A model generated the notes under the pieces. It was not told where the DNA came from. It saw only the letters and a program-made list of their open reading frames with translations, and ran no database searches. This document shows positions 1 through 64,000 of a stretch of 64,000 nt of DNA, piece by piece. How positions within the stretch are numbered: the first letter of the stretch is position 1; each line of letters starts with the position of its first letter. The position numbers were made by a program, and so were the translations under genes. This DNA comes from Naegleria gruberi (taxonomy: Eukaryota), in the NCBI GenBank assembly GCA_000004985.1, contig GG738867.1, one strand, 5' to 3'.

Positions 1-76
1 TTATGTGATGAGAATTAATATAACAATAGTAGTGCTAGTACTAGTAGTGAATTTACAATTGGGGTTGGAAAAAGCC

Positions 77-933
77 TTAAATAATATCTTGAACATTCTT
101 CAAATCGGTTTCCTTTGAATTGGATGCTGAAATTGATGAGAATAATCCACCTCCACCACTATTTCTTCTCTTCTTCTTTTCATCTTCGAATGGATTGGTT
201 TTTGGTTGTTGTCCTCTTTCGAAATCTCTCATCTCCCTCACAATACTCTCAAAACATTCCTTGAGATTTTCAGTAGTTTTGGCACTAGCAAAGAATAATG
301 GTGTATTCTCTGGTAGTAACAAGTGTGTTTTCATGAATTCTTTGGTTTCCTTCTCGGTAATTCCTTTTAATTTTGGATTTTCCTTCAGCATATCAACCTT
401 ATTTCCGATTATAATTATTGGACATTCCTTTCCATCGACTGGTTTGTTGACATCCATCTTGATTCTGGAAATTCTCTCGGTATACTTTTGTAATTCTTCC
501 AAGGATTGATGAGAAGTACAATCAAAGACCAGGACGAAACCGAATGCTGTTCTCATATAAACATCCTGGAGAGCAGAGAATTCATCTGATGTATTATAGA
601 ATTAATAATTATTATATAATTAATAATATTTTGATGATGATGAAAATAGGATAATTTAGAAATTAATTTTCAGAAACACAAACCTTGTCCAGCAGTATCT
701 ACAATTGTCAAATAGGTTGTTTTGTTATCAACTTTTCTAGCAATATCAAAGGTATTCTCAATAGTTGGATCATAGCTATTTGAAATATTCCATAATGATT
801 TATTATGTGATAATACTTACATTTCAATGAATGTATCTTGAGTCCATCTAATGGTGATTGACGATTTACCAACACCTCCACCTCCACATACAGCAAATGT
901 AAAGCATTCTTCTCCTTTATCGTTCTTTGGCAT
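77..933 (-). CDS. Ras-superfamily small GTPase (Ras/Rheb-like), 3 exons: 821..933, 684..775, 80..585 (stop 77..79)
   Basis: Exon 1 encodes MPKNDKGEECFTFAVCGGGGVGKSSITIRWTQDTFIE (P-loop GxxxxGKS). Exon 2 encodes YDPTIENTFDIARKVDNKTTYLTIVDTAGQ (switch I and DTAGQ). Exon 3 carries NKVD and SAK motifs. Introns are 776..820 (45 nt, GTAAGT..ATAG) and 586..683 (98 nt, GTTTGT..ATCAG), and phases are consistent. Start is in an A-rich context. No C-terminal CAAX. Confidence 0.7.
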
Positions 934-1207
934 GATGATTTTTTTTGATTAGTGATGAATAGCTGTTGACATCTCTTGCATTGCAAGTTGAAACAAAGAA
1001 CAAGAGAAGAACCTTGTTCATGATGAACATGAGAACTAATTTCAACCAACTCATCTATGTTCTGAACAAATTAAATATTATTTAATATATTATTAATAAT
1101 TAAATAGCTATGTTATATATATTAAATTAAAACATAAGCCACTTTCCTTTCCTCATCAAAATACCGAATAGGGTTGGGAATTCTAACAACGGCCCATTCT
1201 AAATAAT

Positions 1208-4200
1208 TTGCAAAACAAAATGGAAGACATGTACCTGTGGGATGAAGATTTGATGGAGGCTCTTCATCAATCCAATATCGATCATTTTGCCACTAATAAA
1301 TCATCAAGCAACTCCTCCAAGCACAACAAGAACAGCACAGATTGTATTGAATTCTCCAAATTAGAGTTTGGTAATTTCGATGATCGAGAAATGACCACCT
1401 TCCGAAGGGTAACCACTCGACACTCCTTTCATGATGTTCATTCGACAAGTTTCAAGGTATATTGGAAGGAAGGTGGTGATTTTTCAGTCTTCTTTCTGAT
1501 TAAACCTCATCATCAGTTTTGGATTGAAATCAATAGAAACATTATACGGAAGGTAATCATTGTTGATAATGAAAGTATTGCCATTGTACTGGATCAGGCT
1601 CCAAGTGTTCACAGAAAACGTGATGGTGATGATAACAAGACAAGAATGGCTGCTCCAACTGATAAAACTACTCAGGCACATAGTTTCTGGTTGCACAATT
1701 TCAATGTGACAAAATCTCTGCTCCTCTCTGGTATTCGATATGAGCATGTGGAAATTCTCAAAAGTAAGACTTCAAAGACACACTATTTATATGGAACAAA
1801 ATCATGTACAGCTCTAACAATGAAGGATGTGAATGGTATGGATTGGAAGGGCCAATTGAATATTGAGCTTGGTATTCCATTTCATACCATGTATTTATTA
1901 TTGTGCTTGAATTGTAAAGTTCCTGGCTTACTTGCTAGTTATGAAAGATTATCAGAGATTAAGCAACTCTTTAATGAATTGAAAGATAGTAACAACAACT
2001 CATATGACTTGGTGAATGTTGCTCTGGAAAAGTGTTTACAACACGAAGGGTTCTTTCCTTCAGAGTTTACTACTCTCTTCAAAAAACATTCTCACAAACG
2101 CCAACACAAAAGCTTTGTAAAGGTTGATGACAATATGTTTGAAATCAGAAAGGTAATGATCACACCAACAGGAATCAAGTATTTCCCAAAAATCCTCGAA
2201 TCTGGAAATCGAGTCTTGAGAAAATACAAGCAATACGAAGATAGATTTCTCAGAGTGACATTTTGTGATGAGGGTCTTAATAGAGTTAGCGCTGAAAAGG
2301 TCACAAACATGCACCCTCGATTGGAGGAATTCCTTAATAATGGTTTTACTATTGGAAATAGACATTATGAGATGTTGGCCTATTCGAATAGCCAACTCAG
2401 AAGTCATAGCTGTTGGTTTTTGAATACGGAAGGAATTCGTGAACTGTCAGTGAGTTCTATCATTGAAGGTCTTGGTGACTTTTCTGATATTAAAGTAATG
2501 GCCAAATATGCTGCAAGAATTGGTCAATGCTTTTCCAATACTTTCAATGGTATCAAATCAGAATTTATAGAAGTAAATGATATTGTCTATCGAGAAATTG
2601 AAAGAAATGGGGACATTAAGGAAAACGTTCTCAATGACGGATGTGGCCGAATGTCTGTAAGTTTTGCAGAACAGGTTAGCAAGCAAATGAAAATTAGAAT
2701 TCATGGCAAAGCCTACATTCCATCAGCTTTACAATTCAGATTGGGTGGCTATAAAGGGGTAGTAGTACAAGATAAGGATGTTGCTGATATATTTGGAAAG
2801 GATCTGGTTCTCACTAAGAGTCAAAACAAGTTCAAGGACGAAAAGAGTGATGAATTTGAGATGGTAGCCTTCTCGAAACGTCCAAAGTTTTCCAGTCTCA
2901 ATAGACAAATTATTATTCTACTTTCCTCCAATGGCTTGCCTGACAGTGCCTTGATGAAATTTGTAGATAGAGAGATAGAGACTTGGAGGTCAAGAACAAC
3001 AAAAAAACTGAGTATTAGAAAGTTACTGAGAAAGGTGTGGGAAAATGTGGTTGGTTCGAATATCAAAAAGGTCATTTCATCAGAGTATTTAGATCTCAAA
3101 GCTCAGGTCCTTGCAAGTCAGGTCAAAGGAATGTCACAACAACATGTTGAATACTTTTACAATGTTGATCCATTACTCTGTACTCTATGCGATAAGATTT
3201 TGATTAACCAATTCTCCAGCTTGAAAACAAATCTTCCAGTTGATAAGTGTTCACTATTGATGGGTGTTGTTGATTTTTATGGAGTGCTAGAAGATGACGA
3301 GGTTTTTGTACAACTTTCTTCATTTGAGAGCTATGAAAGAGATTTATATGATCCTGGCTCGTATGCTGAAGGTGGAATAGTGAGTGGAAATGTATTTGTT
3401 ACAAGGAATCCTTGTCTTCACCCAGGAGATGTTAGAAAGTTTAAAGCTGTCAGTGATGACAGAATTAATGTTCTCAAACATTTGAAAGATGTTATTGTAT
3501 TCAGTCAAAAATCAAAACAATCCCAGGCTAGCAAGATGAGTGGAGGCGACTTGGATGGGGACCTTTTCATGGTGTGTTGGGATCCAGAGCTTTTAAATTT
3601 CACAGAACATAAACCAATGAAACACACTCAACTGAAACCTTTGGAAAAGAATGATGGTTTTGATTATAAGGCAATCAGAGATTTTCTTAAGGAGTATGTT
3701 GTGAATGACAATTTGGGAGTAGTTGCTTTTATGCATATGGAACACTATGATCAATCTTCAAAGGGAGCACTCGATCAAAACTGTTTGGATCTTGCTGATT
3801 ATCACTCTCACCAAGTTGATTATGCCAAGACTGGTGTTAGAAAGGCCTTACCAATGGAGCTGGTATCAGAGTATAGACCTCACTATATGCCAAAAAGTTT
3901 CATGAAGAAGACTTATCATTCAACCAAAATTATAGGAAAGAGTAAGTTATTGAGAATTTGATTTTTCTAACCACACAACAGTTCATGATAAGGTTGAGGA
4001 ATTTATGAAATCAAACAAAAAATTGAAAGAGAAGGTTAAAGAATCCGATCCCTTCCATCCACATTTTAAAACTTTGGATCTATTATTTGTAAAATACAAA
4101 CCTCTACAAATGCTTTTCATAGAGCATGACCAATTAAAGGAAGTGAAGAATGCCAATGAGGACTCTTTAATAACCAAAGATATTGCGGATATTTACAATT

Positions 4201-4553
4201 CAATCAAGAAGCTTTATAAGGAATACAAATCAGATTTGAAGAATCTAACCTCAATGTACTATGTTACTGAGCCCGAACTGGTGGTTGGATCTATAGATTT
4301 TAAGAAATTGGAGCATAAATGTGGAAGCAGTTCTTTCAAGTTAAGAGAAGAGATTCAGTCTAATGTGGATAAATTCATCAAGTACTATGCCAAGACAAGT
4401 AAACAAATTATCAAACCAAGTACTCTCTCAAAACAAGAGATTGCCTCCATATTTTATATTGTCGTACGTAATGACAATATAACAAAGAGAAAGTTTAAGG
4501 AAATGTTTGGGTTGACCTTTTATTGGCTCGTTATTGACAAGATATTAAAGTGA
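1208..4553 (+). CDS. Cellular RNA-dependent RNA polymerase (RDR family), 2 exons: 1208..3941, 3982..4553
   Basis: Catalytic DLDGD motif (SGGDLDGDLFMVCWDPELL) and a long RdRP-domain ORF. A 40-nt intron (3942..3981, GTAAGT..AACAG) joins ORF 1208..3961 to ORF 4005..4553 in frame, and the C-terminal RdRP-type tail ends IASIFYIVV. About 1102 aa. No N-terminal helicase domain is visible. Confidence 0.8.
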
Positions 4554-4604
4554 GATTTATTCGTAAATATTTAGAGAATTCTTCATTAAACAAATTTATT
4601 AACA

Positions 4605-5293
4605 TCAACAAGGTCTATTCTTTTTACCAAGATACTGACTCACATCAAATAATAAGTTTGGCCTCTCATGAAGAGCTTGATTGGCTAGGGAAGTTGGAAT
4701 CATTCCGTTGGGATTTGATTGAACCATCATGGTGCACTTCACATCATTGTCAATTTGATAAAATTTGAACAATGTGAAATAGTTAGTTCCTCTCACTAAT
4801 GACTTGTCATTAGAATTGAATGAATAATAATCATCAATAGAGGTACTCAACCATCCTATGTATTCATTTGAATGGATGGAATGACCAACCAGTATGAAAT
4901 CTCGTTCAGAAACAAAACGAGCTGTTGATGATATTTAAATATTGGAAAGTTCAGAAGAAACTACTTACATGGTGAAGAGAATATAAAATGTCTTATACTC
5001 CAACTATCAATTCTCTCAATTTCCTTGAAATATTTGGCCTTCTTATCATAACTCTTCACTACTTCCCAATCTGGTGTTTCGAATAGCTTTAAAATTTGGT
5101 CAACCTTACAATTTTCCGCAATCGTCTCACCCTTAATCACAATTCCCCTCTCAGAATCGCCTTTGTAATGAGAAATGGCTACTCCATTAACATCTTCTAA
5201 ATATCCTTCAAATTCCTTCTCTGCATACACTTCAGCGTTCTTCAATTCAACGTTCCAATGTTTTTGGATTTCTTCAATTTTTACTTTTTGCAT
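4605..5293 (-). CDS. START/Bet v1-like lipid-transfer domain protein, 2 exons: 4969..5293, 4608..4921
   Basis: C-terminal START signature SNPNGMIPTSLANQ. A 47-nt intron (4922..4968, GTAAGT..AACAG, phase 1) joins ORFs 4961..5293 and 4605..4850. The family call is moderate. Confidence 0.5.
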
Positions 5294-5517
5294 TTTGTTT
5301 TTTTTTAATTTGTTTACAGATTTTCTTTAAATATTGTTGGGAGAAGAATTATTATTAGAATGAAGTGGAGGTTAAATAATAGTACGTTGCCATTTTGTTA
5401 CCATTTATACACCAATTATTTATTTTTTTGTAATCTATTTTGTCAATTCCGAACTATTTAATAGTATTTAATATTTAAATAATATTAAATAAAATTGTAT
5501 TTATATTAAAAAAAAAA

Positions 5518-7929
5518 ATGTACAATCCAGTAGCAGAGGAAATTCCATACAACATTGAGGAGGAAGAACCATCCATCCCTCCTCCATCATCAGAAAATAC
5601 ATTTAATTACCAATCCAATCTTAATGATCATCAATCAATTACATCATCTGGTAGTACTTCTCATAGTAATTCCATAGATTTTGAAGCTAGGAGTGATAAA
5701 TCCAATAATGCACCAGAGTTTAGATATGGTCGGAAGGAGATGAATATTCGAGTTAATAATCTGCTCTTAAATCAATCGATTGATTATGAATGTATTCCTC
5801 AGGTGGTTCGGGAATGGATTAATCAAGATCAATTAAGAAGATTTGAATGTAATAATAGTAATAATAATAATAATAGCAAAATTGAGGAAAATGGAAAGGA
5901 TTGGAGTTGTTTGGAGAATTTGCCACAAGATGTCAAATTTGAAATTATTGATTTCATTCCGACCTTTTCGATGAGGAGAGATTTGAATATAAAACTCTCT
6001 GATAGGGAAACTGATGAATATATTGTGGATGAGGAGGCAGTGATTGGATATATTGATGAAATGAATCAAGTACTGCAATGGAAGGAAAGGAGAATGGAAC
6101 AATGCTTGATTGTGAGAGATGTTCCAATAAAGACAATGCACAAGATGAGAGTTATCTCAAAGGAATATGCAAAGAGAATGAAATTCAAGCTAATGACACT
6201 TTCACATTTGGATTTACCTTTTGCACTGTCCAAGATAGGATTGTGTTATTTTGCCTCCTTTTTAAAAGCTCAACAATTGTATTTGGATAAGAAAATTGAT
6301 GAAAATGGAGAAGATTTTTTAATTTACAAGGAGATGCCTTATATTAATAGAGAACTTGATGAGGAAATTGAAGAGATTGACGATGCTTTGAATGAAGTAG
6401 ATAATTTCAGGACGCTCTATGAAGCATCTCCGTTGGAATTAGTAATGTTTGAATATGCAGAACCCGATGAAAATCTACTTCCAAATTCTCTAGTTGAATT
6501 TGTAGGATCTAACATTGTAGTTAAATCAGTCAAGACAACTAGAAAGCCAAATATTATAGAGCTAATATTTGCCACCTGTAAAAGCTTACAGTCCTTTGTT
6601 TCAGATTCCAGAGTGCTTGTTCATCACTCATTACCTAGTTTAGAGCATTGGACTTGTGCATTCTTTTATGGAGGTGATTATCATTTCGAGTCAGAAATAG
6701 AAAAAATCTGTGGGGTGGCTCCAAATATTAAAACAATAGACATGATATTCACTGCTGAAAGACAAAGGAATTTCAAACAGGAATTTTTAGATAATATTGA
6801 TATTGGAGAGGATACTAAACTGATAGTGGATGGTTTTGTCAATAAGATTATCCCACCCTCTTCAGGTAAGACTGAACGAGAGGTCAATATTACTATTACT
6901 CATTTGGAATCTTCAGATGTAAATACCATTATGAAATACATGGAATACTTTAGACCACCTACAAGTGATTGTTACTATCTGAATGACCTTATCTTTTCAC
7001 AAAGATATTTAACCTTGGAAGAGAGAAAAAATCTGGCTGAGAATTTGTTTACACGAGAGGATGAAAGATTTCCAATTGAACGGCTCAGATTTGATCAGCA
7101 TAGTTCATATTCTCAAGAGGATGCAATGGACATGTTTGCCTACATTATTTACCTTTCAAACGAATATCAGAATGGATTTTTATTTAACTTGGTTACTTAT
7201 CTTAATGAACAGGTTGTTGATGATGCCTTGGAGTATGGATGGAAACCTGCCAAATGGGATGAACTCTTACTGTTGAAATCAAATTTCACAGTGAGTCAAG
7301 TTGAAAAATTATTACAATTAATTCGTTGTGAATATCAAAACGATGTGAATTTCTTCAAATATGTCAGACTATTACTTTGCAAGGTTTACTCTGAAAGATA
7401 TTCATTTGCTGCTACGGACAAAAGTTTGGTGAGAGGATTGACCAATTATTTAAGGAAAAACAAATTCAATTCAAGTTTTATGAAAGTACTATTCAAGCCG
7501 TCACAGCTCTGTCTCTCCAAGGACTACTTTCCAATTATCAAGTACGCTACCATTCTAATACCAAATATTATAGCAGTCTCCTCTGATGTTGTTTCCTTTG
7601 TATCATTGTTGGATTTCTATCCTGACGAGTATTGGAATTTACAAAATGAGAATGGAGATAATATTTTACACATTTTCCTGTTATCACGTGAGCCTGGAAG
7701 TGAAAATGAATTGCTAGCATTGGATAAAATCATTAGGAAACATCCAGAGCTATTGAACATGTTGAATCATCAAAATAGATCACCTGTCCATATTGCCTTC
7801 TCTACTGAGGATTCTGGTATTATTAGATTATTTTCCCTTTATGATATTAATCTAGAGGAGAAAGATTGTCTTGGAAAAACGCCTTTGGATTATTTAACCG
7901 ATGACTCTTTAAGGGATTATTTTGAATAA
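5518..7929 (+). CDS. Large hypothetical protein with C-terminal ankyrin repeats
   Basis: 803-aa uninterrupted ORF with an A-rich start context. The C-terminus has ANK-like repeats (NGDNILHIFLLS..., NRSPVHIAFSTEDSGIIRLF..., GKTPLDYL). An N-rich tract is present. Confidence 0.55.
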   Translation: MYNPVAEEIPYNIEEEEPSIPPPSSENTFNYQSNLNDHQSITSSGSTSHSNSIDFEARSDKSNNAPEFRYGRKEMNIRVNNLLLNQSIDYECIPQVVREWINQDQLRRFECNNSNNNNNSKIEENGKDWSCLENLPQDVKFEIIDFIPTFSMRRDLNIKLSDRETDEYIVDEEAVIGYIDEMNQVLQWKERRMEQCLIVRDVPIKTMHKMRVISKEYAKRMKFKLMTLSHLDLPFALSKIGLCYFASFLKAQQLYLDKKIDENGEDFLIYKEMPYINRELDEEIEEIDDALNEVDNFRTLYEASPLELVMFEYAEPDENLLPNSLVEFVGSNIVVKSVKTTRKPNIIELIFATCKSLQSFVSDSRVLVHHSLPSLEHWTCAFFYGGDYHFESEIEKICGVAPNIKTIDMIFTAERQRNFKQEFLDNIDIGEDTKLIVDGFVNKIIPPSSGKTEREVNITITHLESSDVNTIMKYMEYFRPPTSDCYYLNDLIFSQRYLTLEERKNLAENLFTREDERFPIERLRFDQHSSYSQEDAMDMFAYIIYLSNEYQNGFLFNLVTYLNEQVVDDALEYGWKPAKWDELLLLKSNFTVSQVEKLLQLIRCEYQNDVNFFKYVRLLLCKVYSERYSFAATDKSLVRGLTNYLRKNKFNSSFMKVLFKPSQLCLSKDYFPIIKYATILIPNIIAVSSDVVSFVSLLDFYPDEYWNLQNENGDNILHIFLLSREPGSENELLALDKIIRKHPELLNMLNHQNRSPVHIAFSTEDSGIIRLFSLYDINLEEKDCLGKTPLDYLTDDSLRDYFE

Positions 7930-7970
7930 TATTATGATTAAGAAAATAATAATTAGACTGTATTGATAAT

Positions 7971-8876
7971 TTATTTAGCGAGGATTACAACATTAGCTAT
8001 GGAAATTATCTCAATTTCTTCATCATTGTTGCTGATATTGAACTCTCTTCTGGAGACTTGGTCAATTCTGTCCAGTAATTCCTTCTCAGTGGAGGTAACT
8101 TGTGGATTTTCTTTGAGATATTTCTGAACAAGTGTAGCAAACTGATTGCCCATATTGAAAATATTCTGCAATTCAGAATATTTCATTTTCAAGGATTGTG
8201 TCACTTGTCTGATTTCAACATGTTCAAATCCTGCCTCCCTGCAACGTTGCTCAAAAACCTTTGGATCTTGGAGTGCAAATGGAGGTCTATTTTGTTGCAA
8301 CACTTCAAACAAAGCTTGAGATGAGACACGATTTGGAAAATCATCAGTCCAAGAATTCACAAATGCCATTCCTCCCTTCTTCAAAACTCTTTTAATTTCA
8401 GATAATCCTTGCACCATTTTTGGATAAAACATTACTCCCATATTAGAATAGACAATATCAAATGATTCGTCTGGGAATTTCAATTCTTGACCATCCATTA
8501 CTTGAAATTTCAAATTGTCCCAATCAAATTCCACTTGTTTCTCTTCAATTCTTGATTGTTTCTTATACTCTGCTCCTTCAATCATAGATGCAGCAAAGTC
8601 AATCCCATCCAATGCGGAAATCTTGATCTTATCAGGGAGTATCTTCTCATCAACAAATTTGAAAGGTACCAATCCAGTTCCAGTGGCCAAATCAAGAATA
8701 CTAACATTTCTCTCCTCAGTTGTGATGTTAAAGTACAAGTCAATGGATCTTTGAATGAGATCAGATGCAAAGAAATCTAGAAAAATCTTGGACTTTTCCA
8801 TTAATTTGACCTTGTTTTCCCAGTGGTTTTTGTTAAGGTCATGATGTGTAGTGGTTATGGTTGCAGTGTTGGACAT
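7971..8876 (-). CDS. Class I SAM-dependent methyltransferase
   Basis: Motif I LDLATGTG, motif II DIVYSNMGVMF and motif III LKKGGMAFVNSW. The likely true start is MSNTATI at 8876; the upstream part of ORF 7971..9032 looks like a read-through 5'UTR. An alternative start is at 8909. Confidence 0.65.
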   Translation of the reverse strand: MSNTATITTTHHDLNKNHWENKVKLMEKSKIFLDFFASDLIQRSIDLYFNITTEERNVSILDLATGTGLVPFKFVDEKILPDKIKISALDGIDFAASMIEGAEYKKQSRIEEKQVEFDWDNLKFQVMDGQELKFPDESFDIVYSNMGVMFYPKMVQGLSEIKRVLKKGGMAFVNSWTDDFPNRVSSQALFEVLQQNRPPFALQDPKVFEQRCREAGFEHVEIRQVTQSLKMKYSELQNIFNMGNQFATLVQKYLKENPQVTSTEKELLDRIDQVSRREFNISNNDEEIEIISIANVVILAK

Positions 8877-9245
8877 TTTTTTATTGTTGTTATGAAATTT
8901 GTTTTGCATTTCTAATGAGGGGTATTTATGCGCTTTGAAATGGATACCATGGAGTGCGTAAAGGTTTATTTTGCAAATGACCTTTATTGGAGATATTTGA
9001 AGCACTGCTGGTTCAACAAAAAGATGAATCACACATCTTTCATCAATGTTTTAGATTATTGGGTGTATTAGGATATTTGAGAGTTTTTTATTAAAATAAT
9101 AACCAAATGAGTTTTTGATTTAAAAAATGTTAAGGTTAATTAAGCAAACACATCTAAGAGAAAAATCTGAAGTAGTACATGAATACAAAAGAAATGGGTT
9201 GGAGGCAACCTCAAATTCGAATTTTTTGTGTATATTTAAATTTAA

Positions 9246-10438
9246 TCAAGGTGTTTCTTCACTAACTTTTAACAAAATCTTTCCAGTTGCTTTACGTCCT
9301 TCAATTTCATTATGAGCTTCCTTAATTTCTTCCAAATTGAAAACCTTGTGAATGTTAATATCAATGAGCCCTTGTGAAACCCAGGAAAATAATTTGTGAC
9401 TCTTCTCTTGTAATTCATCAAAGGTGGTTACAAAGTCACCCATTTTAGGTCTTGTAAAATTAATTGAACCTCTTCTTGATAAATCCAAAGGATTAATTAA
9501 ACCAACAGGTCCTGATGCATTACCAAAAGAAATGAATAAACCTCTCACCCCTAAAGAATTGAGTGAAGATTGATAGGTATCCTTTCCAACACCATCAAAG
9601 ACAATATCCACTCCCTTCCCATTGGTAATTTCCTTGACTCTCTCCACAACATCTTCTGTAGAATATTGAATAACATGAGTACAACCCAATTTGAGAGCCA
9701 AATCAACCTTTTCTGGAGATCCAACTGTTCCAATAATTGTGCTACATTTCTTAATCTTGGACATGATTTGAACAAGCAATCTTGATGTACCTCCAGCTGC
9801 AGAGTGAATCAAAACAACGTCTGATCTAATGCTTGGAATGTCAAAAGCCAAATAATAAGCTGTCAATCCATTAATCATACAAGCAACAGAATCCTTCAAA
9901 CTAATTTCACTTGGCAACTTGGCAACACTATTATAATCTACAGCAGCATATTCAGCATATGATCCAGAAGAACTAGAAAAGGCAACACGATCTCCAACTT
10001 TTAGTCCACATTCCTTTGGCACTTGATCACCAATCTTTTCAATTATACCACTTCCTACACAAAATCCAATTTTCAAGTGTTGTGTACATTAAATTAAAAC
10101 GTTAAAATTATTAAATTAACCATCGAACAAATAATTTTCAAATTTTCCAATCATCACAATTTTGATCAAAATAAATCAAAATATTAAATTAATCAAATAT
10201 TGATCAAAAATTATCTTCCTAAATATTTAAATATTAGAAACTAACCATCTTGTCCAAGAACCTTTGGAAGGGATGGAACAGGATACAATCCCGATCTAAA
10301 ATAGGTATCAATGAAATTTACGCTCGAGTAGGCAATTTTGATCAGGACTTGATGGTGGGAAATTTCTGGGATTGGCACATTGGTATCTACTTGTAAAACG
10401 TTCACGTCGCCGGTTTCGTGTATTCTGACTGCTTTCAT
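9246..10438 (-). CDS. NADPH:quinone oxidoreductase / zeta-crystallin (MDR superfamily), 2 exons: 10246..10438, 9249..10054
   Basis: N-terminal MKAVRIHETGDVNVLQV...LGQDG joined through a 191-nt intron (10055..10245, GTTAGT..TGTAG, phase 1) to SGIIEKIGDQV...GDRVAF...AAGGTS (Rossmann NAD(P)-binding). Confidence 0.75.
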
Positions 10439-11552
10439 TTTTTTTTAAATTGTGTGTTTTTACTATTATTTAATAATTGCTATTTTTGTAAAGTTGTAAT
10501 ATATTAATTAGTCCGATGAAGCGGCTGGATTATTTGATGGAAGGATTTGAGATTTGAAATTTTGATGAGGGAAAACATGTTGCGAATGCACAAACAATCG
10601 ATTTTATATGAAATTTCTGTAAAGTGAATTAATGAAATATTCCATTTAAGGAAAATACTTTAATCACCAAATGTTGAACAAACGCACGTTTATTACACCA
10701 GTTTAATATTATTACACCAGGTTCTTCTCCAATATGATATCCACTCTGGGAATTTGGATCCTAATGCTTGGTTGGCAAAATATAGATTTGCAGATATTGC
10801 AGTTAATGAATTTAAGAAACTTAATGTGAACGTGTATTTTGCTTACATCACCACAACAAGAGTTAGCGCAGAAAATATAGCAGCTTTGGAGAAACACAAG
10901 CACTACGACAAGGTAATTCTTTTCAGTCATAATACAGAATCTGAGTATTTCCCACCCAATTTATTACCTTATTATAAGGGATTTTTATTTACATTTTAAA
11001 CAGAAAACCCCACCATTACTACCATCCTTGTCCACTGATAAGTATAGTCAAGAACAAGAACACCTCCAATCTGAATACTCCCAAATCTCTCCCTTTTAGA
11101 ACATATTTCTCGACTGTAATTGCACATTTATCCTATATTGATATCTGAAGATTTTTGGATTTCCAGAATTATCGAACCATATTATCAATTCTATTGAGGG
11201 ATATATAACAGTGGAGAGTTTTGTCTTGATGGCAAACTGGTATTCTAAGGAGGAAAATCAGCACGATGAGTTTGTAATTATAAACAATATTATCTTTGAA
11301 TGTTTCACAAACTGAAACACACAACCTCAAGCTTGGTTGTGGAGAGGTTTAAGGGCGGCCGTTATTTAAAAACAAGTTGCGATGAACTCAGTTCTGTTTC
11401 GGGTTAGAATCATGATCTTGTATGTCCTTATTAAGTCAATTTTGAAATAAACATTAATTGTAAACCAAAGAGTCCAAAACAGGTGCATTCACTAGAACCT
11501 TCTTTTACCAGGGCCTTAATAAAAATCAAAAAAAAAACAAACAAACAACAAA

Positions 11553-12826
11553 ATGGTTGAATCGCTCACTCAACAATTAAGCACATTGTCCATGTCAAGA
11601 GAACTCTTCCAATCCGACTTGACCTACTATGTCAATGAACCAAACTGGACTGCTATGGATGAACACGCCAAGACTGTGCCAGAGGAACTTACCAAGAGCT
11701 TTACCAAAACTGTACAATATTTAACAAGTAAATTTGAATCTCCACAAGAAAAGGCTCGTGCCATCTTTGCCTGGATTGGTTACAATGTAACCTATGATAA
11801 CAAGGTTGCTGAAACTGGTGATTTTAGCAAGTATGAAAGATTTAGAGAAGATCATAAGGATAAGTTTACTGAAGAGGAATGTAAGGAATACTCCAGCTAT
11901 GGTAAGGTTGTCTACTCTTTGAGAACTGGTGTCTGTGGTGGATTTTCCAACTTGTTCAAGGATATGTGTAAATGTGCAGGAATTGGTGATAGATGTGAAA
12001 TTGTTTCTGGTTTCACAAAGGGAGGAAATGGTGTCAATCCTGTTGAAGTAATGGCAGCGCTGAGGGTGGTTCTGCATCTTTCACTCCAAGACACTTCTAC
12101 ATGAGTCCGTATGAAAGGATTGCTTCTCACTTCCCAAAGAAGGATGAATTCCAATGTTTGCCAACTCCTGTTCCTGCCAATGTCATGGAAAAGAGAGCTC
12201 AAATAATTCTCAGTGGTTTCAAGTGGGGTCTCAGAACTGTCTCACATCCTGATGCTTATTTGATTTTGAAGGATTCCAACGTTGTTGAAATTACCCTCCA
12301 TATTGAAAAGACTGGTTTGCAATTCTATTCTCAATTGCTCGATAATGCCACAATGGCCGAAACAAAGGGAGTTACTGAAATTATTCAACATGGAAATACT
12401 GTTAAATTGACAGTTTGTGTTCCAGAAAAGGAAAAGGACTATAAGGTCTATATCTTTGCTCGTGAATCTGCCGATCAAAAATTTGAATACATGCTCGGTT
12501 ATGGTTTCAATGTTGATGCCAATGCCACGATGCAAGAAGTTTCCTTCCCAACCTATTATCCAGATATGGCTAATTATGGAGCTGAACTCATTTCACCAAA
12601 GCATGTCAAGATGCACGTTGGTCAAACCTACAATTTCAGAATTAAATTCCCATTCGAAGATTTGATGAGTGTCTTGATTCTTCCAGATAAGAAATTCAAG
12701 AGTTTGGGCTGTGGTGAATATGAACTTGATTTTACACCAACTGCTGCTGGTAAGGTATTGATGTATGCTTGTAAGAAGACTGAAACTCAAGCTAAGGGTC
12801 TTTTGCAAATGGTTGTTTTTGAATAA
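11553..12826 (+). CDS. Transglutaminase-like cysteine-protease-fold protein, split over two frames (ORFs 11553..12104 and 12101..12826)
   Basis: Cys-motif TGVCGGFSNLFKDMCKCAGI...VSGF is typical of the transglutaminase-core superfamily. The downstream ORF continues in the +2 frame with no stop-free spliced path; no GT..AG pair of suitable length restores the frame. Confidence 0.45.
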
Positions 12827-12922
12827 ATTAACAATTGTTAAATATTGTAAATATTGATACTTTGAAAAGATTGTTCCAAGTTCAATGTGCCTTGTCAATT
12901 GTTTTCAACAAATCAAAAAAAA

Positions 12923-14086
12923 ATGCTCAGCTCATCCAGCAAATCCTCCTCATCGTCAGATCAGAGAATCATCTCATTTTCCATCAATAAGAAGGAAATT
13001 ATTGAAAAATTCCCACCATCCTTCTTTTCCAAAAACAAAGTCTTTCTCTATTCTCTACACTCTGATCAATTGGATTATGAAGGTGATTTAATTTATTCGA
13101 GATTTAAAGCAAGGACTCGACCAAAAGCCTATAAGAAGGAAGTTGCAGAAGATCAGGTGTGTGAGGTGATTGTTTCAAGTGATGGTTTCAAGTATGATGA
13201 AAAGTTGAAGGTTGGGGAGGAGAATGCCAAGCATTGGTATTTGAATTTTGCAGATGAGAGATTGTTTATTGCTTGGAAAGGTCAATTGTTTGCTCAGGAT
13301 GAGATTCAAGTTTGTGAACATCCAATTTTGGGAAGTTTGTGTGAATATTTGAGAAAGGAAAGTTTAAATGATGCAAGATATAGTCCAATAACTCAACAAA
13401 CATCTCCCACTCCAGTATTGATTCAGAATGTGGATAGAAGAATTGCAGTCAATGTTAAAGACTATAATATTTATGGAAATAACTTTGCCAAGGCATCTAC
13501 TGATATTATTGAACAAGCAACAACTGTTTTGGACATGAAAACGAATAGAAAATCAAATATTTTGGCAATTAGTGCACCTAGGTAGGTTTTGGATTTGAAT
13601 TTCTCATATTTGAAAATATAGAGGTGGACATGGAGAGTACAAATTGGGAGAAGTTAATTTCATATTCGATACTTTATATAGTGGATTTAAGGCATGTTGC
13701 ATGGATACTGAAATGTATGCCCAGGATCCAGAAAATCCACCAACTGTTGTCATTCACACAGGTAATTTTGGTTGTGGTGCCTTTGGTAACAATAGAGTAA
13801 GTATAATTGTTGAATAGAAATGGAAACTAATCTTTTCGAATAGGAATTGATAGCAATTCTTCAAATATTGGCAGCAAGAATGGCAGGTATCAAGTATCTA
13901 TATTATCATGCATTCAGTGAGGAAGGTGTAAAATCTGTCAAAAAGGCCATTAAGGTAATTGATGAAGAATTTGATTTGGTATGCAAAGATCCATCCGATA
14001 TAGAAGGTAATTTAGTTTCCCTTAATAAGCTTTTCGATATGATTTTACAAAAAGGATATAAATGGGGTTTTTCCGATGGAAATTAA
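12923..14086 (+). CDS. Poly(ADP-ribose) glycohydrolase (PARG)-like protein, 3 exons: 12923..13581, 13622..13796, 13844..14086
   Basis: Exons 2 and 3 encode HTGNFGCGAFGNNR|ELIAILQILAARMAGIKYLYYHAF, which matches the PARG signature TGNWGCGAFGGD..LKALIQ.LAA.......Y.TF. Introns are 13582..13621 (40 nt, GTAGGT..ATATAG) and 13797..13843 (47 nt, GTAAGT..AATAG). The ATG at 12923 is in an A-rich context. Confidence 0.5.
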
Positions 14087-14151
14087 CTTTATTAAACAAT
14101 ATTCAATATTAATATTAACAATTTTAAAGATCTTTAAATATTAAAAAAAAA

Positions 14152-15645
14152 ATGAAAAGAAGTATTCAAGCACTTGACCATGAAGAAAATCCACAATCAA
14201 AATATGTAAAATTACTACACAATGATGATGCTCAACAATACCTCTTCTCCAATGATGTGCTCGGAATCATTTCATCCTTCCTTCCATTTCATGATGGAAC
14301 TTTAAATTGTCGTCTTGTTAATCATCAGTGGAAGGCTACATTTGAGAATGATTATCGATTCATGTTTATTCAAGCTGTAGAAAATCATCTACTCGCCAAT
14401 TTGAAAGGAAATGATGATTCGGAATTATTGGATTGTCAATACTTGATTTCTATAAAGTATTGGATCGGAGCAAGACAGCACTTGTTGAAATTGTTAAATG
14501 AAGATGTAAACAAGTGTAAACAAGAGGAATTGAAAAGATTGTGGACTAGGAAAGATGATGAATTTCCAAATATTAGGTTTTTGGCTTTTGATAGAACAAA
14601 CACTGAAGAATTTGCTGTTTTGATGATTAATTTAAATGTAAATACAAGGTTAAGGATGACAATAATGTATTCAGACTGTGAGGATTTTATAATCTATGTG
14701 GATGTTGTGGAGAATGGTCCATCAGTGTTTGATTGGAAGAACTTGTTGAACATTGATTCGAAAGTGGAGAGAAATGTAGTTTTGAAAGTGAATGCAACAT
14801 TATATGAGGATCCAACAGGGATTGCAGAACAGTGTGTGAACGATCCATTCTTTGATAATCTCTTTAAAATGTTGGATATTACTGAGCCAACGCCTTTTGA
14901 AGTTGAATCACCAACACCTTTTGGTGTTTTATTATGGAAATATGGATATGAAGAAAGAGTTATTTATGGAAATAACGATATGATTCAAAATGTTGAATTT
15001 GAGAGGAGGTGCGAAATTTATGAGGAGAGAGTGGATCCCTTAGTGAAACTAGTAAATTTGGATCAAATCAATGAGTTGAAAGTATTGGAATATGCTTGGA
15101 AAAAAGCCAATAGGATCTATACAAAAAAACGTGAGGAGAATTGCAATAATACTACATCAGATATTTCAGTTTCCAATGTAAATGGAAGACTTGTTATTGT
15201 GGATCTGTATAGAGCTCCGCGATTTGTTACAGAAATTTCATTTAATTTGAAATTTAAGGAAAGTGAATTTATCGTCAATTCCAATTTCGAGCTGGAATTT
15301 GAAAGTGAAATACATAGTCCATGCAGAGTTTCAATACTCAATTGCACCTCTGTACGCAATCCAGCACTAAGATATCAATTTCACGTTTTTCCAAACGAAA
15401 CTTCTTTAATATGGGTGGATAGTTGCCTATCACTGATGGGCGAAGAGAGTCCAATCGATTTGACTATTCCTCCAAATCCATTCGAAAATGACCAACAAGA
15501 TCTCCAATTGATATTTGAAAAGGTGTTGAGAATTGTTCCCAGATATTGCCTATTCAACAGTGATAAGAATCTATCCATTCCAGAATTATTGAAATTCTTT
15601 GTTGGAAATGAGAGTTTTATAACATCCCAAACATCCATCATTTAA
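14152..15645 (+). CDS. Hypothetical protein with N-terminal F-box-like motif
   Basis: 497-aa ORF with an A-rich start. LGIISSFLPFHDGTLNCRLVNHQWK resembles an F-box. No other recognisable domain. Confidence 0.45.
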   Translation: MKRSIQALDHEENPQSKYVKLLHNDDAQQYLFSNDVLGIISSFLPFHDGTLNCRLVNHQWKATFENDYRFMFIQAVENHLLANLKGNDDSELLDCQYLISIKYWIGARQHLLKLLNEDVNKCKQEELKRLWTRKDDEFPNIRFLAFDRTNTEEFAVLMINLNVNTRLRMTIMYSDCEDFIIYVDVVENGPSVFDWKNLLNIDSKVERNVVLKVNATLYEDPTGIAEQCVNDPFFDNLFKMLDITEPTPFEVESPTPFGVLLWKYGYEERVIYGNNDMIQNVEFERRCEIYEERVDPLVKLVNLDQINELKVLEYAWKKANRIYTKKREENCNNTTSDISVSNVNGRLVIVDLYRAPRFVTEISFNLKFKESEFIVNSNFELEFESEIHSPCRVSILNCTSVRNPALRYQFHVFPNETSLIWVDSCLSLMGEESPIDLTIPPNPFENDQQDLQLIFEKVLRIVPRYCLFNSDKNLSIPELLKFFVGNESFITSQTSII

Positions 15646-15710
15646 TCATCACAAGCTATATATTTATTATTTGATTTCACAAGAGAGTTTTCATTCTCAA
15701 GCATAGAGAA

Positions 15711-16505
15711 TTATTTTTGATAAGAACCACCTTGGTATTGTTGTTGACCAGAAGTTCCAAATCCTTGTTGAGAGGATGGAATATTTGGAATATTAGATTG
15801 ACCAGGTGTTGTACCAGTTGTTGTGCTAGTCCAAGTTTGACCAACAGTTTGTTGACCAAATCCAATACCTCCAGGTTGTTGACTTCCTAATCCTTGTTGA
15901 CCAATACTACTTGGTTGCAATGGTTGTTGCTGGTTAAAACCTTGTTGACCAAAACCACCACCATATGATTGTTGACCTGTGCCAAATCCTTGTTGTCCAT
16001 AAGTTTGTCCAGTTAAGCCAGGTTGTTGACCAACACCATAACCATGTCCAATACTTGGCTGTTGTCCAGTCAATCCTTGTTGCTGTCCATACAAGCCTTG
16101 TTGCTTCTTTCCTGGAATATTTTGGATTTGTCCTCCAGATCTAAGGTAAAGGAATGAATTGACAAATTCCTCAATTCCAACTCTTCCATTTTGGTCCTTG
16201 TCAACCATTCTTCCAATCAGTTTACTCTTAACCTTGTCATAACCTAATGCTTGAACTGCTTTCTTGAATTCCTTCTTATCCAAGAATCCAGTACGATCAC
16301 GATCGTATTGGTAGAAAACTTGTTCTGCTTGATTAATGTAAGTTTCCTTATTTTGCAAAACCTCATTGGAAACTGTAAAGTTTTCTGGTTGCCATCTTGG
16401 AGTCTTTCCTCTGTACCAAAATCCTTGCAATTTTCCAAGAATACCTTGTTGTTGACCAGTTACTCCGGTTGGTTGAGTTTGAGAGAATGTAGAGTGCATT
16501 TTCAA
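15711..16505 (-). CDS. EF-hand calcium-binding protein with C-terminal Gln/Gly-rich low-complexity tail
   Basis: Two canonical EF loops ([13 protein letters not shown] and [13 protein letters not shown]) are followed by about 150 aa of GQQ(P)GLTGQ-type repeats. Confidence 0.6.
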
Positions 16506-17601
16506 TTAAATTGTTGTAAAATTGTTTTTTTGATTATTGGAGAAACAGAGAGCCAACTAGTGTGGAGATTTATAGGATTCAAAGGCACGATCCATTATTG
16601 GTAAATTCACATAAACAACCAATTAGGTTTGGATCTTGACTCAAAACAGCTTGGTTTTTGAATTTGTCTTTTACAATTTGGGAGTTTTTCTATAAATGTA
16701 ACATGAATATTAGATCAATAACCCATTCTTTGATAAGACTGTCTTATATTTCCAGGGTTTTGCAACAAACCGTGCTGTTGAATAGCTATTTCCTGAGGAA
16801 TTTCCACATTTCAGTTTCCATTTGTACGTACACGTGTTGGAGAACAAGATGTTATTCAAATGATTCATTCCCCTCAATGCTATCAAACGTCTCAACTTAT
16901 GGGCAATACACAGATTGAAAGATTTGGAATGATTATACAATTTCAAAACCTTGTTAAGATTTTCATCACTTCGTACTGGTCACAGGAAGGGACAGCAATT
17001 AAATTTGGATGCTAAAAAATTACCCCCAATTTTACGGTTTTTATTGAGGGGATTATCAATATTTTACTATTAATTTACAATATCTTTTATTAACCTTCTG
17101 TTTGGAATATTAAGCCGTAAGAAAGAAAGAAAATTATTCAAGTAAATTTTTAAATATCATAAAGCAATTTTCGTGTTTTTCCTTTAATTACAAATTTCTT
17201 TATTGCAAAGCACCTGTTAGTGGAAATTTCATCAACCAAGGCGATTCTAACAACAGAGAATGGAAATTCACCATTCTTGTTTCTTATCATCTTTTGTAAA
17301 CTTTGTTTCTAAGGTTATCATTTGACGGAGTTGCTTTGATTGCGTTTTCCAATTTAAAAAAAATCGTTTAGCTCCTCCATTCCCAAGCGGGCGTTTTGAT
17401 CCTTTGAAAAATCTTTGCGTTTTTTGTCTTCAAAACTCATCAACAAGACTTGTTGAATTATATCATCATCATTGTCATCATTATTCCAAAATAATAATAT
17501 ATTAGGTTTATAATCAAACTCTAATTTTTTACCACAACCCTCACTGCTGCTGATATTTATTTAATATCTTTCTCTATAGATACAAATTGTAATTTTAAAC
17601 G

Positions 17602-18252
17602 ATGCAACAACAAGAAGAAGGAACCAGTAGAGAAATTATTCTCACCTCTGATCTTGCTACTAATGAATCTATTATTCAATCTAAAATTCCATCGAAATTT
17701 ATATTTGCTTTTGGAGCAAGCAAGATCCTCCACTCTGCTCGTATTAGTTTATTAGATTCTGAACGTTTGTCCAACTTGAGATATTTAATCCTCTCCGATG
17801 AAGCTATCTATATCTTTGATGATCAAGATTTTGAACGTAGAATACCAAATGAACACATTTCTGAAATTGTCAAGTCTCGTGAACCAAGTGTTTCATCAAC
17901 TGAACAAAAATCACACAGAATTCTCATCCGTGTTCATCATTCTAATGAAGGATCAGATCTAATTATTATTTCTAAAGGTGCTACTGGTGTTTTGGAAGCT
18001 TTTGAAAAAGCCAAATATACATTCACACTGGTAGATCCTTCCGAAGATTTATTTTCTATGGCTAGATTTGTTTCTGACAATGCTCAACAACCATCAATTG
18101 ATTCTCTGAAACAACATTTGGATAAGGCCTTACAATCATCAGATTTAAAGAATACAATGCTCTATTTGGAAACTTTGAGAAGAAACAAACATGCTGATTG
18201 GGAAAATGATGAATTAATTTCAAAAGCTATTGAATTTGTAAAGAGTAAATAA
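17602..18252 (+). CDS. Hypothetical protein (216 aa)
   Basis: Clean ORF; no confident family assignment. Confidence 0.35.
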   Translation: MQQQEEGTSREIILTSDLATNESIIQSKIPSKFIFAFGASKILHSARISLLDSERLSNLRYLILSDEAIYIFDDQDFERRIPNEHISEIVKSREPSVSSTEQKSHRILIRVHHSNEGSDLIIISKGATGVLEAFEKAKYTFTLVDPSEDLFSMARFVSDNAQQPSIDSLKQHLDKALQSSDLKNTMLYLETLRRNKHADWENDELISKAIEFVKSK

Positions 18253-18626
18253 TCAGGATAATTTTCAAAGCTGCAATTCTCCTCTTTTCCAATCTTCCAT
18301 AAATCGTTCATTAGTATTATTTTGAATAATACCAATTAGAGTTCTTGATCATGATGATCAACAACATTATTATTAATTATTTAAATAATTGATTATCATC
18401 GGATCATGAATTTTATCAAAAAAATAATCTCAAATTGTTATATTACTTGATCGTTATCTTCTTCCTGTACATATTTAAATATCAACAATCATCATCATTT
18501 TGATTATTATCTTTTTTGTATCATATATAAATTAACCTGTACAGAACATTGTAAATATAGAGTTGGAAATAATATTAAAATTTAAATAATACTATTTAAT
18601 CATCATATAATAATAACAAAAAGGAG

Positions 18627-19376
18627 ATGGCTGTTGTATCTAGTAAAAACTACCTCACCCTATATAATTCATTGGCAACATTGGAGTGGATTTATTTATT
18701 ACTTTTTAGAACTCTACAACCACTCATTCAACGACATTCTAGTAGATTAAAAGTAAACAAGCAGGCTGCTGATAGGATTGCTCTGAGGAAGCCTTCATTA
18801 TGGCAATTGAATGGAGGCTTTTTAAAGTACATTCAAACACAAGCCTTGTTGGAATCGGTTCATAGTTTCTTCGGAATTACTTCCTCACCAGTCAGGACAA
18901 CATTTGGCCAAACTTGTGGACGATTGTTTATTACACATTTGATAGGAGATGATTTACCAACGAATGATTTATTATCGGATTGTTTAATGACCACTTTACA
19001 ATTATCTTGGTCTGCTGCTGATATTGTTAGGTATTTGTTTTATTTGGGTCAATTGTGGAAATTAGATCAAACACATCCAAAAGTTGCTAGTATTTTAAAG
19101 TTTTTGAGATATAATGCCTTTTTAGTATTATATCCTGTGGGAATGTTATCGGAAGTTTCAATGGTTTTGAGAGTAGTTTTCACAAAATGGATTGATTTGG
19201 AGGCAATTCACCCAGAAAATCCAGAAAAGAAGAGAAGAAAACCAGTTGTGAAAAAGCCACCCTATCCTCTTGTGAAAAAGTTCATGATTGTATTCTTCTT
19301 CCTGTTTATTGTCTGTGTTGGATATCCAACAGTTTATTTACACATGTTATCACAGAGACGAAAGAGTATGAAATGA
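18627..19376 (+). CDS. Very-long-chain 3-hydroxyacyl-CoA dehydratase (PTPLA/HACD/PHS1 family)
   Basis: Multi-TM protein with PTPLA-like motifs: QTQALLESVHSFFGITSSPVRTTFGQTCGRLFITHLI and IVRYLFYLGQLWK. Confidence 0.65.
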   Translation: MAVVSSKNYLTLYNSLATLEWIYLLLFRTLQPLIQRHSSRLKVNKQAADRIALRKPSLWQLNGGFLKYIQTQALLESVHSFFGITSSPVRTTFGQTCGRLFITHLIGDDLPTNDLLSDCLMTTLQLSWSAADIVRYLFYLGQLWKLDQTHPKVASILKFLRYNAFLVLYPVGMLSEVSMVLRVVFTKWIDLEAIHPENPEKKRRKPVVKKPPYPLVKKFMIVFFFLFIVCVGYPTVYLHMLSQRRKSMK

Positions 19377-19562
19377 ATTCATTAATGGTGGATATTATTT
19401 GAGAAGATTTGAAATCTTGGTGATTATCATATTTTGAGAGTGTTGTGAAATCAAAATGGTTCAAAGAAATTGAATTTCTTTTCAACAACGATCAGGACTA
19501 AATATTTCTCATAGTTCCATTTAAAAGAAATAGATATTTCATAATCCAATTTATCAAACTAT

Positions 19563-20489
19563 TTATTGCCCAATAAGGGATGGATAAATTGATCTTGGAT
19601 AACCACCCTCATTAAAAACATTAATAACATATCTATTTCCGTTAATTTTAACATCAGAAAGATTCTTCTTTCCACTTGGTTGTAAACTCTCCAAATAGGC
19701 CAGTGTGGAAAGTGCCAATAGGCACTCTGGAGAAATACCAACAAAAAAGCTTCCACAAGATTTGAATAATTGATTATCAGATTGACCATCTCCATCCACG
19801 TCTTCATCCTGTTTGAAACGAACACAGACATAATCAGGAGTTGACTCATTATCCAATCTTCCAGCAAATGAAATCACATCTTGACCTGTATGATTATCAG
19901 TCGAATCATCCAACAAGTATTTGAACCAATAGTGATAACCACTCACTTTATCACCATTCTTCTCACCTACAACAAGATGCTCAAATCCAGACAGGTCCTT
20001 ATAGTTGTGTAAGTTATATTGTTTGAACCAAATTTCTCTCAATTTCACTTTCAACTCTGTAGGTGTGGAAAGTTTCATATATTTCTGGCCCAGAATTCTC
20101 ATACACTTGGTTTGAACAATACTTTCAAGAAATTGCTCAACTTCCTTTCTCTCCTCCTCAGTATTCACCTCGCGACTATGTTGATCAAGTGAATAATTAT
20201 CAAATAATCTGGAAATTAATTTGTAATTCTTTGCCTGTTTGCTGTTAGATTGTAAAAATTCGGAATTCTTCACCTGAACATAGACATGCTTGGTGGCATC
20301 GTATTGGTACAATTTGAAGAGTGTAAAATTTGGATTGGATCTCTTACGATCCATTCCACACACAACACATATGTATTCTCCACCAATCGGACCTTGTGGT
20401 TTGATCTTGACTGGAGTGAGACGATTCTCATCCGCTTGCCAAATCTCATCCATTAACGTTGCAGAGAATTGATAGGAGTGTGAAGACAT
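19563..20489 (-). CDS. EndoU/XendoU-family poly(U)-specific endoribonuclease
   Basis: Hallmark GFEHLVVGEKNGDKVSGYHYW and C-terminal SFFVGISPECLLALSTLAYL. Confidence 0.75.
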   Translation of the reverse strand: MSSHSYQFSATLMDEIWQADENRLTPVKIKPQGPIGGEYICVVCGMDRKRSNPNFTLFKLYQYDATKHVYVQVKNSEFLQSNSKQAKNYKLISRLFDNYSLDQHSREVNTEEERKEVEQFLESIVQTKCMRILGQKYMKLSTPTELKVKLREIWFKQYNLHNYKDLSGFEHLVVGEKNGDKVSGYHYWFKYLLDDSTDNHTGQDVISFAGRLDNESTPDYVCVRFKQDEDVDGDGQSDNQLFKSCGSFFVGISPECLLALSTLAYLESLQPSGKKNLSDVKINGNRYVINVFNEGGYPRSIYPSLIGQ

Positions 20490-20602
20490 TTTTTTCTTAC
20501 TTGTTTGATGTGCTGATGTGGATGAATCATCAACGATTACAATAAAAGTTCATTCATACTTCAGTTTACTTGAAAAAATAATTTATCACAATAAATTAAC
20601 AC

Positions 20603-21903
20603 TTAATTGAGGGAAATCTTACTCTTAATTGCTACTTGATAGAGAATCTTTCTGTTATCGATATTATCTTCGTTGGAGAAGAGGGCATACTTCATCAAGA
20701 CAGCATTTCTATAATTACAAACAATGAATGTTACAAATACTTGTTCTCCATGAACAAATGCACGGCAACAGGTTTGAATGGCCTTGACATATCTGTGACT
20801 AGTTTGTTCTCCTCTCACATCTTCATTAAATGACAAGAGAGCATACTTGGTTCCTGATCCATTTTGAATAGTTTTCAAAAAATCATGATTGAGTTCATCA
20901 AATGCTGTATTTACATGTTCTGCATCTGTCTTCAAATAGGTAATGGAGAGTGAATTCTTAGTGAGTGGATCAATAAATGACAAGAGCATATCTCTATTTC
21001 TTGCAACTTCAATACTATCTGAATGAAGAACAAAGGATGTAGGAATACTTGGTTCAAAGAATGGTATTTTCAAATCTAAATTACAGAATGAAACACTTGT
21101 ATCATGCGCAGATGATAACAGAGTTCTAGATCTTGCAGTTCCACTAATTCTATGAGTAGTATCCCACTTGTATTCAATGTGAAGTACTCCTGATTTAACT
21201 CCTTGCAATTTCAATGTTTGTTTATATGATACATTGGCTGTTATTTCATCTGGAACAATTTCAAATCTAACTCTTCCTAAAAAGTCCTACATTATTTTCA
21301 CAAATCATTCAAATTCCAAATCAATGACAACATGAACATATTCTCACTTACATCCTTTGTAAATCTATTTCAATATTATAATAAATATTCAACCAAAATC
21401 ATTGTTAGCAACCTACCTATCCCAATCAAACACTTCAAACAATAATTTAAAAGTAGCAACATCTTCCGAACAAATAGAAAATCTAAAAGTTGAATTCCAA
21501 ACAGGATCCAAAGTAGCCATACATGTTTTAGTCTTTCTCATAATTCCACAATTATCTGAAGCATCATCTTCAATCACCATACAATATCTATATTTTCATT
21601 ATCATCATCAATACAATCATCATCATCATCATATACATAAATATATATAATAATTCATTCCGCCATCATCATCATCATCATGATTAATTTTTCATCACAT
21701 ACAAAATTCCGAACATTAAACTCAAACTCTACTTTATATATATAAACTTACGGATCACTACAATATTCTCTGACTAGTAACACTATTATTTACATAAACC
21801 AAAAAACCTACGATTTTCCATTAATATCAGAACTCTCCAATTTTTCTGCCTTTTCCACGAGTAGTATAATTTGATCACCTGGTTGAAAAGATGATGTTGC
21901 CAT
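20603..21903 (-). CDS. C2-domain protein, 5 exons: 21812..21903, 21762..21767 (6-nt microexon), 21417..21587, 21352..21364 (13-nt exon), 20606..21286
   Basis: ATG at 21903 in a strong A-rich context. The spliced product reads ...LLVEKAEKLESSDINGKS|DP|YCMVIEDDASDNCGIMRKTKTCMATLDPVWNSTFRFSI...LFEVFDWDR|FTKD|DFLGRVRFEIVPDE..., a canonical C2 fold (GKSDPY, LnP.WN, F.V.D.D). All introns are GT..AG (44, 174, 52 and 65 nt). The exons total 963 nt, which is 321 codons. The microexon is inferred and not proven. Confidence 0.5.
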
Positions 21904-22099
21904 ATTTTTTTTTTCTTCTAATTTGAAAGTTCTGGGAACTTGAAGTACAGAATTGGAAATTAAAAAGGTTGCATGGAATGGTGGCATGTTCAAGGTGACA
22001 TGTGGCACCCTCAATGATGGAATTCGAACAGGATTTTCAATAAGGTGCAATTGTGGAATGCGTTTTGGAGTATAGTGGAAGAATTTAAATTGAAAAAAA

Positions 22100-23200
22100 A
22101 TGAAACGAAACAAAACGAATTCAACCCGCAAACAGAAACTTCAACAACTGCAAGAGAATTATTATGGACAACATTTATTATTTATCACATCGGGGGATGT
22201 TTGGATAAACCATGTATTTCCTAGAATTGATTTATTAACCATTAGGTCTCTTTCGTTTGTTGATAAAACGTTTAGGCAATTTATATCGGAAAGTATTGAT
22301 CAATATTTTTGGAAAATGAGATTACAATTATTTCCACAAGAAGTGGGAGGGAAATTGAGCGATGGTGATCAGTACATTTCGAATTGTTTCTTTAAAAACT
22401 ATTCGATTGAAAAAAAATTAGAAAATGAAACGTTTCAGAATTTTACATTCAAAGTTATGAGAAATTACTTGATGGAACAAAAAAAGAATCAAAGAATTTA
22501 TGTTCAAAAATCAACATTAAGATTGGCAAAAAAGGTTTTGAAATCATTGCCCAATATGAAATTCACATTATTGGCAGATTCTGATAATTTCACTTTTGCT
22601 AAATTATTACTGACATGTTTATCTACGGGAGAATTCGTTTCAGATTCCTCTCAATTAATCCAATATCTCTACAGAGATTCATTTAAAATTTTATCAGATT
22701 CGAAAGCTAAATCAGTGGAAATTCCATCTTTGGAGATTCGTTTGGATAGTTTGGAAAATAGTAATGAAGAATTAAAGGTCTCTCCTGTGGAATACACATT
22801 TGATGGGTCGTGCTTTGTGGTGCTTTTCAATAGATTGGATAGAGAAAATTTTACATCTGCCACCAATAATGCATTGAGATATGTCAGAAATCATTCATTT
22901 AATGAAAAGCCAATTATTCTAATAGGATTTAATTGGTGCAGATTCTTTCTAAATTATTCCTATATGAAAACACATTTCATGCACCAAAGAGTTTTGAAAC
23001 ATTCAAAAGATTTTGTGTCAAATGATGAAATTCTTTCATTTTGTCAAAAACATTCAAATGTCATTGGATACATTGATGCCAAGCCATCCAAAGAACGAGA
23101 TATTTCAGATATTTTGATGAAACTTGTGTCATTGAGCATGCTCTCCAAAAGAATCAATTGTCTTTCAGATTTGGAAACTAGCTCATTATGTCTTTATTAA
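22100..23200 (+). CDS. Hypothetical protein with F-box-like N-terminus
   Basis: 366-aa ORF. HVFPRIDLLTIRSLSFVDKTFRQFISESIDQYFWKMRL is F-box-like. Confidence 0.4.
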   Translation: MKRNKTNSTRKQKLQQLQENYYGQHLLFITSGDVWINHVFPRIDLLTIRSLSFVDKTFRQFISESIDQYFWKMRLQLFPQEVGGKLSDGDQYISNCFFKNYSIEKKLENETFQNFTFKVMRNYLMEQKKNQRIYVQKSTLRLAKKVLKSLPNMKFTLLADSDNFTFAKLLLTCLSTGEFVSDSSQLIQYLYRDSFKILSDSKAKSVEIPSLEIRLDSLENSNEELKVSPVEYTFDGSCFVVLFNRLDRENFTSATNNALRYVRNHSFNEKPIILIGFNWCRFFLNYSYMKTHFMHQRVLKHSKDFVSNDEILSFCQKHSNVIGYIDAKPSKERDISDILMKLVSLSMLSKRINCLSDLETSSLCLY

Positions 23201-23317
23201 TCGATTTTTAAAAATAAAAATTGTTACTACTTCACTCACTTCAAAATTTCAAAATGAGGAGTATCAACAATCGTAAGTTGAAATGGAGGGAAAATCCATA
23301 AAATATTATTTTGGTCA

Positions 23318-23470
23318 ATGGCCACACTTGAGCCTCAACTAGGCGTGCAGGTGGATACCACGAGATGATCTCTTGTTTCAGATGGCATTTCGGCTGTTTA
23401 CAAAACGCCAGTTTTTTAGTGGCTATAAGAGGATCCACTCTCGATTGAGTTGTCAGGCTTGAGAGGAGTA
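23318..23470. ncRNA. GC-rich structured island, candidate small ncRNA (identity unknown)
   Basis: About 150 nt at roughly 50% GC inside a >75% AT spacer between two genes. It has multiple short inverted repeats (GGTGGATACCAC, GAGATGATCTC, AGTGG...CCACT, GGCGT...ACGCC) and T/A runs at both flanks. Strand is undetermined. An overlapping 107-aa minus ORF looks spurious. Confidence 0.25.
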
Positions 23471-23689
23471 TTGAAAAATCCTTCAAAAAAAAACAAATAA
23501 CGCTCAACCTTGAAAATTTGATACTTGAAAAAAGCTGGTAACTGTTCTGCTCAATCATTATCATTCAAGATATTCATACACAAAAACGCATCATCTCAGT
23601 TGAGAGAGTCTCTGGAATATTAATCATCAGAGAAGAAATATTTCATCTCAACATCATCATCGCACCATCAAACAAGAAGCCTTTGAAAT

Positions 23690-25306
23690 ATGAGCAAACA
23701 AAATAATCATGAAGAGGATCTTCAACAACCTTCCTCTAATTCCTCTTCAATAGAGAATTCAATACAATCATCATCGCCACAACAACAACAACAAGTTGCT
23801 ACTTCGAATATTGCCACTCTAACAATAGAAGTTCATGAAAATCCAAGTGAAACTCAAGAAATAACAATCCCTCCAACAACAACAACAACAATAACCACTA
23901 CCGACACAAATAACAACATCAATAATACAATTGGAATGTCTCGAATTGGCTCTATCAATGCCATCTCCACAATCAACACCAAACAACAACAACCAACATC
24001 CCCAACTACTAATATTGCCTCCCCCACAGTCGTCAAACCAATTGAAACAAAGGAATGGCAAGTAGACTTTTCCAAATTCCCCATTGTTGATACCGATAGA
24101 ATGAAGCAATCATCAAAGAAAAAGTTGAGAAAGAAGGTTTCCCAATTCTATGAAAAACAAAATGAGCTTGTTGAAGGATATGCTGAATTATATACCAATA
24201 CAGTGACTAAGGAATTTCTGAAGGATTCCGATGAAGAAGGAGAGGAAGGTGATTCCTTTTTAAAAGATACCAGTGCTGATGATGAAAAGAGAGAAGCAGC
24301 TGAGGCCCTTGAGAGGAAGGAGAGTAGATATGCTTCATTTTGTATCCAAGCCAGTTTTTGGGTCAATGTCTTGCTCTTATTCTTGAAAGTTTCTGCCAGT
24401 TTGCTTTCCTTGTCCCTTTCTGTTATTACATCAACCATTGACTCGATTTTGGATTTGGTCTCTGGACTCATTCTCTTCTATACAAACCTTTTGAAGAAAA
24501 AGAAGAGTGATCTTCACTTGTATCCAGCTGGTAAGGAAAGATTGGAACCATTAGGTTTTATCATCTTTGCCACCTGTATGTCAACAGCCAGTTTACAAAT
24601 TATTAAGGAAGGTGTTGTTGGTATCATTACAGGTCTAGTTACTGGCGACCCGTATCTCCCAACAGATTCTCAAAACATTGTAGAATGGATTATGAAACCA
24701 GAGTTACTCAATGGAGAAATGGAATGGATGCTTGGTATCAAAATTCCTTCCACTTTCAAAATGGTATTTTACATTTATGGTCTTTTTGTATTGTTTATTG
24801 CTATTGTGTTGAAATCTGTCCTCTATGTTTTGTGTATCAGAGCTAAGGATTCTCCATCATGTGAAGCTTATGCCTTCGATCACAGAAATGATGTATTGAG
24901 CAATACCTTTTTAATTATATCTCTCTTTGTTTCTCAGTGGGTTTGGTGGTTGGATCCTTTTGGTGCTACTCTGTTATCCATTTATATTATTTATGGTTGG
25001 GTTGGTGAGTCGATGGAACATGTGACTAAATTAGTTGGTTTGACTGCCGAATCAGAGTTTATCAAAAAGTTGACCTTTATTGCTGTAAATCAGAGTGAAA
25101 AGATCATGAAGGTTGAAACTGTTACTGCCTGGTACAGTGGTATGAATATTATTGCTGAGATTCACGTTGTACTTCCACCTAACATGTCCCTTAGAGAAGC
25201 CCATAATATTGGTGAGGATTTGCAAATGAAGATAGAGTCTGTCCCAGAGGTGGAACGATGTTTCGTACATTTGGATTTCAATGATAACCATAAAATAAGT
25301 AAATAA
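23690..25306 (+). CDS. Cation diffusion facilitator (CDF/MTP) family metal transporter
   Basis: TM core with CDF motifs (SLLSLSLSVITSTIDSILDLVSGLIL...LYPAGKERLEPLGFIIFA). The C-terminal cytoplasmic domain ends HLDFNDNHK. The N-terminal 200 aa are low complexity (poly-Q, poly-T). Confidence 0.75.
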   Translation: MSKQNNHEEDLQQPSSNSSSIENSIQSSSPQQQQQVATSNIATLTIEVHENPSETQEITIPPTTTTTITTTDTNNNINNTIGMSRIGSINAISTINTKQQQPTSPTTNIASPTVVKPIETKEWQVDFSKFPIVDTDRMKQSSKKKLRKKVSQFYEKQNELVEGYAELYTNTVTKEFLKDSDEEGEEGDSFLKDTSADDEKREAAEALERKESRYASFCIQASFWVNVLLLFLKVSASLLSLSLSVITSTIDSILDLVSGLILFYTNLLKKKKSDLHLYPAGKERLEPLGFIIFATCMSTASLQIIKEGVVGIITGLVTGDPYLPTDSQNIVEWIMKPELLNGEMEWMLGIKIPSTFKMVFYIYGLFVLFIAIVLKSVLYVLCIRAKDSPSCEAYAFDHRNDVLSNTFLIISLFVSQWVWWLDPFGATLLSIYIIYGWVGESMEHVTKLVGLTAESEFIKKLTFIAVNQSEKIMKVETVTAWYSGMNIIAEIHVVLPPNMSLREAHNIGEDLQMKIESVPEVERCFVHLDFNDNHKISK

Positions 25307-25452
25307 TTAGTTAATAAGAAGTGCTAAGCTTTTTGGAACGAAATGTTTTGGTTCTGATTTAAGTTGTTTCTCTAGCTGAAAGTGAAACTCTTCCACAACT
25401 TTCAAAAATTGTATCATTGTCAATGAAATAGTAGTAAAATTATGCTTTCTGT

Positions 25453-27870
25453 TTAAGTGTTATAATTTCCTCTTCCAACAATTTTATTTCTTTCCAATAG
25501 TTCTTTCACTTGTTTGTTTTTTTCAAATGTAATTTTATCCACTTCCTCAGCTAGTTGAGAGTAACTTTTCAATGGCATGATTTTCTTAAATTCTTCAATT
25601 TCATTGGTAATGTTCAATGTTAAATCTTTAATTTCACCTCGCAAGAATTTCAAAATATTCTCAATTATTAAAAGGTGTAAATAACAATTCAATATTTTGG
25701 TTGAATCTCTTTGAATCATTGTAATGATACATCTGATCAATAGTTCATTAATTCCAACTTCTGGATCGATAGAATGATTGATCAGTTTTTCAATTGCATA
25801 ATGTAATTTCATTTCTCCTTCAGTTGTTGTTATTACAGTATAGAAATACTTTCCATATCCACTAAAGTATGGATAGCCATTATTGTACTTTGAAACATCT
25901 GGATCAGTTACAAATTTTTCATCCAGTTGTAATGGACAATTGGTCAGTAATTTCAAAAAAATACATCCCAAAGAGAAAATATCAGATGAAGTGGTTATTT
26001 GTCCAATATTGTGAGCTAATCTATCGTTATCACCATATTTAAACATGTTGTCAGTGTAATTGTCATGTGAAACCTCAGGAGACATGTAGGCATACTTTCC
26101 ACGTGCAATTGTAATTGAGTGACCTATCTTAATAACTCTTGATGTTTCAAAATCAATAATTTTAAAAGTATCTCCAATTTTAACAATATTTTGCGGATCT
26201 AAATCTCTGTGAGCAATATTATGATCATGAATTGACTTGACTGATCTCAATACTTTGGTGAATATTTCAAACAATTCTATTAATTTGTCCTTGGTTAAGA
26301 AGGTGTCTCGATAAATGTCATTATTTCTGTAAATATAATGTGACAATGATTCCTCTCCAAGCTCCATCACTGAATACAAATGATTTTGAATAACAGCACA
26401 TTCAAAACACTTGATCTTTCCTTCAATATCTGTTCTTTTCAATAAATTAATTGTGTAGTTGGTAGCAGCTTCAGAACCCTCTGGATCATATTTGAATTTC
26501 ATGGCTCGTAAAGATTTTGTTTTTTTGTGAAATACTTTGAAAACGACGCCTTCTGCTCCATATCCTAAAACTGAAATAAAGTCATATTCCATTTTGAAAT
26601 GAATATAGTAATAATTGAGTGCTTTGAAAATTTTTGCTAAATCTCCTCGTAATTCATTGTATTTACACAATATTTGTTTGTAATTCTCAAATGTTTGCTC
26701 ACTTTCAAACCATTTAATGACAAAACTCATAATTTCCATAATTTCCTTTGTTGAATAAAAAGAGGTTTTGAAATTACTTGAAACATTTTCCACAACATTC
26801 TTCAAATCCTTCATGTCTGTTGTTTGGGAAGGATTATCTTTAAGAAAATTATCCAATCTGAAACAAAATAAATGAAAGTTAGCACTTTCTGAAATAGGAA
26901 TATTGTTGGACAATTCTTCGTGGTTCATTTGTTTCAATATTTGGAAGGTGATTAATTTTTCAACAAGTAGTGGTGAATAGGTTTTTTGGTTGAAATAATT
27001 AAATAGTGCGCTTTTGGATTTTGGATTAAATAGTGAACTTAACTCAATAGCAAAATATAAATCCTTTTCTTCCAAATACTTTTTTGAGTATAGTTCAATA
27101 ATATTTGTTGATAGCATTCTATGTAAATCAACACAATCCTCAATGCTTTTGGTAATAGAAGGAGAGAATTCTTTTGCAATCTTGGTATTGTGTTTGAATA
27201 GGGAGAAAATGAAAGGAATATCTCCTTTAAATGAGTTATCAACATGTTCAAGTACCAATCTATTTTGTTTAACAGCTTCCAATACTATTTCTCTATCTTT
27301 TTTAAATGATTCATCTGCACGTTGAAGTGCATTTCCATTTTGTTTAACAGCTTCCAATACAAATTCTCTATCCTTTTTAAAAGATTCGTCAACATATTCA
27401 AGTACCTTTCCATTTTGTTTAACAACATTCAAAACAAAATTTCTATCTTTTTTCAATGATTGATCAGCAAAGTCAAACAAAAATTCATGCAACACAACAA
27501 CTTGCAATAAAAATTGTCTATCTTTTTTCAATGATTCATCCGCATATTTAAGTAACAGTCCATATTGAACTGCAGCATTCCAATCACTATCAGTTTCCTT
27601 TCCTTTAACAGCTTCCAATATTATCTCTCTATCTTTTCTAAGTGATTCATCAGCACATTGAAGTGCCAATCCATTTTGTTTAACAGCTTCCAATACAATT
27701 TCTCTATCTTTTTTGAATGATTCATCTGCATATGTAAGTAACAATCCATTTTGTTTAACAATATTCAATACAAATTCTCTATCTTTTGTACGCTTCAAAA
27801 CTCCCAATACGATATCTTGTAGTTGTTGTTCTTGTTGTTCTGTATTATTGTTATCATTGCTAGCTATCAT
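25453..27870 (-). CDS. Protein kinase-like protein with N-terminal about 9x 31-residue tandem repeats (consensus ADESFKKDREIVLEAVKQNGxAL)
   Basis: Kinase subdomains are VLGYGAEGVVFK, RAMKF, HRDLDPQNIV, DFETS and YMSPEV. Catalytic-loop K is replaced by D and DFG is DFE. The repeat array covers about 26940..27790. Confidence 0.7.
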   Translation of the reverse strand: MIASNDNNNTEQQEQQLQDIVLGVLKRTKDREFVLNIVKQNGLLLTYADESFKKDREIVLEAVKQNGLALQCADESLRKDREIILEAVKGKETDSDWNAAVQYGLLLKYADESLKKDRQFLLQVVVLHEFLFDFADQSLKKDRNFVLNVVKQNGKVLEYVDESFKKDREFVLEAVKQNGNALQRADESFKKDREIVLEAVKQNRLVLEHVDNSFKGDIPFIFSLFKHNTKIAKEFSPSITKSIEDCVDLHRMLSTNIIELYSKKYLEEKDLYFAIELSSLFNPKSKSALFNYFNQKTYSPLLVEKLITFQILKQMNHEELSNNIPISESANFHLFCFRLDNFLKDNPSQTTDMKDLKNVVENVSSNFKTSFYSTKEIMEIMSFVIKWFESEQTFENYKQILCKYNELRGDLAKIFKALNYYYIHFKMEYDFISVLGYGAEGVVFKVFHKKTKSLRAMKFKYDPEGSEAATNYTINLLKRTDIEGKIKCFECAVIQNHLYSVMELGEESLSHYIYRNNDIYRDTFLTKDKLIELFEIFTKVLRSVKSIHDHNIAHRDLDPQNIVKIGDTFKIIDFETSRVIKIGHSITIARGKYAYMSPEVSHDNYTDNMFKYGDNDRLAHNIGQITTSSDIFSLGCIFLKLLTNCPLQLDEKFVTDPDVSKYNNGYPYFSGYGKYFYTVITTTEGEMKLHYAIEKLINHSIDPEVGINELLIRCIITMIQRDSTKILNCYLHLLIIENILKFLRGEIKDLTLNITNEIEEFKKIMPLKSYSQLAEEVDKITFEKNKQVKELLERNKIVGRGNYNT
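26940..27790 (-). repeat. Coding tandem repeat, about 93-nt period (31 aa), about 9 copies
   Basis: Repeated ...ADESFKKDREIVLEAVKQNG... units are visible in the translation. The antisense ORF 27014..27325 is a by-product. Confidence 0.7.
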
Positions 27871-28841
27871 TGCGATTGCGATAATGGTACTTTAACGTTG
27901 TGGATTTTTTTTTAAGTAAAACGTGATTCTAAATTAATGTACTCATGAATGTCAATAATTTTACAAAATGTACTCGTCATTCTTGGGCACGGAATTGTTG
28001 TGAATCAGGAAAAGTTGAATAGAGCTACAGCTTGTTCCAAATCCTATCTCATATATAATTAAGGCAAATTTTAAAAATTGAAGCCAATAAATGAAGGAAA
28101 ATTCCGAACAATGATATGGTTGCCCATCTTTCCATTTAGATCGACCAGTGATGATTTTACTGAAAATTGACTTTCATTATCCTAGTTCCATCCTAGTTAC
28201 AAATTTATATTAATCCAATAATTAAAAATTCCACGAATTATTTTGATGATGTTAATATATTGTGATGGTTTCATTATTTGATGAATTGAAACCATGTTGA
28301 AAATCAACAAACTTCCGAATCATTGGTTTTCACTGCATGTTGATTCAGTTTTTGATAGTGTAAACATCAAATAATTATAGTTAATAAGAAGTGGCGTTTA
28401 GACCTTAATAAGGGAAAATTTGTAAAACAGCTGATCCTGGCAAACTTCAATGTATTCTGTTCCAAGTTTATTTGGCTCAAAGATGCTGTGTTTGAAATGA
28501 AATTACCATGAGTATTCAACAAACTGTAGGGGGTTTTCATGTATAAAATTCCCAGAGATATCACTCGACGCAAACTCAATTATAAATCAATTTTTAACGA
28601 CAGTATCCAAATAGAAGTGGCTGCGCTTTGATATACATTAGCCATGGTTCCGATCTAAGGATCTGTCGAACTTTGGCTGTGGCTTGTGAAGAGTCAAAAG
28701 CAATTGTGGTGGTCAGATAGCCTTAATTGGTCAAATATTTGAATGAACTCCCCACGCCCAAAACAACAGAACACAACAACACAAACGGCAATATCACAAC
28801 AAAAACAATAAAAATAAGAAGAACCCCAAACACAATTTAAT

Positions 28842-30662
28842 ATGAACCCGACACAACCGAGCAGCAATCCCAATCTCCTGCAGGTACAAGGCTCTGCAAA
28901 CCATAATGTCAGTGGTGCTAGTTTAAGCTTTGATGATGTTGGTAGTCATCATAGCGGATTTGGAGGCATTGGTTTCAATGGAGAGTCAAGCCAGGTAGAT
29001 CCCTCCGTTACACAAAAGAGTCGTTCTAGTTCCAATAATACGAATAATCCTTTGGTTATATTTGAGAGGAGTTTTTCGATATTCATCTCGGCGTTAAGGA
29101 ATACTCTAGAATCAACAACATACATATATTCTGTTCTGCTGTATATTTGGATAATTTTGCAAACATTTTCTTTATCTTCCTATTATGAATACAGGTGGGG
29201 AAATATTGCAGGATGGATAATGAGAGGAATAGCAGCAATATGGACATTAGGGTTTGATTTTATGCCATATAATGTAAGTATATAGTGATTAGAGGTGTAA
29301 TGATTAATATTGTGTTTCCTTAATGATTGTTACTACTCAATTTACTGGTTCTATTTTAACAACTTCATCAACCCTAAAATCCTTTTCATCCCAATGAATA
29401 ATTATTAACTTGCAATCTCTCAACAGGGTCATATTGTTATAATATCTCTGTCTTTGGCCCTTAACATTGTAACATTATTAATGTTCTTATATTGCAAATC
29501 TGCGCTTGGAAATGGCAGTAAACATTGGGATAGACTAAAACGATACACAAGAAAGATGTGTGTCATTCATCTCGTATTTTCTGTTCCGATGATGTATTGC
29601 TATGGAGTGTTTTGGCACTGTGATTATACGACACTGAAATTGTTCGCCTTCTCTGAAGTTGAATGTTGGTCTCCTTCTAATAGTGGCCTTGCATCAATAT
29701 CAATGTTGGGAGCATTAATGACTTTCATTATTACATTAATATCAAGTTTGGTTCTTGTAGATATCAATCCAGCAAGTAAGGGAATATTTGTGAGTTTTAC
29801 TCCATTCTTTTTTGCTTCTCTAGTTGCTTCGAATACTCTTTTTGCATTCCTTCAACAAGCTATTCCTCCTTACATTTACTATGCTGTCCCATCATTATTT
29901 ATTGTGAAACAGTTATTGTTGTGTGTAGCGCTTGTTCAGAGATATCCATTCTTTAGAAGAGTGGAAAATTCAGTCATGTTTGGGGTATTGGTAGGCTCTG
30001 GAATGTGGGCAGTAGCAAATCTGGTTGTCTTCTCTGTAAATAGTAATGTTCCTTCAATTGATCTGGAAACATCAGGACTTGCAATAATGGGTGTTGGTTT
30101 CTTGTTGCCCATCACTGGGATCGTTCTCGGTTTTGTTGGTATTGAAATTGCCACTCGTGTCATTGTTTCAAAAGTAAAACATGATCTCGATAACTTAATG
30201 AGCAGTCCTCAAGGTGAACTGGAAGAAATGAAGTATTCTCATTTATTTATTCAGTGGGCCATGAAAGATCATTCCCTTGCAGAGTACGTGCGGTATCTTA
30301 TTAATGAAGTTTCTTCAACCAAGGTGGATCTCTCATTCATCGATTTGATAACGAGTGCTTGTTATATGCACTATTTGGTGGAAGATTTTCAAACCAGTGC
30401 ACTCTTGTTGCTTAAAAGATCTGAAGAAATGTTTGATTCTGTTTGGTTCATTGACAGATTAGAACTCCAAATAAGAAAGAGAGAAATCACTAGCCACATT
30501 CATGCTGAAAGCGCTGAAGTGTCTGAGTACTTGACAAAAGTTGTAGCTAAACAAGACACAATTCTAATTCTCCAAAGATCATTCTGGAAAATTGTCCTAT
30601 CAGAAGAAATATCTGAATTGGCGATGGAACAAGCAGGAAGAAAGATATGGTCAACTCTTTGA
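28842..30662 (+). CDS. Multi-pass membrane protein, 2 exons: 28842..~29272, 29427..30659; possibly the N-terminal part of the downstream PAS-cyclase gene
   Basis: Exon 1 ends ...FMPYN followed by GTAAGT. A 154-nt intron runs to TCTCAACAG|GGTCATATT, phase 0. At least 8 predicted TM helices are followed by a soluble about 170-aa region. The stop overlaps the start of the next ORF in another frame. Coordinates are +/-1. Confidence 0.5.
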
Positions 30663-33346
30663 ATGAATACAGATATATTCAAAAAAATTTAGAGCTCTAT
30701 GGAACTCTTGATACTGAGAGGTTTGAATCCATTAAAGGAAGATTGGCTTGGTATGCCAGTATGATAAATGAAATGGTGAAAACAGTACAATCTAATTATT
30801 TCACAGATGAAATGAAAAATGATATGCTTGGAACTAAGAGTGAAGTGTTTCTTCCTTCTCTTTCTGCTGACGGTAGCTATACGTTCAGCACAAAGAATAT
30901 GACATATTCAGAATTGATGCATTTGATCGGTTCTGTTACATCAGTATTAGCCAATAGTACTTTAGAAACTTTTAGGAATACCACAAACTTTGAGTACATC
31001 TTTTTGTGGAAGAACAGGTTACTCTTTATTGATTATTTCGAGGTCTTTTGCGATATTTTGACTGCAAGAAACTTTGAACATTTGAATGCATGGTCCAACA
31101 TTATTATTGGTGTAATGTCAACCCTGATAGGTCTATTTACCATATATTTGATCGTGTTTTGGGTAATTGTTGGTGGCTATATGAAGGCATCATCCAAGCT
31201 ATTCAAGCTTTACAAGTTTTTACCAAAGGATGAAGTAGGAAAGCTTTTCCATGAATTGGAGAAAAAGACAAGCCAGCTTAATCAAAGAATTGAGTTTAGA
31301 AAGTCCAATCTATTATCTCCTTCAAACGTTATGATCTACTTTTTGGCTTTAGTCTTCTTACTAACTTATATTTCAGTTGGATTGATATTTTTTGAGGCCC
31401 TTTACAACTCTGTTTACAACAGACAAGCAATTTCCAAAGTTCAACATGGTACAGAAATTACGCACGATTTGACCAAGATCACCTTTGGTTCATTCCAATC
31501 CTTATTTGATGATACTGATTATCTTCAATATACACACGATGAATTGTATGAATTTGCAAAGCGGTACAATACCATGGACGAGTACACTGATTTCAGATAC
31601 GGAACAGAGGATGCAGGTTATTATAATTTAATTGGTATGACATCTTCTATAGATACACAAGTTGAGCACCGTGGAACAGATGCTAAATGCAAGAATTACA
31701 CTTTGATTAATTTTGATATTTCACAAATAGAATGCATGAGCATGGATGAATTGATTAATGCAAATGCTTACTATTTAGCTAAACAAGTAGAAGATATTTA
31801 CAAGAAGAAATATTCAGAAGAACAATTGTTGGCAACTTTTTGGAAGAATTACTTGGTATACATTCAGACAAGAAAAAAGAGTTGGGGAATCATGCTTGAA
31901 TCTGTTGATTATTTCACCTCTAGAATTAATCAGAGAATAATAAGTGGTTTGGCTTGTGCCTTGCCTGCTCTGGTTGCTCTGTTAGCGTATATGGCTTTTA
32001 GGACTTATAGTAGAATTAATAAGGAAAGATCTCTCTTCTTATTAATGCTCTTCCAAGTTCCTTGTGATGTTCTAGATAATCTAGATCCAATCAAGAATTA
32101 CATTTTTAATAGAAGCTTTGATTCTGGAAAGAAGAATAAGCAATTGTCATTGGATGGAAGAAGTGAGGTTAAGGCAGTTTGTGATGCTGCTGTGGATGGA
32201 ATGATTCTTTGTACCTCTGTTGGTGTGATTGAAATCTTTAACACTGCCTCGGAAACAATGTTTGGATACAAGTCCACAGATGTACTTGGATTGTCTCTTA
32301 CCAAACTGTTTGAAAAGGAAGGCAGAGAAAAGGTAGAGAATATTCTGGCCAGATTGAGACAATCTAATGAAACAATGGGAGAAACTCTAGAATTGGTTTG
32401 TTTAAGAAAAAATGACAGAAAGTTCCCAACAAGAGTTTCCTTATCAGTTAGTTTGCTAAGCACTTCCAATAACATGAAAAAATCTGTCATTACATGCTTT
32501 ATCAAGGATATCACCACCGAATTGAAACACAATAATTTGATTAAGGAAGAAAAGATGAAGTCTGAAGCACTCTTGTTGAATATTCTCCCTGAACCAGTGG
32601 CCAATAGACTGAAGGCAGGTGAAACCAATATATATGAAAACTTTAAGGATGTTACCTGTTTCTTTAGCGACATTGTTGGTTTTACAACCATGTCATCAAC
32701 CATGGAACCAAATCAAGTGGTTGCCATGTTGAACGAAATTGTCAATCAATTTGATATCCTTTGTGACTCGTATGATTTAGAAAAAATCAAAACTATTGGT
32801 GATGCATACTTTTGTTGTGGTGGTTTACACAATTGTATGCAAAGTGATCACCCTGAGAAAGTTGTTAGATTTGCCATTGATACATTGGGTGTCATTTATA
32901 TTTACAATACTCAAAACAATACTACTGTGAATATTCGTGTTGGTGTACATACTGGCAGTGTAGTAGCTGGTGTTTTAGGTATAAAGAAGTTTGCTTATGA
33001 TTTGTGGGGAGATGCTGTAAATACTGCCTCTCGTATGGAATCAACCGGTTTACCTGGTAGAGTTCAAATATCAAGAGACACTTATGAAAGAGTGCACGAT
33101 TTGTTCGAATTTGATTTGAGAGAAATTGAAGTTAAAGGAAAAGGTAAAATGAAGACATATGTGGTAAAGGAAAAACATCATCAAAATCCAAACAAGGAAT
33201 CTCCAGAAATTACCAGTACCACTATTCTAAGAAACAGACTGGGTGAATCAAGTTCTGCAGCAAATTTATTCCAAGCTCAACAAAATATTGACCATGAAAA
33301 TTCAGTTCCAAATTTACTTCAATTAACCATTCCAGATAAATATTAA
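30647..33346 (+). CDS. Class III nucleotidyl (adenylyl/guanylyl) cyclase with TM segments and a PAS domain
   Basis: Three TM helices; a PAS-like segment (VCDAAVDGMILCTSVGVIEIFNTASETMFGYKSTDVLGLSLTKLF); then a cyclase domain with FFSDIVGFTTMSS, KIKTIGDAYFCCGGL, IRVGVHTGSVVAGVLG and WGDAVNTASRMES. Confidence 0.8.
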   Translation: MVNSLNEYRYIQKNLELYGTLDTERFESIKGRLAWYASMINEMVKTVQSNYFTDEMKNDMLGTKSEVFLPSLSADGSYTFSTKNMTYSELMHLIGSVTSVLANSTLETFRNTTNFEYIFLWKNRLLFIDYFEVFCDILTARNFEHLNAWSNIIIGVMSTLIGLFTIYLIVFWVIVGGYMKASSKLFKLYKFLPKDEVGKLFHELEKKTSQLNQRIEFRKSNLLSPSNVMIYFLALVFLLTYISVGLIFFEALYNSVYNRQAISKVQHGTEITHDLTKITFGSFQSLFDDTDYLQYTHDELYEFAKRYNTMDEYTDFRYGTEDAGYYNLIGMTSSIDTQVEHRGTDAKCKNYTLINFDISQIECMSMDELINANAYYLAKQVEDIYKKKYSEEQLLATFWKNYLVYIQTRKKSWGIMLESVDYFTSRINQRIISGLACALPALVALLAYMAFRTYSRINKERSLFLLMLFQVPCDVLDNLDPIKNYIFNRSFDSGKKNKQLSLDGRSEVKAVCDAAVDGMILCTSVGVIEIFNTASETMFGYKSTDVLGLSLTKLFEKEGREKVENILARLRQSNETMGETLELVCLRKNDRKFPTRVSLSVSLLSTSNNMKKSVITCFIKDITTELKHNNLIKEEKMKSEALLLNILPEPVANRLKAGETNIYENFKDVTCFFSDIVGFTTMSSTMEPNQVVAMLNEIVNQFDILCDSYDLEKIKTIGDAYFCCGGLHNCMQSDHPEKVVRFAIDTLGVIYIYNTQNNTTVNIRVGVHTGSVVAGVLGIKKFAYDLWGDAVNTASRMESTGLPGRVQISRDTYERVHDLFEFDLREIEVKGKGKMKTYVVKEKHHQNPNKESPEITSTTILRNRLGESSSAANLFQAQQNIDHENSVPNLLQLTIPDKY

Positions 33347-33386
33347 CTCAAAATATTATTAATTTAAATACTAAAAATACAAGAAT

Positions 33387-34445
33387 TTACTTTCCAAGTC
33401 TTTTGTTATCCTCTTCAATAAGTTCCTTATAATATCCCTCCCAATCAATTTTCATATTTCCTCCATATTCGGTTGCCAATTGATCAGCATCAACATAGTT
33501 CAACAAATCTTGTTGCTTGTTCACCATGACGTACTTGGCTTTGAGTTCTGTAGATAAAAAGGCGCTGAGGAAAGCCCAAATAATATTAATAGTCCAAGGA
33601 GCATTCATAATCAAGACTCTACCCAATCTTTCAGGATAGTAAAAACCCAAATCATCAAAAATATCTTTCTGTAATAATTGTTAAAAGTCTCTCCCCTAGC
33701 TAACACTTACCATTCTTTTAACCAAGGACAATGAAATTGCAGAAACATCAACAATCCAATTCATTTGGAATGCTGTTCCTTTAAATTCTCTTCTTCTGAA
33801 ATTTCTTTCATGCAAGTAAACCAAATGACGGAACTTGAGCTGTTTGTTTTCCTCGGAATTATCCAACAAATCCTTGTTTGTCCACATATAGAAAATAGGC
33901 ATATCATTTTGACAAATACCTTGATCAATCATCATATTAGAAGTACATGTTGTGTTAGTAAATTCTTCCATTCTAATCTCCTCTGGTTTATAAACAGCTC
34001 TCCAATTAACCATTTTCACAATCAATCGAGTAGCTTCATCCAATTTCCATTCAAACCCTCTGGAATATCTGAAAAAGGCAAAATTATCCAAAGTCAGCTC
34101 TCTCAGCTCATTCCACTTATCGGCATCAATTTGTAATTCATTCTTTTCATTCTTTACCAACTCTGGAATATTCTCCAAAACATTTATACCCATAAATCTC
34201 TTTACAATCTCATCACCATCCTTCACAATCACACGGATCACCATCATCATCAAATTATGAATAAATTTTAATTTTTCATCATTCATCACCGGAGAAACAT
34301 AAGTTGGATGAAGATCGCACATTTCCTTCAGTGTTGGTAAGTCAACAAGAGTTACTAGTTGTTGATCAGCAGCAGCAGATGATGATGATGATGAATTTAC
34401 TGCCTGATCAGAACATAAAGATGACGAAGGAACAAGTCGCAACAT
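33387..34445 (-). CDS. Sec14/CRAL-TRIO phosphatidylinositol-transfer protein, 2 exons: 33711..34445, 33390..33668
   Basis: N-terminal FAFFRYSRGFEWKLDEATRLIVKMVNWR (CRAL-TRIO_N). The C-terminal exon encodes GFYYPERLGRVLIMNAPW...ATEYGG. A 42-nt intron (33669..33710, GTAAGT..TTACAG, phase 0) joins ORFs 33696..34445 and 33387..33650. Start is in an A-rich context. Confidence 0.75.
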
Positions 34446-34727
34446 TTTTTAAAGTTTTTTTTTGAAATTTTTTTGTTTTTTTGAAAATTGATGAAGGAAA
34501 ATTGCAAAGGAGAATTTTTGTTTTCAGGTGAAGGAAAGAATTGATGATTATTGTGGGAAAGGAATGGGTTGGAGAGGATGGGATGGTTCTAATTGTGAGT
34601 TTGGAGTGGTGGCAACGTGATGGAAGGGAAGGAATAAAGTCCTTTCTTATGACTTGTCAAAGAAAAGATTCGAATAAATATTCGATAGAGAGACAGCACT
34701 AATACGGACACAAAAAAGCTCAAAAAA

Positions 34728-37121
34728 ATGTCTCAAGAAGATCAAGAGGTTATCGTGATTGTAGAAGACCAAGAACAACAGAAAGATTCTCTTCCTTTCG
34801 ATCAAGCAAGAATAGAACAAACTAAACTATTCGGAACTAATCAAACTAATTCCTTGTTTCCAACCAATGATCAACCAAAAACAAGATTCGTCCTCTCCAT
34901 TGATGGTGGAGGTGTCAGAGGAACCCTCGCAGGTTCAATCCTTGCCACTCTCGAAAAGGAAGTCATCCAAGAAATTGCCAAACATTTTGCAGAGCTAGGA
35001 GAAAAACCACCAACCAATAACTTTAGTTTAACTTCATGTTTCGATTTGGTAGTCGGTACATCAACAGGTGGAATCATTGCATTAGGTGCTGGTATTTCTA
35101 ATAATGGAGGACCTTTCGATTTTAAATTTTCTGCCTCTGATTTGGGAGATTTATATACGAATAATAGTTCACAGATATTTAGTAAGGAATTTAAACATGG
35201 AAAATTGAGAGAATTTTTGATTTCTTCGAGATATGATCCAACTGGATTGGAAATTGTCATGGAAAAGTATTTTGGAAAGGCCAAGTTGAGTGATTTGGTT
35301 ATTCCAGTGATGGTAACTTCATATGATTTAAATAGACAAGAATTGGTTGTGTTTGATAGTGAAATGGCTAAACCTAAAGGAGAATTGACTATGAGACAGT
35401 TACCTTCTGATTATTATTTGAAAGATATTGCACTTGCCACTTCAGCAGCTCCAACTTTCTTTCCAATTAGAACGATTGAGTCAATTACAGATCCAAGTGA
35501 TAAACATGATTATATTGATGCTGCAGTAACTGCTAATAATCCAACCATGTTGGCTTATTTGAAAGCAAAGAAAATGTATCCAGGCGATTCCATTAATATT
35601 GTTTCATTGGGTTGTGGTTATGAAGGTATTGATAGACCTTCATTGGAAGGAAAGATTGAATGGGCCAAGACAATTTCCTCTCTCATGATTCAAGGAGCAT
35701 CTAATTTGACTGAATATTTAATGCAACAAATGGTAGATTTGTCACCTTTGGATAAATATTGGAGAATTGATGTGAAATTGGATCAGGCAGCTTTAGATTT
35801 GACATCTGAAGATTATTTGAAGAGTTTAAAGATATTGGGATCAAGTTTGAGAACCAACGATGGTAATGCCTATAAGAATATTAGAGATACCATTATTGAC
35901 TTTTATAGAAGTAAGAGTTTTTATACTTGTTTCAAGTTGATTGAAAAAGTTGAAAGTCAATTGATGAGTCCAAAGTACAGAAAGAATGATCAGGTTAGAA
36001 TTGACCTTTCAGATGTTGGATTGACTCCAATTGCATTATGGGAAGTGGTTCACTATTTGAAAAATCAAGTTGACTATGAAAAAATTTACAAAATTGATTT
36101 GAGTGGACAAACTATAACTGTTGAAATATTAGAACAATTGCTCCATTTGAGAACTGAAGAAGCTCCTGAAAAATTGAAAAAGAAACATTGTTCTGTTGAG
36201 AAACTAACTGTCAAGACTCAAATCTTGGAAGAGAAATGTTTAATTCACAAATTAATCATGAGAGATTGTCAATTGAGTGGTCAAGTCCTTGCATGGCTTG
36301 TCAATAAGAGTAAATTGTTTGATGTCTTGGATTTGGGAGGAAGTGTCAAATTGAGTGAATGTGATTCTGGATTTTTGGATTCTCTCTGTCAATTGTCTGA
36401 AAGAGGAAATGTCATTCTAGAAGGAAAGGCCTATTGGGTGATTGGTAATCATTACAGATACTTTGAGAAATTCGATCATTGCAGAAAATCTTACAAGAAA
36501 GGAAGTGAATTAGGCGATGTTGATTGTGAATATTTGGATTGCTTAATGGGATATTTCACAGATAATTTACAAGATCGAAATGAGCAACTTCATCAAATAT
36601 TGAAGAATAGAAATGAAAGAGTTGGATATTTACTTGGCTTGGCAATTGAACAACGAAACCTTTCGAATAATGAACAAGCTCAACAATCAAGAAGTTCAAT
36701 CGATTCTCCATCAAGTAGCTCACCATCCAGTTCATCTCCTATGAAAATTCCACAAGAAAACGATCCACTACCACCTGAATTTGTCGAATATGAAATTGAG
36801 AATCATCATGCCCTATGTGTCGATTGGTATGTCCGAGTTTCTCAATCCATATCCACAAAAGATTCTTCACAACCATGGATTGATAAGGCAAAACTTCGAC
36901 TTTCAAAAGGAAAGACACTTCTTCCAGCTGCATCCAGTCTTGGCTTGGTGTTGTATCCACAAGGTGCAAATACCACAATTGGAGAAGCTATTCTTTCAAA
37001 AAAGGAAAGAAAAGATCAGCAAAAAAAGGAAAAACAAGAAGAAAAGGAAAGAGAAAAAGAAAGAAAACGATTGGAAAAAATGGAAAAGAAGGAATTAAAG
37101 CAAAAGATGAAGAATCAATAG
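34728..37121 (+). CDS. Patatin-like phospholipase domain protein with long C-terminal extension and K/E-rich tail
   Basis: Oxyanion-hole DGGGVRG, nucleophile elbow GTSTGG, and Asp in DAAVTANNP. The C-terminus is low-complexity (KKEKQEEKEREKERK). Confidence 0.7.
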   Translation: MSQEDQEVIVIVEDQEQQKDSLPFDQARIEQTKLFGTNQTNSLFPTNDQPKTRFVLSIDGGGVRGTLAGSILATLEKEVIQEIAKHFAELGEKPPTNNFSLTSCFDLVVGTSTGGIIALGAGISNNGGPFDFKFSASDLGDLYTNNSSQIFSKEFKHGKLREFLISSRYDPTGLEIVMEKYFGKAKLSDLVIPVMVTSYDLNRQELVVFDSEMAKPKGELTMRQLPSDYYLKDIALATSAAPTFFPIRTIESITDPSDKHDYIDAAVTANNPTMLAYLKAKKMYPGDSINIVSLGCGYEGIDRPSLEGKIEWAKTISSLMIQGASNLTEYLMQQMVDLSPLDKYWRIDVKLDQAALDLTSEDYLKSLKILGSSLRTNDGNAYKNIRDTIIDFYRSKSFYTCFKLIEKVESQLMSPKYRKNDQVRIDLSDVGLTPIALWEVVHYLKNQVDYEKIYKIDLSGQTITVEILEQLLHLRTEEAPEKLKKKHCSVEKLTVKTQILEEKCLIHKLIMRDCQLSGQVLAWLVNKSKLFDVLDLGGSVKLSECDSGFLDSLCQLSERGNVILEGKAYWVIGNHYRYFEKFDHCRKSYKKGSELGDVDCEYLDCLMGYFTDNLQDRNEQLHQILKNRNERVGYLLGLAIEQRNLSNNEQAQQSRSSIDSPSSSSPSSSSPMKIPQENDPLPPEFVEYEIENHHALCVDWYVRVSQSISTKDSSQPWIDKAKLRLSKGKTLLPAASSLGLVLYPQGANTTIGEAILSKKERKDQQKKEKQEEKEREKERKRLEKMEKKELKQKMKNQ

Positions 37122-37158
37122 TTGAATAGCTAGTGTAATTGTAAATAAATGTCAGAAC

Positions 37159-38274
37159 ATGATGGAACTGCAAGTTTTAAATCGCATTTCAAAGAAAGTA
37201 GACGAAACTTGGAACAAAAAAATGTCTGCATTCGAATTACCAGACGATATTTGGTTAGAAATTATTTCATTCCTAGATTCTCACGATATTATCAAAAATT
37301 GTTTTTTAATTTCAAAACAATTTTTGGGTATTATAAAAAGTTATTCGAAACTTTCCATACGAGTGAAAGCACCTTTGCATGGAACAATTAATATTTTATT
37401 AGAAACCTTGTTGAAATCATTTTCCGGGAGAAACTTGACGAAACTTGATCTGAGAAGAAATTTTATTCATGCAAAATTGGCAGAACATTTAGGGAATTTG
37501 CACCAATTGACCGATTTAAATGTTGACGATTCTTTTATTGTAGAACCTGCAATTGATTCTATTCGCTACTTGACTAAACTGTCAACACTTTCGATCAATT
37601 CTAATAATTTAAAAACAAAGGAATTGAAAATTATCAAGGAAATGAAACAATTAACAGTTCTATCGATTGCAAAGAATTCAATGCAATCTGGAGGTGCTAA
37701 ATTATTACGAAACCTTTCCAATTTGACTATTCTAAATATTTCGAATAATCGAATTGGAAATGAAGGATGGAAATATTTATGTTCAATGAAACAATTAACC
37801 AAACTAAACATTTCTGGTACTAACATTTCTTCTGAAGGAATTTCATACCTAACCAACTTTCCAAATTTAACAGAATTGAACTTTTCTGGAAATACCAGTT
37901 TGAGATTTTCTCAAAAAGTACAAGAACAATTGAGTGAATTGAAATATTTAACGAAACTTGTCATCAATTACATCCATCCTATTCCAATTGATGACCTTCA
38001 ATATATTCACAAATTAGAGAAACTCACCAGTCTTTCTCTCAAATCTAATTTCATGTACGATGCGTCAGCAATTCACATTTCAAAGTGTGAGAAATTAACC
38101 TATTTGGATGTTGCAATTAATAATTTGAGTGATGCTGCAGCAGAAGCATTTTCTCATCTACCAAATTTGAAATATTTGAATATTTCTGAAAATTATCTTT
38201 CCAAAAAAGGAGTCGAGCTATTACGTAACATGCCCCAGTTGACCAGTTTGATTTATGAAAGCGAATTGTTATGA
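37159..38274 (+). CDS. F-box/leucine-rich-repeat (RI-type LRR) protein
   Basis: N-terminal LPDDIWLEIISFLDSHDIIKNCFLISKQF (F-box), followed by about 10 LRRs of the L..L.I..N.IG.EG type. Confidence 0.6.
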   Translation: MMELQVLNRISKKVDETWNKKMSAFELPDDIWLEIISFLDSHDIIKNCFLISKQFLGIIKSYSKLSIRVKAPLHGTINILLETLLKSFSGRNLTKLDLRRNFIHAKLAEHLGNLHQLTDLNVDDSFIVEPAIDSIRYLTKLSTLSINSNNLKTKELKIIKEMKQLTVLSIAKNSMQSGGAKLLRNLSNLTILNISNNRIGNEGWKYLCSMKQLTKLNISGTNISSEGISYLTNFPNLTELNFSGNTSLRFSQKVQEQLSELKYLTKLVINYIHPIPIDDLQYIHKLEKLTSLSLKSNFMYDASAIHISKCEKLTYLDVAINNLSDAAAEAFSHLPNLKYLNISENYLSKKGVELLRNMPQLTSLIYESELL

Positions 38275-38296
38275 ATTTAAATATTATTGTTCTTAT

Positions 38297-40201
38297 TTAC
38301 AATTTGGATGGTTTTTGATTATTTTGATTCAAGAGTTTTTGAAGATTGACAAGTTTCAATGCCAACCCAATATTTCCCTTGACCTTCACAGAACCAGTCA
38401 TGAATGCAGTTTGAGGAGCAAGTTTACCAGACATGATCTTGTAACAAGTGGCATCTGTCATGGTCATTGTACAGTCGATTACCTTTTCTCCTTCTTTTGA
38501 TTCTGGTACGCCCATATAAACTCCACAATCTTCACCATTCTTCATATTTAAAGTCCATTGTTTCTTAATTGTCTTGTTGGAATTGTTGATGAGATCAAAG
38601 ACATAGGTCACTTTGTACTTTTGAGTCAAGTCAGAATGTTCCTTGAAGAGAGAAATCATTCTTCCAAAGATTTCAGAGCATTGATATCCTTCAATATTGA
38701 CTTCACTTGGTTGTTCAGCTCTGGTCAATCCAGCAACTACTTTCTTTCCTTGTTTGCTTGGAGCAGCAGATGATTGTTGTACTGGTGCTGCTAGTTGATT
38801 TTTCAGTAGTACTTTCACTTGATGAAACCTTTCTAGTGGCTTGATTCTTGGCAATATTTGTGGCATGTTTGATGATATTTTGGAAACTTTCAGCAGCACT
38901 GGAAGGATTTCTCACATATCCACTATCCTCATCCACTGGTCCATTTACACTGTAGAATGAATTGATCTTACTCCAATTCTTTTCAATAAGTTCAGTATTC
39001 AAAGCATCCTCAATTGTATCACAATAGAATGGAATACCTCTTTCATATCTCACTTTGGTAATGACACCTCCACCAACTTCATAGATTTGTCCATTTTCCT
39101 TACATTTAGAACTGCACAAGAACAAGACTAATGGAGAAACAATTTCAACCTTGAGAGCATCCAACCAATCCTTGTCCACATTGGATTGTTGCAAAATTTG
39201 AGTTCCTGCAAGAGGACTCACACAATTCACACAAACATCTCCAATTCTATCACTTTCAATAGCAAGAGTTCTAGCCAATCCACACAATGCCTCCTTACAA
39301 GCTCCATAATTAGCTTGTCCAAAATTACCAAACAATCCGGCAGCACTTGTTGTGAAAATTACACGACCATACTTTTGTGTTTTGAAAACATTCCAAGCAG
39401 CTCTTGTCATTAAAAAGACTCCATGCAAATGCACTTGATAAATTTGATCCCATTGTTGTTCACTCATATTTGCAAATGATTTATCCCTCAAAATTCCAGC
39501 ATTATTCACAAGCATGGTCAATTTAGCTTGAGGAGAGAATGATTTCAATGCATCTTGAATAATCCTTGGTGGTCCTTCTGGATTTGTCATGGAATGAATG
39601 CAAGGAATGGCTCTTGGATAAGTTGCATCTGTGTATGATGTGCATTGAAGAATCGTCATAGCAATATTTTCCAATGAACAAATATCCATCCGATCATGAT
39701 CCACACAATAATTTGTTCCGATCATTGTTATATTAACCAGCACATTTGATGATGTTATTTAATTTTCCGAAATATTCAATCCATAATTCATCATCAATTG
39801 TTGTTTGTTAATATTTTAATGATGATGATGATGAATATTAAAAACCTACTGGTTGGAAAAGTCTTATTAATATAATCAGCTAATTAAAATCATCATCAAA
39901 ACATTTAAATTCATCATCATCACCAAAATACAAAAATTCCAACAAGTTTGATCATCAATAGGAACAAGAAGAATATCCGATCATATTAATCATCATTTGG
40001 AGGAAGAATAATTTACGTACCAGTTTCCTTGGCTGCCTTTTCATCAACATCATGAATTACAACAAATGCTCCACATGCAGCAAAGGCTAAAGCATGGGAT
40101 TTTCCGAGACCTCTGGCTGAACCAGTAATGATACAAATTTGATCGGTGAAGGAGAGGTTGTTACCTTTTGGAAGGAGATTTGAAGACATTTTTTTTTTCA
40201 A
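38297..40201 (-). CDS. Peroxisomal multifunctional enzyme type (SDR dehydrogenase + SCP2 domain, mfeA-like), exons 40021..40201 and 38300..39628, with a frame break near 38800
   Basis: Exon 1 encodes ICIITGSARGLGKSHALAFAACGAFVVIHDVDEKAAKETG (Rossmann TGxxxGxG). A 392-nt intron (39629..40020, GTACGT..CACAG) follows a roughly 130-nt AG-free tract. Exon 2 encodes LVNNAGILRD, the catalytic SAAG...YGACK, then an SCP2 domain (ORF 38297..38899). ORFs 38715..39743 and 38297..38899 overlap in different frames within an S/T-rich linker. Confidence 0.7.
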
Positions 40202-40248
40202 TATATTAAAAAATAATTTTCCTTAAATGGAATTTGGTTTTTTTTTTA

Positions 40249-41247
40249 TTAATTATTTAAATTTAAATGGTTTGCAATTTTATCAGAAATGGATTCTATT
40301 GCGTCCAATTTAGCGGAATCTTGTTGCACTTTTTCAATTTTTTCATTATTTTCAAAATTAGAAACTTTGGAAGAAACTTTTTCATTATCATTTTCATCAT
40401 TTAATAAATCAAACAATTGAATACACTTTTTTCTCACACTTTCGTTCGTTATTTTTTTAGAATTGACCAAGGCATCAAATCCACTCTCTCCATTTTGATC
40501 TTTCATTTCGAATAACTTTCTCAAATTCTTATTCTTAATTAAATATTCAAGCATTTCAAATCTTCCATCATAACATGCATAATGCAAAATTGAATATTTT
40601 CCCTTTCCAACAATAAATGGATTATAATTACATTCCTCAATTAAATATCTTAATAAATCCAACCTTCCATTTCTGGCAGTTTGTAATAAAATTGGTTTGT
40701 TCATTGGCCAGATTTCAAAGTTCATACTGTAAAATGTTTTCTTTCCATTGATTTCATTTTTGAATTCTTCCAAGGTTAGTTTAGTTTCGTATTTTGTAAA
40801 GAACTTTCCACAAGTGTCAAATCTGTCACATAAATCATTATAGAATGGAATGGCAGGATTTTCTTCTCGATAACATGTGATCAAGGTTTTGAAATCTTCA
40901 CTCAAAATAATAACATTTCCTTCGTATTCAACTTTCCATCTAATTTCTAATGAATTATTCGAAACTCGTTCCTTTCCATAGCAGCCAAATTTCTTGATTT
41001 TTTTAATAAGTTCATTCGAGAAGAGTCTTTCCTTCTTTCTTATTCTTGAATGATAGGTGGAAAAAACAGAACTTGCTGTCGATATTATATCATCCATTTG
41101 ATCTGAAAGTGTTTGTGAACTTTCCAATAGATCGGACGAATCAACAATACTTGACTGATCATCATTTGATACATGACTTGCCACCGAATCTTCTACTTTA
41201 TCCATCAAAACAACATTTCCATGATTATGATCCGTGTCTTGACTCAT
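40249..41247 (-). CDS. Ankyrin-repeat protein (hypothetical)
   Basis: ANK repeats LLQTARNGRLDLLRYLIEE and ILHYACYDGRFEMLEYLIKN. The likely start is MSQDTD at 41247, in an A-rich context (aaaaaaaaATG). Confidence 0.5.
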   Translation of the reverse strand: MSQDTDHNHGNVVLMDKVEDSVASHVSNDDQSSIVDSSDLLESSQTLSDQMDDIISTASSVFSTYHSRIRKKERLFSNELIKKIKKFGCYGKERVSNNSLEIRWKVEYEGNVIILSEDFKTLITCYREENPAIPFYNDLCDRFDTCGKFFTKYETKLTLEEFKNEINGKKTFYSMNFEIWPMNKPILLQTARNGRLDLLRYLIEECNYNPFIVGKGKYSILHYACYDGRFEMLEYLIKNKNLRKLFEMKDQNGESGFDALVNSKKITNESVRKKCIQLFDLLNDENDNEKVSSKVSNFENNEKIEKVQQDSAKLDAIESISDKIANHLNLNN

Positions 41248-41327
41248 TTTTTTTTGGAAATTGTGAATGACTGTCAATTTCCTTGACATTTTACATGAAC
41301 AAAAAAAGATTTTTTATTAGACTCGTT

Positions 41328-43052
41328 TTACAAGGTAAAGAATGAAAGAATAATCAAAAGCAATACCATCGCAATGCTTGGATGACTAATTAATTGTCCA
41401 TCATTGACTCTATCAGGATTTGTTGAATTTTTGGCAATGACACCTGTTGTGAAAGAAGTGGTTGGGTTGACTGAAGAGACAGCTGCTGGAACTTCTACTT
41501 TAAGCAGTTGAGCTGAAACAGTGGATTCCTGGTTGACTCCACTGGTAGCAAAAATACTTCCCCAACAACTGGAAGAAGGCCAAGTAAATACGAAACTTTG
41601 TCCATTATTCAAGTTTCCACTATCGATATTGGAAAGATTTCTACAAGCTAAATTGATATAAAATCTAAATTGACCACCACCAGTTGTAATTGCAGTGATA
41701 TTGTACAATTGACCAGAAGTTGGCTTTGCCCACAATGTTTTTGAAAGACCAGTTCCATTCGTATTTCTTTGAGAAGTTTTAGAAGTTCTATTCGAAAAGA
41801 CAACTGCTTGTTTCCATGTATCGAAATATCCCAATGAACCTCCATATTCCAATGCCCATGGACCTCTCATGGAAATTAAATTTTGATTCAGACTGAATTT
41901 AATTGGCTTATCTTCACCATTCAAATATCCTGAACATGATTTGAGAGGTCTGAGGGCAGCTCTAATAACTTGCAATTCATAGGCAGCTTGATTACTCCAT
42001 CCACCCGGATGCAATGTGTAATTACTTCCAATTTCAACATAGATATTGAATGGAGTTCCTGTATTTCTGTCTGTAACGTAAGCTCCATAAGTTTTCAGAG
42101 TTTCAGCAATTTTTCTCAATTTTGGAATGGTCAATGATTTGGTTACGTTGAAATCTGAAGGAAGCATCAATAAACTGCCTTCTGGAATTGTTCCATAATT
42201 GGTAGCGGCTGCATCACCATCAGCAGCTGTGGCTGGCCAAACATAGGTTGGATTATTGGACAAACCATTAAATGTCATAGACAAGGTCAATGCATGTCTA
42301 TATTGTGAATCACCATCATCAACTTCATACTTTCTAATCAATCCAGCAGAGCTAGGAACACCAGTGGCTCTAGCTCCCTGATAGAAGAATGCAGGAGTTC
42401 CCCAACCAACACCATCAAGAGCTGACCAACCATACAATGCTGCACGCCATGTTCCATTCACATTCTTCAATTGCCAGAATGAGTGAATTACTTTATCAAT
42501 TGGATCAAAAATTTCACAATGTCCTATTCAAGTACAATCATTGAAATTCAACACACAACAAATTCAACCAATGAAACACAAAGTTAAATAAATGACAAAT
42601 AAATGAACTAAACTTACCATCACTTCCACTTGCTGGTAAAGTATTAGATGGCCAACGAGGAATTGTAACACTCGTTGTAGATCCACCAATATCAGCAATG
42701 GCAATGCCAGTATTTGCAGATGGACCATAAACTAACTTGGAGGTATCATCTGCAGAAGCAATGAAAACACCAGTTGAGTAAATACCTTCACCAATGGCTG
42801 GATAGAAAGAAGATTGAGGAACAGTCTTGGAATCGTCTAAAACTGGGTTGACTGGACGACTATTCCAAGGAGAGTTGGCAGAGAATGGTCTGTAAACGCT
42901 ACCAAAAGGATAAGTAGCTGCTTGAATGACTGTTGTGTCATACAGGAATATGTCTACACACACAAGTCAAAAAGTCAGTTGCCAAAAATTAACTTACAAA
43001 TTGCTAGGAACAATGTAACGAGTGACAATCTAACGTATCTATTAACTTTCAT
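41328..43052 (-). CDS. Secreted, predicted GPI-anchored protein of unknown family, 3 exons: 42998..43052, 42618..42953, 41331..42523
   Basis: Exon 1 encodes a signal peptide, MKVNRYVRLSLVTLFLAI. Introns are 42954..42997 (44 nt, GTAAGT..GTGTAG) and 42524..42617 (94 nt, GTAAGT..GAATAG), with consistent phases. The C-terminus is a hydrophobic stretch (SIAMVLLLIILSFFTL) after an S/T-rich region. Many N-glycosylation sequons. Confidence 0.5.
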
Positions 43053-43505
43053 TGTTATTTTTTTTTTATTGCTGTTTTTATCAACTTGGAGTTATTGCAC
43101 TACTCTTCAAATCAGCAAAAATGATAAGTGACAGTTGAATCGTCGAGTTTACTGAAAGGTAATGAGTCAACAACCAGTACACCAATGGAAACTATCATAA
43201 TTGTATTTTTTTGGTGCATTGAATGTAACACACCTACGTTTCCGATAGTAAACTTATCCTATTTATCTTTAGATATTTTCGCTCAAAATTCTACTGGAAC
43301 CTTAATACACTCAATATTGTGGTTTTTACAATATTATGATATGTACAGCTCATAATCAATCGATCATGAAATTGTACAGTTTTGAATGTTTATTGTAAAG
43401 AATTTAATTGTAAAGAATTTGTAAATTTAAAAAATATGTAAAAAATATTAAAAAAAATACCGTTACATTCAAGAGCACACACAACTCTCTCAGACAGATA
43501 ATAGC

Positions 43506-45350
43506 ATGAAAATTACCGATTTGGATCACGATTCACTAGATAACATTCTTTCCTATTGTCCCCATCGGGCATGTTATGAAATTCAATCGATGCGAGAAAC
43601 ATGTTCGGGATGGAATTTATTATTTCGAGGTGGAGGTGGAGAAAATACAAATTTAATAGGGAACAATGGAGCGGAATTGATCGGAGAAGGAAATTCACTG
43701 GGAAAGATGGTGAAGGAGAGTGTTAGAAGTTCAAATTTGATGAAACGAGTGGAGGAAATGTATTTGCCTCGAGTGCACTTTCGTATTTCTGTGCCAGTTA
43801 GTAATGATGATAGTGAATTGGATTCAGAAATTGTTGATGATCAATCGATTTATTGGGAATATGTTCAGGAATTTAAAAAGATATTTGGGGATTCTGTTAG
43901 AATAGTTTCGGATTCAGAGTTGGAAATTGATTTTGAAATGGAAGAAAGTGTACTGCAGAATTTGGAAGAGGTAATTGAAAAGGATGTTGCTGTTAAAAAG
44001 AAGGAGGACTTGGTGACCTATCTCACAAATCGCTCAATCAATGTTGATACTTGCAAACTTTATCATGTTGTGAAAAAAATCGAACATGAAGAGAGAGAAC
44101 TATCGAAACACATTACATTGGTTGACTTGTTTAATGATTGGAAGAATCAACCTATTTTGAATAAGGAAATGAAAGTGAATCCATGTAGATTATACAAGAA
44201 GGTCATTCTTCATTTAATATTTACTAATACCTATGATACCAATACGAAAGATATTCATTTAAGCAGAGAATCAACAATAATTGCTTCAAATAGACGTGCA
44301 AAGGGATTTATATTTCCATACCGTACTAGAGATGAAATTAATTTCAGTTGGGGAAGTGTTAGTATGGATTACGAAGTAATTTACAAATTTAAAAGTAGGA
44401 ATGAATCAGTAGAAGATAGAACGAGAATAATTGTGTACCATTTACTGAGAAACAAATTAATTCCTGTAATGAATGAGACACTCATTGATTTGAAAAAATT
44501 ATTTAGAAAGGACTTGTTGAACTATGTCAAAACTTTGGAAAGTGAGGAGGATTTATATTACTTCCTCACTGTGAGGGAGAATATTTTGAAAAGATATAGA
44601 GATGGGCTCTTGAGTGGAAAGATCAAATTTCCAGATTTTACAAATGACAAGTTTAATTTCCAAGTTGACAGTTTCATTATTCCACAATTTCTAAATCTCG
44701 TTGGATTAGAAAGTATGGACAATAAGCAACGAGGACAATTCCTCAAACAATTATTGAAACACATTTACAAATCTCAAGTATTACTTTCAGATGAAGCCCT
44801 AGAGGAATATTTTGAAAAAATGCAAATTGAGAGAAGAGAAAAATTTGCCATTACAGAAACTGAACGATTGAATGTTAGTTTCGAGAGAATATTCTTTGAA
44901 AGAGAAACGTCTACCATTTTTCATCATTTAGTTTCCTTTCCCTCCTTTCCTTCAATTAGTTTAGAGAAAATTGATGAAGATATTCCAAAAGAACAAACTC
45001 TAACCAAATTGACCAGTACTGGTCAAATTGACAAATGTTGGACACGAGCATGTTGCATGAATAGGGTATGTGGAATCTGTAATTGTTGTGCAATATTATC
45101 ATGTTGGTGTGCAACCAGTTGTTGCTGTTACACTCAAGATTCGAATGCTGATACAGTTCAAACAGTAAGAGGATTAGGATTACCAACATGGGTTGGATGG
45201 ATGTTCAATTGTATCTGTTGTTATAGACATCGAATATTTCCAATGTTGGATTGTTTCAATTGTGTTAATCAATGCTTTACTGTTAAAGATGGAGTGGATG
45301 GTGTTGAATATAGATATCAGCGTATGTATCTAGAAAAGAAAAACATGTAA
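43506..45350 (+). CDS. Hypothetical protein with F-box-like N-terminus and C-terminal Cys-rich cluster
   Basis: LDNILSYCPHRACYEIQSMRETCSGWNLL is F-box-like. The C-terminus is CWTRACCMNRVCGICNCCAILSCWCATSCCCY. Confidence 0.45.
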   Translation: MKITDLDHDSLDNILSYCPHRACYEIQSMRETCSGWNLLFRGGGGENTNLIGNNGAELIGEGNSLGKMVKESVRSSNLMKRVEEMYLPRVHFRISVPVSNDDSELDSEIVDDQSIYWEYVQEFKKIFGDSVRIVSDSELEIDFEMEESVLQNLEEVIEKDVAVKKKEDLVTYLTNRSINVDTCKLYHVVKKIEHEERELSKHITLVDLFNDWKNQPILNKEMKVNPCRLYKKVILHLIFTNTYDTNTKDIHLSRESTIIASNRRAKGFIFPYRTRDEINFSWGSVSMDYEVIYKFKSRNESVEDRTRIIVYHLLRNKLIPVMNETLIDLKKLFRKDLLNYVKTLESEEDLYYFLTVRENILKRYRDGLLSGKIKFPDFTNDKFNFQVDSFIIPQFLNLVGLESMDNKQRGQFLKQLLKHIYKSQVLLSDEALEEYFEKMQIERREKFAITETERLNVSFERIFFERETSTIFHHLVSFPSFPSISLEKIDEDIPKEQTLTKLTSTGQIDKCWTRACCMNRVCGICNCCAILSCWCATSCCCYTQDSNADTVQTVRGLGLPTWVGWMFNCICCYRHRIFPMLDCFNCVNQCFTVKDGVDGVEYRYQRMYLEKKNM

Positions 45351-45445
45351 ATACGAAACCTTTGGTCTTTCCGATAGAATTTTGCAAATGTCTCATTGTG
45401 GTGTTGACAACAGAACTGTGACGAAATAAAAAGATTGTCTTGAAT

Positions 45446-46714
45446 TCACTTAAATTGGCAGTTCTTTATGTTGTGTGATAATAATATTTTCAAATTATCA
45501 CTAAGTGAAATTTTCCCTCCATAAATATAAAGCAGTTTTAAATTTTTCATTTCCAAAAAAGATTGGGCACCTTCATCTCCAAATTTGTTAAATCTCACAT
45601 CCAATTCAGTCAATTGACCTAATTCGCTTAAATATTTAGCTCCCTGATCTTCAATCATATTGCTACAAATAATTAGAATTCTCAATTATTTCATTCCACT
45701 AATAAATTTACAACCTTCATCTCCAATTGAATTCTCAGAAATGTCCAAACTAGTCAAATTCTTCATTTCACTTATTGAAATAGTTTCCGAAGGTCCAATA
45801 GAATTGTACATAATGCTTAGATTAGTCAAATTATTCATTTCACTTATTAATTTTGCCTTCGCATGGTAAATTCCATTTTCATCAATTCTCAAACTTTTCA
45901 ATTGATTCATCTTTATGAGATGGTTGATTCCTGCGATTGTAAAATTATTGAATGCAATGTCAATTTCTAATAATTGATTCATCTTGCTAATATAATTCAA
46001 ACCTTCATCATCTATATAATTACTACACAAGTTCAGTTTTGTTAATTTTTTGAGTTGACTAATTGATTTGGCTTCTTCGGTTCCAATTTCATTTCTATTC
46101 AAGTAAAGTTCTTCTAATTCGTTTAATTCATTAATAAACTTGGCTATTTCAGATCCAAATCTGGTACAATTAATAGATAGCTTTTTCAATTGTTTCATTT
46201 TTCTAATTGATTTCAATCCTTCAATGTCAAATTCACAAAATAGCAAATCTAGATCCGTAACTTGATTCAGTTGACTAACATTTTCTAATCCTCCAGTTGG
46301 AAACACACCATTGGTAATACTTAATGATGTTAATTGGTTTAAATTGCCTATAGATTCGGATTCCTTAACACTAATCTCGCCAAATAAACATAATTTTAAA
46401 GCAGTCAACTGTCTCATTAATTTAATGACTTGCCAAAAGTTCTCTCGATTTTTAATTCCATTAAATGAAAGTGAAATTTCGATATTCACAATTCTGTCTA
46501 GAAATTGGCTCTTCTGCAACATGGTTACAGTTTAATCACAGCAAGCTAGGAATAAAATGTCAAGTTTCGAATAATTTTTAACTATTTTAAACCATTGCTT
46601 GGAAATTAAACAATAATTATTTAGTATTAAATATGAATTATCAAGAAAGGACAAAATTTCAAAGCAAATATCATCATTAAATATTTCCTTCACCTCAGTT
46701 TCGTTTACTTTCAT
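45446..46714 (-). pseudogene. F-box/LRR protein interrupted by two in-frame TAA codons (candidate pseudogene or sequence error)
   Basis: ORFs 46532..46714 (F-box: ICFEILSFLDNSYLILNNYCLISKQW), 45686..46522 (about 10 LRRs) and 45446..45685 (LRRs) are all in one frame, separated only by TAA codons at 46532 and 45686. The second TAA sits where the repeat consensus has Q (MKQL/MNQL), reading ISGMK*LRILIICSNMIEDQG. Confidence 0.45.
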
Positions 46715-46930
46715 TTTTTTAAAATATTAATTCTAATAATCTCAAAAGCAACATCACCACTACTCGAATATATTTCACCTAAAACTAATGAGAATTTAAA
46801 TGTTTCCTAACAAGTTACTAATAATTCTGTTAATTTTCCCAATTTGGAAATTGTTCATTTCCAATAATTAATTTCTCTATGAAAAAAACAGAACAACCAC
46901 AAGAAATCTTTAAACTAACTATTATTAGGA

Positions 46931-47467
46931 ATGCCCAATAATATTACTGCTACTAGCCACAAATCCTCTCCCGTTCATCATTCCCTAACTTTACAACTTG
47001 TTTCCATCACCAAAGATCCGGACACAAACTTTATTCTCGGACACAGCCACTTTATAAAAACAGTTGAAGATTTGCATGAAACCATCTTCTCTACCAATCC
47101 AAATATCAAATTTGGAATTGCATTTTGTGAAGCAAGTGGAAAGTGTTTGATTAGAACTTCAGGAAATGATCAGAAATTGATTGAAATGGCAATTCTCAAT
47201 GCAAACTTGTTGAGAGCAGGACATACTTTCATAATCATGATTGAGAATGGATTTCCAGTTAATATTTTGAATTCTATTAAGAATGTTCCAGAAGTTTGTA
47301 GAATTTACTGTGCCACTGCTAATCCTACACAAGTCATTGTGTGTCAAACTGAACAGGGAAGAGGATTGATGGGTGTAATTGATGGATCAGAGTCGAAAGG
47401 AGTAGAAACTGAAGATGATGTAAAGGACAGAAAGGAATTATTAAGAAATATTGGTTATAAATTGTAA
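46931..47467 (+). CDS. Small conserved-looking hypothetical protein (178 aa)
   Basis: Clean ORF with GHSHF, IKFGIAF and GHTFIIMIENGFPVNILN motifs. Family not confidently identified. Confidence 0.35.
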   Translation: MPNNITATSHKSSPVHHSLTLQLVSITKDPDTNFILGHSHFIKTVEDLHETIFSTNPNIKFGIAFCEASGKCLIRTSGNDQKLIEMAILNANLLRAGHTFIIMIENGFPVNILNSIKNVPEVCRIYCATANPTQVIVCQTEQGRGLMGVIDGSESKGVETEDDVKDRKELLRNIGYKL

Positions 47468-47696
47468 ACATTTTTCAATATGACAACAGAATATTCTAGA
47501 ATATTCACCAATTCTTGTCCTGTGAAGAGGAGTAACTAAACGGAGATCTCTAATGTTGTCGTGGAGTGTTATCTCTTTTCAATTTTGGAAAGTTTTGAGT
47601 TTTCTATGAATAATATCTCCAAGAGATCCTTATCGTGACAGATTCTGAAATAGTTTGTTAATAACTATTAAACTAAAAAAATAGACCAACAACGGT

Positions 47697-48755
47697 ATGA
47701 AGAGTTCTGCTACTAATGCTAGTAGGAGGTTAACACCTATCAAGGTGAGAAGTATAAATGACACTTGTCAAGGTGAAAATTGTTTTCTTTCAGTTCCAGT
47801 AATTTATCCATCAATAAGTAATGGGAATAATTTACATATTCCAAATACAAGAAATAGGAGTAAGACATTGGGTGTACCTTCTCCATTTCCATCCTCACTT
47901 TCATTAGTCCAAAAATCAACTCGTTCGAATTCTTTAGAACTTGAAAATATTCAAACATCAACATTTCACGGATTGACAACTCCACAAAGTCAATTAATGA
48001 AAGTATTGTATTTGAGTGAGAAGGATACACCAACAGAAGAGTCAACTGAAGCAATTCCGCAACCAAAGAAAGAGTCAAATCATCATTTGACAGTTGATAC
48101 CTTTGTAAATTCCTCAGCTTCTTCAAGTAGTTGTGACAGTTTTCTTTCATTAACATTTTCATCAAATCCTCAAACTCCAACCATTCCTGAAAATCAAGAA
48201 CCTCAATCACCAAAAGAGGATGCATCCGACCAAGTAATTAGTGAAGGACAAATCATTTCGAGTATATTTGTGGAGATTGTTCGATATTTGATTTTACCAT
48301 TCTTTGATTTTCTCATTTATCTGATTGGATTCATGCTCAACCAAGATGATACTCCAACTATTCATGTTATTAAGGCAAGTGGATCGAATTGTTCAACAAA
48401 AAAACTTTCGAATAATGTTGGTGATTTGCTTCATAATCACTTTAATCCTCCACGTATTTCTGGAGAATTGTCTGATAAGAAATTTGTAAAAGAAATTTCT
48501 TTTCAAATTCCTGAGACAAAGGAAGAGGAATCACTTTTCCAATTCAATCTATTCCAACATATTTCACATATTAGAAATAGTTTGTTTGGATGGCTCTCCA
48601 CTCACAACAAAACACTCTTTACAAGAAATGGAAAGAGTTGCAGAGCTTTGGTTAGAAATGAAGTGAAACATTTGAATACTTTGGCAACCTGTGAGTTTTC
48701 CCAAGCGAAGAGTCTAACAGATCTGATTGAATATTGGAAAAAGTCTATGAATTGA
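47697..48755 (+). CDS. Hypothetical S/T-rich protein (352 aa)
   Basis: ORF only; no recognisable domain. Confidence 0.35.
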   Translation: MKSSATNASRRLTPIKVRSINDTCQGENCFLSVPVIYPSISNGNNLHIPNTRNRSKTLGVPSPFPSSLSLVQKSTRSNSLELENIQTSTFHGLTTPQSQLMKVLYLSEKDTPTEESTEAIPQPKKESNHHLTVDTFVNSSASSSSCDSFLSLTFSSNPQTPTIPENQEPQSPKEDASDQVISEGQIISSIFVEIVRYLILPFFDFLIYLIGFMLNQDDTPTIHVIKASGSNCSTKKLSNNVGDLLHNHFNPPRISGELSDKKFVKEISFQIPETKEEESLFQFNLFQHISHIRNSLFGWLSTHNKTLFTRNGKSCRALVRNEVKHLNTLATCEFSQAKSLTDLIEYWKKSMN

Positions 48756-48875
48756 CCTAAAATGGTGAAGTTTAAATTGTAATTTTCTCAGAAATGAAGT
48801 TGGTGAAATTCTAGTGAGCACTCGAACTTCAAAAAACAAGCAAAATAGAAAATTCAAAAAGTAAATTCAAAAAAA

Positions 48876-49691
48876 ATGAAAAGAAATCAACAACTCACAC
48901 TCGGAGACTTTTGCAAACCATCCCAAAAGAAAGTCAAATTAACAGATCAAGGTAGCCGTAGCTCATCGGCTTCTTCCAGTAATTCTTCCGCAAATAGTAC
49001 TCCTCCAATAAAAGAAACCTTCTTGATCAATGATCAAAAGAATGGAGTTCAGGTGAGATATATTCCAAATTTCCTCTCAAGACAAGAATCTACCAAATTA
49101 TTCAATGTTCTACTGCAAACATGTGAATTTGAGAAGGGAAAGTTTAAGATATTTGGAAAGGAAATTATTTCGAATAGACAAATATCGGCATTTGGAGAAC
49201 GTGATTATGAACCATTGTTAAAAGAGGAAAATTATTCGAAACATCATAGAAGACCAGTCCATGATGAGTGGCCAAAAGAATTGACAGATTTGAAGGAAAG
49301 AATTGAAAAGTACACTGGTGACACATTCACATTCGCTCTCATCAATAGATATGATACTGGGGAAAGCTCAATTGGATGGCATTCGGATATGGAGCAAGAT
49401 ATCAAGAAGGATTCGTCAATTGTTTCCATATCTCTGGGAGCTGCAAGAGATTTCAAGTTTAGACCAACTCCCAAGAAGGAAAACTCGAAGAAATCACCAA
49501 CCAAGAAGGATGAAGAAAGTGAAGAGGAAGAGAAGGTTCAAACTATCACTCAAAAATTGGAGAATGGATCAATGGTGATTATGAATTATGCCACCCAAAG
49601 ACACTATCAGCATTCCATTCCAAAAAGAAAGAATCTCAATTCAGTAAGATTGAACATTACATTCCGACATGTTGTGAGAAATAAACCTTGA
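48876..49691 (+). CDS. AlkB-family 2OG-Fe(II) dioxygenase (ALKBH2/3-like alkylation repair)
   Basis: LINRYDTGESSIGWHSDMEQD...ISLGAARDF...GSMVIMNYATQRHYQHSIP...RLNITFRH carries the HxD...H iron triad and the RxNxTFR motif. A-rich start. Confidence 0.75.
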   Translation: MKRNQQLTLGDFCKPSQKKVKLTDQGSRSSSASSSNSSANSTPPIKETFLINDQKNGVQVRYIPNFLSRQESTKLFNVLLQTCEFEKGKFKIFGKEIISNRQISAFGERDYEPLLKEENYSKHHRRPVHDEWPKELTDLKERIEKYTGDTFTFALINRYDTGESSIGWHSDMEQDIKKDSSIVSISLGAARDFKFRPTPKKENSKKSPTKKDEESEEEEKVQTITQKLENGSMVIMNYATQRHYQHSIPKRKNLNSVRLNITFRHVVRNKP

Positions 49692-49825
49692 GTTTATTTC
49701 CTTTTCAAAGATGATGTCCACTAATAAATTATTGTAAAATATTGTTGTATATTAATCCACTTGAAACTGTTTCAGAATGTTTGAAAATGTGCAATTTTCT
49801 CTCATCCCAAAAATTAACAGTCAGA

Positions 49826-50665
49826 TTAATTCATTTCCTCCAATTCATTAGAAGCATGTTCAATTTCATCATTCACACAATCTCTGACAATATCTTGTTG
49901 TTTGCTCAATTGTCTTCTCAAATTTAAAATTCTCAACATGACAACAAAGCTACAACCAATGAATGGCACACAGAAAATCAAAGCAAACAATGCAGTCAAG
50001 ATTAAAATGATATAATCAGCTTCAATATTCAACTCTGGCATTGACTTGTATCTTTCAATCATGACATGCATAACAGAAATACCAACAGCACTCAAAATAA
50101 TTCTAATCACTTGAAAGACAACTGCCAAAATGGAACAAACAAACCAAACAATACTACAATAGAAACGTAAATTAGCCAAACGTAAAGCCTTTGAAATATA
50201 AATTGGATTATACTGATTTTGTTCAGCCCGTGTCAAAATTGCACCCAAAGAAGCACCAAAATCTCCCACAGCAGAACTTCCATGTAAATAAGTAGAATCT
50301 TGTGGATTTGAAGATCCTGGATACAAACTGGCAATAATTCCTCCAATCGATCCAATCATCATGAATACAGCAGTCAATAAATTAATAATCGAAACAATCA
50401 CCATGAAAATTTGTAATTTCTTTGAAAGAGACTCGTCATACTTTTCCAATTCATCAGCATCAGACAAGGCAATAAATGTATTAATGGCCACAGCAAAGAC
50501 AACCATAGACAAGGCAAATTTCAACAAGCAACTCAACCAGTAGAACATTAATTTTCTCGGATGAGCCTTCATGATGGCCATTGTATATTCGGAAGGCTTT
50601 GCATCTACTACTCCTGTTGCTGTTAAATTGGGATTAGGAGTATTATCCTCTTGAAGAAGGGACAT
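49826..50665 (-). CDS. Multi-pass membrane protein (hypothetical, about 6 TM)
   Basis: Hydrophobic helices throughout. No family call. Confidence 0.4.
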   Translation of the reverse strand: MSLLQEDNTPNPNLTATGVVDAKPSEYTMAIMKAHPRKLMFYWLSCLLKFALSMVVFAVAINTFIALSDADELEKYDESLSKKLQIFMVIVSIINLLTAVFMMIGSIGGIIASLYPGSSNPQDSTYLHGSSAVGDFGASLGAILTRAEQNQYNPIYISKALRLANLRFYCSIVWFVCSILAVVFQVIRIILSAVGISVMHVMIERYKSMPELNIEADYIILILTALFALIFCVPFIGCSFVVMLRILNLRRQLSKQQDIVRDCVNDEIEHASNELEEMN

Positions 50666-51012
50666 GATGGTGATGGCAATTTTTTGTGTTACTTTTTAAT
50701 TGTTTGATGGACGGTTGAGGATTATCTTTGGCCATTGGTATAAATTAGGAATTGTTTGAAATTACAATGAAGAAAACTAGCAATGGAGAGTACGATATTC
50801 GATATCTTGCATTTGATGATTAAAATTAATATTCATTCCGATGTGATGAAAATAATGATGATCACTGTAAAATTTTTGTATTAATTTTTAAAAAAAGATC
50901 ATCACAACAAAAGAAGTTCGGAGTTTCAATTCATCATATAGTTTTTAATACAAATAATTAATACAACATAATACAACAAATAATTTAAAATACAATACAT
51001 AATAACAACAGC

Positions 51013-51759
51013 ATGACTAATATTACATCAAAACAAGTTCCTTGTGTTCTTTGTGGAAAATTTACAGCACAAGACATTCTCTTATCAACCAATAGTAGTG
51101 GAGGCTCGGATTTGGATCTTCGTCCACCTCCAATGAAAAGAGATACAATGAGTACATGGCTTCAAAGATGTGATCATTGTGGATTTGTTTCCTATGATAT
51201 TAGTGTATTGCCTGAGACTGATGTAGAAAATCAACCAGAATCTCTTTCTGCTGAATTGGTAAAATCAATTATTGAATCGGATGATTATGTTGAACAATTC
51301 CATTGCAAGAGTTATCCTCGATTGGCTAATACATTCCTCTGTTATGCAATGTTGCAAGAGAGAGGATTTAAGAGTATTCCAGCTTGTGGATGGGCTTGTT
51401 TACGTGCTGGTTGGGTTTGTGATGATGGTGTTAAACATGATAAAATCAATGAGGAAAAGCACAAGGCTAATGCTATTCAATGTAGAAAGAAGGCCATTCA
51501 ATGGTTTGAAAAATGCAGATCGATTGGAAAACCATTCGTTCAACAAAATGGTTCTGAGGAATTAATTTTAATGGATTTATTCAGAAGGTGTTACATGTTT
51601 GAGGATGCTTTGAAGGAATTTACACGTGCTGAAGGTAATAAGAAATATATTGATGAATTTGTTTGGAAATTGCTTGAATTTGAAAACCTTCTTGTTGAAC
51701 AAAAGGATGTGGATTGCTACAAAGTCTCCGATGCACAAATTTGTTTCAAAAAGGATTAA
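51013..51759 (+). CDS. Hypothetical protein with N-terminal CxxC...CxxC zinc-ribbon-like motif
   Basis: CVLCGKF...CDHCGF. ORF only. Confidence 0.35.
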   Translation: MTNITSKQVPCVLCGKFTAQDILLSTNSSGGSDLDLRPPPMKRDTMSTWLQRCDHCGFVSYDISVLPETDVENQPESLSAELVKSIIESDDYVEQFHCKSYPRLANTFLCYAMLQERGFKSIPACGWACLRAGWVCDDGVKHDKINEEKHKANAIQCRKKAIQWFEKCRSIGKPFVQQNGSEELILMDLFRRCYMFEDALKEFTRAEGNKKYIDEFVWKLLEFENLLVEQKDVDCYKVSDAQICFKKD

Positions 51760-51796
51760 ATTGTATTTTAATAATTCTTTTACATGACCTAGAGTT

Positions 51797-54382
51797 TTAC
51801 TTTTCATCCATACGCAAACAACCATCCCAAACAGTACCAGTTTCGATAAGGTTTTTACAAAAGTCAATCTTTTGCATAACAAGATTATCCTTCCATGTAA
51901 TATGTTCAAAGAATGCAAGACCTGCAAGAGGATCACATTTTTCAAGCAATTCATCAATGCCACTGCAATACAGTGACAAGTCCTTTTCGAAAAATGTTTC
52001 AATTTGCTTGTTAGGAATGTCACAGCGATCGAGAACAGAGTAGCATGGCAAGTAAGTGTCCTTTCCTTTCACTGCAACATTATCAACTTTTCTGAATATC
52101 ATTTCATCTACAGAGATTTCATCAATGTTCAAACTCTTGAACAATCCCAAATTACGTTGCTCTGATTTGGAAATGTGTTGCTCTCTACCTTCTTGTTCTA
52201 ACATTTGGAATTGGGTGACTGTTTGGTACATTGTCTCTGTGACAAGGATTTCAGTACCATATCTCTTATTGAGACTTTCTAATCTTGATGTGGTATTAAC
52301 AACATCTCCTAGAATGGTATATTGGAAACGAGAATTACTTCCAAAATTACCTCTCTTAACAGGACCACAATTCAGACCAATACGACATTCTAATTGAGGT
52401 AATCCTTCACGTTCCCAAATTTTCCACATTGATTTGAGGTATCTAACACTTGCAAGAGAAACTTGACAAGCAATTTTAATTTGCTTTTGTAAGCCTCCAT
52501 ATTGACATTCATAGAACTGTATATTTTTCAAATATTATTATTTCTGCTTTAATACTTACAGACACTTGCAAATGTAAATAATCCACTGAATGAAGTAATA
52601 ATACTTACTGACACAATCGCCAATATATTTGTCCAGAATTCCTCCACCATCTAATACCAAACTGGTGAGACCTTCAAATGCATCTGACATGACTCTTACT
52701 AACTGGTTTGGTGTCAACTTTTCACTGTATGAAGTAAAGTTCTTAATATCAAGGAATGAAACAACACATAGAATATCTTCAAGACCTAGCACTGCAGTCT
52801 TTCTGTTGGTCATCAACTCTTGGGATACACAAGTTGGAACGTATTTAGTGAAACTGGTAATGTTACAGTGAATGCCTCTAAAGTTTTCAGCAAGATCAGC
52901 AATTTCTTTATAGCTGCTTTTGATGGCCATAGATTGATTCACTCCATCTGAGTTTAATTTTAAGGTTCTTACATCTCGGAAACTATCAGTCAACTGTCTA
53001 ATGGTTCTCATAAAGCACCTATCCACAATCATCAAAGAAGTGATAGCAGCCACAATAGTACCAATTGGTACGAGCATTACAAGAATGGCCATGAATCCTG
53101 TGCTGCTGTTATCTTCATAACTTTTAACCATTATCAAATTCCAAAAACCATCATAGACACTATTTTGAAGGGAGAAACCTGAAGATACCAATGAAGAACT
53201 GGCCAAATCTACTCTTACCACAGCTCCTGTAAAGGTTGAAATGAAAGAAGAATCAATCTTGTATGAATTAGGTGAGGTTGTGGTTATCAGTGGATTGTTA
53301 TTCTTAACAAGAACGAATCCATATTGAGGATCTGATGTTAACAATGTTCTAATGTAGTCCTCACTCAAAATATAACCAATGCATCCATATGACTCATTAT
53401 TTGAATTGTACAGTCTTTTGGATATGGCTCCAATGTTAGAGGAAACTACAGGCTCTATAATTGTTGTTGGAGAAATAATCTTCATCTCTAATGTTGACTC
53501 TGAACATAATTGAGCAAGTATTGGTTTTGTGACAATGAGGGAACTGAGCGAGGTATTTACAGATGGCAGGCTAGTCAGTTTTTTTTCAATGAGATAGTTC
53601 TTAGCATCAGCAATACCAATCTCTTGAGAGAGTTTCTCCTTGTCAGATAATGATTGAATTATTGTTTGGAAATTGATAGTACTTGATGAAAGAGTCTTGG
53701 TAGCAATCAAATCATGAGATGAATCATATGAAATGAAAATTCCTCCAATTTCATGCCCTAGAACAATATTCTTTTGTAATAATAAGTTTCTTATCAATTC
53801 AACTTGGGAATAGGAAGAAAGAGATTGAGATATGGAGTGAATTTTCAATTGTGAGATTAAATCTTCCAAATCTCTTGATAGGCTATTTACAACATACTGG
53901 AGAGCTCTACCAGTTTGAACATTTTGACTAGACATGAATGAATTTGTAGAATTGGCTGAGAGTTGAAAATGTACACCTAGACAAACAACCCACACAATGA
54001 GAGTTGTTAGAAATACAAGCGAAACGCTTAGACATGTAACTGTGAGTGGAATGCTACAAAATCCCTTTCGTTGCTTCTTCTTAGCTCGGATGGATTCCAA
54101 TTCAATAGGTCGAACACCAGGACTTGCAATAAAGCTCTTGGAAGAAACGAGCCCTCTTCCCATTGGACCGCCATTACTCACCCTCTTTAAACGAGCAGAA
54201 GGCTTTACCGAAGAATTCAACCCTCCCGAGACTGAATATATCGATTGCACACTTCTTCTCATGGAAGTCACAGAGTTGGTTAGTACTTGATGTAAGGATG
54301 GTGTAGGGCTTCCAATCACTTCAATATTCTTCATGGAAAGCGTCTCTTCATCATGAAGGGTTCTTGATGAGTTAGTAGACAT
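51797..54382 (-). CDS. Receptor-type class III adenylyl cyclase (architecture: N-term / TM / about 300-aa extracellular sensor / TM / cyclase; ACG-like), 2 exons: 52613..54382, 51800..52516
   Basis: The cyclase domain is split by a 96-nt intron (52517..52612, GTCAGT..ATACAG, phase 0): ...[13 protein letters not shown]...DKYIGDC|FYECQYGGL...[16 protein letters not shown]...[16 protein letters not shown]. Two TM helices flank a roughly 300-aa domain. The true ATG (MSTNSS) is at 54382. Confidence 0.7.
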
Positions 54383-55549
54383 ATTGTACAATTAAGGCTA
54401 GGAAATATTATGAAGGTATAATGATAACTATTAAAAATCACACACAATACTATTAGTATAATTAGTAGCGAATGTAATGAACAAGATGAAAATAAGAAAC
54501 CCAAGTTCTTATTGTTATATTATTACTCACAATAGAAAGTCAGTTTCCTCTTCCAGAACAAAATACCAACCGACGACGACCGTTTTAAATTGCTGCTGTT
54601 GCTGCTGATAAAAGCAAGATAATCGTGTTGCGTTTGCGAGCTATTGATTGCGTGCGTTTTTTTTAAGGTTGAGGAGCGCAATTATGAGTTCTTCTCTTCG
54701 CCTTAATAGGAGCGTATTTTAGGAAATAGTGCCTTTATTTGGCGTAATCCGTATACGATTAATAGTCTTCAGTTCATTTCTTTCTTGGTATTAAGATTTA
54801 ATACATGTTGTATTCACTTGGACCAAAAGCTTGTATTGAAAATCAATATGAGAGGATGGCACCATTCATTACATTGGTTATGGAATAAAATATGAATATT
54901 AACGTAAAAAGCTTCTTCGACCAACTTGTCTTTGAATTACGAAATACTTTTGGGTCACCAATTGACAGTGGAAGTTTGCTCTAAAAACATTTACCACCTT
55001 GATACTTGTATTCCTTATTTCAATATATGTGAAATTATTAGAAGTTTCTAAGATACTGATAATAATCTCAACTTTTCATACTGCAAACTATTGTAATATC
55101 ATCTCGTTTGGAGCTTTTATCTCGCAAAATTCCATTTTCTTCTGCTTGTTCCATAAATGGTGTTGTAACAGATTGATCATTATGTGATTTCATAATTCTT
55201 CTTGTATGATTGCATAGTTCAATACACAAACCTGCCATATTATCTTGATATTATCATAATATTCGAATCTCCTAAATTACAAACTCTCATCTCTTTTTCA
55301 GTCAATTGAGCACAAACAAACAGTTGTACTTCCCTTCTCAACTAACTTTTCTTCAACCATCCATTCAAGCAATAGATGCCAAAAAGGCTGTAGTTTCTTC
55401 TCCTTTGATCGATTCAGGGAGAAAACCAATAGTTTAGTCGAATATAATGAATTGTGCTTGCGTAGATTCATGCCCATTTTCATGAAATGGTAAAGAGCTG
55501 ATGTATAAAAAATGCAATCCTAACCTAAACTTATTTAATTAGTATCCAA

Positions 55550-58156
55550 TCATTTAAGTAATAACTTTAATTTTCTAATTTCTTCCTCAAGTTCCTTGAT
55601 TCTCATATTTTCCTTTTTAAGTTCCTTATTTTCTTGTTTTAATTTTTCATTTTCCTCGACTATTTGAGGAATCTCCTTCAGTTCAGATATTTCACTATAC
55701 TTATCTTCCATTTCCTTTTGAATTAATTCAATACTTTCTGAACTATTATCTTTCAAATAATTAATAACTCTTAAAAGGATTGTTCTGTGAGTGTAGCACA
55801 TCAATCTCTTATTGGGATCTTGTTGAATCATGGTAATTAAGCATCGTGTTAAGATTGTATTCACACCAAAATTAGGATCTATATATTGATCAATTGTTTT
55901 TTGGATGGCGTGGTGTAATTTCTTTTCTCTCAATAACTCCGTCAATACTGTATGAAAATAAACACCATCCCACACAAAATATCGATACTGCTCGGCATAT
56001 TTCTGTACATTCGCATCTTGTAAAAACTTTTTATCCAACATTAATGAACTATTTGTCAATAATTTCAGTAAAATACATCCCATTGAGAAAATATCACTCA
56101 TAGTTGAAATATTCCCAATATTTTGAACAAGTTTGCCATCATCGAGTAATTCCTCTCTATAACTGGCTTGAGAGACTTCAGGAGACATGTAACTTAACTT
56201 TCCAATAGTCAATGTGATAGATTTTCCAGTCTTGGCCACTTTTGCGATGTCAAAGTCAATAATTTTGTATTGATCTGAAACTTTGACAATATTCTTTGGA
56301 TCTAAATCTCGGTGAATAATATTATGGTCATGAATGGTTTGCACCGAGTAGAGTATTTTTGTGAATATTGTTAATATTTCAATTAAATAATCTTTGGTAA
56401 TAGACTTTTGTGTATAAACCTCACTATTTCTATTAATGTAATCAGACAAAGATTCCTCTCCTATTTCCATAACTGTATATAGATGATTACTAATTTGATT
56501 AGCTTCATAACATTTAATTTTACCCTCAATATCACTTTTAAGAAAGTTGATTCTCTCTTGGGCAGGAGCTACGTCTAAATATTCATAACTAATTTTAAAA
56601 GCAACATATTGATTAGTCTCCTTATTGAAAGCTTTAAATACAACTCCTTCAGCTCCATATCCTAAAACTGATACCAGCTCATAAACAATATTTTTTTGGT
56701 CTTTTGAGTAATTGTAATAATCTTTGATTATTCGAATGATTTTTAAATATTCATTACTACATTCGTTATATTTGGCTATTAACTCTCTAGGGTTATCAAA
56801 AATAGTCAAATCTGATGTCCACTCTTCATAAAAATGTAATATTGGTTCAACCTCTTTATCTGAATAATATACTTCAAATTTAGAGGCAATATCATCAACA
56901 ACACTCTTAATATTTGAAAAATAGGTTGAGTTCAATTTTGATTGATATTCTTCAAAAAACTTATATAATTTAAAGCAAAATAAATAGTAATCAAAAGTCT
57001 TGAATATGTGGGGTTTAGAAGATGGATTAATTGAGCTGATATTTTTCAATATTTGAATAATGATTAACTTTTCAATAAACTTTGGAGAATAATTAGATCT
57101 AAAATTAAGAAAGTTTGGTTTCTCATTTGGAAATATGTCTTTAAAGAACAAATAACAGAATAGATCATTTTCCTCACAGAATTTCTTGTTATAATATTCA
57201 ACAATACCTTTGGATAGTTTTTGATTAATAGAATTGGTATCAACTTTCTTGAGGAATTTGTATTTAGCGGTTTTAGATGAATACTTGTTGGGTAGTGAGC
57301 TGATGATCTTCATATCTTTTTTCAATGATTCATCTGCATATTCGAGTACATATCCATCTTGTTTAACAGCTTTCAATATAAATTCTCTATCTTTTTTAAA
57401 TGATTCATCTGCATATTCAAATGCTCTTCCATGTTGTTTAACAGCTTCCAATATAAATTCTCTATCTTTTTTAAATGATTCATCTGCATATTCAAGTGTA
57501 TATCCATCTTGTTTAACAGCTTCCAATATAAATTTTCTATCTTTTTTCAATGATTCATCTGCATATTCAACATATTTCCATTTTGTTTAACAGCTTCCAA
57601 TATAATTTCTCTATCTTTTTTCAATGATTCATCTGCATATTCAAATGTACTTCCATTTTGTTTAACAGCTTCCAATACAATTTCTCTATCTTTTTTCAAT
57701 GATTCATCTGCATATTCAAGTGCATATCCATTTTGTTTAACAGCTTTCAATACAATTTCTCTATCTTTTTTCAATGATTCATCTGCATATTCAAGTGTAT
57801 ATCCATTTTGTTTAACAGCTTTCAATACAATTTCTCTATCTTTTTTCAATGATTCATCTGCATATTCAAGTGCATATCCATATTGTTTAACAGCTTTCAA
57901 TATAAATTCTCTATCTTTTTTCAATGATTCATCTGCATATTCAAATGCTATATCCATCTTGTTTAACAGCTTTCAATATAAATTCTCTATCTTTTTTCAA
58001 TGATTCATTTGCATATTTAAGTGCATATCCACCATTTTGTTTAACAGCTTCCAATACAATTTCTCTATCTTTTTTAAATGATTCATCTGCATAGTAAAAT
58101 GCTAATCCATTTTTTTAAACAGCTTCCAATACAGACTGACGAGTATTCAAAACCAT
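55550..58156 (-). CDS. Protein kinase-like paralog with N-terminal 31-aa tandem repeat array; repeat region carries frame breaks
   Basis: Kinase motifs are VLGYGAEGVVFK, VAFKI, HRDLDPKNIV, DFDIAK and YMSPEV, with a C-terminal coiled coil. Upstream repeats (YADESLKKDREIVLKAVKQNGYALE)n continue in ORF 57547..57957 (other frame) and further degenerate copies reach about 58140, including an in-frame TAA. The N-terminal boundary is uncertain. Confidence 0.6.
57230..58140 (-). repeat. Near-identical 93-nt coding tandem repeats (about 9.5 copies) with indels
   Basis: Repeated unit ...ttgtttaacagcttccaatacaatttctctatcttttttcaatgattcatctgcatattcaag.... ORF 57234..57590 (+) is its antisense translation. 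Confidence 0.7.
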
Positions 58157-58564
58157 TTCTTCCAGACAATGTGTGACAAGCTTCTGCTTCAATCAATATT
58201 TTTTTGAATTTTCAAACGTGATGGCGATAAAATTTTGATGACCACAAGCCTACAAACTCCTCAACATTCTTTTTAATTTTTTATCGAAAGAAAAGAAGGA
58301 AGGAATACAAAGTTGTGATTCTCACTCCAGGAATTACCAAGAATTAATACACTATTGGATGAAAGGAAAAAACAGAAAATTCTCTTGCTAATCATTTCCC
58401 TACCACAGAATTCTTTGTCCTGTGCAGTTCGTTGTTCCATCACAGAAGCAAATAAAAGGCAGAAAATTATGAAAAAAATGCAAACAACAACTTGAAAATA
58501 TTTTGATAGGAAGAATTTGCACTTGGTGCGAAAAGATAAGACAATAAGAAGAGCTGAATAGAAA

Positions 58565-61111
58565 ATGTTTAATTTTAATAGAAATAACAATACTAGTAAT
58601 AATGCTGGTAATTCATTTTCGACAACATCATCATGGATGAGTAATAGTACATCATCATCGTCAAATGGTGTAGGAAGTGTAGGAGGTTTTACTTTTAATA
58701 CCAACAAGCCAAACACCAACACCACTACTGGAACTTCTTCTCTGGGATTCGCAACAAATTCCTTCTCTACTAATAATAATACCAGTGGTGCTTCCACCAA
58801 TGGATTTACTTTTAATACTTCTGGTAATAACAACACAAATAATACTATGTTTCCTAATAATAATAATACATTGGGAAGTGGTGCTTCTATTGGTAACAGC
58901 ATGTTCTCTACTGTTGCTACTACTACTAATAATAATAACAATAATAGCATGTTCAATACCAATCCATTCACCACCACTAATAACAACACCAACAGCATTA
59001 CCACGAATAATAATAACACTACAATTCCTTCGTCATCATTTGCTGCCAATAGTAATCCGTTCACTTTTAATTCTTCAGCAACAAGTGGTTTTCCATCATT
59101 CTCCAATAATAACAACAACAATACTCTGAATAACAACAATGGTAAATTAACATCTTTCCCTTCCTTTGTACCAACACCTTTCACTACTACCTCTGGAGAA
59201 AAGGTTAAATACTACAGCTTGACCAAGATGGATCACTACAAGAATAAGTCATTCGAGGAATGTAGACACGATTATTTAAGTGCTCAAAAGAATGGTACTC
59301 TTCCACAAACAACATTATCAACCTCCACAACAGCAACTACTGGAACTAATTGGTTGAATTCTAGTACCAACAATACTACTACTGCCAATAACACTAATAA
59401 TTCCACATGGTCAATGCCATCAATTTCAACAAATAATTCTGTAAATAATTCCAACCCTGCATTCAATTTTGGATTGAATAGTTCTACCAATAATAACAGT
59501 AATACACTTGGTAGTAATAATAGTCTCGGAAGTGGATGGTTGTCAAATAGCAATAATAATAATACCAGCTCAATGTTTAATAACAACACAAATAACAATA
59601 CCACTGGTAATAATATGTTTGCAAGTGGTAATAATTCATTGATGGGAAATAACACTGCTACCAATACTACAAACAATAATAGCATGTTCTCTTCTGGTTT
59701 CAACCCAACAGCAACAAGTGGAACATCCAATTTTAATTTTAGTAATGGTACTAGTGGAACAGCAACTAATAATTCCACATTCACTTTTCCTTCAACAGCC
59801 AATTCCAACACAGCCCAACCATCCATGCTCAATCTTGGCAATTCTACAAATAATAATAACAATACTTCCAGCATGTTCAATCTTGCTACTTCTACTAATA
59901 ATACTTCGAGTCAACCTTCTCAACCATTCACTTGGAATGTATCATCAAGCAATTTGACATCTAGCAATCCTACAACAAACTTTATGTCATCTTCCTTCCA
60001 ACCTTCAACAACCAGTGGATCTAATTTCAATTTTACGAATACAATGACTGGAGCTAATTCAATTACTAACAATATGATGTCAACAGCAACTGCTCCAATT
60101 AATACAGATGCAACATTACTTTCTGTATTGAATCAACCATATGGTGAAAATTCTCTCTATGATGAAAAGTATCAACCATCATGTGGTGTGTTCAAGTTGG
60201 ATACTGAGGATGAATCAACAAAAGATGATACCACCACAAAGGAATCTACTTCAAACTTTGTTTCTAGACCAAGATTGGGAAAGGTCAAAAGGTCAACTCT
60301 CGCAGAAAAACTCACACTCATCAATACTCAAGCACAAATTGAGGAAAAGAAACAAACACAAGAAAATTTATTTGATGATCTTGCATTTAGACACAAGAAT
60401 AGCTTGAAGGAGTTGACCATCTTTCCAAACAATGTCTTTAAGAAGTATGAAAAGCCAATTGATCATTCTGTTGAAGATAGAGTCATTGTTAATGAAGAAA
60501 GAATCAGTAATACAATTGTTGTCAAGACAACATCACATCAATCGCAACAACGTAGAGCCTCTCCTCCATCAAATACTGATCTCGTAAAGCCAAAACCAAT
60601 CAAGGGAATGATTTTCCAAGATGCTGTAGAACTCCATACAAAGAAGGAACAAGTAACAGTTCCAAAATTCTTGCCAAAGCTTACCAAGGAAGGATATTAC
60701 ACAATTCCTTCAATGAAAGAATTAAGCATGATGAGCACTGCTGATTTGAAACATTGCAGAAACTTTACTGTTGGAAGATATGGCTATGGAGAAATTCAAG
60801 TATTGGGAAATCTTGATTTAACAAAGGGACTTGATTTGGATCGTATTATTTGTGAAATTGAACAACATCACGTTGACTTGTACAGTAATCACTCACCAAA
60901 TGAAAAGCCACCTGTTGGATCTGAATTGAATAGACCTTGCATTATTACTCTCTTCAATGTTCATCCATCACAAAACAACAAGTCAACATCAACACCACAT
61001 GAAAAGATTACTCAATTCCAAGCCAAACTTAAGAAGGCAAACCAAAAGACTGGAAGTGAATTTATCAATTATTCTAATGGTGAATGGATTTTCAAGGTTA
61101 GCCATTTCTAA
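58565..61111 (+). CDS. Nup98-type FG-repeat nucleoporin with C-terminal autoproteolytic domain
   Basis: About 550 aa of FxFN/SMFN/FTFN/FNFG repeats in an N/T/S-rich context. The C-terminal APD is ...GRYGYGEIQVLGNLDLTKGLDLDRIICEIEQHHVDLY...NGEWIFKVSHF, followed by a stop. A-rich start. Confidence 0.8.
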   Translation: MFNFNRNNNTSNNAGNSFSTTSSWMSNSTSSSSNGVGSVGGFTFNTNKPNTNTTTGTSSLGFATNSFSTNNNTSGASTNGFTFNTSGNNNTNNTMFPNNNNTLGSGASIGNSMFSTVATTTNNNNNNSMFNTNPFTTTNNNTNSITTNNNNTTIPSSSFAANSNPFTFNSSATSGFPSFSNNNNNNTLNNNNGKLTSFPSFVPTPFTTTSGEKVKYYSLTKMDHYKNKSFEECRHDYLSAQKNGTLPQTTLSTSTTATTGTNWLNSSTNNTTTANNTNNSTWSMPSISTNNSVNNSNPAFNFGLNSSTNNNSNTLGSNNSLGSGWLSNSNNNNTSSMFNNNTNNNTTGNNMFASGNNSLMGNNTATNTTNNNSMFSSGFNPTATSGTSNFNFSNGTSGTATNNSTFTFPSTANSNTAQPSMLNLGNSTNNNNNTSSMFNLATSTNNTSSQPSQPFTWNVSSSNLTSSNPTTNFMSSSFQPSTTSGSNFNFTNTMTGANSITNNMMSTATAPINTDATLLSVLNQPYGENSLYDEKYQPSCGVFKLDTEDESTKDDTTTKESTSNFVSRPRLGKVKRSTLAEKLTLINTQAQIEEKKQTQENLFDDLAFRHKNSLKELTIFPNNVFKKYEKPIDHSVEDRVIVNEERISNTIVVKTTSHQSQQRRASPPSNTDLVKPKPIKGMIFQDAVELHTKKEQVTVPKFLPKLTKEGYYTIPSMKELSMMSTADLKHCRNFTVGRYGYGEIQVLGNLDLTKGLDLDRIICEIEQHHVDLYSNHSPNEKPPVGSELNRPCIITLFNVHPSQNNKSTSTPHEKITQFQAKLKKANQKTGSEFINYSNGEWIFKVSHF

Positions 61112-61697
61112 TAAATATAACCATCTCACTTTCATGATATCAAATATTCGATTATTCTTCTTTTATCCAATTCAATTTCATTCTTCATTTCTATTACCAA
61201 AAATCGAATCATTGTAAAACTTTAATATTTTAAAAGGTCATCAATGTGTTATACAACATCCCTGAATGGTGTAAGATTAGACAATTTATTGTGCATTCTC
61301 TTAATATTATTGTGTATTGTGGATGATTACAAAAATTCGGGCTTTCTCCAATTTGACCTCACCTGACCATTTTTACAGTCATAAAGCCGATTCTGAACGA
61401 AACTGTTTGAACAGTTGGCTCTCAATATTCGAAACCGGTTCAGCGACTTGGTTATTGAATTTACCTTTCATTCTAAAGAAAAAAGCAAAGTTTATCTGGT
61501 AACACATTTTGCAGTTTCGTCTCCTCTTGCAAACGCTTTTAATTGTTGTTATTGTTTAGAATATTTTCATTAATTCTAAATAATATTCAGAAGAAATATC
61601 TTCCGCCTCTTCATATTCTCTCATAGCACTATCTGGAAAGCATTTTATGAGATCCTCTTCAAACAAAACCAAAATACGAAACTAAACGAAACAACAA

Positions 61698-64000
61698 AAT
61701 GACAGATCTAACCCAACAACAATCTTCATCATCTAACAACAATAACACAGCAACCTCACCATCAAACTACTTTCAAATTTCCTCTAATTTTCGTCGAAGA
61801 TCTTCCGCGAGTAATCTTTCACCTCGAAATCAGCAATCGAGTTTCGAATTATTTACTTCACCACAAATACAACAACAACAACAATTTAATGTTCCAGCTA
61901 ATAGAAATTCAATGAGTTTATTTCTCATTCCACCACCTTCTCTTTCACAACTTTCGAATAGTAAATTTGCAGCTGCAACAACAACAACTTCACCCATGTT
62001 TGAAATGATAAATTCATTTACGCTGACAACAGTATTCTCACAAATGATAGTGTATGGAAATAGTCTAATGATCGAAGAAAGGCCAACTGTTTCGACTATG
62101 GTTTCGTCCTTTGTTTCGAATACAAATTCAGAGCTCAAACTTCCAATTTCAGTACTTGAAATATCCAACCTATATTCCATCTTGTTAGTAGTCATTAAAA
62201 ACATGCAAGATTCCCATAAGAAAATAATAGAACTCGTGGAATGGCAAAAATCATTGAGACAACTTGGAGTTGTGCCAATTTTAGTTTTACAAAATACGAA
62301 ACAAGAATTAGACGAATTTTTGGAAGGAAATCAGTGGAATGGATATTCTATTGATGTAAATAACATGATGAGAGTTTCAGATTTGAATTTTGAATTGACG
62401 AAACAATTGTTTGAAAATACGAATAGTCCACTTTCGAATGAGCAACAAATTGATAGAGAAATAGTCGAATCTAAAATGTTTCTCATTAGAAATGGTTCAA
62501 TAGTTTGGGAATCTTCAACAAAACCTGAAGATCAAGTTATTGGAACTATTCTGTCGACTGTCGTTTTGAAACTTCCTTGGTACGCCATGTCAACTGATGA
62601 AATTTCATCAGACGAAAGTCAACACGCCCTTCAACCACTTTCTACAGTCAATAATTCATTGAATAATTTGAATCAATCCTACAAATCATCATGTTCACTT
62701 TCGTCTGGAGGTTTACGAAACTCTATTCGATTTGAAAATGGAGCTACATCACCTTCCAACTCTTCCACAAGTGTAGGTGGCATTTCTGCCTCCATTCGAA
62801 TAGGATCTCTCGTCAATGACCATAACAGTTTCATAGTTCCTGCTGGATTATCTCTCCATGGTGCTATGAGTGTTCTCCATACCATTTCGAATAACAATTT
62901 TGGAAATTCAGAGGATGAAGTTTCTTGTGAGGATGATTTCCAATTTCCAGAAAATCAAAATCACCTCCAAATGGTTCAACTCCCTTCAGATAATAATTTT
63001 GAATTCACTCAAGCAAAATCAAATAGTCAACCAACACCAGTTGACCAAAATAATAAGGAATTAATACTAATTACAGATGAAAATGAAATTAGCTTCACTC
63101 CAAAAGCAACTCCAACTCCATCCAGTCAATTACTCTTTCACAAAGAACAATCCTTCACCTCCACCAATACCAATAATACCACCACGAGTAGTGACAAGAT
63201 GACAGCATCAACACATCACACCATTGGTACTCCTCTATTAGGAGCAGATTCAAGATACTGTTCCAGCATTGCCTCCATGAACTCGACACTCATTGAAACA
63301 TCTGCCTCTTCCCTCGATTTAACAACCTTAATGATGCCACCAAGTCCAAACTCAATTTCCACAACAACTTCTGCATCTCCTGCATCTGCTGAAACTCTTA
63401 TTCAAAATAGAAAACTATCAATCTTTCAGAAATTGAGAGGAAGAAATGATATTGAAAAGATTGCAAGTGAACAACAGAAATTGGAGAAGGAAATGCAAAT
63501 TGTCAAGAAGAAGGAGATTGTGTCGAGATCTCAGAATAATTTGTATGCAGAACAGTCGATTGCAACAAGAGAGAATGTGACGAGTGGGAGAAGATCGATT
63601 TTTTCATATTGTTTTGGATCGAAATCTAGTCAACCAGCAACGACAAGTGAGAAAACACTTGTCATGTATGATCCAGTTGAGAGTCATTTATCTGAAATGT
63701 ATCAAGTGATGCATGATGACATGAAACGTCAATATTTCAAATTATTTAGTTTGAAACAGTTCAATGCTGAAAATTTACTTTTTTGGGAAGATGTCAAATT
63801 ATTTTACAAGAAAATTGTGGTTGAACTGAAACGACAACATGTTACCAAACAACGATTTTCACTCAAATCTTCTCAGATTGATGTCAGTCAAACTCCAATT
63901 CTTTCAAATGTCAACATTTCAAAAGAGTCAATTATAGAACTACATGACAAGATTATGAAAATGGCAAAATACATTGCCGAGAAGTATTTATATGAAAAAG
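61698..64000 (+). CDS. RGS-domain protein, 5' part (ORF runs off the window end; absent from the ORF track)
   Basis: A continuous open frame from the ATG at 61698 to position 64000 (more than 760 codons) with no stop. It contains the RGS signature YFKLFSLKQFNAENLLFWEDVKLFYKK near the window end. Confidence 0.55.

What the first reader, a model, noticed from the sequence alone, without database searches (positions are those of the whole stretch)
20603..21903. C2-domain gene requiring a 6-nt microexon and a 13-nt exon
Only the splicing path exon 1 ...INGKS, then TGATCC (21762..21767), then YCMV... reconstitutes the near-universal C2 motif GKSDPYC and keeps the frame. A 13-nt exon (21352..21364) is likewise needed to link the C2 body to the 3' exon. 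All four introns have GT..AG ends and the exons sum to 321 codons. Microexons of this size are rare, so a wrong exon call is possible.
Basis: seen in the sequence. Interest (0 to 1): 0.5.

Follow-up and report, generated by a model that had tools for sequence, protein, structure and literature searches.

The report
Missed 6-base exon in Naegleria gene
A Naegleria gruberi calcium-sensor-type (C2 domain) gene really does contain a 6-base and a 13-base exon; the public protein model leaves out the 6-base one and so lacks two conserved residues, which makes this an annotation fix and not new biology.

Summary
The region is Naegleria gruberi gene NAEGRDRAFT_67501, on the minus strand. The five-exon model (92, 6, 171, 13 and 684 nt; 321 aa; all introns GT..AG) is correct. 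Two details in the finding are wrong. TGATCC lies at 21752..21757, not 21762..21767. Skipping it also keeps the frame.

The skipped form (319 aa, GKSYCMV) is exactly the deposited protein XP_002677458.1. That protein already uses the 13-nt exon.

Evidence that the 6-nt exon is real:
- It raises the Pfam C2 score from 55.5 to 67.6 bits, and a family HMM score from 196 to 211 bits. It is the best of 10 in-frame alternatives.
- AG-N-GAY-CC-GT occurs once in the 64 kb window (0.14 expected).
- The N. fowleri homologue FDP41_012606, from an annotation made with RNA-seq, can only be encoded with a 6-nt exon (AGATCC) at the same codon position and phase. Its upstream intron is 53 nt, against 54 nt here.
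- All eight family members with an N-terminus read SDP[YF].

The exon encodes Asp32-Pro33 of calcium-binding loop 1. The C-terminal domain is predicted to have a Mog1/PsbP-like fold. No N. gruberi transcript data could be examined. Interest is low to moderate.

The parts
21812..21903 (-). Coding exon 1 (92 nt). ATG at 21903. Encodes M1..S31 (first two bases of the Ser31 codon). Ends in phase 2 (..AAA TC|gtaggt).
21758..21811 (-). Intron 1, 54 nt, GTAGGT...TGTAG. The N. fowleri counterpart is 53 nt.
21752..21757 (-). 6-nt microexon TGATCC, phase 2/2. It completes Ser31 and encodes Asp32 and the first two bases of Pro33 (the SDPY motif of Ca2+-binding loop 1). It is absent from the reference protein XP_002677458.1.
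21588..21751 (-). Intron 2, 164 nt, GTAAGT...ATATAG. It contains (GAT)n microsatellites.
21417..21587 (-). Coding exon 3 (171 nt). Covers Pro33 (third base) to Arg90 (first two bases). This is the core of the C2 beta-sandwich, including Asp87 and Asp89.
21365..21416 (-). Intron 3, 52 nt, GTAGGT...AATAG, phase 2 inside the Arg90 codon. It was not found in any of the seven homologous loci inspected.
21352..21364 (-). 13-nt exon ATTTACAAAGGAT. It completes Arg90 and encodes Phe91, Thr92, Lys93 and Asp94 of Ca2+-binding loop 3. It is required for the frame and is already used by the reference annotation.
21287..21351 (-). Intron 4, 65 nt, GTAAGT...TGTAG, phase 0, immediately before DFLG. This position is conserved in all family loci examined.
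20603..21286 (-). Coding exon 5 (684 nt including TAA). Covers Asp95..Asn321: the last C2 strands, a linker, and a C-terminal domain of about 165 aa predicted to have a Mog1/PsbP-like fold.

Best explanation
This is Naegleria gruberi gene NAEGRDRAFT_67501, on the minus strand. It has five coding exons of 92, 6, 171, 13 and 684 nt and encodes a 321-aa protein. The N-terminus is a synaptotagmin/PKC-type C2 domain. The C-terminal domain has a Mog1/PsbP-like fold.

Both tiny exons are genuine coding exons, and both lie in the calcium-binding loops. TGATCC (21752..21757) supplies Asp32-Pro33 of the SDPY motif in loop 1. The 13-nt exon (21352..21364) supplies R-F-T-K-D94 of loop 3. With both exons present, the five acidic positions that coordinate Ca2+ in synaptotagmin and PKC C2 domains are all occupied (D26, D32, D87, D89, D95).

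The reference protein XP_002677458.1 contains the 13-nt exon but skips the 6-nt exon. Skipping keeps the frame, so nothing flagged the omission. This is an annotation error, not a different gene.

Inferred mechanism (not shown here). Each of the short introns (52-164 nt) is recognised on its own, by intron definition. A 3' splice site and a 5' splice site only 6 nt apart cannot be occupied at the same time, so introns 1 and 2 are probably removed one after the other. Both tiny exons are followed by the consensus donor GTAAGT.

Inferred function (not shown here). The protein attaches to membranes in a Ca2+-dependent way and carries a Mog1/PsbP-like binding module.
For: Shown:
- The exon chain, its phases and its GT..AG ends.
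- An exact match of the skip form to EFC44714.1/XP_002677458.1 of N. gruberi. The 321-aa form is not in the collection.
- Pfam C2 scores 67.6 bits with the 6-nt exon and 55.5 bits without it.
- Ungapped alignment to Syt1, Syt3, Syt7 and PKC C2 structures across D-x-x-G-x-S-D-P-Y and D-x-D-R-F-x-K-x-D.
- AGNGAYCCGT occurs once in 128 kb of searched strand, against 0.14 expected, and that site is here.
- Of 9 in-frame AG..GT internal exons plus the skip form, TGATCC scores best against a family HMM built without this gene and without the N. fowleri microexon gene: 211.2 bits against 196.2 for the skip form.
- N. fowleri FDP41_012606 (XP_044566059.1; CAG4709707.1 is listed for the same sequence) reads ADINGFSDPYCKV. 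It maps to VFQX01000015.1 only with exons of 86, 6 (AGATCC), 169 and 876 nt. The phases are the same, and intron 1 is 53 nt against 54 nt here.
- The block tAG-nGATCC-GTAnGTTT is the conserved island in otherwise unalignable AT-rich intron sequence, and the two base differences in the Ser and Pro codons are synonymous.
- That N. fowleri annotation was made with BRAKER1 and RNA-seq (PMC6831594).
- All 8 family members with an N-terminus have SDP[YF].
Against: - No N. gruberi transcript could be inspected. A search for the spliced junction in the metagenome and metatranscriptome contigs found nothing.
- The only deposited N. gruberi model skips the exon, and the skip form is in frame, so it is not excluded as a real isoform.
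- Comparative support comes from one other species only. L003 and L010 are two N. fowleri strains, 99.86% identical.
- Orthology between the two genes is unresolved. They are about 30% identical and the NJ tree has weak support.
- The other six family loci have SDPY uninterrupted, so the microexon is not a family-wide feature.
- RNA-seq support for the N. fowleri microexon is inferred from the annotation method. It was not seen directly.
Confidence: 0.85

Rival explanations
1. The 6-nt exon is a regulated cassette. Both isoforms are made, and inclusion or skipping adds or removes Asp32-Pro33. This would switch the C2 domain between a form that can bind Ca2+ and one that cannot.
For: The exon is symmetric (phase 2/2), so both forms are in frame. 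The skip form still passes the Pfam C2 threshold at 55.5 bits. Asp32 aligns with a Ca2+-ligand Asp of synaptotagmin and PKC. Exon skipping has been detected in N. gruberi transcriptomes (PMC6142364).
Against: There is no transcript evidence for either isoform in N. gruberi. The skip form is known only from a 2010 gene prediction, and a skipped 6-nt exon leaves the frame intact. The only FDP41_012606 sequence recovered, listed under several N. fowleri accessions, is the inclusion form. All family members keep SDP[YF]. Intron retention, not exon skipping, dominates in all but one species of that survey.
Confidence: 0.09
2. The TGATCC site is a chance decoy. The deposited 319-aa model (a single 224-nt intron, GKSYCMV) is the true and only product.
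For: It is the deposited annotation. A 224-nt intron is close to the reported N. gruberi mean of 203 bp (PMC8296547). The C2 domain is still recognisable without Asp-Pro.
Against: The chance of the pattern falling in this intron is about 2.5e-4. The same 6-nt exon, in the same phase and at the same distance, occurs in the N. fowleri homologue, where it is needed to encode the deposited protein. Inclusion gains 12 bits on Pfam C2 and 15 bits on the family HMM. The skip form would be the only family member lacking Asp-Pro.
Confidence: 0.04
3. A longer 18-nt exon is used (21769..21752, AGAATATTGTAGTGATCC, with an upstream acceptor). It would give GKSEYCSDPYCMV.
For: It is in frame, flanked by AG and GT, and also yields SDPY. 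It is second best on the family HMM at 202.3 bits.
Against: It scores 9 bits below the 6-nt exon. It breaks the canonical D-x5-D spacing seen in solved C2 domains and in all family members. It leaves a first intron of only 42 nt. N. fowleri has no equivalent candidate.
Confidence: 0.02

Closest known systems
Naegleria fowleri FDP41_012606 (XP_044566059.1 / KAF0981346.1, 378 aa), on VFQX01000015.1
   Same: Same architecture: a C2 domain plus the same C-terminal domain. It has a 6-nt exon (AGATCC) at the identical codon position and phase, encoding S-D-P of SDPYC. The upstream intron is 53 nt against 54 nt here. The phase-0 intron before DF[LI]G is conserved.
   Different: Only about 30% identical, and orthology is unresolved. 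It has no intron in the Arg codon and therefore no 13-nt exon. It carries a Ser/His-rich linker insertion of about 60 aa. Its microexon is already in the deposited annotation, whereas the N. gruberi one is not.
Ultra-short (<=15 nt) plant microexons that are pervasively misannotated (Yu et al. 2022, PMC8831610)
   Same: Tiny internal coding exons that annotation pipelines miss.
   Different: A different eukaryotic supergroup (Heterolobosea). Here the evidence is comparative and profile-based, not RNA-seq. This is a single gene, not a genome-wide class.
Animal neuronal microexons (3-27 nt, SRRM4/eMIC-dependent); from my own knowledge
   Same: Similar size, frame-preserving, and often located in surface loops of interaction domains.
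   Different: Those are regulated cassettes flanked by long introns and depend on a dedicated enhancer protein. Here the introns are 54 and 164 nt, no regulation is shown, and no SRRM4-type factor was looked for.
Synaptotagmin / classical PKC C2 domains (e.g. 2r83, 6ank, 1dsy)
   Same: About 35-40% local identity. SDPY and D-x-D-R-F-[ST]-K-x-D align without gaps. All five acidic Ca2+-ligand positions are occupied when both tiny exons are included.
   Different: There is a single C2 domain fused to a Mog1/PsbP-like domain, and no transmembrane segment, kinase or second C2 domain. Ca2+ and lipid binding were not tested.
Mog1 (RANGRF) / PsbP / DcrB / SciW-EagT6 fold superfamily
   Different: Only 8-16% identity, and no Pfam family hit even at E<=10. 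The resemblance is at fold level only, with no evidence of Ran binding or any shared function.

Membership tests
C2 domain (Pfam PF00168) | Profile score above the curated gathering threshold | tested here: met
   67.6 bits against a cutoff of 22 with the 6-nt exon; 55.5 bits without it.
C2 domain (Pfam PF00168) | Eight-stranded beta-sandwich | tested here: met
   The AlphaFold model of the 319-aa form has eight strands between residues 11 and 134. The region matches many solved C2 chains by sequence.
Ca2+-binding (synaptotagmin/PKC-type) C2 domain | Acidic residues at the five Ca2+-ligand positions of loops 1 and 3 | tested here: met
   D26, D32, D87, D89 and D95 line up with the D..SDPY and D-x-D-...-D positions of Syt1, Syt3, Syt7 and PKC. 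D32 exists only if the 6-nt exon is included. The assignment of these positions as ligands is from my knowledge of Syt1 C2A (D172, D178, D230, D232, D238).
Ca2+-binding (synaptotagmin/PKC-type) C2 domain | Ca2+-dependent phospholipid binding | not testable with these tools
   Needs a liposome-binding or Ca2+-titration experiment.
Coding microexon (internal exon <=15 nt) | Canonical AG acceptor and GT donor directly flanking, with the frame preserved | tested here: met
   tag|TGATCC|gtaagt and tag|ATTTACAAAGGAT|gtaagt.
Coding microexon (internal exon <=15 nt) | Restores conserved residues of the encoded domain better than any alternative | tested here: met
   It is the best of 10 in-frame alternatives on the family HMM and gains 12 bits on Pfam C2.
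Coding microexon (internal exon <=15 nt) | Position conserved in a homologue from another species | tested here: met
   For the 6-nt exon, N. fowleri FDP41_012606 has a 6-nt exon at the same codon and phase. For the 13-nt exon, only its downstream intron is conserved. The upstream intron is specific to N. gruberi.
Coding microexon (internal exon <=15 nt) | Spliced transcripts containing the exon | not testable with these tools
   No N. gruberi reads or cDNA were accessible, and the junction search found nothing. The support in N. fowleri is indirect and comes from the BRAKER1 plus RNA-seq annotation method.
Mog1/PsbP-like superfamily (C-terminal domain) | Alpha-beta-alpha sandwich fold similar to Mog1 or PsbP | tested here: met
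   [not shown]
Mog1/PsbP-like superfamily (C-terminal domain) | Sequence-profile membership in a Mog1, PsbP or DUF1795 Pfam family | tested here: not met
   No Pfam hit at E<=10 for residues 152-321. The only hit on the whole protein is C2.

The most novel reading that the evidence does not exclude
The 6-nt exon is a frame-neutral switch retained since before the N. gruberi / N. fowleri split. Inclusion inserts the loop-1 Ca2+-ligand Asp, and skipping removes it. A deep-branching protist with short introns would then tune the calcium sensitivity of a C2 protein by microexon choice, a mode of regulation known so far mainly from animal neuronal microexons.
Probability: 0.07. Interest if true: 0.6.

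Novelty: new member of a known kind. Interest (0 to 1): 0.3.

Why it matters
The practical result is a correction. The public N. gruberi protein XP_002677458.1 (UniProt D2VF50) lacks two residues, Asp-Pro of the SDPY motif, one of which is a predicted Ca2+ ligand. Any functional or structural inference drawn from that entry would wrongly suggest a C2 domain that cannot bind calcium.

More generally, the case shows that frame-neutral microexons can be silently dropped from the 2010 N. gruberi gene set. They can be recovered by combining domain profiles with intron-position conservation in N. fowleri. A literature search found no paper that discusses microexons in Naegleria, so a systematic RNA-seq-based search might find more.

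The case also documents that a 6-nt exon can persist between very short introns over a long evolutionary distance in a heterolobosean. The biology itself (microexons, C2 domains) is well known.

Tried and rejected
- Word-indexed protein searches with the 321-aa model, with a C-terminal domain profile and with the N. fowleri homologue returned few family members. They returned no N. lovaniensis or other third-species copy.
- The exhaustive representative search with exon 5 gave only 7 distant hits.
It then found no relatives.
- A search for the spliced junction, with or without the 6 nt, in metagenome and metatranscriptome contigs found nothing.
- Synteny between the window and the N. fowleri loci: none detectable by tblastx.
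- The NJ tree meant to test orthology of the two microexon genes was unresolved. Support was 34-50% on the relevant nodes, and the two N. gruberi genes grouped together, possibly through long-branch attraction.
- The idea that introns 1-4 are copies of one another (introner-like gain) was rejected. Pairwise scores are within the shuffle range, |z| <= 2.2.
The deposited 319-aa form and the C-terminal piece were modelled instead.
- The afdb50 fold library was unavailable.
- The look-up of the N. gruberi contig through P0001 returned no record.
- Extending exon 1 or exon 3 to obtain Asp-Pro without a microexon is impossible. Stops follow exon 1 immediately (TCG TAG), and stops precede exon 3 in frame.

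Full report
**What is in the sequence.**
The feature lies on the minus strand. It starts at the ATG at 21903 and ends with the TAA at 20603. The chain of exons is 21903..21812 (92 nt), 21757..21752 (6 nt, TGATCC), 21587..21417 (171 nt), 21364..21352 (13 nt, ATTTACAAAGGAT) and 21286..20603 (684 nt). This gives a 966-nt CDS, 321 aa plus a stop. The introns are 54, 164, 52 and 65 nt, and all are GT..AG.

First, TGATCC lies at 21752..21757, not at 21762..21767. The stated coordinates hold AATATT, which happens to be another 6-mer flanked by AG and GT. Second, the statement that only this path keeps the frame does not hold for the 6-nt exon. It is a phase 2/2 exon, and skipping it leaves an open 319-aa frame reading GKSYCMV. 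The statement is true for the 13-nt exon, where skipping gives a frameshift and a stop within three codons.

**Identity of the gene.**
The 319-aa skip form is an exact, full-length match to EFC44714.1 / XP_002677458.1 (NAEGRDRAFT_67501, UniProt D2VF50) of Naegleria gruberi. The 321-aa form is not in the 15-billion-protein collection. The window's 33% GC fits N. gruberi (PMC8296547).

An exhaustive search for GT..AG exon chains shows that the deposited protein has exactly one encoding. That encoding already contains the 13-nt exon. So the 13-nt exon is known, and only the 6-nt exon is new relative to the public annotation.

**Is the 6-nt exon real? Evidence from the window itself.**
- Pfam C2 rises from 55.5 to 67.6 bits when the exon is included.
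- With the exon, the protein aligns without gaps to synaptotagmin-1, -3 and -7 and to PKC C2 structures through D-x-x-G-x-S-D-P-Y. The canonical six-residue spacing between the two loop-1 aspartates is kept.
- The minimal pattern needed (AG, any base, GAY, CC, GT) occurs once on both strands of the 64 kb window, against 0.14 expected, and that one site is in this intron on the correct strand. This corresponds to about 2.5e-4 for the 224-nt interval.
- I enumerated every in-frame, stop-free internal exon flanked by AG and GT in that interval. There are nine. I scored them, plus the skip form, against an HMM built from six family members, none of which has a microexon. TGATCC is best at 211.2 bits. 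The 18-nt variant scores 202.3 and the skip form 196.2.
- Extending exon 1 or exon 3 cannot supply Asp-Pro, because stops intervene.

**Is the 6-nt exon real? Comparative evidence.**
The C-terminal part (exon 5) has only a handful of relatives among 1.84 billion representative proteins. Through their clusters these resolve to a small family:
- N. gruberi: 67501 (this gene) and 73455.
- N. fowleri: FDP41_013477, 007293, 009875 and 012606.
- Three environmental sequences.

I mapped proteins onto DNA or read the upstream DNA of each locus.

N. fowleri FDP41_012606 (378 aa, ADINGFSDPYCKV) can be encoded on VFQX01000015.1 only with exons of 86, 6, 169 and 876 nt. The 6-nt exon is AGATCC. It is flanked by atatag and gtaggt, it sits in the same Ser/Asp/Pro codons, and it has the same phases. 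Its upstream intron is 53 nt, against 54 nt here.

The differences from the N. gruberi exon are the first base of the exon and the first base of the next exon. Both are synonymous third-codon positions. The block tAG-nGATCC-GTAnGTTT stands out as conserved within otherwise unalignable AT-rich intron sequence.

That N. fowleri annotation was produced with BRAKER1 using RNA-seq (PMC6831594). A further N. fowleri accession, CAG4709707.1, is listed for the same sequence. A gene finder is unlikely to call a 6-nt exon without intron hints, so I infer transcript support in N. fowleri, although I did not see it directly. An ENA assembly contig (L003) carrying the same structure is 99.86% identical to the N. 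fowleri locus. It is therefore a second strain, not a second species.

All eight family members for which an N-terminus is available read SDP[YF]. Without the microexon, the N. gruberi protein would be the only exception.

**The 13-nt exon in context.**
The phase-0 intron immediately before DF[LI]G is present in every family locus examined: the window, L001, L002, L003/L010, L004, L005, L007 and L008. The N. gruberi gene has an additional 52-nt intron 13 nt upstream, inside the Arg90 codon. This intron is absent from all the others, and it is what creates the 13-nt exon. The peptide it yields, DWDRFTKDDFLG, is identical to that of the uninterrupted environmental homologue L007.

**What the protein is.**
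With both tiny exons included, residues D26, D32, D87, D89 and D95 occupy the five acidic positions that bind Ca2+ in synaptotagmin and PKC C2 domains. The ligand assignment comes from my knowledge of Syt1 C2A. Loop 1 is split over exons 1-3, and loop 3 over exons 3-5.

The most likely function is Ca2+-dependent membrane recruitment of a Mog1/PsbP-like binding module. This is an inference from domain content only.

**How splicing probably works (inference).**
N. gruberi genes have few, short introns: 1.7 exons per gene and a mean intron of 203 bp (PMC8296547). Here each intron is 52-164 nt and has its own consensus ends, so recognition across the intron is expected. An acceptor and a donor only 6 nt apart cannot both be bound by splicing factors at once, so introns 1 and 2 must be removed sequentially. 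After either one is removed, the microexon is part of an exon of normal size. Both tiny exons are followed by the strongest donor, GTAAGT, whereas exons 1 and 3 use GTAGGT.

**Rival readings.**
- Regulated cassette (both isoforms made, toggling the Ca2+ ligand). This is not excluded, because the exon is frame-neutral and exon skipping exists in N. gruberi (PMC6142364). Nothing supports it beyond the old prediction. I give it about 0.09.
- Chance decoy, with the deposited model correct. About 0.04, given the statistics and the N. fowleri conservation.
- The 18-nt alternative. About 0.02.

**Novelty and interest.**
Microexons, their frequent misannotation (PMC8831610) and C2 domains are all well known. 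The homologous microexon is already in the N. fowleri annotation. What is new is the correction of the N. gruberi model, plus the observation that the 6-nt exon is shared between two Naegleria genes that are only about 30% identical. No paper discussing microexons in Naegleria was found. I rate this a new member of a known kind, with interest 0.3.

**Limits.**
No N. gruberi transcripts were examined. There is only one comparison species. Orthology is unresolved. The 321-aa form itself could not be modelled.

Noticed in passing
This is also an in-frame 6-mer flanked by AG and GT, and it would encode Ile-Leu. It scores no better than a neutral insertion on the family HMM (198.7 bits, against 211.2 for TGATCC).
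   Followed up: yes
window 21596..21632 and 21664..21681: Intron 2 contains two (GAT)n / (ATC)n trinucleotide microsatellites, of about 11 and 6 copies. They may make the intron length polymorphic between strains.
   Followed up: no
[not shown]
   Followed up: partly
window 21287..21351; L001 3325..3442; L002 3369..3452; L010 10502..10619; also L004, L005, L007, L008: A phase-0 intron immediately before the DF[LI]G motif of the C2 domain is conserved in every family locus inspected. The introns at the SDPY motif and in the Arg codon are restricted to particular lineages.
   Followed up: yes
L001 (N. fowleri VFQX01000019.1), intron 3325..3442: Two deposited N. fowleri proteins for FDP41_013477 disagree at this conserved intron. 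XP_044564976.1 (334 aa) reads RFSRN|DFLG. CAG4717413.1 (340 aa) reads RFSRNVCIQSLDFLG, which implies different splice sites in one of the annotations.
   Followed up: no
window about 19000..20489 (minus strand): The next gene starts at the ATG at 20489, only about 110 nt downstream of this gene's stop codon. It encodes an XendoU-family endoribonuclease (Pfam PF09412, 122 bits over the first 200 aa).
   Followed up: partly
L003 and L005 (ENA assembly ERZ2098899, NODE_1403 and NODE_1260); L006 (Logan SRR29240419): ENA assembly ERZ2098899 contains Naegleria fowleri DNA. L003 is 99.86% identical over 6.4 kb to strain ATCC 30894, and L005 from the same assembly carries the C-terminal ORF of another N. 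fowleri family gene. The Logan run SRR29240419 (L006) carries that same ORF, whose >=90% cluster includes FDP41_009875. The nature of these samples was not checked.
   Followed up: partly
protein collection, cluster of XP_002677458.1: The 90%-identity cluster of the N. gruberi protein is represented by a 55-aa ORF of exon 3 alone (P0002), called on genomic contigs. This explains why the homology searches never returned the protein itself.
   Followed up: yes

What the first reader, a model, noticed from the sequence alone, without database searches (positions are those of the whole stretch)
25453..27870. Kinase-like gene with a 9-copy 31-residue N-terminal repeat array and non-canonical catalytic motifs
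The kinase fold is clear (GxGxxG, VAIK-like, APE-like). The catalytic loop reads HRDLDPQN, so the K of HRDLKPxN is replaced by D, and DFG reads DFE. The paralog at 55550..58156 shows the same substitutions (HRDLDPKN, DFD). The N-terminal array (ADESFKKDREIVLEAVKQNGxAL)n resembles DUF4116-type repeats, and I do not know this pairing with a kinase as a described architecture. It could be a pseudokinase family or a kinase with an unusual mechanism.
Basis: partly seen in the sequence, partly recalled or inferred. Interest (0 to 1): 0.65.

Follow-up and report, generated by a model that had tools for sequence, protein, structure and literature searches.

The report
Naegleria kinase family with swapped catalytic lysine
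This is an intact Naegleria gruberi gene from a species-specific family of 15 repeat-plus-kinase proteins in which a normally invariant catalytic lysine has become aspartate and a lysine has appeared at the residue that normally touches it, so the enzymes may have moved the lysine rather than lost it.

Summary
The window is Naegleria gruberi, and 25453..27870(-) is an intact 805-aa gene identical to an NCBI "predicted protein". It encodes a DUF4116 repeat array, a helical middle domain, a protein-kinase domain and a short coiled-coil tail. The catalytic loop reads HRDLDPQN and DFG reads DFE.

Corrections:
- The repeat unit is 25 aa (75 nt), not 31. There are about 8 units, not 9.
- The paralog at 55550..58156 has an in-frame TAA and two frameshifts in its repeat array.
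- DUF4116 plus kinase is already recorded for many Naegleria proteins in public databases.

New findings:
- All 15 N. gruberi paralogs carry Asp at the catalytic-loop Lys position (PKA K168).
- All 15 also carry Lys where kinases have the P+1-loop Thr (PKA T201, "GT" to "GK").
- All 7 related domains with the canonical Lys keep Thr, as do all 6 outgroup domains (Thr or Ser).
- In PKA and MARK that Thr hydrogen-bonds the Lys and the catalytic Asp.
- The clade is monophyletic, so the swap happened once and was then kept.
- The DFG-Gly change to D/E is older and family-wide.

My best reading is a relocated catalytic lysine, analogous to WNK. A pseudokinase is the main rival. This copy has also lost a family-conserved αC Glu (Tyr472) and the R280 equivalent (Ile726).

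The parts
25453..27870 (-). Complete CDS (805 aa plus stop) of the N. gruberi DUF4116-kinase gene
   Evidence: ORF. It is 100% identical over full length to NCBI/UniRef protein P0001.
27172..27813 (-). DUF4116 repeat array, aa 20-233. About 8 units of 25 aa (75 nt), with three short helices per unit.
   Evidence: Pfam PF13475 E=7.7e-68. TRF period 75. Unit parsing. AF2 model pLDDT 88.2, pTM 0.75. No solved structural relative was found; the best Foldseek E-value is 0.097.
26596..27171 (-). Helical middle domain, aa 234-425, conserved only within the Naegleria family
   Evidence: Aligned across paralogs and N. lovaniensis P0026. AF2 predicts helices, with pLDDT mostly 80-88 over model residues 121-170. 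The profile search of 1.84 billion proteins covers this region only in Naegleria and unnamed environmental hits.
25636..26595 (-). Protein-kinase domain, aa 426-745
   Evidence: Pfam Pkinase 88.2 bits. Foldseek probability 1.00 to CDK2 structures. Residue table.
26548..26565 (-). Gly-rich loop G436-Y-G-A-E-G441
   Evidence: The three Gly are kept in 14 of 15 clade members.
26497..26499 (-). Beta3 lysine K458 (PKA K72 equivalent)
   Evidence: Invariant in the family.
26455..26457 (-). Tyr472 at the position where 12 of 15 paralogs have a conserved alphaC Glu
26188..26211 (-). Catalytic loop H554-R-D-L-D558-P-Q-N561. D558 (codon GAT) replaces the catalytic-loop Lys (PKA K168).
26146..26154 (-). 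D573-F-E575 in place of DFG
26074..26103 (-). P+1 loop R-G-K592-Y-A-Y-M-S-P-E599. K592 (codon AAG, 26095..26097) sits at the PKA T201 position.
   Evidence: Ungapped spacing to the S/APE motif. Clade-specific position analysis. Codons.
25693..25695 (-). Ile726 at the position of the universally conserved Arg (PKA R280). The other 14 clade members have Arg.
25456..25635 (-). C-terminal tail, aa 746-805, with a short coiled-coil-like segment that is longer in the paralogs
   Evidence: Sequence. The coiled-coil assignment is inferred from sequence pattern only.
55550..57550 (-). Paralog: continuous ORF with 3 DUF4116 units, the middle domain, the kinase domain (HRDLDPKN 56291..56314, DFD 56249..56257, GK loop 56177..56206) and a coiled coil
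57313..58131 (-). Paralog's 75-nt repeat array (10.9 copies, 91% matches). It is interrupted by a -1 frameshift near 57560-57575, a +1 frameshift near 57940-57950 and an in-frame TAA at 58115..58117.
   Evidence: TRF. Sequence. Three-frame translation. Repeat spacings of 74 and 76 nt. JGI model P0010 bridges the first shift with a 35-nt GT-AG 'intron'.

Best explanation
The gene encodes one member of a Naegleria-specific, tandemly expanded family. Its members combine an N-terminal DUF4116 alpha-solenoid, a family-specific helical domain, a eukaryotic protein-kinase domain and a C-terminal coiled coil. The solenoid is probably a docking or scaffolding module.

In the N. gruberi sub-clade (15 gene models) one ancestral event exchanged two residues that touch each other in canonical kinases. 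The catalytic-loop Lys (PKA K168) became Asp, and the P+1-loop Thr (PKA T201) became Lys.

Most likely mechanism (inferred, not shown): Lys592, reaching in from the P+1 loop, is held by a salt bridge to Asp558. It supplies the positive charge next to the catalytic Asp556 and the ATP gamma-phosphate that K168 normally supplies. The domain would then still bind ATP/Mg and probably still transfer phosphate. This would be a relocated catalytic lysine, as in WNK kinases, which relocate a different lysine.

The DFG Gly-to-Asp/Glu change is older. It is shared with Lys-type relatives, so it is not part of the swap.

This particular copy has also lost a family-conserved alphaC Glu (Tyr472) and the R280-equivalent Arg (Ile726). 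It may therefore be a weaker enzyme than its paralogs.
For: Shown:
- Fifteen of 15 D-type domains have D at the 168 position and K at the 201 position. The 7 family domains with K168 have T201. The 6 outgroup domains have T or S.
- Among about 330 aligned positions, only 4 separate the clade cleanly from both relatives and outgroup. Two of them are this pair.
- The clade is monophyletic in 100/100 NJ bootstraps.
- The spacing from K592 to SPE is identical to that from T201 to APE, with no gaps.
- The T201 equivalent hydrogen-bonds the catalytic Asp and the K168 equivalent in MARK, as proposed for PKA (PMC2604893). K168 binds the gamma-phosphate (PMC9704751).
- The Gly-loop, beta3 Lys, HRD Asp, Asn171, DFG Asp, APE Glu and alphaF Asp are kept in 14 of 15 paralogs despite about 40-70% identity.
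- The one relaxed copy, P0011 domain 1, has lost several of these and has 19 unique substitutions at otherwise invariant sites, against 0-10 in the others.
- In 135 unrelated nearest kinases, loss of K168 goes with loss of T/S201. Non-T/S occurs in 5/11 loops without K168 against 6/231 with it (Fisher p=2.8e-5).
- One unrelated environmental kinase, P0188 domain 2, pairs HRDLTPDN with GK.
- WNK is a precedent for an active kinase with a relocated lysine (PMC4718504).
Against: - No activity, ATP-binding or expression data exist.
- The swap is a single evolutionary event, so the perfect covariation counts as one observation.
- AF2 models the activation segment at pLDDT below 50, and the tools give no coordinates. 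The D558-K592 contact is therefore untested.
- Asp at 168 and Glu at DFG+2 add negative charge near the phosphates, which could abolish catalysis instead.
- The clade also acquired a Lys at the C-spine I174 column, which is unexplained.
- This copy lacks the family's alphaC Glu and the R280 Arg.
Confidence: 0.45

Rival explanations
1. Conserved pseudokinase or scaffold. The D-type domains no longer transfer phosphate. The D558-K592 salt bridge merely locks the activation segment onto the catalytic loop in an active-like shape. The proteins would then signal by binding, through the DUF4116 solenoid and coiled coil, perhaps still binding nucleotide.
For: - K168 is described as critical for phosphotransfer (PMC9704751).
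- Asp at that site together with D/E at DFG+2 is electrostatically unfavourable for binding the gamma-phosphate.
- Tandem pseudokinase-kinase arrangements have arisen in this family, in P0011 and P0123.
- The window gene itself lacks the family alphaC Glu and R280.
- No D was seen at this position in about 245 catalytic loops of the nearest unrelated kinases.
Against: - All three residues whose loss defines a pseudokinase are kept (PMC4718504).
- The Gly-loop, Asn171 and ATP-pocket residues are kept in 14 of 15 copies, while the truly relaxed copy lost them.
- The HRD Arg and an activation-loop Thr ('SIT') remain conserved.
Confidence: 0.35
2. Altered chemistry or specificity. The two extra acidic residues (D558, E575) and K592 remodel the active site for a different metal stoichiometry, phosphate donor or acceptor, or for another transfer reaction.
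For: - The active-site substitutions cluster around the phosphate and substrate site and are strictly conserved.
- T201 also contacts the substrate P-2 residue in PKA (PMC8970585), so K592 must change substrate contacts.
Against: - Nothing specific points to a particular alternative reaction.
- The rest of the site is canonical for Ser/Thr phosphotransfer.
- The closest solved structures are ordinary CDK, TTK and CDPK kinases.
Confidence: 0.12
3. Decaying gene copies: the unusual motifs are simply degeneration on the way to pseudogenes.
For: - The second copy's repeat array has a stop codon and two frameshifts.
- The window gene has two private losses at conserved kinase positions.
Against: - Gene 1 is an 805-codon open frame in about 30% GC DNA.
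- It has only 3 private changes at otherwise invariant clade positions.
- The D/K pair is identical in 15 paralogs.
- The paralog's 666-codon kinase ORF is intact, and its defects lie in a 91%-identical 75-nt array where assembly errors are plausible.
Confidence: 0.05

Closest known systems
Canonical eukaryotic Ser/Thr protein kinases (Pfam PF00069; nearest solved structures are CDK2, TTK/Mps1 and CDPK)
   Same: - Bilobal ePK fold.
- Gly-rich loop, beta3 Lys, HRD Asp, Asn171, DFG Asp, S/APE Glu and alphaF Asp are present.
- It is an RD kinase with a conserved activation-loop Thr.
   Different: - Catalytic-loop Lys is Asp.
- P+1-loop Thr is Lys.
- DFG Gly is Glu.
- The column aligned with C-spine I174 is Lys.
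- There are long inserts after APE and before alphaH.
- Identity to any solved kinase is only about 20%.
WNK ('with no lysine') kinases
   Same: WNKs are active kinases in which an invariant active-site Lys is missing from its canonical position and is supplied from a neighbouring element (PMC4718504). This is a 'works like' analogy.
   Different: - WNK relocates the beta3 Lys (K72) to strand beta2.
- Here the beta3 Lys is canonical. It is the catalytic-loop Lys (K168) that is replaced, and the candidate substitute comes from the P+1 loop.
- There is no sequence relationship beyond the ePK fold.
Protein-tyrosine kinases (HRDLAARN catalytic loop)
   Same: The K168 position is not Lys, and a basic residue elsewhere (Arg at +2) is thought to take over. 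This rests on my own knowledge of the family.
   Different: - Here the +2 residue is variable (Q/K/N).
- There is no AAR motif and no TK-type P+1 loop.
- Position 168 carries a negative charge rather than Ala.
Pseudokinases (Manning definition)
   Same: It has non-canonical catalytic motifs and belongs to a lineage-specific expansion. One family member (P0011 domain 1) does qualify, with D184N.
   Different: The window gene and 13 other paralogs retain all three defining residues (beta3 Lys, HRD Asp, DFG Asp).
DUF4116 (Pfam PF13475) repeat proteins
   Same: It has the 25-aa ADESxKKDREhhLxAVKQNGxAL units. An alpha-solenoid is predicted here and by trRosetta in PMC8078820.
   Different: Most DUF4116 proteins in the search are bacterial or protist repeat-only proteins, or fusions to other domains. 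The function of the repeat is unknown, and no solved structure resembles it.

Membership tests
Eukaryotic protein kinase superfamily (Pkinase, PF00069) | Profile match above Pfam's gathering score | tested here: met
   88.2 bits against a cut-off of 31.7, E=7.6e-25.
Eukaryotic protein kinase superfamily (Pkinase, PF00069) | Bilobal kinase fold | tested here: met
   AF2 model with pTM 0.71. Foldseek probability 1.00 and TM about 0.66 (target-normalised) to CDK2.
Eukaryotic protein kinase superfamily (Pkinase, PF00069) | Gly-rich loop GxGxxG and beta3 Lys | tested here: met
   G436/G438/G441 and K458.
Eukaryotic protein kinase superfamily (Pkinase, PF00069) | alphaC Glu pairing with the beta3 Lys | tested here: inconclusive
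   The family's conserved Glu lies one residue N-terminal of the canonical column. This gene has Tyr472 there and Thr at the canonical column.
Eukaryotic protein kinase superfamily (Pkinase, PF00069) | Catalytic Asp (HRD), Asn171 and DFG Asp | tested here: met
   D556, N561 and D573.
Eukaryotic protein kinase superfamily (Pkinase, PF00069) | Catalytic-loop Lys of Ser/Thr kinases (HRDLKxxN) | tested here: not met
   D558, and Asp in all 15 N. gruberi clade members.
Eukaryotic protein kinase superfamily (Pkinase, PF00069) | DFG Gly | tested here: not met
   E575. It is D or E in the whole Naegleria family, including the Lys-type relatives.
Eukaryotic protein kinase superfamily (Pkinase, PF00069) | APE Glu to R280 salt-bridge pair | tested here: not met
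   E599 is present, but the Arg is Ile726 in this gene. The other 14 paralogs have Arg.
Eukaryotic protein kinase superfamily (Pkinase, PF00069) | Phosphotransfer activity | not testable with these tools
   Needs biochemistry.
Pseudokinase (Manning/Hanks definition, PMC4718504) | Lacks at least one of the beta3 Lys, HRD Asp or DFG Asp | tested here: not met
   All three are present. Only paralog P0011 domain 1 (NFN) qualifies.
DUF4116 (PF13475) | Profile match above the gathering score, in tandem copies | tested here: met
   224.3 bits against 24.9, with 5 stretches of the 49-residue (two-unit) model. TRF period 75 nt.
WNK kinases | Beta3 Lys absent, with the Lys supplied from beta2 | tested here: not met
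   The beta3 K458 is canonical. WNK is an analogy only.
Protein-tyrosine kinases | HRDLAARN/HRDLRAAN catalytic loop | tested here: not met
   The loop is HRDLDPQN, and the PK_Tyr_Ser-Thr score is much weaker than the Pkinase score.

The most novel reading that the evidence does not exclude
The N. gruberi clade may be a second natural example, after WNK, of an active eukaryotic protein kinase that has relocated an invariant active-site lysine. Here it would be the catalytic-loop Lys168 equivalent, moved to the P+1 loop through a K168D/T201K charge swap. That would show the gamma-phosphate-contacting lysine is positionally plastic.
Probability: 0.35. Interest if true: 0.7.

Novelty: new variant of a known kind. 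Interest (0 to 1): 0.55.

Why it matters
The catalytic-loop lysine is one of the most invariant residues of Ser/Thr kinases. It is used implicitly when kinomes are annotated as active or dead. A 15-member family that replaces it with the opposite charge and installs a lysine at its hydrogen-bond partner is a natural double-mutant experiment.

If these enzymes are active, K168's role can be supplied from the P+1 loop. That would matter for pseudokinase prediction rules, for kinase engineering and for reading protist kinomes. If they are inactive, they are a pseudokinase expansion that the standard three-residue definition would not flag.

Either outcome can be tested directly with a few recombinant domains and the D558K/K592T revertants.

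The finding also gives DUF4116, a widespread repeat of unknown function, a defined signalling context in Naegleria.

Tried and rejected
- A third homologous-protein search used a 66-aa catalytic-segment query to look for HRDLD kinases elsewhere. The rarity of Asp at this site therefore rests only on the 135 nearest non-family kinases.
- The look-up of encoding contigs has no record for the N. gruberi paralogs P0005 and P0003. I could not get paralog DNA or compute dN/dS among close copies. The two window copies are only about 45% identical, so I judged their synonymous sites too saturated and did not compute it.
- Environmental fragment P0128 looked like a possible ortholog of the window gene, but it is closest to P0003 at 70%.
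- Foldseek of the DUF4116 model against the PDB gave no significant match. The best E-value was 0.097, to designed, ARM-like or HEAT-like repeats at TM below 0.4.
- The AF2 kinase model cannot test the D558-K592 contact. The activation segment has pLDDT below 50 and coordinates are not exposed.
- I rejected a real intron as the explanation for the paralog's frame change. The only GT-AG solution is 35 nt long and lies inside a repeat unit.
- I rejected the pseudokinase label under the standard definition (PMC4718504).
- Literature searches for DUF4116, the Naegleria kinome and Naegleria pseudokinases found no description of this family.
Full report
**1. What is there**

The window is Naegleria gruberi nuclear DNA. 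The 805-aa product of the ORF at 25453..27870(-) is 100% identical over its full length to an NCBI/UniRef "predicted protein [Naegleria gruberi]" on a 424-kb scaffold. Its neighbours are ordinary eukaryotic genes:
- an RdRP;
- a cation-efflux transporter;
- a PAS-adenylate/guanylate cyclase;
- a patatin;
- a Nup98-type nucleoporin.

Pfam finds DUF4116 (E=7.7e-68, five stretches of the 49-residue model) and Pkinase (88.2 bits against a cut-off of 31.7). phmmer alignments to solved CDK-like and CDPK structures place HRDLDPQN on HRDLKPQN/HRDLKPEN and DFE on DFG without gaps. An AF2 model of residues 214-768 (pLDDT 73, pTM 0.71) matches CDK2 with Foldseek probability 1.0. The motif observation is therefore real and correctly assigned.

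**2. Corrections to the observation**

The repeat unit is 75 nt = 25 aa, not 31 (TRF). Parsing the protein gives six regular units at aa 48-209, one of which carries a 12-aa insertion. A degenerate unit flanks them on each side, so there are about 8 units.

AF2 models the array confidently (pLDDT 88.2, pTM 0.75) as a solenoid with three short helices per unit. No solved structure resembles it; the best Foldseek E-value is 0.097. An alpha-solenoid was also predicted for DUF4116 by trRosetta (PMC8078820).

The "paralog at 55550..58156" is not intact over that range:
- From the ATG at 58156 there is an in-frame TAA at 58115..58117.
- The 91%-identical 75-nt array changes frame twice, with repeat spacings of 76 and 74 nt.
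- Only 55550..57550 is a continuous ORF.
- The public gene model (P0010) bridges one shift with a 35-nt GT-AG "intron".
- That model also removes 60 nt of conserved coding sequence as a second "intron".

I cannot tell whether these defects are real decay or assembly errors.

**3. The family**

Word-based and exhaustive profile searches find 15 N. gruberi gene models that share the middle domain and the kinase domain: P0001-P0011, P0121, P0122, P0124 and P0268. Five of them lie on one other scaffold, and two lie in this window. All 15 read H[RG]DLDPxN, and 14 of 15 read DF[ED].

More distant members have the canonical Lys (HRDLKPEN, HRDLKLxN, HRDIKTSN):
- N. lovaniensis P0026, P0123 (two domains) and P0125;
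- N. gruberi P0127;
- unnamed environmental P0126 and P0130.

These also lack the DFG Gly and read DLD, DFD or DFE instead. The Gly-to-acid change is therefore old and family-wide, whereas the Lys-to-Asp change defines a sub-clade. That sub-clade is monophyletic in 100/100 NJ bootstraps.

Beyond these hits, the best matches among 1.84 billion representatives are generic kinases that match only the kinase core.

**4. The key new observation**

I looked for positions fixed in the Asp-type clade and fixed differently in both the Lys-type relatives and the outgroup. Four emerge out of about 330 aligned positions:
- 558 is D, against K elsewhere.
- 592 is K, against T (or S) elsewhere.
- 564 is K, against L/I/V elsewhere.
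- 485 is K, against V/I elsewhere.

Position 592 is the Thr of the "GT" motif in the P+1 loop (PKA T201), and its spacing to S/APE is identical and ungapped. The association is perfect:
- 15/15 Asp-type domains have D168 with K201.
- 7/7 Lys-type family domains have K168 with T201.
- 6/6 outgroup domains have K168 with T or S at 201.

In MARK, as proposed for PKA, this Thr/Ser hydrogen-bonds the catalytic Asp and the catalytic-loop Lys (PMC2604893). That Lys binds the ATP gamma-phosphate and is critical for phosphotransfer (PMC9704751). The two residues that changed are therefore direct contacts, and the change swaps which one carries the amine.

Two further points bear on coupling:
- In the 135 nearest unrelated kinases, no catalytic loop has Asp at this site.
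- In the same sample, loss of K168 is associated with loss of T/S201. Non-T/S occurs in 5/11 loops without K168 against 6/231 with it (Fisher p=2.8e-5). One of these, environmental protein P0188 domain 2, pairs HRDLTPDN with GK.

**5. Mechanism**

The best-supported explanation is that Lys592 substitutes spatially for the missing catalytic-loop Lys and is held by Asp558. The site would then keep a positive charge next to Asp556 and the gamma-phosphate. This is conceptually like WNK kinases, which are active with a relocated beta3 Lys (PMC4718504).

Support for continued selection on the active site:
- The Gly-loop, beta3 Lys, HRD Arg and Asp, Asn171, DFG Asp, APE Glu and alphaF Asp are retained in 14 of 15 paralogs that are only about 40-70% identical.
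- An activation-loop Thr ("SIT") is retained too.
- The single obviously relaxed domain, P0011 domain 1, is followed by a canonical second kinase domain. It has lost D184, a Gly-loop Gly and the alphaF Asp, and it carries 19 private substitutions at otherwise invariant sites, against 0-10 in the others.

Steps shown: positional homology, covariation, monophyly and retention of the other catalytic residues.

Steps inferred: the D558-K592 contact, its reach to the gamma-phosphate, and catalytic competence.

Because the swap is a single event, the covariation is one evolutionary observation, however well it has been maintained.

**6. Rivals**

- A conserved pseudokinase or scaffold in which the salt bridge merely fixes the activation segment is nearly as plausible. 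Two extra acidic residues (D558, E575) near the phosphates are unfavourable for catalysis.
- The window gene has Tyr472 where 12 of 15 paralogs have a conserved alphaC Glu, and Ile726 where the other 14 have the R280-equivalent Arg. This copy may therefore be weaker than its siblings.
- By the standard three-residue definition it is not a pseudokinase (PMC4718504).
- Altered chemistry or specificity is possible but has no specific support.
- Simple gene decay is unlikely for gene 1. It has an 805-codon ORF in about 30% GC DNA and only three private changes at invariant clade sites. Decay remains open for the N-terminus of the second copy.

**7. Domain context**

DUF4116 arrays occur in many other Naegleria kinases with canonical catalytic loops, and in the opposite domain order (P0038, P0057, P0103, P0044). 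In other organisms they are fused to helicase, lipase, PARP, protease, PPIase and BRCT domains, and they are abundant in bacteria and dinoflagellates. This fits a generic docking or scaffold role, which is an inference.

DUF4116 plus kinase is thus already recorded in databases. However, none of the four papers in the searched library that mention DUF4116 concerns Naegleria or kinases, and searches on the Naegleria kinome and Naegleria pseudokinases found no description of the family.

**8. Verdict**

The gene is real and intact, and it is a member of a known superfamily carrying a conserved, previously undescribed active-site variant. I rate it a new variant of a known kind with moderate-to-good interest (0.55). 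The K168D/T201K swap is a sharp, cheaply testable hypothesis about how fixed the position of the catalytic-loop lysine really is.

Noticed in passing
window 57535..57574 and 56698..56762 (-): The public gene model for the second copy (P0010) uses a 35-nt GT-AG 'intron' to bridge a frameshift inside a repeat unit. It also uses a 60-nt in-frame 'intron' that deletes sequence homologous to conserved coding sequence in the paralogs. Both look like gene-model artefacts.
   Followed up: partly
P0011 (N. gruberi, 861 aa) and P0123 (N. lovaniensis, 1080 aa): Two family members carry tandem kinase domains in which the first domain is degenerate (P0011: NFN, Gly-loop G to E, alphaF D to H; P0123: YRD and no DFG). 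The second domain is more canonical. This resembles a pseudokinase-kinase arrangement and appears to have arisen twice.
   Followed up: partly
window 26179..26181 (K564) and 26416..26418 (K485) (-): Besides the D558/K592 pair, the Asp-type clade has two further clade-specific lysines. One is at the column aligned with PKA C-spine I174 and one is in the alphaC-beta4 loop column (about L103). They are K in 15/15 clade members and aliphatic in all 13 other domains. Neither is explained.
   Followed up: no
window 26455..26460 (-): The family's conserved alphaC Glu lies one residue N-terminal of the column where CDK2 and generic kinases place the Lys-pairing Glu. Whether the family forms the canonical K-E salt bridge is unclear.
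   Followed up: partly
P0188 (unnamed environmental protein, 515 aa): This unrelated tandem-kinase protein has a second domain that combines HRDLTPDN (no Lys168), DFS and 'GK' at the T201 position. It is an independent case of losing the loop Lys while gaining a P+1-loop Lys.
   Followed up: partly
Hits: DUF4116 arrays are fused to many unrelated domains (SNF2/DEAD helicase, lipase plus ankyrin, PARP, subtilase, PPIase, BRCT). They are frequent in bacteria (Saganbacteria, Parachlamydiaceae, Bacilli) and in dinoflagellates. A Symbiodiniaceae preprint lists DUF4116 in its figure key of annotations for virus-derived transferred sequences.
   Followed up: no
window 1208..3961(+), 23690..25306(+), 30647..33346(+), 34728..37121(+), 58565..61111(+): Neighbouring ORFs match RdRP, a cation-efflux (CDF) transporter, a PAS plus adenylate/guanylate cyclase, a patatin-like phospholipase and a Nup98-type FG nucleoporin that ends at the autopeptidase HF site. 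The 303-aa ORF at 58273..59184(-) runs antisense across the low-complexity start of the Nup98-type ORF, and I suspect it is spurious.
   Followed up: partly
window 57313..58131 versus 27219..27787 (-): The 75-nt repeats of the second copy are 91% identical to their consensus, against 74-84% in the first gene. This suggests recent unit amplification or gene conversion in the second copy's array.
   Followed up: no

What the first reader, a model, noticed from the sequence alone, without database searches (positions are those of the whole stretch)
28842..33346. Multi-TM gene abutting a PAS/class III cyclase gene with zero intergenic distance: probable single fused gene
ORF 29454..30662 stops at 30660..30662, while the cyclase ORF starts at 30647 in the +2 frame. 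The cyclase frame is open back to 30617. All other genes here have intergenic spacers of more than 100 nt. A 1-nt indel in ggaagaaag (30636..30644) would give a protein of about 1440 aa: more than 8 TM, a linker, 3 TM, PAS, then the cyclase. This is an unusual sensor-cyclase architecture.
Basis: inference. Interest (0 to 1): 0.55.

Follow-up and report, generated by a model that had tools for sequence, protein, structure and literature searches.

The report
Broken Naegleria membrane adenylate cyclase gene
The two abutting reading frames are the front and back halves of one Naegleria gruberi membrane adenylate cyclase gene from an already annotated family, and this copy has lost about 0.55 kb of conserved coding sequence at the junction, so it is a broken copy rather than a new kind of sensor.

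Summary
The upstream ORF stops at 30660-30662. The PAS/cyclase ORF starts at 30647 in another frame that is open from 30617. A forced join gives 1450 aa.

The window is Naegleria gruberi. Relatives of the upstream half are mostly 1500-1800 aa single proteins: multi-TM block, TPR_TmcB, four TM helices, PAS, class III cyclase. They are already annotated in N. gruberi, N. lovaniensis and Willaertia magna, so the fused architecture is the family norm and not unusual.

The junction is not a 1-nt slip. All 18 aligned relatives, and a further environmental contig (L002) checked separately, carry roughly 180 residues there that the window lacks: the conserved second half of TPR_TmcB, a linker and one TM helix. 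The breakpoint maps to 30645-30648. The ATG at 30647 is an internal Met codon in relatives. The loss is out of frame by itself.

Restoring the frame would still leave half a TPR domain and three TM helices instead of four. Both halves keep 95% of family-invariant residues, and the cyclase catalytic residues are complete. The break is therefore recent, allele-specific, or an assembly or cloning deletion. These tools cannot tell which.

Low interest: a damaged member of a known, uncharacterised family.

The parts
28842..29273 (+). Exon 1 of the gene: N-terminal low-complexity region and the first conserved hydrophobic block (LLYIWIILQTFSLSSYYEYRWG...)
   Evidence: ATG at 28842 and GTAAGT donor at 29274. 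The translation aligns with L001 and P0002 across the splice. The annotated model P0001 uses an earlier donor near 28995 and skips this conserved block.
29274..29426 (+). Intron 1, 153 nt, GTAAGT...CAG, phase 0
   Evidence: Sequence read. The frame and the homology are continuous once it is removed.
29427..30497 (+). Exon 2: multi-TM block (about 6-7 hydropathy peaks) and the cytosolic helical region before the TPR
   Evidence: 47-48% identity to P0002 and L001. Hydropathy. 61 relatives found.
30498..30647 (+). Remnant first half of the TPR_TmcB domain (…SFWKIVLSEEISELAMEQAGRKI)
   Evidence: This stretch aligns with P0002 residues about 509-558. In P0002 the Pfam TPR_TmcB match spans residues 509-615. 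The window copy gives no TPR_TmcB match even at E<=10.
30645..30648 (+). Deletion breakpoint. Upstream-frame homology ends at AGA AAG AT(A). Downstream-frame homology begins at ATG GTC AAC.
   Evidence: Codon-level comparison with L001 and L002. All 18 aligned relatives have about 100-145 residues in the alignment gap plus an adjacent TM helix here, and the window has none. L002 has the segment too. In L001 the segment is 537 coding nt plus a 50-nt intron.
30660..30662 (+). Premature stop codon (TGA), reached four codons after the breakpoint in the upstream frame
30647..33346 (+). Downstream half of the gene: loop domain 1, TM b, TM c, loop domain 2, TM d, PAS, class III cyclase. The ATG at 30647 corresponds to an internal Met codon in relatives.
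   Evidence: 57% identity to L001 residues 805-1521. Pfam. Codon mapping.
31100..31156 (+). TM helix b (IIIGVMSTLIGLFTIYLIV)
   Evidence: Hydropathy peak of 2.48. Equivalent helix present in all relatives.
31334..31390 (+). TM helix c (IYFLALVFLLTYISVGLIF)
   Evidence: Hydropathy peak of 2.45.
31937..31993 (+). TM helix d (IISGLACALPALVALLAYM)
   Evidence: Hydropathy peak of 2.18.
32195..32515 (+). PAS domain
   Evidence: PF13426 PAS_9, E=4.6e-16, ORF2 residues 517-623.
32636..33169 (+). Class III adenylate cyclase catalytic domain with a complete catalytic residue set
   Evidence: PF00211, E=7.3e-58, ORF2 residues 664-841. The alignment to both halves of AC9 shows the two metal-binding Asp residues plus Lys, Asp, Asn and Arg.

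Best explanation
The two ORFs are the two halves of one Naegleria gruberi gene from a heterolobosean family of receptor-type adenylate cyclases.

The family architecture is an N-terminal multi-TM block, a cytosolic TPR_TmcB domain, four TM helices (a-d) that frame two loops of about 200 aa, a cytosolic PAS domain, and a homodimer-type class III cyclase domain.

In this sequence, about 0.54 kb of coding DNA is absent between window nt 30646 and 30647, probably together with a roughly 50-nt intron. The lost part encoded the conserved second half of TPR_TmcB, a charged linker and TM helix a. The loss was 3n+1 nt of coding sequence. The upstream frame therefore runs into a stop four codons later (30660-30662). 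The cyclase half continues in another frame from what was an internal Met codon.

I infer that the locus as assembled is a recently inactivated copy, meaning a young pseudogene or a null allele. It is neither a functional 1450-aa sensor nor two independent genes.

Shown: common origin of the two halves, the missing segment, the breakpoint, the absence of a splice or slippery-site rescue, and intact conservation of both halves.

Inferred: that the deletion is real in the organism, that it is recent, and that it abolishes function. The last point rests on the halved TPR domain and the odd TM count, which would put either the TPR or the PAS-cyclase on the wrong side of the membrane.
For: Organism and current models:
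- 100% matches to N. gruberi P0001 and P0003.

One gene in relatives:
- L001 splices into a 1521-aa stop-free protein that covers both halves.
- Of 30 relatives scanned, 27 have TPR_TmcB, 18 have PAS and 17 have Guanylate_cyc.
- Named full-length members are N. gruberi XP_002670998.1 and XP_002673642.1, N. lovaniensis XP_044541885.1 and W. magna KAL9649878.1.

Missing segment:
- The upstream half aligns with L001 up to nt 8658, and the cyclase half aligns from nt 9261. About 600 nt of L001 correspond to 17 nt of the window.
- All 18 aligned relatives have residues in the gap where the window has none. L002 has the segment too.
- The segment is not found elsewhere in the window.
- No TPR_TmcB match in the window copy at E<=10, against 9e-11 in paralog P0002.

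Breakpoint and frame.

TM count: four helices between TPR and PAS is the family consensus, and the window has three.

No rescue:
- None of 79 formally possible GT..AG introns has the GTAAGT/GTAGGT donor seen in all six verified introns.
- There is no X_XXY_YYZ slippery heptamer.

Recency:
- The window keeps 19/20 and 100/105 family-invariant residues, equal to intact members.
- The cyclase catalytic residues are complete.

No spacer: GC at the junction is 0.32-0.33, with no AT-rich dip.
Against: - There is no independent N. gruberi sequence or transcript for this locus, so an assembly or cloning deletion cannot be excluded.
- Both halves are perfectly intact ORFs of 555 and 899 codons. That also fits an artefact, or continued function of one or both halves.
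- L001, L002 and P0002 are roughly equidistant relatives at 40-48% identity, and L001 shares no synteny with the window. No strict ortholog was examined, so the timing of the loss is inferred only from the lack of decay.
- The TM counts come from a simple hydropathy scan, not from a dedicated topology predictor.
Confidence: 0.6

Rival explanations
1. Assembly or cloning artefact. The organism carries an intact gene of about 1630 aa, and the roughly 0.6-kb segment was lost during clone propagation or assembly of the draft genome.
For: - Both halves show no decay at all: 95% of family-invariant residues are kept and the catalytic residues are complete. An intact gene would look exactly like this.
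- Only one assembly of this locus was available.
Against: - There are no N runs in the window.
- There are no repeats at or around the junction that could cause a collapse.
- The missing segment is unique sequence and is absent from the rest of the 64-kb window.
- From general knowledge, not tested here: a clean 0.6-kb internal deletion is an uncommon error in a multi-fold shotgun assembly.
Confidence: 0.22
2. Functional gene fission. After the deletion, the two halves are both expressed: a truncated TmcB-like membrane protein, and a separate 3-TM PAS adenylate cyclase. The second would be made from an internal promoter or by reinitiation at ATG 30647, 13 nt before the upstream stop. This matches the current two-gene annotation.
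For: - Both ORFs are intact, and both are annotated as separate genes (P0001 and P0003).
- An ATG lies 13 nt upstream of the stop.
- Shorter TmcB-like relatives without a cyclase exist.
Against: - There is no spacer and no AT-rich dip at the junction.
- The ATG corresponds to an internal Met codon in relatives.
- The upstream product ends in the middle of the TPR_TmcB domain.
- The downstream product has three TM helices and about 150 aa of a normally extracytosolic loop at its N-terminus with no signal sequence. A cytosolic PAS-cyclase would then need an unusual insertion (inference).
- No relative shows a split at this point.
Confidence: 0.1
3. A single functional protein of about 1450 aa is encoded, and the frame change is a 1-nt sequencing error or a programmed frameshift in ggaagaaag. 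The shorter linker would then be a lineage-specific in-frame variant.
For: - The frames overlap by 45 nt, and a 1-nt correction joins them into 1450 aa.
- Both halves are well conserved.
Against: - This needs two independent events, a 179-codon loss and a 1-nt error. One out-of-frame deletion explains everything.
- The product would lack half of a conserved domain and one of four TM helices.
- There is no slippery heptamer.
- No relative has such a short form.
Confidence: 0.06
4. An unconventional intron spanning the junction joins the two frames in the mRNA.
For: 79 GT..AG combinations would formally give an open frame, for example 30594..30640 (47 nt) or 30650..30720 (71 nt). Introns of 45-61 nt do exist in relatives.
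Against: - No candidate has the GTAAGT/GTAGGT donor found in all six verified introns.
- Every candidate removes residues conserved in relatives.
- None restores the missing TPR, linker and TM-a segment.
Confidence: 0.02

Closest known systems
Full-length N. gruberi paralogs XP_002670998.1 (1609 aa) and XP_002673642.1 (1520 aa), annotated only as 'predicted protein'
   Same: Same organism and same domain order: a multi-TM block, TPR_TmcB, TM helices, PAS, Guanylate_cyc. Alignable end to end with the joined window halves.
   Different: They are single uninterrupted proteins with a complete TPR_TmcB domain and TM helix a. They are only about 25-28% identical to the window's upstream half.
Close sub-clade: N. 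gruberi P0002 (685 aa, partial) and the environmental contigs L001 (Logan SRR29240419) and L002 (ENA ERZ27315067)
   Same: 40-48% identical in the N-terminal half. L001 is 57% identical in the cyclase half. The blocks on both sides of the junction are the same.
   Different: All three contain the roughly 180-residue segment that the window lacks. L001 has five short introns, and one of them (after '…YYE') is at the same position in L002. The window has one intron at a different position. L001 shares no synteny with the window.
Willaertia magna KAL9649878.1 (1620 aa) and N. lovaniensis XP_044541885.1 (1595 aa)
   Same: Same full architecture in other Heterolobosea: TPR_TmcB at 489-591, PAS at 1248-1355 and cyclase at 1395-1572 in KAL9649878.1.
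   Different: Intact single genes, 26-30% identical to the window's upstream half.
Dictyostelium TmcB/TmcC ('tiny macrocysts') proteins, the namesakes of Pfam PF25474 TPR_TmcB
   Same: They share the TPR_TmcB domain that 27 of 30 relatives of the window gene carry.
   Different: From memory, TmcB/TmcC have no PAS or cyclase domain. This was not tested here, and no paper on them was found in the library. The window copy itself no longer scores for PF25474.
Mammalian membrane adenylate cyclases, for example AC9 (PDB 7pd4)
   Same: Class III catalytic fold. The window domain aligns with both C1 and C2 at E about 4e-68 and carries the catalytic residues of both.
   Different: Mammalian enzymes are pseudo-heterodimers, with two 6-TM bundles and C1 plus C2 in one chain. 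The Naegleria family has a single catalytic domain, so it presumably works as a homodimer. It also has a PAS domain and an unrelated TmcB-like membrane module.

Membership tests
Heterolobosean TmcB-like / PAS / class III cyclase family (e.g. XP_002670998.1, KAL9649878.1) | N-terminal multi-TM block homologous to family members | tested here: met
   phmmer gave 61 relatives, 24 of them at E<=1e-10. Alignment. 19 of 20 invariant positions are kept.
Heterolobosean TmcB-like / PAS / class III cyclase family (e.g. XP_002670998.1, KAL9649878.1) | Complete TPR_TmcB domain (PF25474) after the TM block | tested here: not met
   No PF25474 match at E<=10 in the window copy. P0002, P0013 and P0026 match at 9e-11 to 1.6e-18. 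The second half of the domain falls in the missing segment.
Heterolobosean TmcB-like / PAS / class III cyclase family (e.g. XP_002670998.1, KAL9649878.1) | Four TM helices (a-d) between the TPR and PAS domains | tested here: not met
   Hydropathy shows four strong peaks in most of the 21 relatives scanned. The window has three (b, c, d). Helix a lies in the missing segment.
Heterolobosean TmcB-like / PAS / class III cyclase family (e.g. XP_002670998.1, KAL9649878.1) | C-terminal PAS plus Guanylate_cyc domains | tested here: met
   PAS_9 at E=4.6e-16 and PF00211 at E=7.3e-58.
Heterolobosean TmcB-like / PAS / class III cyclase family (e.g. XP_002670998.1, KAL9649878.1) | All modules encoded in one continuous reading frame after splicing | tested here: not met
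   Stop at 30660-30662 and a frame change. No credible intron or slippery site.
Class III nucleotidyl cyclases, adenylate-specific, homodimeric type | Two metal-binding Asp residues, a substrate-specifying Lys and Asp, and a transition-state Asn and Arg, all in one domain | tested here: met
   Alignment to AC9 C1 (FSDIVGFT, IGDAY) and C2 (KTIGD, YDLWGDAVNTASR). The roles of these residues are from established knowledge of class III cyclases.
Class III nucleotidyl cyclases, adenylate-specific, homodimeric type | Catalytic activity (cAMP synthesis) | not testable with these tools
   Needs an enzyme assay.
Programmed -1 ribosomal frameshift site | X_XXY_YYZ slippery heptamer in the overlap of the two frames | tested here: not met
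   No such heptamer in 30600-30662.
Spliceosomal intron of this lineage | GTAAGT/GTAGGT donor and AG acceptor that join the two frames without removing conserved residues | tested here: not met
   79 formal candidates, none with the consensus donor, and all remove conserved sequence.

The most novel reading that the evidence does not exclude
The deletion is real and both products are used. The cell would make a truncated TmcB-like membrane protein and a separately translated 3-TM PAS adenylate cyclase. The cyclase would be made by reinitiation at the ATG 13 nt before the upstream stop, or from a promoter inside the upstream coding region. That would be a caught-in-the-act gene fission, showing that the TmcB-like membrane module and the cyclase module can work as separate polypeptides.
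Probability: 0.07. Interest if true: 0.5.

Novelty: new member of a known kind. Interest (0 to 1): 0.2.

Why it matters
- Annotation: the public N. gruberi annotation treats this locus as two unrelated 'predicted proteins' (462 and 857 aa). The evidence here shows they are the two halves of one disrupted cyclase gene. The first-exon splice of the upstream model is also wrong.
- Family definition: the analysis defines the standard architecture of a sizeable heterolobosean family that is annotated but uncharacterised. The architecture is a TmcB-like membrane module, TPR, a 4-TM double-loop module, PAS and an adenylate cyclase. This is useful background for cAMP signalling in Naegleria, including the pathogen N. 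fowleri.
- Limits: the break is an ordinary event in a large, fast-turning-over gene family, or else an assembly flaw. It opens no new biological question unless the two halves prove to be expressed separately.

Tried and rejected
1. Simple 1-nt indel: rejected. Relatives show about 180 residues missing at the junction.
2. Intron rescue: an exhaustive GT..AG scan found no candidate with the lineage's donor consensus.
3. Programmed frameshift: no slippery heptamer.
4. Missing segment relocated within the window: tblastn with the L001 segment and the P0002 tail found nothing better than E=7.
5. Synteny, to establish orthology of L001: tblastx of its upstream 6.6 kb against the window found nothing. 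L001, P0002 and the window are about equidistant.
6. Genomic context of P0001 and P0002: neither is on record.
7. Independent N. gruberi DNA for the junction: the exact left-flank 26-mer gave no hit in metagenome contigs. A protein-guided scan of the same collection found no relative.
8. Repeats that could explain an assembly collapse or a recombination: none of note.
9. Literature on TmcB: the library returned only unrelated uses of the term. The Naegleria pangenome paper (PMC9928731) reports at least 81 cyclases but does not describe this architecture.
10. The third homolog search, structure prediction and fold search were not used, because they could not decide between a real deletion and an artefact.


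Full report
**What is in the sequence**

The window is Naegleria gruberi. The two ORFs are 100% identical to the annotated 'predicted proteins' P0001 (462 aa) and P0003 (857 aa) from one 424-kb contig.

- ORF 29454..30662 ends in TGA at 30660-30662.
- The PAS/cyclase ORF begins with ATG at 30647 in a different frame.
- That frame is open from 30617, because TGA lies at 30614-30616.

The upstream gene has a first exon at 28842..29273. It is joined to 29427 by a 153-nt GTAAGT...CAG phase-0 intron. Homology to relatives runs straight through that splice.

ORF2 contains three hydrophobic helices, then a PAS domain (residues 517-623, E=4.6e-16), then a class III cyclase domain (residues 664-841, E=7.3e-58).

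**The two halves belong to one gene**

A full HMMER scan of 1.84 billion representative proteins with the upstream half found 61 relatives. Many are 1500-1800 aa long, with the match near their N-terminus.

I scanned 30 of them against Pfam. TPR_TmcB (PF25474) is in 27, PAS in 18, and the cyclase catalytic domain in 17.

The named full-length members include:
- Willaertia magna KAL9649878.1 (1620 aa)
- N. lovaniensis XP_044541885.1 (1595 aa)
- N. gruberi XP_002670998.1 (1609 aa) and XP_002673642.1 (1520 aa)

A Logan contig from an unidentified relative (L001) carries the closest available homolog of the cyclase half. After removing five short GTAAGT/GTAGGT...AG introns of 45-61 nt, it gives a 1521-aa product with no stop codon. 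That product runs from the multi-TM N-terminus into the cyclase domain, where the contig ends.

The fused architecture is therefore real. It is also the ordinary, already annotated architecture of a heterolobosean cyclase family, so it is not unusual.

**The junction is a deletion, not a 1-nt slip**

- By tblastn, the upstream half aligns with L001 up to nt 8658. This corresponds to window nt about 30647.
- The cyclase half aligns from L001 nt 9261. This corresponds to window nt about 30665.
- About 600 nt of L001 therefore correspond to 17 nt of the window.

The N. gruberi paralog P0002 aligns up to '...AMEQAGRKI'. It then continues for 127 residues that have no counterpart in ORF2.

In a MAFFT alignment with 18 relatives, every one has about 100-145 residues in the gap columns plus an adjacent TM helix. 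The window has none. A third close relative, the ENA contig L002, also has the whole segment. Its intron sits at the same position as one in L001.

The missing part has three components:
- the most conserved stretch of the TPR_TmcB domain (KTVLRxYAxFxExFxFxKExAxELYxEAxxxEEEES)
- a linker with an NRVxP motif
- a TM helix, called helix a here

In line with this, PF25474 is undetectable in the window copy even at E<=10. In P0002 it matches residues 509-615, which straddle the break at residue 558. The segment is nowhere else in the window.

**The breakpoint**

At codon level:
- Upstream-frame homology ends at AGA AAG AT(A), which reads R-K-I. L001 has AGA AAG ATC.
- Downstream-frame homology starts at ATG GTC AAC, which reads M-V-N-S-L-N-E-Y-R-Y. 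L001 has M-A-T-V-C-E-Y-R-Y.

The ATG at 30647 is therefore an internal Met codon of the ancestral gene. The two blocks share the A at 30647. The equivalent L001 segment is 537 coding nt plus a 50-nt intron, so a loss of 3n+1 coding nt explains the frame change on its own. No separate indel in ggaagaaag is needed.

**No rescue by splicing or frameshifting**

There are 79 GT..AG combinations that would formally give an open frame. None has the GTAAGT/GTAGGT donor seen in all six verified introns. All of them remove conserved residues, and none restores the lost segment. The overlap contains no X_XXY_YYZ slippery heptamer.

**Consequences for the protein**

The family consensus is four TM helices between the TPR and PAS domains, spaced roughly 200, 70 and 200 aa apart. 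The window has three.

An even number is needed for both the TPR and the PAS-cyclase to be cytosolic. A frame-corrected 1450-aa protein would have the wrong parity and half a TPR domain. This step is inference from a simple hydropathy scan.

A stand-alone ORF2 would begin with about 150 aa of a loop that normally lies outside the cytosol, with no signal sequence.

**Age of the break**

A leave-one-out test used alignment columns that are at least 85% conserved across the family. The window keeps 19 of 20 such residues in the N-terminal half and 100 of 105 in the C-terminal half. That matches or exceeds the intact members, which range from 0.67 to 1.00.

The cyclase domain retains the two metal-binding Asp residues and the Lys, Asp, Asn and Arg set expected of an active homodimeric adenylate cyclase.

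There is no AT-rich spacer at the junction. There are no N runs. No repeats are present that would explain a collapse.

The break is therefore one of three things: very recent, allele-specific, or an artefact of cloning or assembly. I found no independent N. gruberi sequence to settle this.

**Verdict**

| Explanation | Probability |
|---|---|
| Recent out-of-frame deletion giving a young pseudogene or null allele | about 0.6 |
| Assembly or cloning artefact | about 0.22 |
| Functional fission into two genes | about 0.1 |
| Unconventional intron | about 0.02 |

Under every one of these readings, the statement that both ORFs descend from one gene and that about 180 codons are missing between them is well supported (about 0.9).

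The finding is a correct observation of an ordinary defect in a member of a known, uncharacterised family. Its practical value is an annotation correction.

Noticed in passing
window 28842-29426: The public model P0001 splices from a donor near 28995 (CAG|GTAGAT) to 29427. This skips about 93 codons that are conserved in P0002, L001 and L002 (LLYIWIILQTFSLSSYYEYRWG...DFMPYN). Homology supports the GTAAGT donor at 29274 instead.
   Followed up: yes
window 30647-30775: The public model P0003 starts at ATG 30773 (MVKTVQ...), 42 codons downstream of ATG 30647. Both are internal Met codons of the ancestral gene, so neither is a genuine start.
   Followed up: partly
window 33387-34445 (- strand): A convergent two-exon gene. 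Its last exon (33390-33650) matches the C-terminal part of a CRAL/TRIO domain (E=2.1e-17). Its stop codon lies only 40 nt from the cyclase stop at 33346, so the two 3' UTRs must be tiny or must overlap.
   Followed up: partly
window 25453-27870 (- strand): An 805-aa protein with five DUF4116 repeats (E=7.7e-68) followed by a protein kinase domain. This repeat-kinase combination is expanded in Naegleria (the expansion is from memory, not tested here).
   Followed up: no
window 34728-37121 (+ strand): A 797-aa protein with an N-terminal patatin-like phospholipase domain (E=4.8e-19) and a long lysine- and glutamate-rich tail.
   Followed up: no
L001 6701-11528 and L002 977-4489: L001 has five introns of 45-61 nt where the N. 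gruberi gene has one, at a different position. One L001 intron (after '...YYE', inside the segment missing from the window) is at the same position in L002. This suggests extensive intron loss in the N. gruberi copy.
   Followed up: partly
L001 1360-5761: Upstream of the L001 cyclase gene lie a split G-alpha gene, a mitochondrial carrier gene and a Pelota/eRF1-like gene. None of them has a counterpart in the 64-kb window, so the loci are not syntenic.
   Followed up: yes

Follow-up and report, generated by a model that had tools for sequence, protein, structure and literature searches.

Analysis of a 64,000-nt stretch of nuclear DNA of Naegleria gruberi NEG-M, contig GG738867.1 (the window), identified a gene of the F-box-like/LRR type that is interrupted by two in-frame TAA codons, and our data indicate that it is most probably a copy disabled by nonsense mutation, either a young pseudogene or a null allele. 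Judged by its sequence, the locus is an unannotated member of a large, expanded N. gruberi family of F-box-like/LRR genes. In the translation of the window, the frame runs on the minus strand from the ATG at 46714 to the TGA at 45446..45448, comprises 422 codons, and contains exactly two internal stops, both of them TAA, at codons 61 and 343 (Table 1). Given the base composition of the window (A 0.337, T 0.330), chance would place approximately 31 stops in a frame of 421 codons, so the colinear arrangement of the three ORFs left by the two stops (60, 281 and 79 codons) is not random. The claim of an earlier note on this DNA that three ORFs are colinear in one frame was therefore borne out, with only the two TAAs lying inside the 422 codons.

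The interrupted frame fills a complete gene slot between NAEGRDRAFT_49040 (43506..45350, +), which is convergent with it at a distance of 96 nt, and NAEGRDRAFT_67515 (46931..47467, +), which is divergent from it at a distance of 217 nt. UniProt accessions are positional in the window and jump from D2VF62 to D2VF64 across 45351..46930; a gene model D2VF63 may lie in this interval. The convergent neighbour, NAEGRDRAFT_49040, gave no Pfam match, and its approximately 90 C-terminal codons (about 45030..45300) are unusually Cys-rich (CWTRACCMNRVCGICNCCAILSCWCATSCCCY…CICCY…CFNCVNQC). The divergent neighbour, NAEGRDRAFT_67515, is a PF04008 adenosine-specific kinase protein (E 3e-74). The PF04008 family is mostly prokaryotic, and lateral acquisition of NAEGRDRAFT_67515 is possible.

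Table 1. Coordinates in the window of the interrupted F-box-like/LRR frame and of its parts.
Feature	Position	Strand	Description
Whole interrupted frame	45446..46714	-	422 codons and terminal TGA; colinear homology to P0001 and P0002
Piece 1, codons 1-60	46535..46714	-	F-box-like N-terminus (FNDDICFEILSFLD...CLISKQWFKIVKNYSKL) and start of linker
First premature TAA, codon 61	46532..46534	-	Next base A; in the variable linker that joins the F-box-like region to the LRR domain
ATG of Met65	46520..46522	-	Met common to 4 of 5 paralogs in alignment A1; possible start of an F-box-less product
Piece 2, codons 62-342	45689..46531	-	Conserved linker motif MLxxSQFLxxIV, followed by the majority of the 24-residue LRR units
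Second premature TAA, codon 343	45686..45688	-	Next base T; falls where the repeat motif MKQL has Gln
Piece 3, codons 344-422	45449..45685	-	About 3 further LRR units and C-terminus, colinear with the P0002 C-terminus
Terminal TGA of the ancestral frame	45446..45448	-	From translation

Three LRR profiles scored above their Pfam cut-offs at the locus: LRR_6 (1.7e-20, 71.8 bits against a cut-off of 23.4), LRR_8 (2.9e-19, 69 bits against 27) and LRR_14 (55.4 bits against 40). The repeat spacing is 24 residues through ten consecutive units. The Pfam match to the F-box stayed below the threshold, with E values of 0.096 (whole protein) and 0.013 (N-terminus only). Against the F-box profiles (PF00646 / PF12937), the N-terminus by itself scored 15.8 bits (cut-off 20.5) and 14.3 bits (cut-off 24.3), and a profile search of the PDB returned FBXO42 alone (E 0.35). 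Among the N-termini of the family, five of six gave F-box-like Pfam matches, the best with an E value of 7.7e-5. The earlier description of the locus as an F-box/LRR gene thus holds for the LRR part, while its F-box part falls short of the Pfam threshold.

The nearest proteins are N. gruberi paralogs, with 32-38% identity over the longer alignments. In a tblastn search, P0001 (518 aa, 'predicted protein') gave a single match at 46684..45506 that crosses both TAAs (residues 12-424, E 2e-39), and P0002 (NAEGRDRAFT_45222, 461 aa) likewise gave a single match across both, at 46747..45530 (residues 9-451, E 8e-40). Relative to the intact homologs, codons 61 and 343 are premature in-frame stops that lie inside paralog-aligned segments. 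Another paralog is found 8 kb away in the window itself, as an intact F-box-like/LRR frame of 371 codons at 37159..38274 (+) with 31% identity to the interrupted gene and with Pfam matches to LRR_8 (4.6e-24) and F-box (8.5e-4). Read from the first ATG, this frame has no exact counterpart in the protein collection, and the annotated model may differ. The architecture of these three paralogs and the order of its elements are those of the interrupted gene: an F-box-like motif (DDICFEIxSFLD...LISKQWF), a MLxxSQFLxxIV linker and MKQLTxL repeats of approximately 24 residues, colinear over the full length with 31-38% identity. However, P0001, P0002 and the 37159..38274 paralog are uninterrupted ORFs, whereas the interrupted copy is broken by two in-frame TAAs and has no entry in the protein collections. 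Piece 1 is 35-45% identical to the N-termini of the paralogs, with E19, I20, S22, L36, S38, K39, Q40, K50 and L51 invariant, and the N-terminal alignment shows the first TAA flanked by conserved family motifs, DDICFEIxSFL…LISKQWF…SKL on the N-terminal side and MLxxSQFLxxIV on the C-terminal side.

Searches for the protein itself or for a second copy of the locus were negative. No protein resembling the locus was present in either of two protein collections, in which the best identities were 52% and, by an exhaustive HMMER search of 1.84 billion representatives, 50%. Neither the ORF pieces nor two alternative models matched any deposited protein exactly. A protein-guided metagenome scan yielded no closer copy of the locus, and scanning for an exact DNA pattern, the first base of the stop being set to N, yielded none. 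Elsewhere in the window, NAEGRDRAFT_67490 (~4600..5300, -) falls into the same 90%-identity cluster as P0258, a protein of 110 aa from an ENA metagenome contig of 4,559 nt. This clustering indicates that a very close relative of the strain is present in a public metagenome, which might give comparison sequence.

A structure model was made with AF2 from the conceptual read-through product, with X at both stops. The model is one continuous LRR solenoid of alternating strands and helices, with a mean pLDDT of 84, a pTM of 0.82 and a pLDDT above 90 in 258 residues. Over piece 2 the pLDDT is mostly above 90, and the ten-residue blocks around residue 343 reach 97. Beyond the second stop, the solenoid goes on for three strand-helix units, with beta strands at residues 346-348, 370-372 and 394-397 and block pLDDT values of 83-97 over residues 341-400. 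The F-box-like region was poorly modelled, with a pLDDT below 50 for residues 1-38. A Foldseek search with the modelled solenoid returned RipG4, ribonuclease inhibitor and FBXL2 (E 4.7e-15 to 2.7e-12, TM 0.58-0.72). The solenoids of FBXL-type SCF adaptors (FBXL2-SKP1, 6o60), of GALA/RipG effectors (RipG4, 9j7j) and of ribonuclease inhibitor are like the modelled one, and the F-box-LRR proteins of the FBXL and RipG kinds also share with the interrupted gene an N-terminal F-box-like motif ahead of the LRR domain. They differ in that FBXL2, RipG4 and ribonuclease inhibitor have a sequence identity of only 16-21%, and in that the F-box match of the interrupted gene is sub-threshold and its F-box-like region poorly modelled. 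The proteins of the family are putative substrate adaptors of the SCF type, with a solenoid like those of RI and FBXL proteins.

The second TAA lies in the context AGTGGAATGAAA TAA TTGAGAATTCTA, which reads 'ISGMK*LRIL'. A motif scan of the other 11 repeat units of the gene found at the same position CAA in five, CAG in one, AAT in three, GAA in one and AAA in one. The best paralog reads CKFLCGMKQL where the interrupted gene reads CKFISGMK*L. Furthermore, the 12-mer ATGAAACAATTG (46187..46198, eleven repeats upstream) differs from ATGAAATAATTG (45683..45694), which holds the stop, solely by C in place of T. The repeat register, the best paralog and this pair of 12-mers agree with the earlier placing of a TAA at 45686..45688 where the repeat has Gln, and a CAA-to-TAA change is well supported from the sequence as the most parsimonious origin of the second stop. 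The first TAA lies in the context GCTTGCTGTGAT TAA ACTGTAACCATG ('LACCD*TVTM'), and in the alignments the paralog residues in or close to this column are E, N, Y, N or T. Because the linker is variable among the paralogs, the ancestral codon of the first TAA cannot be inferred (GAA, TAT, AAA and CAA are all possible). The proposal that both stops arose from CAA was thus upheld for codon 343 and not for codon 61.

The interrupted frame has kept its coding character. It contains no frameshifts and its repeat register is intact, and the in-frame codon-usage scores of its three pieces are 0.175, 0.268 and 0.213, in order, compared to 0.300 +/- 0.103 for the coding chunks of the window. A gene that still functions would show this complete lack of frameshifts and these near-normal coding statistics just as readily as a very young pseudogene would. 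The gene is also prone to stops by its composition: its 420 sense codons offer 231 one-step routes to a stop, 21 of them by transition, and 13 of these 21 are CAA to TAA. Two stops would be expected after approximately 2.6% neutral divergence.

The use of TAA as a stop in this DNA was assessed with the 34 long non-shadowed ORFs of the window. TAA terminates 22 of them, TGA 9 and TAG 3, and the commonest terminator contexts, TAA-T (10 ORFs) and TAA-A (9 ORFs), are identical to those of the two internal stops. In the uninterrupted ORFs, CAA occurs 543 times in approximately 15,000 codons, and CAA-rich ORFs of 800-900 codons are free of TAA. Six ORFs of the window (178-805 codons) correspond exactly to deposited N. 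gruberi proteins of one 424,055-bp scaffold and contain no internal stops. A variant code in which UAA specifies Gln, or a UAA that is leaky in general, was excluded by the stop usage and by the long uninterrupted ORFs. The 100 nt downstream of each TAA folded no better than shuffled sequence (z 0.29 and -1.12), an Rfam scan for a readthrough element gave nothing relevant, no tRNA genes were found in the window, and comparison with the terminators of the window revealed no leaky context at either TAA. A literature search returned nothing on UAA readthrough in Naegleria and nothing on pseudogenes of the F-box-like/LRR family.

Possible introns were enumerated as all GT..AG pairs of 20-600 nt that span each TAA. 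This gave 58 candidates that keep the frame for one stop and 49 for the other, most of them, although not all, with lengths that are multiples of three; examples are 46539->46498 (42 nt), 46582->46514 (69 nt) and 45711->45640 (72 nt, exactly one repeat). The statement in the earlier note that no GT..AG intron can remove either TAA is literally wrong, as dozens of in-frame pairs exist, yet its conclusion that splicing does not remove the stops stands, because a GTAAGT donor is missing and conserved coding residues would be lost. Both GTAAG and CTAAC are absent from the whole interrupted gene. In the window, the intron at 4968..4922 (-, 47 nt) was verified, as its spliced product equals EFC44709.1, and it has a GTAAGT donor. 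Further likely introns, with lengths that together with the verified one span 40-47 nt, are at 3942..3981 (+), 13797..13843 (+), 33669..33710 (-) and 42954..42997 (-), all with GTAAGT, and the 40-nt intron has CTAAC right before its acceptor.

The earlier note had offered three causes for the two stops, namely a young pseudogene, sequence errors and readthrough, and the evidence favours the young pseudogene over a double error and still more clearly over readthrough. If both UAAs were read through or decoded as Gln, a 422-residue protein would be made and the locus would be a functional 'pseudo-pseudogene'. One stop does fall exactly on a Gln position, the sequence downstream is perfectly preserved, and some other protists decode UAA as Gln. 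However, a stop at a Gln codon is the plain outcome of a C-to-T transition in CAA and so gives no evidence for Gln decoding. The dominance of TAA among the terminators, with A or T as the next base just as at the internal stops, its absence from the CAA-heavy ORFs of 800-900 codons, the lack of a downstream structure, of an Rfam element and of a tRNA gene in the window, and the silence of the searched literature on such readthrough in Naegleria all argue against bypass, and serial readthrough of two stops would multiply two small efficiencies. We consider bypass highly improbable for these reasons. Just as little likelihood attaches to the wider proposal that the gene is still functional, whether by site-specific UAA bypass or Gln insertion or by the use of the stops as a regulated switch among an F-box-only peptide, an LRR-only protein and a full-length adaptor. 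In 'pseudo-pseudogenes' or genes with programmed readthrough, such as Ir75a of Drosophila sechellia, an in-frame premature stop likewise interrupts an otherwise intact coding sequence; the N. gruberi locus differs from them in having two UAAs in a normal terminator context and no stimulatory context or structure. Small unrecognised introns that splice out both stops would also rescue the full-length product, and in-frame GT..AG pairs of 42 and 69 nt around the first stop and of 51-75 nt around the second are available for this, the 72-nt pair removing exactly one repeat with the register kept. Such register-keeping pairs are expected by chance in a periodic repeat, however, and the candidates have neither the GTAAGT donor nor the CTAAC branch site, unlike the verified and likely introns of the window. 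They also encode residues of MLxxSQFLxxIV and CKFIxGMKQL that are conserved among the paralogs, and splicing is hardly a credible escape from the stops.

If the stops came from sequencing or assembly error, both sites would be sense codons in the organism, and two bases of the reference would be wrong. Each change is indeed a single base, and the metagenome and DNA pattern scans recovered no second copy of the locus for comparison. The chance of two stop-creating consensus errors is nevertheless approximately 3e-5 at an error rate of 1e-4 and approximately 3e-7 at 1e-5. There are no Ns or gaps in the window, and the six neighbouring ORFs are uninterrupted and exact to deposited proteins. The N. 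gruberi assembly is presumably based on multi-fold Sanger shotgun sequencing, for which we know of no systematic C-to-T errors. A double error is accordingly quite unlikely in our assessment. Partial function of a truncated gene is unlikely as well, although it has several observations in its favour. Here a 278-residue LRR-only protein would be made from Met65 (46522) to the TAA at 45686, and the second TAA would serve as a new, earlier terminator. Four of five paralogs keep Met65, the coding statistics of the 278-codon ORF are normal (0.268), and the annotated P0006 (NAEGRDRAFT_77817, 339 aa, LRR only) starts at the equivalent Met, its residues 2-339 aligning with 46522..45524. On the other hand, the ORF is unannotated and was found in no protein library that was searched, and the truncated solenoid would lack the last three repeats and the C-terminal cap. 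The 79 codons past the second TAA are still in frame, LRR-like and homologous to the P0002 C-terminus, and this preservation indicates that the shorter end would be recent and not an established design. Initiation at Met65 would also be expected to suffer from the 60-codon ORF upstream of it, unless transcription came from a new promoter. As for P0006, its start at the Met65 equivalent may mean that F-box-less members are genuine, or that its own F-box exon was missed or was likewise disabled.

Disabling by nonsense mutation is thus the preferred explanation, and it would have proceeded by two point mutations to TAA in a member of the family. One of these mutations, almost certainly CAA to TAA, would have struck the Gln codon of an MKQL repeat motif, and the other a codon of the variable linker right after the F-box-like region. 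Since UAA terminates translation normally and efficiently in this organism, a ribosome that starts at the original ATG would stop after 60 residues, and no full-length protein would be made. Either the locus would now be a young pseudogene of the unprocessed kind, or the reference haplotype, taken from a heterozygous strain, would carry a null allele. The N. gruberi strain has been reported to be heterozygous (PMC9928731). The absence of frameshifts, the preserved codon usage, the intact repeat register and the confident solenoid past the second stop suggest that the disabling was recent. The two stops, the homology running through them, the standard code, the missing canonical splice signals and the retained coding character are results of the analysis; we infer that the organism really carries the stops, that neither is bypassed, and that the gene has lost its function. 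The locus resembles the unprocessed pseudogenes of duplicated genes in birth-and-death families, which likewise occupy their own gene slot and have premature stops relative to intact paralogs while other coding features are kept; this likeness is one of sequence features.

The interrupted gene also serves as a caution. Where a genome is AT-rich, a single mutation can create a stop at more than half of such a gene's codons. In a gene this prone to stops, a TAA at a 'conserved Gln position' is an ordinary product of CAA-to-TAA change and not a sign of recoding. The phenomenon is an ordinary one that matters little beyond annotation, and it would be of interest only if the stops were proved to be bypassed in vivo. 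For the family, the locus would be one more unannotated and recently disabled member of a lineage-specific group of genes, which fits the birth-and-death turnover expected of it.
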